From positions 1 to 45,859 of the forward strand of contig JAFGQY010000010.1 of the NCBI GenBank assembly GCA_016935395.1: a stretch of 45,859 nt of DNA, read 5' to 3'. How positions within the stretch are numbered: position 1 is the first letter of the stretch; each line of letters begins with the position of its first letter. The notes beneath the pieces are model-generated. The model did not search any database, was not told where the DNA came from, and saw only the letters and a list, made by a program, of their open reading frames with translations. Source of the DNA: Parachlamydiales bacterium. Its GTDB lineage: Bacteria; Chlamydiota; Chlamydiia; Chlamydiales; SM23-39. Both the position numbers and the translations under genes were made by a program. Of the stretch, positions 1-45,859 are shown piece after piece.

Positions 1-36
1 AATAAAATTAAATAAATATATAAATTAAATTAACTT

Positions 37-1623
37 ATGTATATAATATTTATTATCGTAATAAAAAGTAATAACTTAATGGTAACAGCAGTAAAAAGTA
101 TCAGTTTGGCAGGATCCATAGTGCCGACAGTTATGGAATTTGAACCAGAATTCTATAAGGCATTAGAAGTTGCTGGATTATCCCAACAGCAAATCGATAA
201 ATATAAAGATGATAAACGTTTTGCAGATCAGGATTCTATTGATGATTTTTTATGTGAAGTAGATAAAAATAGTTATACGTTTTTACATCATGCTGTAGAA
301 AATAATTGCCATGATCCTAAAATCATTAGTCAGCTCATACCTAAAAATCCTATAAAAAAATTACAAGTATTGTTTCAAAAAAATAATTGCGGTTTTACTC
401 CTCTTTCTTTGGCTGTATGTGGTAATTCAAATGAAGAAATCATTGAATTATTAATACCTGAAGATAAAGAAAAAAGGGATGAATTATTATGTCAAACTGA
501 TTTTTATAAAAGATCCTCATTAATATTAGCAATATTTACAGGATACAACGAAGCGCTATTAAAATTATTAATACCTGAAGATAAAGAAAAAAGAGATGAA
601 TTATTATTACTTCAACCCGGTTACTTGAAATGTTCTCCATTAAGGTTAGCAATAAATACAGGATACAGCGAAGAGGCATTAAAATTATTAATACCTGAAG
701 ATAAAGAAAAAAGATATGAATTATTAAGTCAAAAGAAGGATAGTGGCGCAAATTGCATTGAATACTTAATATTTAAAAGAGATTATACGAGATTAAGGTT
801 ATTTTCAGAGATGAAAGTTTCTTATAATTGTGAGCTATCAGAACATCAATATTTAAGATTATTATTCAATGTTGGATCACTAGCAAAAGAAAAAATAGAA
901 ATAAGGGATTTTGAAGGTATAGGAGATGATTATTCAGCATTTTACTTTATAAATAAGATATTAAAAGGTGAGATGAATCAAGATTTGCAAGATGCAATAG
1001 AAAGCTATTTAGATTTTAGACAATATAATCCAATAGAAGTATGCAAAAGAATTAAAGAAGGTAAACCAACAATAGTTAATGCTTCTTGTCAAAAGCATGC
1101 TATTTATTGCTTAGTATATGAGGGATATTTTTTTATTTTTAATAGAGGTGCAGGGAGAAAGGAACCATCAGTAATATGTTATAAAATTAATGCAAATAAA
1201 ATTGATAAGATCGATATATCTTGGCTGATGGATAAAGAAAAATCTATAGAATCAAAATACAAAATAGTCAACGGATTTGCAGAAGGGAAAGATAATTTAT
1301 GTAAAGCTCTTGAAAAAACAGCAAAACAAAAAACTCAGAAAACAGGAAATTGTGGTTGGGCAGGTCCAAAACTTTTAACATCGTTAATGCTTTTTTTGCC
1401 GGATGTATTCAAAGATAAGGACGTAACGTCAATAGATGAACTTGAAGCAAAATTCGAAGAAGGATTTTTAAAAAAAGGAAAACAGTTTTCATTAAAATGT
1501 AGAAATGAAATTTATGAGCAATCTTTAAGGTATAAAAATGCTAAAACAGAAAAACTCTTCAATGAAGCCAAGAAAAAATTAGATGCGTATTCATCTAAAT
1601 ATAGCTATCTAGAACTCAAATAA
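37..1623 (+). CDS. Ankyrin-like repeat protein with a C-terminal putative papain-like (clan CE-like) cysteine peptidase domain; candidate effector
   Basis: 528-aa ORF; the more likely start is the ATG at 79 (MVTAVKS). The N-terminal half has ankyrin-like units (GFTPLSLAVCGNSNEEIIELLI; CSPLRLAINTGYSEEALKLLI). The C-terminal half has His354 (KHAIYCLVY), Asn369 (FIFNRG) and Gln...Cys439 (QKTQKTGNCGWAG) in His-Asx-Gln-Cys order. The function is inferred from motifs only. Confidence 0.45.
   Translation: MYIIFIIVIKSNNLMVTAVKSISLAGSIVPTVMEFEPEFYKALEVAGLSQQQIDKYKDDKRFADQDSIDDFLCEVDKNSYTFLHHAVENNCHDPKIISQLIPKNPIKKLQVLFQKNNCGFTPLSLAVCGNSNEEIIELLIPEDKEKRDELLCQTDFYKRSSLILAIFTGYNEALLKLLIPEDKEKRDELLLLQPGYLKCSPLRLAINTGYSEEALKLLIPEDKEKRYELLSQKKDSGANCIEYLIFKRDYTRLRLFSEMKVSYNCELSEHQYLRLLFNVGSLAKEKIEIRDFEGIGDDYSAFYFINKILKGEMNQDLQDAIESYLDFRQYNPIEVCKRIKEGKPTIVNASCQKHAIYCLVYEGYFFIFNRGAGRKEPSVICYKINANKIDKIDISWLMDKEKSIESKYKIVNGFAEGKDNLCKALEKTAKQKTQKTGNCGWAGPKLLTSLMLFLPDVFKDKDVTSIDELEAKFEEGFLKKGKQFSLKCRNEIYEQSLRYKNAKTEKLFNEAKKKLDAYSSKYSYLELK
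445..735 (+). repeat. In-frame tandem repeat inside the ankyrin-like gene, with periods of 117 and 120 bp (39/40 aa)
   Basis: The core ttaatacctgaagataaagaaaaaag(g/a)(g/t)atgaattatta occurs at 451, 568 and 688. It encodes LLIPEDKEKR(D/Y)ELL three times. Confidence 0.85.
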
Positions 1624-4600
1624 GATTTTAGATATTTTGCTGTATAAGACTTTTTATTTTTTAAAAGATCATCAAAAGATCCTTCAAAAATAACTTCGCC
1701 GCCATTTTCTCCAGCATCCAGGCCAAGATCAATAATGTAGTCTGCATTTTTTATAATATCTAAATTGTGTTCTATGATAACCAAAGTATTTTTCTTGTCT
1801 GCCAATTGATGGAAAATTTTTAGAAGCTTTTCTATATCGACAAAATGAAGACCTGTTGTCGGTTCGTCTAAAAGATAAAGAGTTTTGGAAGATCTTCTTT
1901 TTGCAAGTTCTTTAGCAAGTCTGATTCTTTGAGCTTCACCGCCGGACAGGGAATTTAATTCCTGCCCAAGTTTTAAATATCCAAGTCCAACTTCTTGTAT
2001 AAGAGTTGCCATTTTTGAAAACTTTGGCAAAATATTGAAAAACTCTTTTGCTTCATCTATTGTCAGATCTAAAACTTGTCCTAGATTCTTATTTTGATAT
2101 TTAACTTCTAAAGAGAGGGGATTTAATTTTAATCCATTACAAGCATCACAAGTTATTTTAACAGGAGGCAGATATTGAAGTTGAATGTTTTTAAAACCTA
2201 GCCCCCAACACGTTTTGCACATGCCCTGGATATGATTATAACTAAAATTTCTCGGCCTTAGACCCTTTACCTTGGCTGAAGACAGATTTGAATAAAAAGA
2301 TCTGAGCACCGGCATTAAATCAGAATATGTTCCAACATCAGATCTGATAGTAGATCCAATAGGAGTTTGATCTAAAGAGATTATGTTTTCAAAGTTTTTT
2401 AGCCCTTTTACAATACCATAAGGATAATGAATTTCATCTTTTCTCTGTTTTATAGCAGCTTTTGCTGCCTTTTTTAAAATGTCATGAATAAGAGTAGATT
2501 TACCGCAGCCGGATACTCCGGTAATGCAGGTAATGGTATTTAAAGGAATAGAGGCGGAGATATTCTTTAAATTGTGAAGCCGAGCCTTTTCAATTGTTAT
2601 TTGATCTTTTTTATTTATAGGTCTTCTTTTTTCAGGAAGAGATATTTTTTTAGCTTCGCTTAAATATTGTCCAGTTAATGATTTTGGATTTTTTTTAATC
2701 TCATCTATGGTGCCGCTTGCTAAAATTTTTCCTCCATTTACTCCAGCTGATGGGCCAAAATCAAAAACATAGTCAGCTTTTTCAATTATCTGTGGGTCGT
2801 GATCTACTAAAATTAAGGTGTTCCCAAGCTCTTTTAATTTTTTCAGTGTGTTTGCAAGTAAATGACTATTATGAGGATGAAGACCAATAGTCGGTTCATC
2901 TAAAATATATATGCAGGAGGTTAAAAAGGAACCTAGCTGTTTAGATAGACGAATTCTTTGAAGTTCTCCTCCACTTAATGTTGGTGCAGATCTGTCTAAA
3001 GAAATGTAATTAAGTCCAATTTCATTTAAAAAATTTAAAGAGGATTTAATATGATTTAATACATCTTCCAAGATATGTTTTTGAGATTCATCCAGTTTAA
3101 TTTTTTCTATAAATTTTATGGCATTTTCGATAGAAAAAGAACAAAAGTCTGTAATAGATACTTTGTTTATCAAAACATTTCTGGCAAGAGGGTTTAATCG
3201 CTTTCCAAAACAGGATGGACAAGTTCTCTCTTCCATAAGAGGTATTAGCATTTCTTTAATATTTCTTGTGGAGTGCTTTGCCATTGTGGCTAGAGTTTTA
3301 TTAAATCCTTTCCATTTGTATGAGACATTTTTTTTAAAAAATTCTTTTTCGGTTCCATTTAAAAATATGTTTAGTTTATCAGCTTCTAGTTTTTTTAAAG
3401 GTTTTTCTGTATCAATTTTTAAACTTTTAAACATTTCTTCTATAAAATCTATTTCACAATCTTCAAAAAATATATACAAAATATCTAAAATTGTAGCTTT
3501 TTCAAATGAGCCTTCAGATAAAAAATCAAATCCAAAAATATACCCAAGTCCCATACACTCTAAACACATTCCGGCTTCAGAATTAAATGAAAATGTTTGA
3601 GTTGTTATTTCAGGATAGGATTTTCCTGTTTTTTGACATGCAAAAGCTAGGTTGAAAAATATATCTTCATTTTCTTTAGATATAAGCAGTTTTCCATTAG
3701 AAATTTTTGCAGCCGTTTTAATAGCTTCCAAAAGTCTTAAATAGATATCTTTGTTTACTTTGATTCTATCGATAACAAGAAAAATTTCATTTTTTGCATT
3801 TTTGTTAAAGGGTATTTCTTCATCAAACGAATAATATTTATCGTTAAGCCTTAGCTTGGTGTATCCAAGTGATAAATACTTTTCTAAAAAGTCTTCGAAA
3901 GAATCATTTTTTTCCATCTCAACAAAAGCAAGTATTTGTACTTTTTCATTTTCTTCGAACGAAAGCACTTTTTGTGCAACATATTCAGGACTTATGGTTG
4001 TAATCTTTTCTTTCGAGTCAGGAGAAAAAGCTTCTCCTAAATGTGAATATAAAAGCCTTAAATGGTCGTATATTTCGGTTATTGTTCCAACAGTTGATCT
4101 AGGATTTAAAAGATGACCTTTTTGCTGAAGAGCAATCGGCGGATAAAGATTTTTGATTTTGTCAACGTTAGGTCTTGGAATTTTACTTAAAAATTGTCTT
4201 GAATAACCGGGGAGAGACTGTATATATCTTATCTGTCCCTCTGCATAAATTGTATCAAAGGCAAGAGATGTCTTTCCGCTACCCGATGGTCCTGTAAAAA
4301 TTGTAATTTCATTATGAGGTATTTGAAGATCAATATTTTTTAAATTGTTTTGATATGCATTTTCTATTATTAAATACTTCTCTTCAACAACTGTTGTTTT
4401 TGTTTTTTTATGAATGTATTTTGTCTGTAAAAATGCTTTTTTAAGAGCTTTTCCCGTTGGTGAATTTTCTTGAGCTATTTTTTCGGGTGTATCGGAGGCT
4501 ATGATTTTACCTCCCTCTTCTGAAGATCCGGGCCCTAAATCAATTACATAATCAGCGCATTTTATAAAATCCATGTTATGTTCAATTACAATCACTGTAT

Positions 4601-7316
4601 TTTTGTGATTAACGAGCTCTTGTAAGATATTTAGAAGATTTTTAATATCATGAAAATGAAGTCCGGTTGTCGGCTCATCTAAAATATAAATGGTTTTTCC
4701 AAGACTTGGCCGAACAAGCTCTTTTGCAAGTTTTATTCTTTGAGCTTCTCCCCCAGAGAGCGTTGTTGCACTTTGTCCTAGCGGTATATAGCCAAGTCCA
4801 ACTTGATTTAAAAGATCTAGCTTGTGCTTAATATTCGGGATAGAATCAAAAAAAACAAGAGCTTCTTCAATATCCATGTTTAAAACATCATAAATATTTT
4901 TGTCTTTGTAATAGATAGATAAAATTTCTTTTGAAAATCTTTTTCCACCGCATTGTGCGCATGTAGAATAAACATCTTCTAAAAAATCCATGTCAACTTT
5001 TACCTGTCCGAGACCCTTGCAGTATGGACATGTCCCTTCTTTAACATTGAATGAAAAACTTCCTGCATTAAAGCCTTTTGCCTTACTTTGTTTGAGATTT
5101 GCAAACAGATTTCTAATATCATCAAATAGTTTTATGTATGTAGCCGGATTTGATCTTATCGTTCTGCCAATAGGGGATTGATCAACAAATATTACTTTCT
5201 CTATATTTTCAAGACCTTCAATTGAATCAAATTTACCACATTCAAGTTTAGACTTTTGTAAAACATTAGACAAAGCCGGAAAAAGGGTGTCGGATATCAA
5301 AGATGATTTTCCGGATCCCGAAACGCCGCTAATACAAACAAAGTTATGTAGTGGTATTTTTAGATCAACATTTTTTAAATTGTTATGGATGCAGTTTTTT
5401 ATAACTATACTTTCTTTTGAAATTTTTCTTTCATACGATAAGGGTAGTTTTTTTTCACCTGATAGATATTGACCTGTTAATGATCTTTTTTCATTAATAA
5501 TATCTAATATTGATCCCTTGGCTATGATCTCACCACCTTTTTTCCCGGCAAAGGGTCCTACATCTACAATAACATCTGCAGACTCAATAGTATCTTTATC
5601 ATGTTCAACTACAATTACTGTATTTTTGTGGTTTTTAAGATCTATTAAGGTATCTATTAATTTGTTGTGATCATGAGGATGAAGACCGATTGAGGGTTCA
5701 TCCAAAATATAAGTAGAGCCCGATAGCCCCGATCCAATCAGTGCTGCAAGTCTAACTCTTTGAGACTCTCCTCCGCTTAAAGAGGGTGATATCCTGTCCA
5801 AACATAAATAATGAAGGCCTACATTTATTAAAAATTTTAGCTTTTTAACTATTTCAAAAATCAAATCTTTTGCAACTATCTCTTCTTTTGTAAGTTTTAT
5901 ATTTTCAAAAAAATCAAGAGCTTTTTTTATCGGGAATTTTGAAATATCAAATATAGTTTTTTCTCTGAATTTTGCTGCTGCCGGATAAGGCTTTATTTTA
6001 GCTCCATTGCAAGATGGGCAGATCATTTTAGACATCAATGATTGTATGTTTTTTCTGTAGCTATCAGAAGTTGCCTTATCAAGCCTTTTATGAGCTTCAT
6101 AGATAACCCCTTTATATTTTACAAACTCTTCCCACTTAACAGATCTTCTTATGTGAACAAATTTCATTTTGATCCATTTATCACCGGCTCCATATAAAAA
6201 AATGTCTTTTGCTTTTTTAGATAGATCTTTGAAAGGAGTTTTTACGCTAAAATTATAAATTCTTGCTAAGTTGTCATAAATATTTTTATATCTAACTGTG
6301 TTATAGTGGCCTGCTATTTTACAACAATCTTCAGAAATAGAAAGATTAGGATCAATAATCTTGTCTATATCAAATTCAAAAACCTCTCCAAGACCTTGGC
6401 ATTGAGGGCACATGCCGGATGGATGATTAAAAGAGAAATCTCCTGCAGTTAGTGCAGGATAAGAAATTTTTGATTTAGGGCTATAAGCTGTTTGAGAGAA
6501 AAAAGTTTCATTTTTTTCTTCTGCATCTAAAATGATCACTGATCCATTCGAATATTCAAAGCAGGTATTTATATCTTCTTTTAGCCTAGAAAAATTATCC
6601 TCAGTTAATTTGATTCTATCGATTACAATATCTAAATTGTGTTCTTTTTTTGGATCAGGTTCGGTATTTTCTAGTATATCAACAATTTCATTATCTATTC
6701 TTACCTTCGTAAATCCCTTTTTTATAAGATCTGATATGTCATCTTTTAAAGATCCCTTTTTATCTTTGATATAAGGGCAAAGGATAATAATTTTTTTATT
6801 TACAAAATCCTTTTTGATTGTGGATATAATTTTTTCTTTACTGTGGGGTTTTACGATTTCACCGCTTACAGGACAATAAAAAGTGGCTACTTTTGAAAAT
6901 AATACCCTTAAAAAATCATAAATCCCTGTCATAGTTCCAACAGTAGATCTGGGCGTTTTTAGAACTGTTTTTTGCTCAATTGCAATTGTGGGAGAAAGGC
7001 CTGATATTACTTTAGCATCAGGTTTTGTCTGCTCTTGAATGTATCTTCTTAAGGCAGCAGGCAGAGATTCAATATATCTTCTTTGCCCTTCAACATATAT
7101 TGTATCAAAAGCCAAAGAGGATTTTCCTGAACCGGAAACCCCTGTAAAAACAATGAGTTCAAAAGGATCAAGCTCAAGATCCACCTCTTTTAAATTGTGG
7201 ACCTTAACTTTTTTTAAAACAATTTGACGATTATTCAATTTTCCTATAATTGTAAATAATAAATAAACATGTATACTATTATATCTTTTTGAGAAAAAAA
7301 ATCTATGTTTACGCAT
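1605..7316 (-). CDS. uvrA: Excinuclease ABC subunit A, tandem-fused double UvrA (two complete UvrA modules in one ORF)
   Basis: 1903-aa ORF. It has four Walker A sites (GVSGSGKSSLAFDT, GVSGSGKSSLISDT, GPSGSGKTSLAFDT, GVSGCGKSTLIHD), four ABC signatures (LSGGESQR, LSGGEAQR, LSGGELQR, LSGGEAQR) and Cys-x2-Cys zinc modules. The second UvrA module starts near YLIIENAYQNNLKNIDL. The annotated ATG overlaps the pyk start by 12 bp. A TTG at 7238, preceded by AGGA, is a plausible true start. Confidence 0.95.
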   Translation of the reverse strand: MRKHRFFFSKRYNSIHVYLLFTIIGKLNNRQIVLKKVKVHNLKEVDLELDPFELIVFTGVSGSGKSSLAFDTIYVEGQRRYIESLPAALRRYIQEQTKPDAKVISGLSPTIAIEQKTVLKTPRSTVGTMTGIYDFLRVLFSKVATFYCPVSGEIVKPHSKEKIISTIKKDFVNKKIIILCPYIKDKKGSLKDDISDLIKKGFTKVRIDNEIVDILENTEPDPKKEHNLDIVIDRIKLTEDNFSRLKEDINTCFEYSNGSVIILDAEEKNETFFSQTAYSPKSKISYPALTAGDFSFNHPSGMCPQCQGLGEVFEFDIDKIIDPNLSISEDCCKIAGHYNTVRYKNIYDNLARIYNFSVKTPFKDLSKKAKDIFLYGAGDKWIKMKFVHIRRSVKWEEFVKYKGVIYEAHKRLDKATSDSYRKNIQSLMSKMICPSCNGAKIKPYPAAAKFREKTIFDISKFPIKKALDFFENIKLTKEEIVAKDLIFEIVKKLKFLINVGLHYLCLDRISPSLSGGESQRVRLAALIGSGLSGSTYILDEPSIGLHPHDHNKLIDTLIDLKNHKNTVIVVEHDKDTIESADVIVDVGPFAGKKGGEIIAKGSILDIINEKRSLTGQYLSGEKKLPLSYERKISKESIVIKNCIHNNLKNVDLKIPLHNFVCISGVSGSGKSSLISDTLFPALSNVLQKSKLECGKFDSIEGLENIEKVIFVDQSPIGRTIRSNPATYIKLFDDIRNLFANLKQSKAKGFNAGSFSFNVKEGTCPYCKGLGQVKVDMDFLEDVYSTCAQCGGKRFSKEILSIYYKDKNIYDVLNMDIEEALVFFDSIPNIKHKLDLLNQVGLGYIPLGQSATTLSGGEAQRIKLAKELVRPSLGKTIYILDEPTTGLHFHDIKNLLNILQELVNHKNTVIVIEHNMDFIKCADYVIDLGPGSSEEGGKIIASDTPEKIAQENSPTGKALKKAFLQTKYIHKKTKTTVVEEKYLIIENAYQNNLKNIDLQIPHNEITIFTGPSGSGKTSLAFDTIYAEGQIRYIQSLPGYSRQFLSKIPRPNVDKIKNLYPPIALQQKGHLLNPRSTVGTITEIYDHLRLLYSHLGEAFSPDSKEKITTISPEYVAQKVLSFEENEKVQILAFVEMEKNDSFEDFLEKYLSLGYTKLRLNDKYYSFDEEIPFNKNAKNEIFLVIDRIKVNKDIYLRLLEAIKTAAKISNGKLLISKENEDIFFNLAFACQKTGKSYPEITTQTFSFNSEAGMCLECMGLGYIFGFDFLSEGSFEKATILDILYIFFEDCEIDFIEEMFKSLKIDTEKPLKKLEADKLNIFLNGTEKEFFKKNVSYKWKGFNKTLATMAKHSTRNIKEMLIPLMEERTCPSCFGKRLNPLARNVLINKVSITDFCSFSIENAIKFIEKIKLDESQKHILEDVLNHIKSSLNFLNEIGLNYISLDRSAPTLSGGELQRIRLSKQLGSFLTSCIYILDEPTIGLHPHNSHLLANTLKKLKELGNTLILVDHDPQIIEKADYVFDFGPSAGVNGGKILASGTIDEIKKNPKSLTGQYLSEAKKISLPEKRRPINKKDQITIEKARLHNLKNISASIPLNTITCITGVSGCGKSTLIHDILKKAAKAAIKQRKDEIHYPYGIVKGLKNFENIISLDQTPIGSTIRSDVGTYSDLMPVLRSFYSNLSSAKVKGLRPRNFSYNHIQGMCKTCWGLGFKNIQLQYLPPVKITCDACNGLKLNPLSLEVKYQNKNLGQVLDLTIDEAKEFFNILPKFSKMATLIQEVGLGYLKLGQELNSLSGGEAQRIRLAKELAKRRSSKTLYLLDEPTTGLHFVDIEKLLKIFHQLADKKNTLVIIEHNLDIIKNADYIIDLGLDAGENGGEVIFEGSFDDLLKNKKSYTAKYLKSYLSSR

Positions 7317-9068
7317 ACTAAAATTATTTGTACTATCGGTCCTTCTACTAAATCTAAGGAAATGATTATTAAATTAATCAATGCCGGAATGAATGTTGCT
7401 AGAATTAATTTTTCTCATGGAACTCAAGAAGAGCATCTAATTACTATCAATACAATTAAAGAAGCTAGAAAAGAGACTAAAAAACCTATCTCTATAATGC
7501 TAGATACCAAAGGACCTGAAATCAGAGTCGGAAAACTTTTGAATGGTCAAATCTCTTTATCTTCAAAACAAAAAATTAAACTTACCTCCTATGAAGCTAC
7601 AAAAGAAGATGAAGTGCCAATTGATCCATTTAATGTATTGGAAGATTTAAGACCGTCTCAAAAAATTTTATTTGATGACGGATATATTGTTGGAATTATT
7701 TTGGATAAACAAGAAAAATATATTGTTGTTGAAATTCAAAATGAAGGTGTTTTAAAAAGCTCTAAAGGAGTAAATATTCCTAACGTTATTCTTTCCCTTC
7801 CAGCTGTTACAAAAAGAGATATTGAAGATTTAAAGTTTGGGTGTGAGCATGATGTTGATTTCATCGCTGCTTCTTTTATCAGATCTGCAGATCACGTTTT
7901 GGAAATTAAAAAAATCTTAGAAAAACAGGGCAGAGATGATATTTTAGTAATTGCAAAAATCGAAAGCTCTGAAGGTGTTAATAATTTTGATGAGATAGCA
8001 GATGCAGCTGATGGGATAATGGTAGCAAGAGGGGATTTGGGAGTAGAGGTGGATCTGTCACTAGTTCCAAAACTTCAAAAATTAATGGTTAGTAAATGCT
8101 ATGAAGCTTGCAAACCTGTTGTTATTGCCACTCAGATGTTGGAGTCAATGATCAATAACCCAAGACCTACTAGAGCTGAAGTATCAGACGTTGCAAATGC
8201 CATTTATGAAAGCGCTTCTTGCGTTATGTTATCTGCAGAAACAGCTGCAGGTAAATATCCAATAGAAACTGTTGAACAGATGAGAAAAATCATAAATCAA
8301 GCAGAAGATGATTTTGATTATAAAAACTTTTTTTATAAAGAATCACATGTTGAATATGAAGATGTTTCCTCTTCTGTTGCAGTAGCTTCAGTTAAAACAG
8401 CTTATAGCTCAAATGCCAAAGCTATTTTTGCTATTACTAAAACAGGTTTCACTGCAAGGCTTTTAACCAGACTTAGACCAAAAATACCCATAATCGTTTT
8501 GACTAAAAGTGAAAAAAAATATCATCAGCTTGCATTTAACTGGGGCGTTATTCCTATCTATTCTACAAACTGGGAAACTGAAAAAGAAGCTTTCGCCATT
8601 ATGAAAAGCTATGCAATGGAAAATGATATAATTACTTTTGGTGACTTTGTTGTTTTAATATCTTCATTTCCTTTTGAAAAAAGAGGCATTACTAATCTTA
8701 TGATTATCGAAAGTATAGGAGAGGTAATAGTTAGAGGCTTTAAAGGCATAGGTAAAAAAGTAAAAGGAAAAATTTCAAAAATTATTTCTTTAAATGGTGA
8801 CACTTTTGATAAAGCAAAAGATAAAATTATTGTTATCTCAAAATGTGATGAAAGATTTTTACCTGCTATGAAATTATCTAAAGGTGTAGTTTTACAAAAT
8901 AGCTCAAAAGATACTTTTTCAGAGACTTTTGCTATACAAAACGCTACAAGATTAAATATTCCAATTATTGTTAGAGCAAAACATGCTTTTGACATTCTTT
9001 TAGAAGGTGAAGATGTTATTTTAGATCCGGATAAATCTTTAATTTACCTGCAATCAGAAGAAAGTTAG
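7305..9068 (+). CDS. pyk: Pyruvate kinase with an extra C-terminal domain of about 100 aa
   Basis: 587 aa. N-terminus MFTHTKIICTIGPST, plus NVARINFSHG, MLDTKGPEIR, MVARGDLGVE and ATQMLESM. The tail after about residue 480 resembles a PEP-utiliser mobile domain. Confidence 0.95.
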   Translation: MFTHTKIICTIGPSTKSKEMIIKLINAGMNVARINFSHGTQEEHLITINTIKEARKETKKPISIMLDTKGPEIRVGKLLNGQISLSSKQKIKLTSYEATKEDEVPIDPFNVLEDLRPSQKILFDDGYIVGIILDKQEKYIVVEIQNEGVLKSSKGVNIPNVILSLPAVTKRDIEDLKFGCEHDVDFIAASFIRSADHVLEIKKILEKQGRDDILVIAKIESSEGVNNFDEIADAADGIMVARGDLGVEVDLSLVPKLQKLMVSKCYEACKPVVIATQMLESMINNPRPTRAEVSDVANAIYESASCVMLSAETAAGKYPIETVEQMRKIINQAEDDFDYKNFFYKESHVEYEDVSSSVAVASVKTAYSSNAKAIFAITKTGFTARLLTRLRPKIPIIVLTKSEKKYHQLAFNWGVIPIYSTNWETEKEAFAIMKSYAMENDIITFGDFVVLISSFPFEKRGITNLMIIESIGEVIVRGFKGIGKKVKGKISKIISLNGDTFDKAKDKIIVISKCDERFLPAMKLSKGVVLQNSSKDTFSETFAIQNATRLNIPIIVRAKHAFDILLEGEDVILDPDKSLIYLQSEES

Positions 9069-17908: not shown

Positions 17909-19082
17909 TAATTTAATCAAAAAATTTTTTTCCAAATATTCTAAAAAATCTAAACTGGATTTGAAAAGTATTTCTCTTGCAGATAGTGCTTTAAATCAAG
18001 TTTCTAAAAAATTTAAATCTATACATATTGCCGGTACTAACGGCAAGGGATCGACCTCTTTAAAAATTGCCACAGCGCTATCTATGTCAAATTATAAAAC
18101 TGCTCTTTTTACATCTCCTCATATTTCTAAATTTGAGGAAAGAATCCAAATAGATGGAAAAAAAATAAAAAGGGATGATGTTTGCTTATATTTAAAAAGG
18201 ATGGATGATCTACAAAAACAAATTGGTATTGATCTGACTTTTTTTGAAATCACAGCCCTTATTGCCTTTTCATATTTTGCAGATAACAATGTTGATTTTG
18301 CTGTTATTGAAACTGGGCTAGGAGGTAGATTGGATGCGACTAATATCATATCTCCCATTTTAACTGTAATTACATCAATTAGTTTAGATCATCAAAATGT
18401 TTTAGGAGATACTTTAGATAAAATTGCTAATGAAAAAGCTGGTATTATTAAACCTAAAATTCCTCTGGTAGCAGGTCCTACTGCTGATTTAGAGCCTATT
18501 AGAAAAAAGGCAAAAGATCTCAGTTGTTATTTGAAAATCTCTAAACAAACAGATGGTTTTTTTGACGATCAAAATTCTTTAATTGCTGAAGATGCTTTGA
18601 ATATTTTATCTAAAAATTACACAATAACAAAAGAAGCAATAAAAAAGGCTATGAAAACCAGGCCGACATGTAGATTTGAAGTTTTTGATAAAATAGCTGA
18701 TATTCCTGTGGTATTTGATGTTTCACATAACGAAGCCGGTTTTTTAGAACTTAAAAAAGCTCTTTTGCTTTTTTTCCCCAATAAAGAGTTTCGATTAATA
18801 TTAGGCTTTTCAAAAGATAAGGATGTAAACGCTTGCGTTAAAATTATAAAAACCTTTGCAAAACATATTCACATTGTTCAATCAGCAAATTCAAGAGCTA
18901 TGAAAAGTGAAATTATTGAAGAGTATTTTATGTCAAATAATTTTTTTAATTTTTCTCTGGAAAAAAATATTAAATTTGCTGTAGAACACTCATTAAAAAT
19001 ATCAAAAAATAAAAATGAAGTATTAGTAGTTTGTGGCAGTTTTTATATCATGAATGATGTAAAAACTAGTTTTAAAATTTAA
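17895..19082 (+). CDS. folC: Folylpolyglutamate synthase / dihydrofolate synthase
   Basis: 395 aa. It has a Mur-ligase P-loop (HIAGTNGKGST), plus ETGLGGRLDATN and DHQNVLGDTL. Confidence 0.85.
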   Translation: MNNYNNLIKKFFSKYSKKSKLDLKSISLADSALNQVSKKFKSIHIAGTNGKGSTSLKIATALSMSNYKTALFTSPHISKFEERIQIDGKKIKRDDVCLYLKRMDDLQKQIGIDLTFFEITALIAFSYFADNNVDFAVIETGLGGRLDATNIISPILTVITSISLDHQNVLGDTLDKIANEKAGIIKPKIPLVAGPTADLEPIRKKAKDLSCYLKISKQTDGFFDDQNSLIAEDALNILSKNYTITKEAIKKAMKTRPTCRFEVFDKIADIPVVFDVSHNEAGFLELKKALLLFFPNKEFRLILGFSKDKDVNACVKIIKTFAKHIHIVQSANSRAMKSEIIEEYFMSNNFFNFSLEKNIKFAVEHSLKISKNKNEVLVVCGSFYIMNDVKTSFKI

Positions 19083-19109
19083 ATAACCTACTATTATTTA
19101 GGAGTTTGA

Positions 19110-19505
19110 ATGAGTGAATGTTTTCCATTTATTGAGCAGATAAAAAATCTTAATCTAGAACCCCAAAAGTGGGCTGTTTGTGGAAGCGGTCCTATGGCTA
19201 TTAGAAATCTAAGAAAAGCTAGAGATGTAGACATTATTGTTAAAAAAACACTTTGGCTAAAACTTATTCAAAATCACAAAATCGGCGGGCCTAGAAATAA
19301 TTTAATTCAAATAGGGGATATTGAAATTTGGAACGATTGGATGGAGCTTACAAATAAGTTGGATGAAATGATAGATACTGCTGATTTTATTGAAGGACTG
19401 CCTTTTGTTCGTTTAAAATACATCTATAAATGGAAAGGATTTTTTGGAAGACGGGAAAAAGATCTTGAAGATATCAAACTAATTGAAGAATTTTTAAAAA
19501 AGTAA
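19110..19505 (+). CDS. Hypothetical protein (possible minimal nucleotidyltransferase-fold protein)
   Basis: 131 aa. CGSGPMAIRNL...RDVDIIV resembles a GS...DxD nucleotidyltransferase motif. An RBS (taggag) lies upstream. Confidence 0.35.
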   Translation: MSECFPFIEQIKNLNLEPQKWAVCGSGPMAIRNLRKARDVDIIVKKTLWLKLIQNHKIGGPRNNLIQIGDIEIWNDWMELTNKLDEMIDTADFIEGLPFVRLKYIYKWKGFFGRREKDLEDIKLIEEFLKK

Positions 19506-20066
19506 CTTTTCTATCCAAAAAAAAGAAGGTGCTTTTTCTTTGTTGAGCCATTTATGATAACAAACGCTAAAAGCTTTTCTATCTAGAGTTTTTAAAAATT
19601 GAAGCAGAGCTATCTCTTCTTTTTCGCCCTCTTCATGTCCTGGATAGCTAATAATACTTATTGCTCCTTTATTATTTAGTATAGACAAGGCCGAATTTAT
19701 ACTTTTTAGTGTAGAATCTACTTTAGTAGTTACAGACTTTGAAAATCCCGGAAGATAACCTAAATTGTATGTAACTAAGTTAACTTTATTTTTTATATAT
19801 TTTGAAAAATCTTCATGGGAGCTTTCGTGTAAAAATATATTTTGAAAGTCTTCGGATGAAAGATTTTCTTTTAATAATTTTTCGGTATTTTCAATGGCAC
19901 TTTTTTGTATATCAAAACCATACAAAATTCCAGCTTTTAAAATATTTTTTAAAACTAAAGAATCGTGACCATTTCCGCAAGTTGCGTCTATCGCGATATC
20001 ATCAGGTTTTAAAAATAGCTTCCAATAACTATGAGCTTTTTGAAGATGAAATGTTTGTTTTTTCAT
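19494..20066 (-). CDS. Class I SAM-dependent methyltransferase, YtqB/MnmM-like
   Basis: 190 aa. IDATCGNGHDSL followed by YGFDIQ matches the YtqB/MnmM family signature as I recall it. Confidence 0.6.
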   Translation of the reverse strand: MKKQTFHLQKAHSYWKLFLKPDDIAIDATCGNGHDSLVLKNILKAGILYGFDIQKSAIENTEKLLKENLSSEDFQNIFLHESSHEDFSKYIKNKVNLVTYNLGYLPGFSKSVTTKVDSTLKSINSALSILNNKGAISIISYPGHEEGEKEEIALLQFLKTLDRKAFSVCYHKWLNKEKAPSFFWIEKLLF

Positions 20067-20105
20067 AATTCTTTTTTTTTGGATGAAATTATATTCATTT
20101 ATCTA

Positions 20106-20134
20106 TTGCTTGCAATAAAAGCTTTTTATAGAAT
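20106..20134 (+). promoter_or_regulatory. Putative sigma-70-type promoter for tRNA-Val
   Basis: TTGCTT (20106-20111), a 17-nt spacer, then TAGAAT (20129-20134), ending 12 nt upstream of the tRNA 5' end. Confidence 0.35.
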
Positions 20135-20146
20135 TTATCTTTTTTT

Positions 20147-20220
20147 GGGATATTAGCTCAGTTGGTTAGAGCGCCACGTTGACATCGTGGAGGTCAGCTG
20201 TTCGAGTCAGCTATATCCCA
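20147..20220 (+). tRNA. tRNA-Val (anticodon GAC)
   Basis: Cloverleaf read by hand. Acceptor stem GGGATAT/ATATCCC, D stem GCTC/GAGC, anticodon stem CCACG/CGTGG with loop TTGACAT, T stem AGCTG/CAGCT with loop TTCGAGT, discriminator A. No CCA is encoded. Confidence 0.95.
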
Positions 20221-20298
20221 TAAAAATATTTTTTGATGTTTGCTATATAAAATCTTATCTTTTAAAGAATTTAAGATTAGTATATAGTACATAAAACT

Positions 20299-20326
20299 TT
20301 GACTTAATAGAATTATTTGATAATAT
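20299..20326 (+). promoter_or_regulatory. Putative sigma-70-type promoter for the infC-rpmI-rplT operon
   Basis: TTGACT (20299-20304), a 16-nt spacer, then TAATAT (20321-20326). It lies inside the 5' end of the maximal infC ORF, which argues for a downstream start. Confidence 0.35.
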
Positions 20327-20898
20327 TTTTTGAATCGAAAATATGTAAGTTAAATTTTTTAAAAATAGGTTTAAATTTGAGAATTAATAGACAGATCAGA
20401 GCTGATAAAGTAAGAGTTATTTCGGATGAAGGTAAGCAAATTGGAGTAATGGATATAAGGGAAGCTCTAAAGCTTGCTGAAGATGAAAATTTAGATTTAG
20501 TTGAAATTTCACCACAGGCTAAGCCTCCTGTTTGTAAGATTATTGATTATGGTAAATTTAAATATCAGCAAATGAAAAAAGAAAAGGAAAGTAAAAAAGC
20601 CCAGCATCAAGTGAAAATAAAAGAGATTAAATTTAAACCAAATATTGATACTCATGATTTTTTAACTAAAGAAAAACATGCTAGAGAATTTATTGAAAAA
20701 GGATTTAAGGTTAGAATTACTTGTGCTTTTAGAGGAAGAGAAATGCTACACATTGAGCTTGGAGAAAAGGTCGTTCAACAGTTAATTGATGATCTTCAAG
20801 ATATTGCAACAGTGGAAGCCCCTTTAAAAATGCTTGGAAGAAATATTACAATAGTATTAGCTCCCGCAAGTAAAAAAACTTCAAAGGAGAAAAAATAG
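20317..20898 (+). CDS. infC: Translation initiation factor IF-3 (true start probably non-ATG near 20365-20377)
   Basis: The conserved IF-3 N-terminus INRQIRADKVRVISDEGKQIGVM starts at about residue 23. There is no in-frame ATG before it. Candidates are TTG at 20377 or ATA at 20365. Confidence 0.9.
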   Translation: MIIFFESKICKLNFLKIGLNLRINRQIRADKVRVISDEGKQIGVMDIREALKLAEDENLDLVEISPQAKPPVCKIIDYGKFKYQQMKKEKESKKAQHQVKIKEIKFKPNIDTHDFLTKEKHAREFIEKGFKVRITCAFRGREMLHIELGEKVVQQLIDDLQDIATVEAPLKMLGRNITIVLAPASKKTSKEKK

Positions 20899-21096
20899 GT
20901 GACAAAACTAAAAACAAATAAGTCTGTTCAAGGGCGTTTTAAAGTAACAAAAAACAAAAAACTTAAAGCGTCAAAATGTAATAGAAGACACATACTTACA
21001 AAAAAAAGTTCAAATCGTAAACGTCGTCTAGGTAAAAAATTAGTTGTAGATGAATCTAAAACTAAAACTTATCTTAGAATGATGGGACTTGTATAA
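20899..21096 (+). CDS. rpmI: 50S ribosomal protein L35
   Basis: 65 aa, very basic, with a GTG start directly after the infC stop. The operon context infC-rpmI-rplT is conserved. Confidence 0.9.
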   Translation: MTKLKTNKSVQGRFKVTKNKKLKASKCNRRHILTKKSSNRKRRLGKKLVVDESKTKTYLRMMGLV

Positions 21097-21118
21097 AAAT
21101 TAAACGGAGATAAAAAAA

Positions 21119-21478
21119 ATGGCTAGAGTTACATGCGCAGTATCATCCAGAAGACGAAGAAAACGCCTTTTAAAATTAGCTAAAGGCTTTTTTGGTGATA
21201 GAAAAAATCACGTGCGTTTAACTAAAGATGCTGTAATGAAAGCCCTTTCTTATAATTATATTCACAGAAAAACTAAAAAAAGAGATTTTAGAAAACTTTG
21301 GATTATAAGAGTAAACATTGCAGCTAAAATTAATGGAATGAGCTACAGCAAATTTATAAATGGGTTAAAAAAAGCAAAATGCTTGATAAACAGGAAATCA
21401 TTAGCAGATTTAGCTATTACAGATCCTAAAGCATTTACTGAAGTAGTGAATATGGCTAAAAAAGCATTGGCAGCTTAA
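21119..21478 (+). CDS. rplT: 50S ribosomal protein L20
   Basis: 119 aa. MARV...RRRRKRLLKLAKGFFG is the canonical L20 N-terminus. An RBS (acggag) lies upstream. Confidence 0.95.
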   Translation: MARVTCAVSSRRRRKRLLKLAKGFFGDRKNHVRLTKDAVMKALSYNYIHRKTKKRDFRKLWIIRVNIAAKINGMSYSKFINGLKKAKCLINRKSLADLAITDPKAFTEVVNMAKKALAA

Positions 21479-21488
21479 ATAATTACAT

Positions 21489-22520
21489 ATGACGTTAAAT
21501 GTTAAGATAGATGAGATAAGAACAAAGTTTTTAAAGCAGCTTAAAGATGCAAAAACTTCAAAAGAAATTGAAAAACTGAAGGTTTTTTATTTAGGTAAAA
21601 AAGGTTCACTTCAAGATTTAATGCAGTTTTTGAAAACTGCTACAAGTGAAGAAAGACCTTTATTTGGAAAAAAGATAAACGATTTAAAAATTGAAATTAC
21701 ATCTCATCTAGAAAATACTTTAAAAAGACTTCTTCTAGACGAAGAAAATATTAAGCTTAAAAGCGAAAATATTGATATTACTCTGCCTGGAAGACGTCAT
21801 TTTTGGGGTAGATATCATCCAGTAACCTTGATGATGAATAACATGATTGATGTTTTGGTTTCTATGGGTTTTTCTGTAGAAACAGGGCCTGATATTGATT
21901 CTGATTTTTATAATTTTGAAGGATTAAATTTTTCTAAAGATCATCCTGCAAGAGATATGCAAGATACATTTTATATTTCAGACGATCTTCTCTTAAGAAC
22001 TCATACAAGCAATGTTCAAGTAAGAACAATGGAAAAATTCAAACCGCCGATTAGAGCCATAGCTCCAGGAAAATGTTTTAGAAATGAAACAATTTCTGCC
22101 AGATCACATGTGTTTTTTCATCAAATTGAACTGTTTTACATAGATGAAAATGTATCTTTTTCTGATCTTTTTTCAACTATGGACGAATTTTTAACTAAGC
22201 TTTTTAAAAAAGAAGTTAAAACCAGATTTAGACCTTCTTATTTTCCCTTTGTTGAACCTGGTATGGAATGTGATGTTGAATGCTTTATCTGCTCTGGACA
22301 AGGCTGCAGAGTATGTAAAGACTCAGGTTGGCTTGAAGTATTCGGAGCTGGTATGATACATCCTGAAGTTTTAAAATCTGGAGGCATCGATCCGGAAAAA
22401 TATTCAGGTTATGCAGCAGGCATCGGTGTAGAAAGACTTGCTATGCTTTTATATGGAATAAATGATATTAGATATTTTACACAAAATGATTTGAGGTTTT
22501 TGAAACAATTTAACTTGTAA
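21489..22520 (+). CDS. pheS: Phenylalanine--tRNA ligase alpha subunit
   Basis: 343 aa. Class II aaRS motifs: HPARDMQDTFY, LRTHTSNVQVR, FRNE, FHQIE and GIGVERLAML. Confidence 0.95.
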   Translation: MTLNVKIDEIRTKFLKQLKDAKTSKEIEKLKVFYLGKKGSLQDLMQFLKTATSEERPLFGKKINDLKIEITSHLENTLKRLLLDEENIKLKSENIDITLPGRRHFWGRYHPVTLMMNNMIDVLVSMGFSVETGPDIDSDFYNFEGLNFSKDHPARDMQDTFYISDDLLLRTHTSNVQVRTMEKFKPPIRAIAPGKCFRNETISARSHVFFHQIELFYIDENVSFSDLFSTMDEFLTKLFKKEVKTRFRPSYFPFVEPGMECDVECFICSGQGCRVCKDSGWLEVFGAGMIHPEVLKSGGIDPEKYSGYAAGIGVERLAMLLYGINDIRYFTQNDLRFLKQFNL

Positions 22521-22562
22521 AAATCTTATAAATTTTTATATTATTAGTATTTTCTATTTTAC

Positions 22563-22647
22563 GGAAGAGTGGCAGAGTGGCCGATCGCGTCTGTCTTGAA
22601 AACAGAAGACCCGCAAGGGTCCGGGGGTTCGAATCCCTCCTCTTCCG
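22563..22647 (+). tRNA. tRNA-Ser (anticodon UGA), class II with a long variable arm
   Basis: Acceptor stem GGAAGAG/CTCTTCC, anticodon stem TCTGT/ACAGA with loop CTTGAAA, a long variable arm (ACCCGCAAGGGTCC), T stem GGGGG/CCCTC with loop TTCGAAT, discriminator G. Confidence 0.9.
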
Positions 22648-22650
22648 ACA

Positions 22651-23115
22651 TTGCAACCAATTCGTACCTTTGTTCTCTTGATCAAGTAAAGCTAAAGTTT
22701 CTATGTTGGAATAGGCTAAATAATAGGGTTTTTGCTTGATTATACGGCCGTTTTCAACGATGGGATGTTCTAGTTCGATTGTTCCTAAAAGTTCTTTTAA
22801 AGTTAAAGCAGATGCTTTTGTATTTTGTTCTAGGGTTTCATGAAGTTTTTCAAGCTTGTTGTCGATCCATTCTTTTGGTGGGGCTTTAAAGGCGTTGTTT
22901 TTTTGAAAATCCAAGGCTTTAATTTCTGATGATAATTTTTCTTGTCTGCCTTCAGCATCAGTAATGTCATCTGACACGACTTTCGAAAAGTTGCCTGCTT
23001 TGATGAAGTTAAGCAGATTCTGAAGTTCGGCCTGGATTTTTTTAGATTGGACCTTTTTCGAGTCTGTAAATCTAACCGTTTAAATATTTTTTTTATTCGA
23101 TTTAGTAAAATTTAT
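22651..23115 (-). pseudogene. C-terminal remnant of a large serine recombinase-type protein (coiled-coil tail only; no catalytic domain)
   Basis: The minus-strand reading frame is open from 23115. It gives ...KKIQAELQNLLNFIKAGNFSKVVSDDITDAEGRQEKLSSEIKALD...EWIDNKLEKLHETLEQ...LKELLGTIELEHPIVENGR... This pattern is typical of the C-terminal coiled-coil region of large serine recombinases. There is no N-terminal resolvase domain, and the frame runs antisense into tRNA-Ser. Confidence 0.5.
22652..22668 (+). repeat. Repeat copy A (tgcaaccaattcgtacc), 4 nt downstream of tRNA-Ser
   Basis: It is a perfect 17-bp reverse complement of 31434-31450. The extended form caaccaattcgtacctttgt (22654-22673) matches the reverse complement of 23299-23317 with one substitution and one indel. 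Confidence 0.85.
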
Positions 23116-23298
23116 TCAAAAATATTTCAAAAATCTAGATTGCAACGATCACAACAGTGATTTTGCTAATGATAAGCTTTGACTCTATTTCTAGATTACT
23201 CACTCCCAAAGCTTTTAATTGCTTTATTTTAAAACTTAACTTTTAGTAAAGTGGTATAGATTGTTTTAAAGTGCTTTTAATCTTAGTAGTAATGGGCG

Positions 23299-23317
23299 AC
23301 AAAGTGCGAATTGGTTG
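23299..23317 (-). repeat. Repeat copy B (imperfect, inverted relative to copy A)
   Basis: acaaagtgcgaattggttg. Together with copy A it brackets the recombinase remnant. It is followed by gggcccagttcgaac, which contains a GTTCGAA T-loop-like string. Confidence 0.7.
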
Positions 23318-23367
23318 GGCCCAGTTCGAACTATCTATTATTTTTTTGGTAAATAGAGAGATAAAAT

Positions 23368-24159
23368 ATGAGCATTTCTAGTTTAAGTAAATTACCAGAG
23401 ATTGAAAAATCGGCATGTTTAGCTTTATGGGCTTTATTTTTAGAAAGTAGAAAAAAAAATAGTATTTATTATGATAAGAAATTAAATGAAATGATAGATA
23501 AATTATCATGTTATTTTCCTAAGATAAATTATACTTCTAATTATGTTTTAGAGATTGCATCCAGGAAAGAGCTTATAAAAGAAGTTATTAGTAAATTTAT
23601 TAATAAAAATGAAAATAGTATAATTATCAATCTTGGATGTGGTTTGGATAATTATTTTGATAGATTAAATACAACGAATGTTTTTTGGTTTGATATTGAT
23701 CTTTCTGGTGTAATTAATTTGAAGAAAAAGTTTTTTCGGGAATCGGATAATTATAAATTAATATCAAAATCAATTTTTGATTTTTCTTGGTTGAATAAAA
23801 TTCCAAAAAACAAAAAGACCCTTGTCCTTATCGAAGGATTGCTTCCATATTTTGAAGAAAAAGATGTTAAAATGCTGATAGATAAAATTATTAGTAATTT
23901 TCCTGATAGTGAATTAATTATTCATGTTATTTCACATTTATTTTATTGGTATCGGTCTTTGAGTAAAATATCTAATAATTTGAAATGGTCCATTTCAAAT
24001 AAAAAATGTGTTTTAAAAATATTTCCCGATTTAAAAATTTTAAAAGAATATTTCATATATGACTGTCATGTTGAAAGAATGAGCATTCTTAAAAGAATTT
24101 TAAGATTGTTTCCGTGTTATAGAAAACAAAATATTCTATTACATCTGAAGTCAAAATAA
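23368..24159 (+). CDS. SAM-dependent O-methyltransferase, leucine carboxyl methyltransferase / TcmP-like family
   Basis: 263 aa. The layout ACLALWALFLES...INLGCGLDNYFDRL...WFDIDLSGVINLKKK...LIEGLLPYFEEKDV matches the LCM/TcmP family (LGaGlDtR...w.evDlp.V...K...EGvl.YL) as I recall it. Confidence 0.65.
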   Translation: MSISSLSKLPEIEKSACLALWALFLESRKKNSIYYDKKLNEMIDKLSCYFPKINYTSNYVLEIASRKELIKEVISKFINKNENSIIINLGCGLDNYFDRLNTTNVFWFDIDLSGVINLKKKFFRESDNYKLISKSIFDFSWLNKIPKNKKTLVLIEGLLPYFEEKDVKMLIDKIISNFPDSELIIHVISHLFYWYRSLSKISNNLKWSISNKKCVLKIFPDLKILKEYFIYDCHVERMSILKRILRLFPCYRKQNILLHLKSK

Positions 24160-24161
24160 AA

Positions 24162-25394
24162 TCAAAGATATGGCTTGTGTGTTTTTAACATATAAAAATC
24201 TTCAAGAAGCTCATCGTAATTTGTGTTTTGTAATAAAATATCTGCAGCCACTCCTTCTTTTAAAGAAAGTGGATATCTAGAAATATTATCATTTATTTTT
24301 ATATGCCAGGCTATTTCAGTATGACTTTTTAATTTTGGAGGATTTAATTTATTTACAATTCCAGGATAACAAGCTAAATGAATTAAACTATGGTATAGAT
24401 TTTCTTTAAGATTGATATTTAAAGGTAATCCTAATTCACATCGCAAAGTTAGTTCATATAAATTTACATCGAAGTTTTTTTCATGCATAAAACAAATATT
24501 TTTTCCTGGCGGACGAGCACCAATTTCTAAAAAGATTAATTCGTTAGATTGTTTTTCTACAAAGAATTCTAAATGTAGTCCTCCATTAGGAGGGTTAAGT
24601 GCCTTAACGACTTCTTTGTTTAAATTTAATGCTCTTTCACGAAGTTGTGTATTTTTGCGTAAAGGAATGGCTCCAATCGGGAAACCAAAAGTAAAATTCA
24701 GGTTTGGACAAAGATATTCAGAAATTTCAGTAAATTTTATTTGTTTATTATAAACAAAAGAATCACATAAATAGAAAGTTCCTTCGATATATTGTTCTGC
24801 CGTATAATTATTCTTATAGGAAAAAGATTTATCATACCATTTTTGCAGGTTTTCAAAATTTTTTATTATTGCTGTATCTTCGCTGCCTCCTCCATCTAAA
24901 GGTTTTACGACATAAGGACCTTTAAATAAATCATAAAGGGAAAAGTGATATTTTGAAAGTTCATTTTTGGTAAGAATTCCTTCAAAGTCTACAAATTTAG
25001 GAACTTTTACATTGGCTATTGATAGAATCTGCTTCATTATTCTTTTAGAAGAAAAGGGTACATATTCATAGGGTTTGGGACCTGATAAATTAAAATATTC
25101 ACGCAATTGAGCTGCTGTTATCAATGATTTTTCATCTGCACAAACTATACTATCTTTTGGATTGTAATTTCCTTTTTTTCTTTGTGATTTTATTATTTGT
25201 TTGCAAATTTCAAAATCAATTTTCTCAATAACAAAAATGTTGCTTAAATGAGTTTTAAAAGAATCAGGAACATTTTTTTGATGTTCTTCATCAACTATCA
25301 GTACAAAGTTAATTTTTTCAGGTAAATCCCGTAATATTTTTTCAATATTATAATAACTAAAACGGCTAACAGCTAAAATAAAACAATATCTCAT
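24162..25394 (-). CDS. ATP-grasp family ligase (carboxylate-amine ligase type)
   Basis: 410 aa. Motifs: PYVVKPLDGGGSEDTAII, EQYIEG and LHLEFFVEKQSNELIFLEIGARPPG. Confidence 0.7.
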   Translation of the reverse strand: MRYCFILAVSRFSYYNIEKILRDLPEKINFVLIVDEEHQKNVPDSFKTHLSNIFVIEKIDFEICKQIIKSQRKKGNYNPKDSIVCADEKSLITAAQLREYFNLSGPKPYEYVPFSSKRIMKQILSIANVKVPKFVDFEGILTKNELSKYHFSLYDLFKGPYVVKPLDGGGSEDTAIIKNFENLQKWYDKSFSYKNNYTAEQYIEGTFYLCDSFVYNKQIKFTEISEYLCPNLNFTFGFPIGAIPLRKNTQLRERALNLNKEVVKALNPPNGGLHLEFFVEKQSNELIFLEIGARPPGKNICFMHEKNFDVNLYELTLRCELGLPLNINLKENLYHSLIHLACYPGIVNKLNPPKLKSHTEIAWHIKINDNISRYPLSLKEGVAADILLQNTNYDELLEDFYMLKTHKPYL

Positions 25395-25404
25395 ATATTA
25401 TCCT

Positions 25405-26679
25405 TTAAAATAGTTTTTCATAAATCTCATCAAGAGAATATTCAATTGAATTAAATTTATTATTGAATTCTTTAATCTTCGAAGAAATATTTTTTCTGTC
25501 CAAAATTATCTCTTTAAAAAACTTAGCCAGTTGAACCATATCTTTTTCTTTCATTCCTTTTCTTGTTACTTCTTGCACTCCTATTCTAACAGCCGGAAAA
25601 TCATATAAAATGCGTGAATTAGTGCTTATATTGGAATTATGTAAATCAGCACAGGCAACATGATGATCAATAGGAAAATCTCCAGTAATAGCTATCATAT
25701 GAGAAAGAGAAAATTGATTCTTCCTTTTAAATATTTTAAAACCTTCATTTATCAATGCCTGTGATAAGGCGTGATTATTTTTTATAATTTGATTGGCATA
25801 TTCTTTACCATGTATATACATTTCAATTATAGTGACATATAATGCAATTGCATGATGAGTATGTTGAGCTGAAATTGCGCTTTTAAATATTTCAGTTGCT
25901 ATTTCTTTTCCTAATGATTTGTTTTTATATAGGATCATGCCTTTTTGAGGCCCCGGAAAGGTTTTATGAGTATTTCCAATTAATACATCACATCCTTCTA
26001 GCAAGGGGTTTTGAAATTGTCCTCCAGCTATTAATCCTAATACGTGTGAAGCATCGTAAATCATTTTAACATCATTTCCAACAATTTCTCGAATTTCTCT
26101 AATAGGCAAAGGATAAAAGGGGGTTCCAAAATCAAACAAGATAGCATTCGGTTTTTCAATAAGTATTTGTTTTGATAATTTTTCCAAGTCAATATCCAAT
26201 TTTTTTTCACAAAAAGGAATAAAAGACACTTTTCTTCCTAAGCTTTTTAATAGTGAAACTGTTGCGGCATGGCCTACTGATTCTGTTGTAAATACATAAA
26301 CCCTGTCATTTGGCTTGGTCAATGTAGATAAAATACAAAATACAGTATGCATACCAGATAATGGTCTGAAATCTGCGTATTCTGCAAAAAACATTTTTTT
26401 TACATATTCTCTTGCCTGTTGTTCTAACAAAAATATTGGAGAAAGACATCTAAGCATCAATGAATTTTTTATTAAGCAAGATCTGGAAACGGTAAGATTT
26501 TTTTGATCGTCAAACATTCCAACATGATACCTATAACTTAGGGTGCTTTTAAGATAATGTTTTGATAATTTTGACATTATATTTTCATTCGCTGTCATAT
26601 GAATAGTATCATTTGAATCTATTTCCTCTTTGTTAATAAGATGTAAAATAGTTTCAAAATCTTTTAGGCTTGTTTCCAT
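25405..26679 (-). CDS. Serine hydroxymethyltransferase-like PLP-dependent enzyme (divergent paralogue; possible aldolase or transaldolase)
   Basis: 424 aa. HMTANENIMS (compare SHMT ASENF(T/V)S), PLSGMHT, and GNTHKTFPGPQKGMI (compare TTTHKTLRGPRGG, which carries the PLP lysine). Confidence 0.65.
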   Translation of the reverse strand: METSLKDFETILHLINKEEIDSNDTIHMTANENIMSKLSKHYLKSTLSYRYHVGMFDDQKNLTVSRSCLIKNSLMLRCLSPIFLLEQQAREYVKKMFFAEYADFRPLSGMHTVFCILSTLTKPNDRVYVFTTESVGHAATVSLLKSLGRKVSFIPFCEKKLDIDLEKLSKQILIEKPNAILFDFGTPFYPLPIREIREIVGNDVKMIYDASHVLGLIAGGQFQNPLLEGCDVLIGNTHKTFPGPQKGMILYKNKSLGKEIATEIFKSAISAQHTHHAIALYVTIIEMYIHGKEYANQIIKNNHALSQALINEGFKIFKRKNQFSLSHMIAITGDFPIDHHVACADLHNSNISTNSRILYDFPAVRIGVQEVTRKGMKEKDMVQLAKFFKEIILDRKNISSKIKEFNNKFNSIEYSLDEIYEKLF

Positions 26680-26689
26680 AATAACCTCA

Positions 26690-27511
26690 TTAATATAGTT
26701 CTTTTAGAGTCATTATATGCGCTGAAATTCTATGTAAGATCGAAAAAAAATTTTTGTTAAATGTCTTTAATAATTTATCTAATTCAGCATCAAATTTTTT
26801 TCTTTTATCCTTTGATAAACTTGCACCGATAGCTTGAGAAGCTTGAATTCTTCCTTTCCAAGATTCATTAGTAAAAGAGATTGGCTCGTCATAGTAAAAC
26901 ATAGCCTTTAAAGTAAAATATTTTGCATATCCTTCAGGAAAAGGAGGAATATATCCGTCAAAACCATCTCCTTTCCAATCAGGATTGAATTTAACCATTA
27001 ATTTTTCAGTTTCTCTAGCTATTTGATCTTTTTTTGGTAGGTGGTCGAAGTTTCCGATCATAATTAGTCCGTCCGGTTTTAGTACTTTTTTAATTTTGGG
27101 TAATAATGTTATTTTGTTAAAATATGGCCAACTTTGCATTATTATGATTACGTCGAAAAAATTTTCAGGGAAGTCTATATTTTCTGAAGCAATATTTTCG
27201 AATTGTATTTCTAAATTTTCATTTTTAGCCATTTTTTTTGCATAAGCAATTTGATTAGAAGAACTGTCTATGCCGGTAACTATGCAATTTTGTTTTGCAA
27301 AAATACGGGCTAAATTACCTACCCCGCATCCCAAGTCAAGAATTTTTTGTCTGGAAAGACCAATATCAAAAGAGTATAATTTTTTAAAAAAACTAGCCGG
27401 AGGAGGAGGTCTATATAAAAAATATTGTTCTGATGTAAGACTCCAATCGTATTGATTAACTTTGTTTGAAAAAGACATATAAAAAGGAGAATTATCTAAT
27501 TTTTTTATCAC
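26690..27511 (-). CDS. Class I SAM-dependent methyltransferase
   Basis: 273 aa. Motif I is ILDLGCGVGNLARIFA, followed by VTGIDSS and FDVIIIMQS. Confidence 0.75.
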   Translation of the reverse strand: MIKKLDNSPFYMSFSNKVNQYDWSLTSEQYFLYRPPPPASFFKKLYSFDIGLSRQKILDLGCGVGNLARIFAKQNCIVTGIDSSSNQIAYAKKMAKNENLEIQFENIASENIDFPENFFDVIIIMQSWPYFNKITLLPKIKKVLKPDGLIMIGNFDHLPKKDQIARETEKLMVKFNPDWKGDGFDGYIPPFPEGYAKYFTLKAMFYYDEPISFTNESWKGRIQASQAIGASLSKDKRKKFDAELDKLLKTFNKNFFSILHRISAHIMTLKELY

Positions 27512-27523
27512 AATTTTTCCTTA

Positions 27524-28471
27524 TTAAAAAATATATTTTGTTCCTACTGTATTTAATACAAATTTATCAGGTAGGGCATTGGCAATTTTATTTGTTGCTT
27601 TCCAACCTGTACAGTGCATAGGAACTATAATTTCAGGATTTATTTCTATGAATTTTTCAATAGTATTATCTATGGTTTTTTCAGGTAGATTTCCACATAA
27701 GTGAAATCCTCCGATAATCGCAAAAACTTTATCTATTTGAGTTAGTTTTTTTGCATGATAAATAGTGTTTATTATTCCTGCATGAGCACATCCGGAAATT
27801 ATTACTAATCCTTTATCTTTTATGTTGAATACTAATCCTTGGTCATCAAGAATAGGGTCAACCTCAATCTGATTATTATTCATTCTCCAAGTAGTTAATG
27901 ACGCTTTTTCAAATGAAGTACATCTAGGAATTTCACCTGTAGTAAGGGCTAAATTAGAAGAAAAAATATGAGGATCTTTTGTAATTGTTAATTTAGCTTT
28001 TAAATTTACTAATTCATTTTTATTCAAAGGTTGAAATTTGCAATATTTATTTTCTAAGGATTTAAATCCTCTAAGAAAAAAAACATCAGGGTGGAGGATT
28101 ACGTTGGTATTAGGGTTGGTGTTTTTTAAAATTGTTGATAATGAACCATAATGATCCATATGGCCATGACTTAATACAAAGTCATCTATTGTTAAGGGAT
28201 CTATGTTTAATAATTTGATATTATATGGAACACCAATGTCACTATAACCTGCATCTAATAGAATAGTGTGTATTTTTGAACCTTTATAAACTTTGATCAA
28301 TATGGATAAGCCATGCTCAGAAATAAATGTATCAGCTATGTCTTTGTCAGAAAAAATTGGTGGTCGATATACATATTTTTGATTTTCTAAGAATAAATCT
28401 AAATGATTATCAATAACAGAAATAATTTCTAACTTATCTGATGGTATAATTTTAATTCTTTTTTTAATCAT
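27524..28471 (-). CDS. MBL-fold metalloenzyme, COG1237-like
   Basis: 315 aa. SEHGLSILI...ILLDAGYS...VLSHGHMDHYGSL (HxHxDH) plus GCAHAG. The layout resembles the COG1237 / MJ0301-type MBL family. Confidence 0.65.
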   Translation of the reverse strand: MIKKRIKIIPSDKLEIISVIDNHLDLFLENQKYVYRPPIFSDKDIADTFISEHGLSILIKVYKGSKIHTILLDAGYSDIGVPYNIKLLNIDPLTIDDFVLSHGHMDHYGSLSTILKNTNPNTNVILHPDVFFLRGFKSLENKYCKFQPLNKNELVNLKAKLTITKDPHIFSSNLALTTGEIPRCTSFEKASLTTWRMNNNQIEVDPILDDQGLVFNIKDKGLVIISGCAHAGIINTIYHAKKLTQIDKVFAIIGGFHLCGNLPEKTIDNTIEKFIEINPEIIVPMHCTGWKATNKIANALPDKFVLNTVGTKYIF

Positions 28472-29927
28472 AGTTCTCTAATTTTTTTATATCTGTTAAC
28501 ATCCGAAAATAATCATTTCCATCATGATTCAATAAATCTATCTTTAAAGAAGAAGAATTGATTCTTAAATGAATAGCGTTTGTTTTAATTAATTCTTTAT
28601 TGAATAAATTGGAATTATCAATTTGTCCAAAAAAAGTAACTGATAATCTTTTTTGCGATACGCTATTATTTAATAAACTAATTCCATCTTCAATATTTTT
28701 ACATTTTTTTAATACTAAGGAAATTACCGGAAAAGGATTGTTAAAAATGTCTAATAAATCATCATTTGTTTCCATGAGTATTGGAAGAAAAATATTTTCA
28801 TTTGAAATGAATGAATTATTTCTGTCATTTAATATTTTAATTAAACTGCTTTTTTCTAGATCGTTAAATCGATTAGTAGCTGATTGAATTATTGTATTTT
28901 CTGTATACCCAACTAATGTTGTTTCATTCAAAAGATTTCCTGTCTGTTCATTTAATTCATTAAATCTTTCTATTAATCTGTCTTTTATCTCTTTATAACA
29001 TTCTTCAACGATGTAAAGTGATTTGAGTGACATGCATTCATGTGGAAGAGAAATAGAGGATTCTAAAATTAACTCAATGGTTTTATTAACATTAATGTTA
29101 TTACAAACCAATGCTGAACAATTATTATATGGATGACGAATAGCTGTTTTACTGCTGAAAAGATCAATATGTGCAGAACTATCTAAATTCTTATATCGAA
29201 AATTATTATCATCTCCAAATGTCCAAATAATATCACAATTTTCTATTAGATTTTCGTGTTTTTTTATTGAAGAAGGATCTTTCTCATCAAAGCTTATAAT
29301 ATTAACAGCATTTTTTGGATAATTCAAACTATGTAGTTTTTCTAATATTTTATAAATTAGGGGAGAAACAACAGGATTTGTTTTAATTATCAAAGGTATT
29401 CCCAAAAGAATGCTGATAGGTAATATTATTCCAATAGCTCTTATTGAAAAAAATGGTAATACTGCATAAGAAATACCTTTTTTAGGTGTATAATAAGTTT
29501 TATGCTGGGAATTTTTTTCCAAAAAAAAATCATTTTCGTATTCATAATTTTTAAAAATTTCTCTAATTTGATTGGAAAATATTTTTTTTAGATCATTTAT
29601 TTGTTTTTTAATAAAAGTTAAGGGTGTTCCGGAAAGAATTACTAAATGATTTAGCAAATCATCATCGAATAAATCGTCTGAAATCATAGAACTAGCAATG
29701 TTTTTTCTTTCTTCTAAGGTTATTTTCGAAAGATCGTTAGAGGCACTTTTGGCTTTTGAAATCGATATAGCTATATCAAAAGCTCCTGAATTGGCAGATT
29801 CTATTGAATAATTTGAAAAAAAAGAATTTGAATCAAAGTACTTTCCGCTCAAACATACTTTTTCACCATTTATCAAGTTATGAAAAGTTTTTTTTCCCAT
29901 ATTTTTTAACCAATTGAACACATACAA
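28464..29927 (-). CDS. Aldehyde dehydrogenase superfamily / LuxC-like acyl reductase
   Basis: 487 aa. ALDH-like N-terminus LINGEKV, and a candidate catalytic Cys context LPHECMSLKSLYIVEECY (compare GQxCxA..r..V). An alternative start is the ATG at 29900 (MGKKTF). Confidence 0.5.
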   Translation of the reverse strand: MYVFNWLKNMGKKTFHNLINGEKVCLSGKYFDSNSFFSNYSIESANSGAFDIAISISKAKSASNDLSKITLEERKNIASSMISDDLFDDDLLNHLVILSGTPLTFIKKQINDLKKIFSNQIREIFKNYEYENDFFLEKNSQHKTYYTPKKGISYAVLPFFSIRAIGIILPISILLGIPLIIKTNPVVSPLIYKILEKLHSLNYPKNAVNIISFDEKDPSSIKKHENLIENCDIIWTFGDDNNFRYKNLDSSAHIDLFSSKTAIRHPYNNCSALVCNNINVNKTIELILESSISLPHECMSLKSLYIVEECYKEIKDRLIERFNELNEQTGNLLNETTLVGYTENTIIQSATNRFNDLEKSSLIKILNDRNNSFISNENIFLPILMETNDDLLDIFNNPFPVISLVLKKCKNIEDGISLLNNSVSQKRLSVTFFGQIDNSNLFNKELIKTNAIHLRINSSSLKIDLLNHDGNDYFRMLTDIKKLENYD

Positions 29928-31171
29928 CCTGCACTGATCACATCTTCCGGATGATCTATTCGTTGAATATTTGATATTACTTTTGAGTGAATTTTACAGG
30001 GGCATTCACCTTCATCAGCAATAATGGTAGCCTGATCCCCAATTAAATATCGAATGTAAATTGTTCCTTCACGAGCAACAGTGGTATAAGCCAGCATGCC
30101 TGTTTCGCCTTTTTTGCATTTGATCAATTTATCATTTTCATATCTGACAACTTCGATATAGTGTGGCCCTTGTAGAAGATGTATGTTGTTATATTGACAA
30201 ATGTATTTATCGTTTTCGATTAGTGAACTAGTTCCCAATGCCATTGCTTCACATGCTCCATAAGCATTTACAAGTTTTATATTGAAAGCTTTCGCCCAAG
30301 AAATAACTTCGTCTATTAACTTATATCCGCCTAACCATACTATTTTTATATATTTTTCGATTAAGTCTTGCCCTTCATTAATTAGGCTAAATAAATCTAT
30401 ACCCCCACCTTTCCCTTCTTTTTCTTCTTTATTTAAAGGACCTTGAGTTGTCATTAAAATGTTTATTTTATATGTTTTGATCATTTCTATAAGATCTTTT
30501 GCGGTTTCATTTGTTCTTCTTGGGATATAATTTATTCCGCTTAGTTGCAAAGCTTCTTTTAATACTTCTCCGCCTTTATGAGTTGAATTATAAGTGCATA
30601 AAGCTATATCTTTTGGTGTGAAGCCTTCATAGCGAAAAGCCCTTGTAAAAGAATAAGCTTCTCTCATTAAATCGTCTTTTGTGTTAAAAGTAGGAGTTGC
30701 AACGCCTTTGGTTCCTCCAGACTTATATGTATAAGTTGGTTTTTTTATATCGCTTGGTAATAAACAGTATGGATTATGTTTAACCTTATTTCTAAATCCC
30801 TTATTAACAATGGTTGAGTCTTTAACTAAAAAAGGTATTATCTGATGAAAATCTTCTATGTTGTTGATATCATCAAGATTTATATCTTTATAAGCTTCTT
30901 TATAAATGTCCATAGTGTTTTTTGCTCTTTTTAATTGGAATTTTATGAAAGGGAATAGAAGTTTTGTTATTTCTTCTTCAGATAAAGTATCCCATTCATT
31001 TAATCCCCATGCTGCATGCGGAATAGAAAAAGGATTATTGTTTTTGCTTATAATTTTTTCTAAGAAAGAAAATTTTGAGACGGTATTACAACTCATTGCT
31101 TGACCTTTTTTAATTCTATAGACGAATAAGATTTTATATGCTTCGGTTTGTTTTTTTACAAATAATTTCAT
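29906..31171 (-). CDS. Adenylate-forming enzyme, PaaK / coenzyme F390 synthetase / LuxE-like
   Basis: 421 aa. The PaaK-like N-terminal layout (QLKRAKNTMDIYKEAYKDI...IEDFHQIIPFLVKDS) is followed by a degenerate AMP-binding P-loop YKSGGTKGVATPT (compare SSGTTGKPT). Confidence 0.55.
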   Translation of the reverse strand: MKLFVKKQTEAYKILFVYRIKKGQAMSCNTVSKFSFLEKIISKNNNPFSIPHAAWGLNEWDTLSEEEITKLLFPFIKFQLKRAKNTMDIYKEAYKDINLDDINNIEDFHQIIPFLVKDSTIVNKGFRNKVKHNPYCLLPSDIKKPTYTYKSGGTKGVATPTFNTKDDLMREAYSFTRAFRYEGFTPKDIALCTYNSTHKGGEVLKEALQLSGINYIPRRTNETAKDLIEMIKTYKINILMTTQGPLNKEEKEGKGGGIDLFSLINEGQDLIEKYIKIVWLGGYKLIDEVISWAKAFNIKLVNAYGACEAMALGTSSLIENDKYICQYNNIHLLQGPHYIEVVRYENDKLIKCKKGETGMLAYTTVAREGTIYIRYLIGDQATIIADEGECPCKIHSKVISNIQRIDHPEDVISAGCMCSIG

Positions 31172-31224
31172 TAAAAAATTCTGAATTTGAAATATTATGG
31201 TCTTGGGCTTATTTAAGTTTTCCG

Positions 31225-31252
31225 AGAAAAAAAAGCTAATAGAAGCGCTTTT
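31225..31252 (-). terminator. Weak candidate intrinsic terminator between the HTH ORF and the enzyme operon
   Basis: On the minus strand: aaaagc, a 10-nt loop, gctttt, then a T-run. On the plus strand the stem arms are 31231-31236 and 31247-31252, preceded by an A-run. Confidence 0.25.
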
Positions 31253-31253
31253 G

Positions 31254-31490
31254 TTATATATCCGAAAAATTAAGAGTTTTTCTTATGGTTTTTGTACTAA
31301 CATTCAATTTTATAGCGATTTGTTTTTCTGTCATTTTTAAAGCTTTTAATTCCCTAATCTTTCGAGCTAGCTTTTGATAAAGAGGAATATTTTCATTTAA
31401 TGTAATTTTAATCCTTATTGGAATGAGTGACATGGTACGAATTGGTTGCATCCGCGTCCGATTGGCTTTATTTTTAATATAAAAAACCAA
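31254..31490 (-). CDS. Small helix-turn-helix protein (resolvase/transposase-type HTH; possibly a gene remnant)
   Basis: 78 aa, but the likely start is M at 31433 (MSLIPIRI). The HTH is MTEKQIAIKLNVSTKTIRKTL. The 5' end of the ORF overlaps repeat copy C and the upstream ATPase gene. Confidence 0.4.
   Translation of the reverse strand: MVFYIKNKANRTRMQPIRTMSLIPIRIKITLNENIPLYQKLARKIRELKALKMTEKQIAIKLNVSTKTIRKTLNFSDI
31434..31450 (-). repeat. Repeat copy C (perfect inverted copy of A)
   Basis: ggtacgaattggttgca is the reverse complement of 22652-22668. Confidence 0.85.
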
Positions 31491-32709
31491 ATACCCAAAT
31501 TGGTATTTTATTTCCTATGCCTTGTTCTATTTCATCGCAAACAAGATAAGAATTTTTTAAAGATTTTATCTGATTAAATGATTTATTTTTTCCTCCTACT
31601 TCAAAAATATATTTGTTATCTGCTAGAAAATCCCCATTTTTTGGCAATGCAACAGTATATTTTTGAGATATCATGGAAAGAAGAAAAGTTTCTCGAATAG
31701 TTCCTTTGTTCATAAGGCTAAAAGGTGAAATTGCATAAATCTGATTGGTATTATCTAAATAAACTTTTTCGGGAGTTTCTAGTTTGCTAATTTTTTTTGT
31801 TGCCTTCGAAATTGATCGGATTAATCCAGCATCTTCTAAATGTTTAAAGTAAGATTTTAGTGTTCTTTCATCGCCGATATCTAAAATATTCATAATTTTT
31901 TTCCAGTTAGGGGTAAAGGGCACTGTTTCTGCAATAAAACTTAGAAGATTTTTAATTTTTCTAATACTTGAACCCATTAATTGAGGAAAGATAGCTGCAA
32001 TATCGGATTCTATTGTTGTATGCATATTTTGTTCTAAAGTAATCTTGTATAGAGCTTCATTATTTAATTCATTAAAGAAAGGATAATAACCTACCTTAAG
32101 ATATTGATTGAATAAAGGGATTACTTTTAGCTCTTTTTGATTTAATTGTTTATTAATGTTAGAAGTAATACGTTGATGTTGATCGCAAATTTCTTCTAGA
32201 GTAAATGAAGGAAAATTAAAATTATAAGCTAATTCTAAATATTCACGAAAAGATATGCCCTGCATATGATACTTAACTGCTCGTCTTGATAAATCATGAC
32301 TGCCTTTGAAAATCTCTAAAGCTGAACTTCCGGAAGAAAATATGTGTAATTTTGGAAAAGTATCATAAATGCTTTTTAATTCCTTTGACCAGTTTGGATA
32401 TTTATGTATTTCATCAAAAGCTATCCATTTTCCTCCATGAAGATTAAATTGTTCAGCAATTTCATAAAGGGAGGTTGAGCCTACTTGAAAGTGATCTGTT
32501 TGTATATACAAAATTCTTTCATCAAAAATATCTCCTTCAACTTTGTCTAGTAAAATTTGTACTAGTGAGGTAGTTTTACCAACGCCTCTCTGTCCGATAA
32601 TCAGAGACATCCTATTGCTAAAATCAGTAACTCGGGCCAAGGCTCTTTTATAAGGGCTATTTTTAATTTCTAAAAAATGATGACTTAATTTTTTTAATTC
32701 TTCAAGCAT
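31474..32709 (-). CDS. AAA-family ATPase with a C-terminal DUF4143-like region
   Basis: 411 aa. Walker A is IIGQRGVGKTT and Walker B is WIAFDEIH. Length and layout match AAA_14/DUF4143-type ATPases. Confidence 0.65.
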   Translation of the reverse strand: MLEELKKLSHHFLEIKNSPYKRALARVTDFSNRMSLIIGQRGVGKTTSLVQILLDKVEGDIFDERILYIQTDHFQVGSTSLYEIAEQFNLHGGKWIAFDEIHKYPNWSKELKSIYDTFPKLHIFSSGSSALEIFKGSHDLSRRAVKYHMQGISFREYLELAYNFNFPSFTLEEICDQHQRITSNINKQLNQKELKVIPLFNQYLKVGYYPFFNELNNEALYKITLEQNMHTTIESDIAAIFPQLMGSSIRKIKNLLSFIAETVPFTPNWKKIMNILDIGDERTLKSYFKHLEDAGLIRSISKATKKISKLETPEKVYLDNTNQIYAISPFSLMNKGTIRETFLLSMISQKYTVALPKNGDFLADNKYIFEVGGKNKSFNQIKSLKNSYLVCDEIEQGIGNKIPIWVFGFLY

Positions 32710-32962
32710 GATAACGCCTTTGGTTTCGATTTTAATCCTATTTTAACATCAGTTATAATGGAATGCAATACATATTTTAATGTAATTATCATGTAACGTA
32801 ATACATTTTAACAAGAACGTGATTATCAATGGGTTACAATTTTATCCAATTTTAATTTTTATATTTGGGAAAGAAAAAGTGGGAAATGGGTGCAGCTACT
32901 CCATTTAGACTAATTTCAAGAAAAATTATCTTTAAAAGTATAGATTTTGATAGACGTTGGTA

Positions 32963-32994
32963 TGGTCGAGAGGTTCGAATCCCACTTCGTCCGA
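32963..32994 (+). repeat. Degenerate copy of a tRNA 3' end (att-like scar), in direct orientation relative to tRNA-Ser
   Basis: ggtcgagaGGTTCGAATCCCaCtTCgTCCGA compared with the tRNA-Ser 3' end ggtccgggGGTTCGAATCCCtCcTCtTCCGA. No matching 5' acceptor strand lies upstream, so this is not a tRNA gene. Confidence 0.6.
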
Positions 32995-33050
32995 AATGTT
33001 TAATTATTAATGTTTTAAAAATAATAATTGTAAAAAATATTTAAAAATGT

Positions 33051-33081
33051 CACCATTACCTTAAAAATTAAGGTATTGGTG
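33051..33081 (+). promoter_or_regulatory. Imperfect palindrome immediately upstream of abiEi (operator candidate)
   Basis: caccattaccttaa (33051-33064), aaa, ttaaggtattggtg (33068-81). The arms are 14 nt with one mismatch, and the palindrome ends 3 nt before the ATG at 33085. Confidence 0.45.
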
Positions 33082-33084
33082 TAG

Positions 33085-33678
33085 ATGAAAAATAAGTCTC
33101 TATTTGAAATAGCTGATAATCAACAAGGTTTTTTTACTGCTAAGCAAGCTATAAAATGTGGTATTTCTTCTAAAAATCATGCATATTTTGTCAAAACAGG
33201 GAAATGGATTAAAGAAGGAAGAGGGCTATATAGATTATCAAATTACCCTATAGTAGAAAGACCGGATTTGATGAGGTTGTATCTGTGGAGCAGAAATTCT
33301 CATGATATTCCACAAGGAGTATTTTCTCATTCAACGGCTTTAATGATTTATGATTTATCTGATGTTATGCCTGAAAAAATTTATATGACAGTTCCTAAAA
33401 ATTTTAAGCGAAGATCTAAAATTCCTGAAATTTTACAAATTCATAAAAAAAATCTACTAAAAGAAGATATTCGATATTACTTAGATGTTAAAGTAACAAC
33501 CCCAATAAGAACTATAATTGATATTATTGAAGAAAACCTTGTTTCTAAGGAATTAATTTATCAAGCCATACAAGAAGCTTTATCAAGAGGTTTAATTATT
33601 TCTAAGAATAAAATATTGGAACATCCCTATTTGATTGATAATAAACAATTAAAAAAGCAAGTAGAGAAATATTTATGA
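33085..33678 (+). CDS. AbiEi-family antitoxin / transcriptional regulator (type IV toxin-antitoxin)
   Basis: 197 aa. The N-terminal wHTH GFFTAKQAIKCGISSKNHAYFVKTGKWIKEGRGLYRL is typical of the AbiEi_4 domain. It overlaps the downstream gene by 4 bp (ATGA). Confidence 0.7.
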   Translation: MKNKSLFEIADNQQGFFTAKQAIKCGISSKNHAYFVKTGKWIKEGRGLYRLSNYPIVERPDLMRLYLWSRNSHDIPQGVFSHSTALMIYDLSDVMPEKIYMTVPKNFKRRSKIPEILQIHKKNLLKEDIRYYLDVKVTTPIRTIIDIIEENLVSKELIYQAIQEALSRGLIISKNKILEHPYLIDNKQLKKQVEKYL

Positions 33679-34160
33679 GAAAATATAAAAATCATGAAGA
33701 TTTTAGAAAAAGTTTAGAACAAAAACTAAGGAATGTTTCATCTCGGTTAAATCAAGATTTAGAAAGAATAAGAAGAAAGTTTGCTTTTGAAAGATTTTTA
33801 GCAAGATTATTTTCTAGTAAGGTTCATTCTTGGCTATTAAAGGGTGGCTATGCTATGGAATTGCGTTTTGATATTGCGAGAGCTACAAAAGATTTAGATT
33901 TTGCTGTTCATGGGATTTCAAATAATTTAAATAAAATTGAAAACATTATTAATGAAATTATTTCTTTTCCACAAAATGATGGTTTTATGTTTGAAGATTT
34001 AACTGTTAGAGAAATGACACATCCTTTAATGCACCTTTTAGGAAATCTTAAAGGTTCAATTTTAGATCTTAAATTGGTTAATGTTTCAGAATTGTTTGAG
34101 GGAAATCCTGAACCTAATTGGGTTGCTGCTAATTTAGTAGAGCTAAAAAGAGCTTATTAG
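33675..34160 (+). CDS. AbiEii/AbiGii-family nucleotidyltransferase toxin, apparently C-terminally truncated
   Basis: 161 aa. FAFERFLARL...WLLKGGYAMELRF..ARATKDLDFAV matches the AbiEii N-terminal NTase motif. As I recall, family members usually run to about 250-300 aa. Confidence 0.6.
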   Translation: MRKYKNHEDFRKSLEQKLRNVSSRLNQDLERIRRKFAFERFLARLFSSKVHSWLLKGGYAMELRFDIARATKDLDFAVHGISNNLNKIENIINEIISFPQNDGFMFEDLTVREMTHPLMHLLGNLKGSILDLKLVNVSELFEGNPEPNWVAANLVELKRAY

Positions 34161-34165
34161 AATAT

Positions 34166-35242
34166 ATGAAAATATTTCAAAGTATTATAATAGTTTGTTT
34201 ACTGTGCTTCAACGTTTTTGCACAGTCAAAGAAGACAGAAAATGGTTGCTTAAATGTTTTAGTTTTAGGCGGAACTTCTTTTTTAGGACCTCAGATTACA
34301 AATGAACTGTTAAAACATGGTCATAAAGTAACTCATTTTAATAGGGGAAATGAAAATAATTTTTCTTTCCCTGGAGTAGAAAAGCTCAAAGGGGATCGAG
34401 ATGGTAATCTAAAAGCTTTAGAAGGACGAAAGTGGGATGCTGTTATCGATACTTCCGGTTATATTCCAAGAATCGTTGAAGCTTCTTCGAAAATTTTGGC
34501 GAAAGCTACAAATCATTATACATATATTTCCACAATTAGTGTTTATGAGAATTATAATCAAACTAATATCAGTGAAAATTACCCTTTGGCAAAATTAGAT
34601 AACAGCAATGATGAGAATATAACAGATAAAACCTATGGACCATTGAAAACGGGATGTGAAAGAGTGATAAAAACTTACTTTTCTGATAACTCATTAATTA
34701 TCAGACCTGGGTTGATTGTGGGGCCCTATGATCCAACTGACAGATTTACTTACTGGGTAAGACGTCTTGCAGAGGGAGGTAAGATATTAGTGCCGAATAA
34801 TCCAGCACAAAAGCTGCAATTTATCGATGTGCGAGATCTTGCAAAATGGATTGTTAAAATGGTGGAAGAACAGGCTGTTGGTGTGTATAATGCTACAGGT
34901 CCCGAAGGGGAGCTTGATTTTGAAAAGTTTATTCATGAATGCAGTAAATTTGCTAAAAAGAAAGTGGATATTATCTGGGTAGATGAAAATTTTATAATTG
35001 ATCACCATCTTGATAATTGGAATAAATTTCCTTTGTGGCTTTATAGTAAAGGAAACATGGCTGGTTTATTTACCATTAATAGTCATAAAGCTCAAGATAA
35101 GGGACTTTGCTACCGTCCTCTTTTGGAAACCATTTCAGATACTTTGAGATGGGATGAAAAAAGAGTAAATAGAAAGATGAGAGTTGGACTAAGCAGTGAA
35201 GAAGAAACAGATCTTTTAAACCAATTGAATAATGAGAACTAA
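34166..35242 (+). CDS. NAD(P)-dependent epimerase/dehydratase-family (extended SDR) protein with an N-terminal signal/anchor sequence
   Basis: 358 aa. The hydrophobic leader MKIFQSIIIVCLLCFNVFAQS is followed by the Rossmann motif VLVLGGTSFLGPQI, then YGPLK (YxxxK). Confidence 0.7.
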   Translation: MKIFQSIIIVCLLCFNVFAQSKKTENGCLNVLVLGGTSFLGPQITNELLKHGHKVTHFNRGNENNFSFPGVEKLKGDRDGNLKALEGRKWDAVIDTSGYIPRIVEASSKILAKATNHYTYISTISVYENYNQTNISENYPLAKLDNSNDENITDKTYGPLKTGCERVIKTYFSDNSLIIRPGLIVGPYDPTDRFTYWVRRLAEGGKILVPNNPAQKLQFIDVRDLAKWIVKMVEEQAVGVYNATGPEGELDFEKFIHECSKFAKKKVDIIWVDENFIIDHHLDNWNKFPLWLYSKGNMAGLFTINSHKAQDKGLCYRPLLETISDTLRWDEKRVNRKMRVGLSSEEETDLLNQLNNEN

Positions 35243-35244
35243 AT

Positions 35245-35848
35245 ATGTTTTTTTTAATAAAAGGTATAGTGCTTGGTTTTTCTATTGCAGCTCCAGTAGG
35301 ACCAATTGGAATTCTATGTATAAGAAAAACTGTGCAGTTTGGAAGATTGTCAGGCAGGACTTGGAGCTGCATTGGCTGATATGATATATGGAAGCATAGC
35401 GGCTTTTGGGCTGACAATAATTTCAAATGCGCTTCTTGCTTCTCAATTTTGGATAAGATTAATCGGAGGTATTTTTCTTGTTTATTTAGGTATTAAAACA
35501 TGCTTTTCAAAAGCTATAAAGCAAGGTGATAAAAAATTAATGCATCAAACTCTTTTAAAAGATTTTATTACAACTTTTTTTCTAACTCTCACAAATCCTA
35601 TGACTATCGTAGCTTTTTTAGGTATATTTGCCGCTCTTGGCCTATCTAATACCGATGGTAATTTATTTCAAGGTGCTTTTCTTGTAATGGGAGTGTTTTT
35701 TGGTTCTTCTCTTTGGTGGTTTTTATTATCTGAATTTGTAGCACTTTTTAGAAAGAAAATAGAAGAAAAAATGATGAGATGGATCAATAGAATTGCTGGT
35801 CTTATTATTTTGGGATTTGGGATATTTGCTATGATTTCAGGATTATAG
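35245..35848 (+). pseudogene. LysE/RhtB-family amino-acid exporter, interrupted by a frameshift near 35347-35353
   Basis: Frame 1 (ATG at 35245) gives MFFLIKGIVLGFSIAAPVGPIGILCIRKTVQFGRL and stops at 35379. The family consensus continues in another frame as AGLGAALADMIYGSIAAFG..., which is the ORF 35339-35848. Confidence 0.7.
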
Positions 35849-35922
35849 TGAAGAAATTATCACGGCAGGACTTAGAGCTAAAGAAAAAATAAAACAGCAA
35901 TTATTTTCAAAGGAGCTTTTGA

Positions 35923-36384
35923 GTGAAAAATTTTGTTATTAGAGAGCCAACTGTAGCCGATAGTAATGTATTAGCGTCTTTATCTGAACAGTTGGGATAT
36001 CCTGTTGAGTCAAAAGATATTGAAAAAAATATCTTATTATATTCTTCTATTCCTTTTCATAAAGCTTGGATTTTTGAAATAGAAGATACTGTTATTGGAT
36101 ATGTAGCTGTAGCTATTACACATTATTTTCATCGTCAAGGTTCATTTTTGCGAATTATTGCATTAGTAGTCGATCAACATTATCGAAAATTGGGTGTAGG
36201 TAAAAAGTTATTGAAAGTGGTCGAAGATTATGCCAGACAAAAAAACTGTTCTCATGTTGAACTTTCCAGTGGTATGCATAGAGCTAAATTAGGTTCTCAT
36301 GATTTTTATAGATCTTTAGGCTATTTTGAATTGAATGATATTAAAAAATACTTTGGGAAAAAATTAAACAGTGAAAAAATGTAA
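35923..36384 (+). CDS. GNAT-family N-acetyltransferase
   Basis: 153 aa with a GTG start 7 nt after AGGAG. The acetyl-CoA motif is VVDQHYRKLGVGKKLL. Confidence 0.8.
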   Translation: MKNFVIREPTVADSNVLASLSEQLGYPVESKDIEKNILLYSSIPFHKAWIFEIEDTVIGYVAVAITHYFHRQGSFLRIIALVVDQHYRKLGVGKKLLKVVEDYARQKNCSHVELSSGMHRAKLGSHDFYRSLGYFELNDIKKYFGKKLNSEKM

Positions 36385-36410
36385 ATTATAACAAAAAGGG
36401 TGGTTATAAT

Positions 36411-36854
36411 ATGAAAAAGGGAATTGATTTTATTGGAGTTGGAGCTGGCTCAATAATTTTTAATAATGAAGGAAAAGTTTTCATTGCCCAAAGAGGACCG
36501 AAGGCAAGGAATGAAAAAGGAAAGTGGGATTTCCCCGGAGGATCTGTTAAATTCGGAGAAACATGTCAAAATGCTGTAATAAGAGAGATAAAAGAAGAGT
36601 TTGACATGGAAATTGAAGTGATTGAACTTTTAGAAGTTAATAATCATATTCTTTTAGAAGAAAAACAGCATTGGGTTTCTCCATCTTTTATTTCAAAGCA
36701 TGTTAAGGGTTCTGCCAAAATTGTCGAGCCAGAAAAATGCTTAGGTTTTAAATGGGTAAAACTATCAGAAATCAATCAGGGTGATTTAACTTCTGTTAGC
36801 AGATCAAATTATAAAAAATTTATCGAAAAATATGATATAGATAAAGTGTTTTAG
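36411..36854 (+). CDS. NUDIX hydrolase
   Basis: 147 aa. The Nudix box is GGSVKFGETCQNAVIREIKEEFDME. Confidence 0.85.
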   Translation: MKKGIDFIGVGAGSIIFNNEGKVFIAQRGPKARNEKGKWDFPGGSVKFGETCQNAVIREIKEEFDMEIEVIELLEVNNHILLEEKQHWVSPSFISKHVKGSAKIVEPEKCLGFKWVKLSEINQGDLTSVSRSNYKKFIEKYDIDKVF

Positions 36855-37151
36855 TTGCCTTTAATATTATTAAAAAAAGCCAGTTTAAAATACATTTGAA
36901 AAATCAGCTCATTTTTTGAAATTTGTGGCAATTTACTTCTGCTTTCAAAGTCTTTTGGTAAAAATTAAAAATTTGATTTTCTAAAATATTTATTTATAAA
37001 CAACAGTATCTTATCAGGCTTGTTATAAATAACTTACATATAGCTGCGTTAAGCTTAAAAGAGTTAAGTCTTAAATAATATTAAGATTTTTAACGATTAT
37101 CAAGTCAAAAACATTAAAAACCTATAAATATTTTATTATTTAATGGTTTTG

Positions 37152-37180
37152 TTGACAAAATCGTTAATATGAGTAATAAT
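37152..37180 (+). promoter_or_regulatory. Putative sigma-70-type promoter upstream of the Fic gene
   Basis: TTGACA (37152-37157), a 17-nt spacer, then AATAAT (37175-37180), about 30 nt upstream of the ORF start. Confidence 0.3.
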
Positions 37181-37210
37181 TAAGATTATCTATAAGACAG
37201 GGGAGAGTTT

Positions 37211-38107
37211 ATGGTTAAGGTTATGAGTATATATAAAAAAATTGATAGCCTTCGTTCTAGATATTATAAGGCTTCCATTGGTAAAGAGAACCTTTTAAAA
37301 ATTATTTCCGAATCAGAAGTTACAGAACATGTGTATAATTCCAATGCGATCGAAAATAGTACATTAAGTTTAGAAGAAACCGATAAAATTTTAAATCAAA
37401 TTGATTGCGACAGGTTCATTTCAGTAAGAGAAATATTTGAAGCAAAAAATCTTGCAAGAGTTGTTTTATATATTGATAAAAAAGCAAAAGAGCAGGAATT
37501 GAATCTGGATTTAATGCTTTTTTTACATAAAATTCTTCTTTCTAATATTAATGATAATGTGGCTGGAAGATTTAGAAAAGATAATGAATTTGTGCGTGTT
37601 GGAAGTCATATAGCCCCTAATCCTAAAGAAGTGATTGGCCGTCTGGAAGAAATGCTGGTTGAATATAATTCAACAGTTTTTGAAAACATTATTAAGCGAA
37701 TAGCCAAATTACATCTTACTTTTGAATACACACATCCTTTTTGTGATGGTAATGGTCGTATTGGACGAGTTATGAATAATTATTTACTTATAAGAGAGGG
37801 GTATGTACCGATTAATATTAAATTTATTGATAGGAAATATTATTACGAAGCTTTTAAAGAATTTGATTGGAGTAATAAAACTACTATCATGGAAGAAATT
37901 GTCGGCAAGGCTCTTACCAATAGTTATTATAAAAGATTAGCATACCTGGAAGGTGGAGAAATTATTTCTCTTATAGAATATGCCAAAAGAAAAAATCTTT
38001 CCTATCCCAATTTGATTAATAAAGCTAAAAGGCAAACAATTGAGGCTTTTTTGGAAAAAGGGAAGTGGAAAATTGCTTTTTTTAAGAAAAAAAATTCTAA
38101 TTCGTAG
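37211..38107 (+). CDS. Fic-domain protein (class II, with an N-terminal inhibitory motif)
   Basis: 298 aa. The Fic motif is HPFCDGNGRIGR. The N-terminal SNAIEN fits the (S/T)xxxE(G/N) auto-inhibition motif. Confidence 0.85.
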   Translation: MVKVMSIYKKIDSLRSRYYKASIGKENLLKIISESEVTEHVYNSNAIENSTLSLEETDKILNQIDCDRFISVREIFEAKNLARVVLYIDKKAKEQELNLDLMLFLHKILLSNINDNVAGRFRKDNEFVRVGSHIAPNPKEVIGRLEEMLVEYNSTVFENIIKRIAKLHLTFEYTHPFCDGNGRIGRVMNNYLLIREGYVPINIKFIDRKYYYEAFKEFDWSNKTTIMEEIVGKALTNSYYKRLAYLEGGEIISLIEYAKRKNLSYPNLINKAKRQTIEAFLEKGKWKIAFFKKKNSNS

Positions 38108-38242
38108 TTATTTATCTTAAATCGACAATTATAACATGTTCATAGAATGATGTTAATTGCATCTATGTAAGAAGAGTTTTTTCTATTTATTAAATTTTAT
38201 TTCGTTTATAAAAAGATTAGATCTAAGTAATAATTTTGATAT

Positions 38243-39451
38243 ATGAAAAATAGAATATTATTTGTTGTTCTCTTACTTACTGTTATTACACAATTTAATA
38301 CTTCTCTTTATCTTCCATCCTTCCCTTCAATGACGCTTTTTTTTCATGTTACTCCTGGAGCTATTCAATTTTCAATGATCCTAGGATTAATTTTCTTTTG
38401 TTTTTCTGTATTTGTTTATGGACCATTTTCTGATCATTATGGGAGAAAAAAGATTCTTAGTTTTGGTCTAGTTATTTTCTTAATTGGGTTGTTAACAGCT
38501 ATTTTCTCAACAAAAATAGTATTTCTTTATATTGGTTTTATCTTTCAAGGAATGGGGCTTGGCAGTGTTGGAAGTATTTGTCCAGCTATGATTCGTGACA
38601 CTTTTTCAGGGAAGGAATTAATAAAAACAATCTCCGACTTCTTTATGATTATTGCTATTATTCCCTTAATTGCTCCTGTATTAGGAGGGTATTTAAGTGT
38701 TTTTTTTAATTGGCAAGCAAATTTTATTTTTATGTTTTTGTTTACTCTTTTTAGTTTAATTCTGATGATTTCTGTTATTCCTGAAACAAATGTATATACA
38801 CAAAAAAAACATTTAACATTTAAAAAAATTATGAGCAATTATACATATGTTCTCTCAAGTAAAAAATTTATTGGAGCTATCCTTTTATTAACAATTACGA
38901 ATGCTTCAGTGATTGTTTTTCTCCTCATTGTTCCTTTTTTAATTCAAAAAGAGTTAGGCTATTCACCTATTGCATGTGGGTGGATTCTTTTTATTCTATC
39001 TATTGGCACCTTGATAGGAAATATAGCCTCTCGTGTGATTTCAAATATAATTTCTATGAAAACAAAAATATTTTTTAGTATAGTCTTGATGCAGATCTGT
39101 GCTATAGCTTTGTTTTGTTTTTCTATCTTTTTCTTAGATATTTATAGTTTGACTATTCCCATTTTTTTCTTCGTTATAGGATTTGGATTTCTATCACCAA
39201 ATTGTGCTACATTGGGTATTGAAAGCTTTCCTGAAAATTCAGGGGTTGCAGGTGGTATGATAGTGGGAATTCCTCAAGGTGGAGCGGGATTATTAGCTGT
39301 CATTATCACCTATTTTCATGTTCATAATCAAATTCCACTTGCTTCCTTTGTCCTGTTTGCAACCATTTTACTTCTTTTGATCTATTTTTTATTTCATCAT
39401 CATTTTCAGACATGCATTGTTAATAAAAAGAATGAAATAAGAAAACATTAA
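38243..39451 (+). CDS. MFS transporter (Bcr/CflA-like drug-resistance subfamily)
   Basis: 402 aa with about 12 hydrophobic segments. The loop 2-3 motif is GPFSDHYGRKKIL. Confidence 0.75.
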   Translation: MKNRILFVVLLLTVITQFNTSLYLPSFPSMTLFFHVTPGAIQFSMILGLIFFCFSVFVYGPFSDHYGRKKILSFGLVIFLIGLLTAIFSTKIVFLYIGFIFQGMGLGSVGSICPAMIRDTFSGKELIKTISDFFMIIAIIPLIAPVLGGYLSVFFNWQANFIFMFLFTLFSLILMISVIPETNVYTQKKHLTFKKIMSNYTYVLSSKKFIGAILLLTITNASVIVFLLIVPFLIQKELGYSPIACGWILFILSIGTLIGNIASRVISNIISMKTKIFFSIVLMQICAIALFCFSIFFLDIYSLTIPIFFFVIGFGFLSPNCATLGIESFPENSGVAGGMIVGIPQGGAGLLAVIITYFHVHNQIPLASFVLFATILLLLIYFLFHHHFQTCIVNKKNEIRKH

Positions 39452-39462
39452 ATAAGTTATAG

Positions 39463-40533
39463 GTGGTTATGAGAAATTTATTTGAAAATTCAAAAATAAA
39501 TAGTCTTTTGTTAAAAAATCGTTTTATCATGGCAGCTGCAAATGATAACTGCGATACAAAAACTAGGATTGAAAGATTCTCTAAAGTAGCTGAAGGAGAA
39601 GTTGGTTTAATTATTTCAGGAGGACAAACTTTTGATGAAATTCTATCTTGGAAAGATGTAATTGAAGCAATTCATGATAAAGGTGGAAAAATTGCCTTGC
39701 AGATTGTAAATGATACTGGAGGAAGGTTTGGATATAAAGATCACGATGAAATTGCTGTTTCTTTACTAGATGAAGAGCATGTTTTTTTTCAAAATCCTTA
39801 CGTAAAATATTCTAAACATCATGAAGCTACCCAAGAAGAAATAGAACAAATCATAAGCTTTTATGCAAAAGCGGCTCATTTAGCAAAGTCGATAGGATCA
39901 GATGCAATAGAAATACATTCTGCTCATCAAAGCTTTTTATCTCATTTTTTATCTCCCTTAATGAATAAAAGAAAAGATAAATGGGGAGGCTCGATAGAAA
40001 ATCGCACAAGAGTCCATTTTGAAATTATCAAAGCAATTAGAGCAAAAGTAGGTAATGATTATCCTGTTTTAATAAAACTGGGGGTTCAAGATGCTTTTAC
40101 TGAAGGGTTAAAATTTGAAGAAGGCAAAAAGATTGCATTAAAAATTGCTGAGTTTGGATATGATGCACTAGAAATAAGTCAGGGCTTGCAGGATTTAAAT
40201 GGCTGGCAGGGGACTTGTATGCGAACTTTAATTAATTCAGAAAAAGATGAAGGATATTATAAAGATTGGTGCATCGAGATTAAAAAATTAGTTTCGATAC
40301 CTGTTGTGATAACCGGGGGATTAAGATCATTTGGATTTATCAAATCAATAATAGAAAACAATGAAGCCGATTTTATTGGGCTTTGTCGCCCTTTAATTAG
40401 AGAACCTTATTTAATAAAAAGGTGGAAAAATAATGATCTTAGAAAAGCTTTTTGCATATCTTGCAATAAATGTATCACAGAACTATTGATGAAAGGATTA
40501 CCTTTGGAATGTTATCTGGATAAAAAATTTTAA
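39463..40533 (+). CDS. NADH:flavin oxidoreductase, Old Yellow Enzyme family
   Basis: 356 aa. Motifs: IEIHSAHQSFLSHFLSPLMNKRKDKWGGSIENRTR and GGL...ADFIGLCRPLIREP. The likely start is the ATG at 39469. Confidence 0.8.
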   Translation: MVMRNLFENSKINSLLLKNRFIMAAANDNCDTKTRIERFSKVAEGEVGLIISGGQTFDEILSWKDVIEAIHDKGGKIALQIVNDTGGRFGYKDHDEIAVSLLDEEHVFFQNPYVKYSKHHEATQEEIEQIISFYAKAAHLAKSIGSDAIEIHSAHQSFLSHFLSPLMNKRKDKWGGSIENRTRVHFEIIKAIRAKVGNDYPVLIKLGVQDAFTEGLKFEEGKKIALKIAEFGYDALEISQGLQDLNGWQGTCMRTLINSEKDEGYYKDWCIEIKKLVSIPVVITGGLRSFGFIKSIIENNEADFIGLCRPLIREPYLIKRWKNNDLRKAFCISCNKCITELLMKGLPLECYLDKKF

Positions 40534-40699
40534 TTTTTTTTTTAACAATTTTATCAATAAAAAGTTAAAGAAAAAAGAGATATTAGGAAATATGTGATAC
40601 GTTAGATAGCCTGGATTGTAGAAAAACAAAAAGATCTTTAAAACTATATATAAAACTCTAAAACAGGTTAAGGTTTTAGTAAAAAAACAAATTTAAATT

Positions 40700-42226
40700 A
40701 TGAAAGTTCAGTTTGATCCAACCTTTAAAAAAGCTTTAGATATTCTAGAAGAATCTAATAATAATATCTTTATAACCGGCAAAGCCGGCACAGGTAAGTC
40801 TACACTTTTGTCTTTCTTTGTGGATAACACTAAAAAAAGTGTAGCTGTTATAGCTCCTACCGGAGTTGCAGCTTTAAATATCAAAGGTGAAACCATTCAC
40901 TCCTTTTGTAAATTTAAAACGAATGTGACAATAGACTCTGCCAGAAGACTTGGAAGAAAAATAAAAAAAGACTCAATTTATTCAAAGCTGGATTCGATCA
41001 TAATAGATGAAATTTCAATGGTAAGAGCGGATCTTTTGGACTGTATGGATCAGTTTTTGCAAATGGCTTTAAAATCAAAAAAAAGCTTTGGTGGCATTAG
41101 AATGATCTTTATCGGAGATCTTTATCAACTCCCGCCTGTAGTTACAAAAGATGAAAAAAAACATTTTGATACCTTTTATGAAACACCATTTTTTTTCTCA
41201 TCAAAAGTTATGAAAAATGCTTTAAATGAGTTTGATTTTATTGAACTTGATAAAATATATCGCCAAAGCGATAAGACCTTTATTGACATCTTAAACGGCA
41301 TTAGGAACAACTCTGTTAGCGATAAACAGATATTTGATCTAAATCAAAAAGTAGATGAATCAGATACACTTCATACAGGTTATATCTATTTAACTTCTAC
41401 AAATGCTTTGGCAGAACAAATCAATCTTCAAAAACTCAGTCAATTGGAAGGAGAGACATATTTTTTTGAAGCTGACATATCTGATGATTTTGAAATGAAA
41501 TATGCACCGACAGATCGTATCTTGAAATTAAAAAAAGATGCTCAGGTTATGTTTTTAAATAACAACTCTGATCATTGGGTAAACGGTACTATCGGTAAAA
41601 TAGTTAAAATATCTGAAGAAGAAATTATTATTGAGACTGAAGATAACAAAACAGTTGAACTAGGAAGACATAATTGGAATTTATATAACTACATTTTTGA
41701 TGAAAAATCTAAAAAATTAAAACATAATACCCTCGGGAGTTTTGAACAGTATCCAATTAAATTAGCTTGGGCTGTGACTATTCATAAAAGTCAGGGTTTG
41801 ACTTTTGATAAAGTCTTAGTTGACTTATCCAAAGGTGTATTTGCTCATGGTCAAACCTATGTAGCACTATCTAGATGTAAAAATTTTGATGGTTTGAAAT
41901 TAAAAAAACCTATCAAAAAAAGTAATATTATTATGGACTATAGAGTTATAAAATTTTTAACGGAATTTCAGTATCAATTATCTGATAAAGCCCTATCAAA
42001 AGAAGATAAAATCTCAATCATTCAAAAGGCTATTGATGATAAAAAACCAATTAGTATCACCTATTTAAAATCTAATGATGAAAAATCTAAAAGAACAATT
42101 ATCCCCGAGTTTGTAGGAAATCTTTCTTATAAAAATAAAACTTATTTGGGAATTAAGGCTTTTTGCACAACAAGAAAAGAAAATAGAATTTTTAGAGTAG
42201 ATAGGATTTTAGAGATATCAAAATAG
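40700..42226 (+). CDS. Pif1/RecD-like SF1 helicase with a C-terminal WYL-like domain
   Basis: 508 aa. Walker A is ITGKAGTGKST and Walker B is IIIDEISMV, plus GDLYQLPPV, TIHKSQGLTFD and YVALSRC. The tail ISITYLKSNDEKSKRTIIPE...YLGIKAFCTTRKENRIFRVDRILEI is WYL-like. Confidence 0.8.
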   Translation: MKVQFDPTFKKALDILEESNNNIFITGKAGTGKSTLLSFFVDNTKKSVAVIAPTGVAALNIKGETIHSFCKFKTNVTIDSARRLGRKIKKDSIYSKLDSIIIDEISMVRADLLDCMDQFLQMALKSKKSFGGIRMIFIGDLYQLPPVVTKDEKKHFDTFYETPFFFSSKVMKNALNEFDFIELDKIYRQSDKTFIDILNGIRNNSVSDKQIFDLNQKVDESDTLHTGYIYLTSTNALAEQINLQKLSQLEGETYFFEADISDDFEMKYAPTDRILKLKKDAQVMFLNNNSDHWVNGTIGKIVKISEEEIIIETEDNKTVELGRHNWNLYNYIFDEKSKKLKHNTLGSFEQYPIKLAWAVTIHKSQGLTFDKVLVDLSKGVFAHGQTYVALSRCKNFDGLKLKKPIKKSNIIMDYRVIKFLTEFQYQLSDKALSKEDKISIIQKAIDDKKPISITYLKSNDEKSKRTIIPEFVGNLSYKNKTYLGIKAFCTTRKENRIFRVDRILEISK

Positions 42227-42263
42227 AAATCTATAAACTTTTTTTTATTCAAATAAATTATTA

Positions 42264-43529
42264 ATGAAGATATTTATAAGTTTAATGCTTTTAAAAAGGG
42301 CTACATTTGTGTTTTCAGATAAAAAAAACAGAATATCATTATTTATATTAATATTAATAACTTTCATAGATTTTATGGGAATAGGATTGGTCTATCCCAT
42401 TTTTTCAAAAATATTATTTGATCCATCAATCCCTTTTTTTTCTAGTGGCACTACAAATGAAGTTAGAGGGATATTTCTTGGAATACTTTTTGGTTTAATG
42501 CCATTTGCTCAATTTTTCTCTCTTTCAATTTGGGGGACAGTTTCAGATAATAAAGGTAGGAAAAAACCGCTTTTACTAAGTCTTTCTTTCACTGTATTAG
42601 CTCATTTTATTTCCATTTTTGGGATTCTATTTTCCAGCATTTCAATATTAATTGTTTCAAGATTTATTCTTGGCATTGGAGCCGGAAATATCTCTATAGT
42701 TTTAGCTTCTATTGCTGACATCAGTTCTAAAGAGAAAAAAGCAAAGAATTTCGGGCTTTATTCCATGGCTATTGGAGCGGGATTTACCCTGGGACCTTTT
42801 ATTGGAGGCGCTTTATCTATTATTAGCTTTAGCTTTCCATTTGCTTTTTCATTTGTAGTTACATTATTAAACTTGATACTGGCGGTTGTTTTTTTCAAGG
42901 AAACTTTAGTTAAATTTTTTAATAAAACAGTAAGTTTTGTCTCAGGTCTAAAAAATCTTAAAAAGGCATTTACCATAAAAACAATTAGAATATTTTTCTT
43001 ATGCTCATTTTTCACCAATTTTGGTTGGACATATTTCATGGATTTTGCACCAGTATTTTTAATTAAAAAATTTATGTTTTCATCAGCGGATGTTGGAATT
43101 TTTTATGGATCAATGGGGGGATTATTTGCTTTAAGTTCAGGATTGTTAATACGTCCTTTTTTATCGAAATTCAAATATGAAACACTTTTTTGGATAAGTA
43201 GTTTGATAGCGGCATGCTCTATCTTGTCCATTCCTTTTTATCCTAATTTTTATTGGCTGATACTTTTTGTATTAATTTTTAGTTTTTTTGCAGCTTTTTT
43301 AGGGCCGACTATAACAACCATTATTTCAAATAATGTATCTGCAGACATTCAAGGTGAAACTCTAGGTTTATTCGGGTCAGTAAATACAGCTGCTTATTCT
43401 GTAAGCGCTTTAATAGCCGGTTTTTTTGTTGGAATAGCCCCTGAATCTTCTATGTATGTTGGAGGGGGAATATTATTAATTTCATCCTGCATTGTATTGG
43501 TGATTTTTAATAAAAAACTGTTTATTTAA
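42264..43529 (+). CDS. MFS transporter (TetA-like subfamily)
   Basis: 421 aa and multi-spanning. The motif is GTVSDNKGRKKPLL. Confidence 0.75.
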   Translation: MKIFISLMLLKRATFVFSDKKNRISLFILILITFIDFMGIGLVYPIFSKILFDPSIPFFSSGTTNEVRGIFLGILFGLMPFAQFFSLSIWGTVSDNKGRKKPLLLSLSFTVLAHFISIFGILFSSISILIVSRFILGIGAGNISIVLASIADISSKEKKAKNFGLYSMAIGAGFTLGPFIGGALSIISFSFPFAFSFVVTLLNLILAVVFFKETLVKFFNKTVSFVSGLKNLKKAFTIKTIRIFFLCSFFTNFGWTYFMDFAPVFLIKKFMFSSADVGIFYGSMGGLFALSSGLLIRPFLSKFKYETLFWISSLIAACSILSIPFYPNFYWLILFVLIFSFFAAFLGPTITTIISNNVSADIQGETLGLFGSVNTAAYSVSALIAGFFVGIAPESSMYVGGGILLISSCIVLVIFNKKLFI

Positions 43530-43588
43530 AAGATAAAGGTGTTAAACCCAATCTATTTTTAGATTAAAAATGATAAAGAAGAGAAATT

Positions 43589-44422
43589 ATGTATAAGATA
43601 ATAAAAATAAAATACAAGCCGCTAAACTTTTTTTTGATGGCTTATATATTTACCTGGATACCACTATTTTTACTCGCATATTTAAGCTATCAAAATCAAA
43701 ATGCAAGAATGCATTATATCATATTAATGACTTTAGGATCATTAGGTCCATTTTTTTCAGCTCAAATCATGTTTGGAATTTCAGACAATCGATTGCGAAA
43801 AGATTTTTTTCAAAGAATTTTTCAGCTAAAAAGAATTAATGTAAAATTTCTTCCCTTTGTTTTTTTTATTATGCCTTTATCAATTGTTTTAGCAATACTT
43901 ATATCCACTTTTTTTAATGAGCCAATAGAGCAGTTAGAATTAACAAATTCATTTTCAATTATAAAAAGCCAGGTTGTCTTAAGCTTGTTAATAGCCGCTT
44001 TAGTTCCAATATTTGAAGAGATGGGCTGGAGAGGATACGGAGTTGATAGTTTACGTAGCAAATTCAATGTTTTAAAAACTTCTATTTTTTTTGGTATTTT
44101 ATGGGCTTTTTGGCATTTTCCTGCATTTTTTATCAAAGGCTATTATCACCATTCTTTATGGGAACAAAATCCTATTTATGCAATTAATTTTTTTGTAAGC
44201 GTGCTGCCTCTTGCACTTATCATGAACTGGGTTTATTTCAAAAATAATAGAAGCATAATTTTATTAATGGTTTTTCATATAATAGTTGTTTTTTCTGAGC
44301 AAACACTTAGCTCTACTCAATTTACAAAAATAATACAGACAATATTATTATTTATAATTGCTGGTATTATAATTTTGAGGGATAAAGATTTTTTTTACAG
44401 GAATGATAAAAAAATAGAGTAA
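43589..44422 (+). CDS. CPBP-family intramembrane glutamic endopeptidase (CAAX protease / bacteriocin-immunity-type)
   Basis: 277 aa and multi-spanning. Motif 1 is PIFEEMGWRGYG, motif 2 is FGILWAFWHFP, and a later His lies in MVFHII. Confidence 0.8.
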   Translation: MYKIIKIKYKPLNFFLMAYIFTWIPLFLLAYLSYQNQNARMHYIILMTLGSLGPFFSAQIMFGISDNRLRKDFFQRIFQLKRINVKFLPFVFFIMPLSIVLAILISTFFNEPIEQLELTNSFSIIKSQVVLSLLIAALVPIFEEMGWRGYGVDSLRSKFNVLKTSIFFGILWAFWHFPAFFIKGYYHHSLWEQNPIYAINFFVSVLPLALIMNWVYFKNNRSIILLMVFHIIVVFSEQTLSSTQFTKIIQTILLFIIAGIIILRDKDFFYRNDKKIE

Positions 44423-44434
44423 AATATTGTCCTT

Positions 44435-45715
44435 TTAATTCTTGTTAATGAAATGGATTTCATGTTGGGATCTGCAAAAGGTTTCTTTTATCCCAAAAGT
44501 AGCTATCAAAAATGAGATTAAATATAGAAGAGGTATTATCGAAAGTCCTTTAGTAAAATCTTTAGTTGCATAAGAAAGTATCCCGGTATGTTTTTCTGTG
44601 TGTATTATAGCTCCTATAAAAGTTGGAATAATGGCTGCAAAAAGCATTTGAAAAGTGTTATTTAGTCCCATAATAGTAGTTCTAAGTTTTGATGATACAT
44701 TCTCTACTATAGTTGCATAAGATAAAATTTGACCGGAGCTAGCTATGCCAATTCCCAGAAAACATAAAATTAAGATCAATTTATTTTCAATAGGGAAAAA
44801 AATTAAAAATGATGAAAAGACAATACCGATGAAAGATGTAAAAATTAAGCAGGGCAATCTTCTTTTACTGGAATCGGATATTTTACCAATTATAGGAGAT
44901 CCTACAGATAGCCCTATCCAGATCATGGAAATAATAAAAGCTGATGTTTGTTTATCGAAATTTTTACTTTGAAGGTATAAAGTTCCCCAAAAGGTTCCGA
45001 AAACGGCCATAGGTGCATAAATGATTGCTGTGTAAAGTACTATCCATAAAATTTGAATATTTTTAAAAAGGGAAAAGACATTGCTTTTTATTTTTTTAGG
45101 TATTTCTAAAAATATTAACTCTTCCTTGGCTTTTGGTTTGTTTTTAATAAAAAGTAAATAAATTAAAGCTAATAATAGTCCAACAACTCCAAGCCATAAG
45201 AAAATTAATCTCCAGTTGTTATTTACTTCTTTCATAAGTAATGCTAAAGGAGCTCCAGCAAGAAGAGGTCCTATTGCACCTAAAAATTGAGAAAGCCCTG
45301 AAAAAAAACCAAAATGTTTTTTAGGAAACCAGTTTAAAGCTAAAACCAATAAACATAAAAAAGCAAAAGAAGAACCAAATCCCATTAAAAATCTTGCGAT
45401 AATAGCTGAAAAAAGTTCATTTGAAATCCCAAACCAAAAAACACCTATTGATGAAAAAATACAAGCAACGATAAGTAGTTTTCTAACACCAAATTTATTT
45501 ATCAAAATTCCGACAGGTATCTGCATGAAAGCATAAGAAATAAAATATGCAGATCCTACTAAAGCAAACTGCTCAGCATTTATTTTCAGATCTAACATAA
45601 TATTGTCAGCAATAGTATTTGTGTAAACTCTCAAAAAGCATTCATAAAAATAAAATAAGATACCTAAAAACCATATGAAAAGGCCAAGAATGGAAATTGT
45701 TTTTGTTTTGTTCAT
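44435..45715 (-). CDS. MFS transporter
   Basis: 426 aa with about 12 hydrophobic segments. The loop motif is INKFGVRKLL and there is a central loop around KPKAKEE. Confidence 0.7.
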   Translation of the reverse strand: MNKTKTISILGLFIWFLGILFYFYECFLRVYTNTIADNIMLDLKINAEQFALVGSAYFISYAFMQIPVGILINKFGVRKLLIVACIFSSIGVFWFGISNELFSAIIARFLMGFGSSFAFLCLLVLALNWFPKKHFGFFSGLSQFLGAIGPLLAGAPLALLMKEVNNNWRLIFLWLGVVGLLLALIYLLFIKNKPKAKEELIFLEIPKKIKSNVFSLFKNIQILWIVLYTAIIYAPMAVFGTFWGTLYLQSKNFDKQTSAFIISMIWIGLSVGSPIIGKISDSSKRRLPCLIFTSFIGIVFSSFLIFFPIENKLILILCFLGIGIASSGQILSYATIVENVSSKLRTTIMGLNNTFQMLFAAIIPTFIGAIIHTEKHTGILSYATKDFTKGLSIIPLLYLISFLIATFGIKETFCRSQHEIHFINKN

Positions 45716-45859
45716 TATTTTAATCTACCATTAGAATTACATTTACTTTACCAGTTTACATTTTTTTTAAAAAAATATTTTTTATTAAATATTATTTAAA
45801 ACGATACAAGGATGGTTTTAGATTGATGAAGTAATTGAATTAAGTAATTTAAAAAAAAT

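What the first reader, a model, noticed from the sequence alone, without database searches (positions are those of the whole stretch)
23368..31171. Compact 7-gene cluster for an unknown small molecule in a chlamydia-like genome (top candidate for a novel system)
Seen in the sequence: six co-directional minus-strand genes are packed with a 22-bp overlap, an 8-bp overlap, and 12-, 10- and 10-bp gaps. In transcription order they are:
1. a PaaK/F390/LuxE-like adenylating enzyme;
2. an ALDH/LuxC-like enzyme;
3. a COG1237-type MBL-fold enzyme;
4. a class I SAM methyltransferase;
5. a divergent SHMT-like PLP enzyme with the THK lysine;
6. an ATP-grasp ligase.

A TcmP/LCM-type O-methyltransferase converges on the cluster, with only 2 bp between the stop codons. 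I saw no NRPS, PKS, carrier protein, obvious precursor peptide or transporter inside the cluster.

Inference, a coherent route:
1. A carboxylic acid is adenylated.
2. It is reduced to an aldehyde.
3. The SHMT-fold enzyme uses it as the acceptor in an aldol or transaldol reaction. L-threonine transaldolases such as ObiH are SHMT-fold precedents. The product is a beta-hydroxy-alpha-amino acid.
4. The ATP-grasp enzyme ligates it to an amine or amino acid.
5. The product is methylated twice.

As far as I know, Chlamydiae are not known producers of specialised metabolites. The cluster also sits in a tRNA-linked island. Both a horizontally acquired natural-product pathway and a host-directed metabolite are plausible.
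Basis: inference. Interest (0 to 1): 0.85.

Follow-up and report, generated by a model that had tools for sequence, protein, structure and literature searches.

The report
Compact dipeptide-type biosynthetic cluster in chlamydial MAG
A chlamydia-like bacterium carries a small, rare gene cluster that most likely makes an unknown methylated beta-hydroxy dipeptide without the usual giant peptide synthetases, pairing a threonine-transaldolase-like enzyme and an amino-acid ligase with a two-protein acid-to-aldehyde reductase built like the one in luminous bacteria.

Summary
Seven intact genes lie at 23368-31171, six of them co-directional and tightly packed. The 22-bp overlap is probably a 5-bp gap.

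Family calls are largely right and can be sharpened:
- The SHMT-like protein fails the curated SHMT threshold. It lacks SHMT's catalytic Glu and shares two indels with the threonine transaldolase ObiH.
- The ATP-grasp is a RizA-type L-amino-acid ligase.
- The adenylase has no ANL C-terminal domain and ends in a conserved Gly-Cys tail, as LuxE does.
- Its ALDH-fold neighbour keeps the nucleophilic Cys.

Comparison of 10 loci shows a conserved core: the transaldolase-like gene is always followed by an ATP-grasp ligase. The methyltransferase is often present and is fused to the ligase in two lineages. An MFS exporter is often present too.

Adenylase, ALDH and MBL form an accessory module:
- ALDH-MBL plus the core recurs in one other metagenome contig.
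- Adenylase-ALDH alone recurs in Clostridium beijerinckii.

A 110-nt direct repeat brackets exactly the seven genes.

Most likely this is an NRPS-independent pathway: acid to aldehyde, then a beta-hydroxy amino acid, then a dipeptide that is methylated. The product and the step order are inferred. It is a new variant of known kinds and moderately to highly interesting.

The parts
29906..31171 (-). Short PaaK-like adenylase, architecturally LuxE-like. It has the ANL N-terminal domain only and a conserved C-terminal G-C-M-C tail. The probable true start is the ATG at 31096 (396 aa).
   Evidence: NCBIfam: DVU_1553-family 66.7 bits, PaaK 49 bits, F390 synthetase 37 bits, all below cut-offs. Best PDB hits are PaaK 4r1l and 2y27; the query ends at PaaK residue ~322 of 436, so the C-terminal domain is absent. 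Motifs SGGTKG (151), YGACE (304) and YLIGD (375) are present. The C-terminal Gly-Cys is conserved in 3/3 close homologues and in 18/18 full-length family representatives. LuxE has the same layout (PMC9157457).
28464..29927 (-). Highly divergent ALDH-fold protein, read as a LuxC-like thioester reductase. The conserved nucleophile is Cys298. The probable start is the ATG at 29900 (478 aa).
   Evidence: Pfam Aldedh 45.1 bits against a cut-off of 23. Only 4 sequence clusters turn up in a 5.8-billion-protein search. In a profile-versus-PDB alignment, the P-x-E-C-M-S-L-K motif falls on the ALDH catalytic Cys motif G-Q-x-C. The positions of the general-base Glu (ELGG) and the oxyanion Asn (PWNFP) hold other residues. 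It sits next to the short adenylase in three independent contexts.
27524..28471 (-). MBL-fold metallo-hydrolase. The metal motif is intact. Its role is unknown.
   Evidence: Pfam Lactamase_B 29.9 bits against a cut-off of 22.7. PDB 2p4z 87 bits and 3h3e 66 bits; neither carries a specific functional name in the search output. HGHMDH at residues 102-107 is conserved in the L089 orthologue, which is 47% identical.
26690..27511 (-). Class I SAM-dependent methyltransferase. It belongs to the conserved core, and in two other lineages it is fused to the C-terminus of the ATP-grasp ligase.
   Evidence: Pfam Methyltransf_25 70.8 bits and Methyltransf_11 66.4 bits. Orthologues 43-57% identical lie next to the transaldolase-like gene in L002, L089, L004 and L095. 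In L004 and L095 they form 629- and 630-aa ATP-grasp::MT fusions. PDB matches cover only the SAM-binding domain, so the acceptor atom is unresolved.
25405..26679 (-). SHMT-fold PLP enzyme of the L-threonine-transaldolase type. PLP Lys239 lies in T-H-K. D209, H137 and R365 are present.
   Evidence: NCBIfam gives 296 bits on the fluorothreonine transaldolase model and 215 bits on the SHMT model, whose cut-off is 335. A control archaeal SHMT scores 488 on the SHMT model. SHMT's Y-A-E-G Glu is replaced (R-Y-H-V-G). The R-Y-Y-x-G loop is replaced by a ~15-residue insert. The folate loop is 8 residues shorter. The 2-residue deletion after G-H and the short loop are shared with ObiH 7k34.
24162..25394 (-). 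ATP-grasp ligase of the L-amino-acid-ligase (RizA) type.
   Evidence: PDB RizA 4wd3: 77 bits for the single sequence. The family profile gives 120 bits, E 1e-33, over ~325 residues, ahead of BL00235, BacD and Ddl. The K164, H274-L-E276 and E290-I-G-A-R motifs are invariant in the family. The family has only 16 close clusters.
23368..24159 (+). LCM/TcmP-type SAM methyltransferase, convergent on the operon. Its membership in the pathway is weakly supported.
   Evidence: Pfam LCM 38 bits against a cut-off of 22.3. TIGR00027 scores 25 bits, below its cut-off of 93.55. No homologue appears in any related locus. It does lie inside the segment bracketed by the 110-nt repeat.
23208..23317 (.). Left copy of a 110-nt direct repeat that brackets the seven genes.
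   Evidence: 79/110 identical to 31339-31448, blastn E 2.8e-11. Random 110-mer pairs from the region give mean 32.6, sd 5.0 and maximum 54 in about 200,000 trials.
31339..31448 (.). Right copy of the 110-nt direct repeat, in the leader region upstream of the adenylase.
   Evidence: Its 3' part (31434-31450) matches 22652-22668 exactly (17/17) on the opposite strand, right next to tRNA-Ser. A third, partial, inverted copy lies at 40629-40697.
22562..22649 (+). tRNA-Ser(UGA) at the left edge of the putative island (context, not part of the pathway).
   Evidence: ARAGORN and Rfam tRNA 52 bits. A fragment resembling its 3' end (27/34 identical) lies at 32964-32997.

Best explanation
The region is an NRPS-independent biosynthetic operon for a small modified dipeptide-like metabolite, carried on a mobile-looking island of a Parachlamydiales MAG.

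Proposed mechanism. The enzyme classes are shown by sequence. Substrates and step order are inferred.

1. The short adenylase activates a carboxylic acid with ATP. Like LuxE, it parks the acyl group as a thioester on the Cys of its flexible C-terminal Gly-Cys tail.
2. The ALDH-fold partner takes the acyl group onto Cys298. It reduces it with NAD(P)H to an aldehyde, as LuxC does. It lacks the Glu that would hydrolyse the thioester.
3. The PLP enzyme, a threonine-transaldolase-type SHMT-fold protein, forms a glycyl quinonoid from L-threonine or glycine and adds it to the aldehyde. The product is a beta-hydroxy-alpha-amino acid.
4. The RizA-type ATP-grasp ligase joins that amino acid to a second amino acid through an acyl-phosphate intermediate.
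5. The class I methyltransferase methylates the ligase's substrate or product.
6. The MBL hydrolase and the convergent LCM-type methyltransferase act as accessory tailoring, editing or immunity functions.

Steps 3-5 form the conserved core of a rare family of clusters. Steps 1-2 are a building-block supply module specific to this locus and one relative.
For: Operon structure:
- Six co-directional genes are separated by no more than 12 bp or overlap.
- The same order recurs at 47-61% identity in L089.

Core conservation:
- In 10 distinct loci the transaldolase-like gene is immediately followed by an ATP-grasp ligase. The loci are the window, L089, the P0002 contig, L002, L004, L095, L092, L093, L094 and L176.
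- At least two ATP-grasp types are involved: the RizA-like family and a 318-aa Ddl-like protein in L176. The ligase on the P0002 contig has a different Pfam profile and is absent from the RizA-like family list.
- The MT is fused to the ligase in two lineages.
- MFS exporters sit in four loci, a GNAT in one and an NRPS C-A module in one.

Transaldolase assignment:
- Model scores, with an archaeal SHMT as control.
- Loss of the SHMT Glu and of the folate loops.
- Indels shared with ObiH.
- Characterised TTAs are often annotated as SHMT, and they use only L-Thr (PMC10495429).

Ligase assignment:
- RizA at E 1e-33.

Reductase pair:
- No ANL C-terminal domain.
- Gly-Cys tail invariant in 21 of 21 sequences.
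- The ALDH catalytic Cys is aligned, while the Glu and Asn positions are not conserved.
- Adenylase-ALDH adjacency in the window, in C. beijerinckii and in L091.
- The LuxE/LuxC mechanism and layout as described in PMC9157457.
- The adenylase is 60-64% identical to the Clostridium proteins, which stand alone. This suggests its substrate is a common free acid rather than a cluster-specific peptide (inference).
- An engineered CAR + TTA cascade from acid to beta-hydroxy amino acid works in E. coli (PMC10495429).
Against: - No product, substrate or transcript data exist.
- Most loci with the core lack any aldehyde-generating gene. The transaldolase therefore does not generally need a dedicated supplier.
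- Accessory genes elsewhere point to 2-oxo-acid and amino-acid supply rather than aldehyde supply. They include LeuDH/TrpDH-like dehydrogenases, an isopropylmalate-synthase-like gene and an IPMDH::aconitase fusion.
- LuxE and LuxC Pfam models do not match, so the mechanistic analogy rests on architecture.
- AlphaFold models were too poor to test folds.
- No role can be assigned to the MBL.
- The LCM methyltransferase is not conserved.
- No exporter lies in this copy of the cluster.
- Whether L089 has the adenylase is unknown, because the contig ends about 130 bp upstream of the first ALDH-aligned residue.
Confidence: 0.45

Rival explanations
1. Same cluster and same enzymes, but the reductase pair acts last. 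The transaldolase uses a common cellular aldehyde and the ligase builds the dipeptide. The LuxE/LuxC-like pair then reduces the peptide's C-terminal carboxylate to a peptide aldehyde, a protease-inhibitor warhead that an intracellular bacterium could direct at its host.
For: Most core loci work without a dedicated aldehyde supplier. The reductase pair is an add-on found in few loci. From general knowledge, peptide aldehydes such as leupeptin are made in some bacteria by discrete ligases plus a reductase.
Against: The adenylase is 60-64% identical to Clostridium homologues whose flanking 10 kb holds no transaldolase-like or RizA-type ligase gene. A shared simple acid substrate is therefore more likely than a cluster-specific dipeptide. 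A methyl ester from a carboxyl methyltransferase would compete for the same carboxylate.
Confidence: 0.15
2. Two unrelated modules were brought together by island assembly. Adenylase-ALDH(-MBL) is a self-contained acid/aldehyde-handling unit. MT-transaldolase-ligase is a separate dipeptide unit. The two share only a promoter.
For: Each module occurs alone elsewhere: adenylase-ALDH in C. beijerinckii and L091, and the core in L002, L004, L092-L095 and L176. The locus is flanked by mobile and defence-type genes and by repeats.
Against: ALDH-MBL is joined to the core in the same order in a second, diverged contig at 47-61% identity, with an MFS gene inserted between them. This indicates selection for linkage. 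Gaps of 12 bp or less and an 8-bp overlap leave no room for internal promoters or terminators. An aldehyde is exactly the co-substrate a transaldolase needs.
Confidence: 0.15
3. Housekeeping reading: a second SHMT for one-carbon metabolism or D-alanine supply, plus a Ddl-like ligase for cell-wall dipeptides in a chlamydial genome.
For: Pfam SHMT 87.9 bits. The ATP-grasp shows weak Ddl similarity at 33 bits on the NCBIfam models. From general knowledge, chlamydial GlyA has been reported to racemise alanine.
Against: The SHMT model score of 215 is below its cut-off of 335. The catalytic Glu and the folate loops are lost. The ligase profile matches RizA at 120 bits and Ddl at only 38 bits or less. 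The ligase family has only 16 clusters in 5.8 billion proteins, and distribution is patchy. The island context, exporters, a GNAT and an NRPS partner in relatives also argue against it.
Confidence: 0.05
4. An anti-phage defence or toxin system, given the defence-type neighbours.
For: The adjacent AAA_14 ATPase matches the candidate defence family PDC-S01 at 100 bits, and an AbiEi/AbiEii pair follows.
Against: None of the seven proteins matches a defence model beyond generic MBL or SAM-binding domains. All seven belong to small-molecule enzyme families.
Confidence: 0.02

Closest known systems
L-threonine transaldolases (ObiH/ObaG of obafluorin, fluorothreonine transaldolase, LipK)
   Same: SHMT-fold PLP enzyme with the T-H-K lysine, the stacking His, Asp and the carboxylate-binding Arg. 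It scores higher on the transaldolase model than on the SHMT model. It shares with ObiH the 2-residue deletion after G-H and the short loop 2. It sits in a specialised-metabolite context.
   Different: It is a separate clade. By phmmer it scores higher against archaeal SHMT 4bhd (207 bits) than against ObiH (142 bits). It is below the TIGR04506 equivalog cut-off (296 against 650) and lacks that model's C-terminal domain. Its partner is an ATP-grasp ligase rather than an NRPS or a nucleoside pathway. The donor (Thr or Gly) and the acceptor are unknown.
L-amino-acid ligases of NRPS-independent dipeptide antibiotics (RizA of rhizocticin, BacD of bacilysin, BL00235)
   Same: ATP-grasp fold. The family profile matches RizA over ~325 residues at E 1e-33. 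The E-I-x-x-R Mg/ATP motif resembles RizA's. The logic is the same: make an unusual amino acid, then ligate it without an NRPS.
   Different: No sequence outside the family's own 16 clusters exceeded 27% identity to the window ligase in the search run here. Every member whose context could be read is coupled to a transaldolase-like gene. Two lineages fuse it to a methyltransferase. Substrates are unknown.
LuxE/LuxC fatty-acid reductase of bacterial bioluminescence
   Same: A PaaK-related adenylase without the ANL C-terminal subdomain, ending in a short tail with a conserved Gly-Cys. The adjacent gene encodes a ~480-aa ALDH-fold protein with a conserved active-site Cys (Cys298 here, Cys296 in LuxC) and no hydrolytic Glu.
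   Different: No detectable sequence membership: PF04443 and PF05893 are not hit at E<=10. The adenylase is closer to PaaK and the DVU_1553 family. There is no lux context and no LuxD transferase. The substrate is unlikely to be myristate. Acyl transfer to the tail Cys is inferred, not shown.
Single-polypeptide carboxylic acid reductases (CAR) coupled to a TTA, an engineered cascade (PMC10495429)
   Same: The same overall chemistry as proposed here: acid to aldehyde to beta-hydroxy-alpha-amino acid.
   Different: CARs are single A-PCP-R proteins that need phosphopantetheinylation. Here there are two small proteins and no carrier domain. The published cascade is artificial, whereas this would be a natural one.

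Membership tests
Serine hydroxymethyltransferase (GlyA; NCBIfam NF000586) | Score above the curated family cut-off (335 bits) | tested here: not met
   215 bits. Seven relatives score 169-220. A control archaeal SHMT scores 488.
Serine hydroxymethyltransferase (GlyA; NCBIfam NF000586) | Catalytic Glu in Y-A-E-G, plus the R-Y-Y-x-G and long N-K-N-x-x-P folate-binding loops | tested here: not met
   The window has R-Y-H-V-G, a ~15-residue insert in place of R-Y-Y-x-G, and a loop 8 residues shorter than in five archaeal SHMTs.
Serine hydroxymethyltransferase (GlyA; NCBIfam NF000586) | PLP-binding T-H-K lysine and fold-type I core | tested here: met
   K239 in T-H-K, D209, H137, R365. Pfam SHMT 87.9 bits.
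L-threonine transaldolase (ObiH/FTase/LipK type) | Conserved H131, D204, K234 and R366 equivalents (ObiH numbering, PMC10495429) | tested here: met
   H137, D209, K239 and R365 align to the G-G-H, Y-D-x-S-H, T-H-K and I-R-L-G positions of 7k34.
L-threonine transaldolase (ObiH/FTase/LipK type) | Remodelled loop 1 and loop 2 (the former folate site) relative to SHMT | tested here: met
   Both loops differ from SHMT. Loop 2 length and the G-H deletion equal those of ObiH.
L-threonine transaldolase (ObiH/FTase/LipK type) | TIGR04506 equivalog cut-off (650 bits) | tested here: not met
   296 bits. The match covers only positions 4-407 of the 609-position model.
L-threonine transaldolase (ObiH/FTase/LipK type) | Uses L-Thr as glycyl donor, releases acetaldehyde and is folate-independent | not testable with these tools
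   Needs an enzyme assay.
L-amino-acid ligase (ATP-grasp, RizA/BacD type) | Full-length similarity to a characterised Lal, with the ATP-grasp nucleotide and Mg motifs | tested here: met
   RizA 4wd3 at 120 bits, E 1e-33, profile positions 49-373. K164, E276 and E290-x-x-x-R294 are invariant.
L-amino-acid ligase (ATP-grasp, RizA/BacD type) | Forms an alpha-dipeptide from unprotected amino acids | not testable with these tools
   Needs an enzyme assay.
LuxE acyl-protein synthetase | Adenylate-forming N-terminal domain without the ANL C-terminal subdomain | tested here: met
   The alignment to PaaK stops at residue ~322 of 436 and the protein ends ~20 residues later.
LuxE acyl-protein synthetase | Short C-terminal tail with a conserved Gly-Cys acylation site | tested here: met
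   G-C-M-C lies 4-7 residues from the end and is conserved in 3/3 close and 18/18 distant family members. The LuxE motif is T-R-x-x-K-G-C-x-L-S. Acylation itself was not tested.
LuxE acyl-protein synthetase | Match to Pfam PF04443 | tested here: not met
   Not reported at E<=10.
LuxC acyl-CoA/acyl-protein reductase | ALDH fold with a conserved active-site Cys and no thioester-hydrolysing general base | tested here: inconclusive
   Cys298 aligns to the ALDH catalytic Cys. The E-L-G-G Glu position reads I-R-H-P and the P-W-N-F-P Asn position reads L-P-x-x. These alignments are low-scoring (22-36 bits) and the AF2 model was unusable.
LuxC acyl-CoA/acyl-protein reductase | Match to Pfam PF05893 | tested here: not met
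   Not reported at E<=10. Only PF00171 is hit, at 45 bits.
Phenylacetate-CoA ligase PaaK / coenzyme F390 synthetase | Family cut-off, and a C-terminal domain carrying the catalytic Lys | tested here: not met
   41-49 bits against cut-offs of 646-700. F390 synthetase scores 37 against 459. The C-terminal domain is absent.
Metallo-beta-lactamase fold hydrolase | H-x-H-x-D-H metal motif and a Pfam Lactamase_B match | tested here: met
   HGHMDH at 102-107. 29.9 bits against a cut-off of 22.7. PDB 2p4z 87 bits.
LCM/TcmP carboxyl O-methyltransferase | Pfam PF04072 above cut-off; TIGR00027 subfamily cut-off | tested here: inconclusive
   PF04072 scores 38 against 22.3, so it is met. TIGR00027 scores 25 against 93.55, so it is not met. 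The methyl acceptor is unknown.
NRPS/PKS biosynthetic cluster | Condensation, adenylation-PCP or KS domains in the cluster | tested here: not met
   No such Pfam domains occur in the seven proteins. One related locus, L176, does have a C-A module.

The most novel reading that the evidence does not exclude
The cluster is a natural two-protein carboxylate reductase feeding a threonine transaldolase and an amino-acid ligase. The reductase is a previously unrecognised, LuxE/LuxC-like family of short adenylases that self-acylate on a C-terminal Gly-Cys tail, working with a divergent ALDH-fold reductase. The whole pathway is a carrier-protein-free route from a simple acid to a methylated beta-hydroxy dipeptide, possibly matured to a reactive warhead. 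It would be made by an obligate intracellular chlamydial symbiont and could be aimed at its eukaryotic host or at competitors.
Probability: 0.3. Interest if true: 0.75.

Novelty: new variant of a known kind. Interest (0 to 1): 0.62.

Why it matters
No chlamydial natural product has been characterised, although BGCs were predicted across the phylum in 2022. This cluster is only 8 kb, intact and free of megasynthases, so it is practical to synthesise and express.

Three outcomes would follow if the reading is right:
1. It would give the first chemistry for a rare family of transaldolase + ligase clusters. The ligase family has only 16 sequence clusters among 5.8 billion proteins.
2. It would provide a natural precedent for the acid to aldehyde to beta-hydroxy amino acid cascade that enzyme engineers built artificially.
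3. It would reveal a new two-component carboxylate reductase family that needs no phosphopantetheine carrier, which would be useful in biocatalysis.

The conserved C-terminal Gly-Cys tail makes the reductase mechanism directly testable by two point mutations.

Tried and rejected
- AlphaFold2 models were too poor for fold comparison: ALDH-like from a 4-sequence alignment, mean pLDDT 46.7; adenylase from a single sequence, 39.5.
- The genome-contig scan with the SHMT-like alignment was swamped by archaeal SHMTs, because the conserved peptides are shared. It returned no locus with the partner genes.
- The metagenome-contig scan with the ATP-grasp alignment re-found only two loci already known (L096 = L002, L097 = L093). 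ATP-grasp relatives at 31% identity or less have no transaldolase neighbour.
- tblastn against plasmids found no adenylase homologue and only distant ATP-grasp relatives at 24-32% identity.
- Rfam found no riboswitch or leader RNA in 22.4-33.2 kb.
- Promoter and terminator scans were no better than shuffles in this AT-rich DNA.
- Pfam and PHROGs did not support my impression that 22650-23079(-) is a recombinase remnant.
- PADLOC gave no defence assignment for the seven genes.
- The nearby window genes for MFS, LysE and GNAT are not homologous to those in related clusters, so they were not added to the cluster.
- Full-text searches for transaldolase or SHMT-like together with ATP-grasp or amino-acid ligase found no description of such a cluster.
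- Cluster look-ups gave no organism names for most related contigs, so I make no claim that the family is restricted to Chlamydiae.

Full report
**1. Observation**

The window is a complete 45,859-bp contig of a MAG that NCBI labels Parachlamydiales bacterium, locus tags JXA94_008xx-009xx. The spacings are as stated. Two starts are probably shorter than the longest ORF:
- The ALDH-like gene aligns with its homologues, and with NCBI's 478-aa model, from the ATG at 29900. The gap to the adenylase stop is then 5 bp, not a 22-bp overlap.
- The adenylase aligns with its homologues from Met26, the ATG at 31096, which has an AAAGG upstream.

G+C is 24-32% across the cluster and 24-36% in the flanks, so composition does not mark the cluster as foreign.

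**2. What each gene is**

*(a) SHMT-like protein, 25405-26679.*
- It keeps the fold-type I PLP set: T-H-K239, D209, H137 and R365.
- It scores 215 bits on the curated SHMT model, below the cut-off of 335. It scores 296 bits on the fluorothreonine-transaldolase model.
- Seven relatives behave the same way. A genuine archaeal SHMT used as a control scores 488 on the SHMT model and 226 on the transaldolase model.
- Aligned with five archaeal SHMTs, the window clade replaces Y-A-E-G with R-Y-H-V-G. From established SHMT enzymology, that Glu is needed for the folate-dependent reaction but not for retro-aldol cleavage.
- The clade also replaces R-Y-Y-x-G with a ~15-residue insert and shortens the second folate loop by 8 residues.
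- The short loop and a 2-residue deletion after G-H are shared with the crystallised transaldolase ObiH.
- Published work shows that transaldolases are a broad family often annotated as SHMT or hypothetical. The active ones used only L-Thr as donor (PMC10495429).

*(b) ATP-grasp, 24162-25394.*
- The best solved relative is the L-amino-acid ligase RizA, at 77 bits for the single sequence and 120 bits (E 1e-33) for the family profile.
- BL00235, BacD and D-Ala-D-Ala ligases score far lower.

*(c) Adenylase, 29906-31171.*
- It is PaaK/F390/DVU_1553-like at sub-threshold scores.
- It stops right after the hinge, so the ANL C-terminal domain is missing.
- The three close homologues end in G-C-M-C-x-x.
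- An exhaustive search of 1.84 billion representatives found 149 relatives. All 18 full-length ones inspected end in G-C followed by 2-4 residues.
- This matches the published description of LuxE: a PaaK-like N-domain, no C-terminal subdomain, and a ~20-residue tail whose Cys364, in T-R-x-x-K-G-C-x-L-S, is acylated and hands the acyl group to Cys296 of LuxC (PMC9157457).

*(d) ALDH-like protein, 28464-29927.*
- Pfam Aldedh scores 45 bits.
- Only four sequence clusters exist in the 5.8-billion-protein index.
- Its invariant P-x-E-C-M-S-L-K aligns with the ALDH catalytic G-Q-x-C.
- The positions of the hydrolytic Glu and the oxyanion Asn hold other residues.
- LuxE and LuxC Pfam models are not matched even at E<=10. 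The resemblance is therefore architectural and does not establish family membership.

*(e) MBL, 27524-28471.* The HGHMDH motif is intact. The closest structures carry only generic names in the search output.

*(f) Class I methyltransferase, 26690-27511.* Only the SAM-binding domain matches known structures, so the acceptor is unresolved.

*(g) LCM/TcmP-type methyltransferase, 23368-24159.* Pfam LCM scores 38 bits.

**3. Comparative genomics**

Neighbourhoods were read for homologues of the PLP enzyme, the ALDH-like protein and the ligase. The ten distinct loci are:

| Locus | Gene order |
|---|---|
| Window | ADE-ALDH-MBL-MT-TTA-Lal |
| L089 | ALDH-MBL-MFS-MT-TTA-Lal-IPMDH::aconitase |
| P0002 contig | MT-TTA-threonine-aldolase-like-ATP-grasp |
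| L002 | MFS-MT-TTA-Lal |
| L004 (Chlamydiae CG10) | TTA-Lal::MT fusion, with a GNAT |
| L095 | TTA-Lal::MT fusion |
| L092 | LeuDH/TrpDH-like-TTA-Lal-MFS, plus a FadD-like adenylase |
| L093 | LeuDH/TrpDH-like-TTA-Lal-MFS |
| L094 | TTA-Lal-isopropylmalate-synthase-like |
| L176 | PhyH-aminotransferase-NRPS(C-A)-TTA-Ddl-like ATP-grasp |

Three points follow.
- The transaldolase-like gene is always immediately followed by an ATP-grasp ligase, even where the ligase is of a different subfamily. That pair is the functional core.
- The methyltransferase is tied to the ligase by two independent gene fusions.
- The RizA-like ligase family has only 16 close clusters. Nine could be read in context and all nine lie beside a transaldolase-like gene. 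Two more share a contig length with a transaldolase-like homologue.

Exporters, a GNAT, an NRPS module and variable building-block genes are the signature of a diversifying family of specialised-metabolite clusters.

The adenylase-ALDH pair occurs alone in Clostridium beijerinckii and in L091, at 60-64% and 41% identity. ALDH-MBL is linked to the core only in the window and in L089/L090. Whether L089 has the adenylase cannot be told, because the contig ends about 130 bp upstream of the first ALDH-aligned residue and those bases hold no adenylase ORF.

**4. Island context**

- tRNA-Ser lies at 22562-22649.
- A fragment resembling its 3' end (27/34 identical) lies at 32964-32997.
- Between them are the seven genes and an AAA_14 ATPase that matches the candidate defence family PDC-S01. 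An AbiEi/AbiEii pair follows.
- A 110-nt direct repeat brackets exactly the seven genes, at 23208-23317 and 31339-31448. It is 79/110 identical with E 2.8e-11. Random pairs give at most 54/110.
- The right copy shares an exact 17-mer with the sequence abutting the tRNA.
- A third, partial, inverted copy lies at 40629-40697, so the repeat may be a dispersed intergenic element rather than an att site.

This is the only evidence linking the LCM methyltransferase to the other six genes.

**5. Mechanism**

The best-supported reading has five main steps:
1. A LuxE/LuxC-like two-protein reductase turns an acid into an aldehyde.
2. The transaldolase-type PLP enzyme adds a glycyl unit to give a beta-hydroxy-alpha-amino acid.
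3. The RizA-type ligase makes a dipeptide.
4. The methyltransferase modifies it.
5. The MBL and the LCM methyltransferase are accessory.

The enzyme classes and their linkage are shown by sequence. Substrates, step order and product are inferred.

Two observations favour the supply role of the reductase:
- A transaldolase needs an aldehyde.
- The high identity of the adenylase to stand-alone Clostridium homologues suggests a common free-acid substrate.

An engineered CAR + transaldolase cascade performs this chemistry in E. coli (PMC10495429).

The main rivals are:
- Terminal reduction of the dipeptide to a peptide aldehyde.
- Functional independence of the two modules.
- A housekeeping SHMT/Ddl reading, which the membership tests reject.

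**6. Comparison with known systems, and novelty**

Each enzyme belongs to a known superfamily. NRPS-independent dipeptide pathways such as bacilysin and rhizocticin are known, as is the use of transaldolases in natural-product pathways such as obafluorin and the nucleoside antibiotics. I found no description of a transaldolase + L-amino-acid-ligase cluster, or of a LuxE-like Gly-Cys-tail adenylase family outside lux operons, in the searchable literature.

Biosynthetic potential in Chlamydiae has been reported since 2022, as NRPS-like, RiPP-like, type III PKS and phosphonate clusters (PMC9666466). The phylum itself is therefore no longer the surprise.

I rate this a new variant of known kinds. 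It is small and experimentally tractable, and it carries a specific, testable enzymological lead.

Noticed in passing
window 23208-23317, 31339-31448 and 40629-40697: A ~110-nt intergenic repeat. Two direct copies (79/110 identical) bracket exactly the seven-gene cluster. A third, partial, inverted copy (74% over 69 nt) sits in another intergenic region. It could be a cassette boundary, a small mobile element or a shared regulatory region.
   Followed up: partly
window 22652-22668(-) and 31434-31450(+): An exact 17-nt match, GTACGAATTGGTTGCAA. One copy abuts the 3' end of tRNA-Ser and the other lies in the right copy of the 110-nt repeat. It may be a recombination core site.
   Followed up: no
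window 32964-32997: A fragment resembling a tRNA 3' end (GGTTCGAATCCC T-arm), 27/34 identical to the end of tRNA-Ser at 22618-22651. ARAGORN and Rfam do not call it a tRNA. It could be the far att site of a ~10.3-kb island.
   Followed up: partly
window 22650-23079 (-): An open frame without a start codon, next to tRNA-Ser, that reads like a coiled-coil C-terminal remnant. I suspected a recombinase pseudogene. The overlapping 155-aa ORF (22510-22977) gave no Pfam hit and the 143-aa frame gave no PHROGs hit.
   Followed up: partly
window 31474-32709 (-), 33085-34160 (+): Defence and mobile-type neighbours. An AAA_14 ATPase matches the candidate defence family PDC-S01 (100 bits). It is followed by an AbiEi antitoxin and a short (161-aa, probably truncated) AbiEii toxin.
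   Followed up: partly
L004 11193-13082 and L095 10001-11893: The ATP-grasp ligase and the class I methyltransferase are fused into one 629-630-aa protein in two lineages, one of them Chlamydiae bacterium CG10. This Rosetta-stone link shows the two act together.
   Followed up: yes
L089 7103-10219: A 1038-aa fusion of an isopropylmalate/homoisocitrate-dehydrogenase-like domain and an aconitase/IPM-isomerase large-subunit-like domain lies directly after the ligase. L094 has an isopropylmalate-synthase-like gene in the same place. This suggests 2-oxo-acid chain extension feeding these clusters.
   Followed up: partly
L092 2743-3771 and L093 7631-8692: A LeuDH/TrpDH-type amino-acid dehydrogenase (best NCBIfam model ScyB, ~247 bits, below cut-off) overlaps the start of the transaldolase-like gene by 4 bp in two loci. 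L093 also encodes an unusually long 722-aa GreA-domain protein.
   Followed up: no
L087/L088 8674-11425 (Clostridium beijerinckii chromosome): The short adenylase + ALDH-like pair stands alone between an IS66-type zinc-finger fragment and a Transposase_mut gene in a cultured, genetically tractable species. It would be a convenient organism for testing the reductase hypothesis.
   Followed up: partly
L012 upstream of 10001 (Streptomyces sp. NPDC005408): The open frame that contains the transaldolase-like domain continues far upstream into sequence with thiolation-domain and condensation-domain motifs (e.g. FFRLGGDSI). A transaldolase domain may be fused to an NRPS here. Alternatively this is an artefact of my upstream ORF extension.
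   Followed up: no
window 35339-39451: A run of small accessory genes lies downstream of the island: LysE-type exporter (N-terminally short), GNAT, NUDIX, Fic and MFS. None is homologous to the transporters or GNAT of related clusters.
   Followed up: partly
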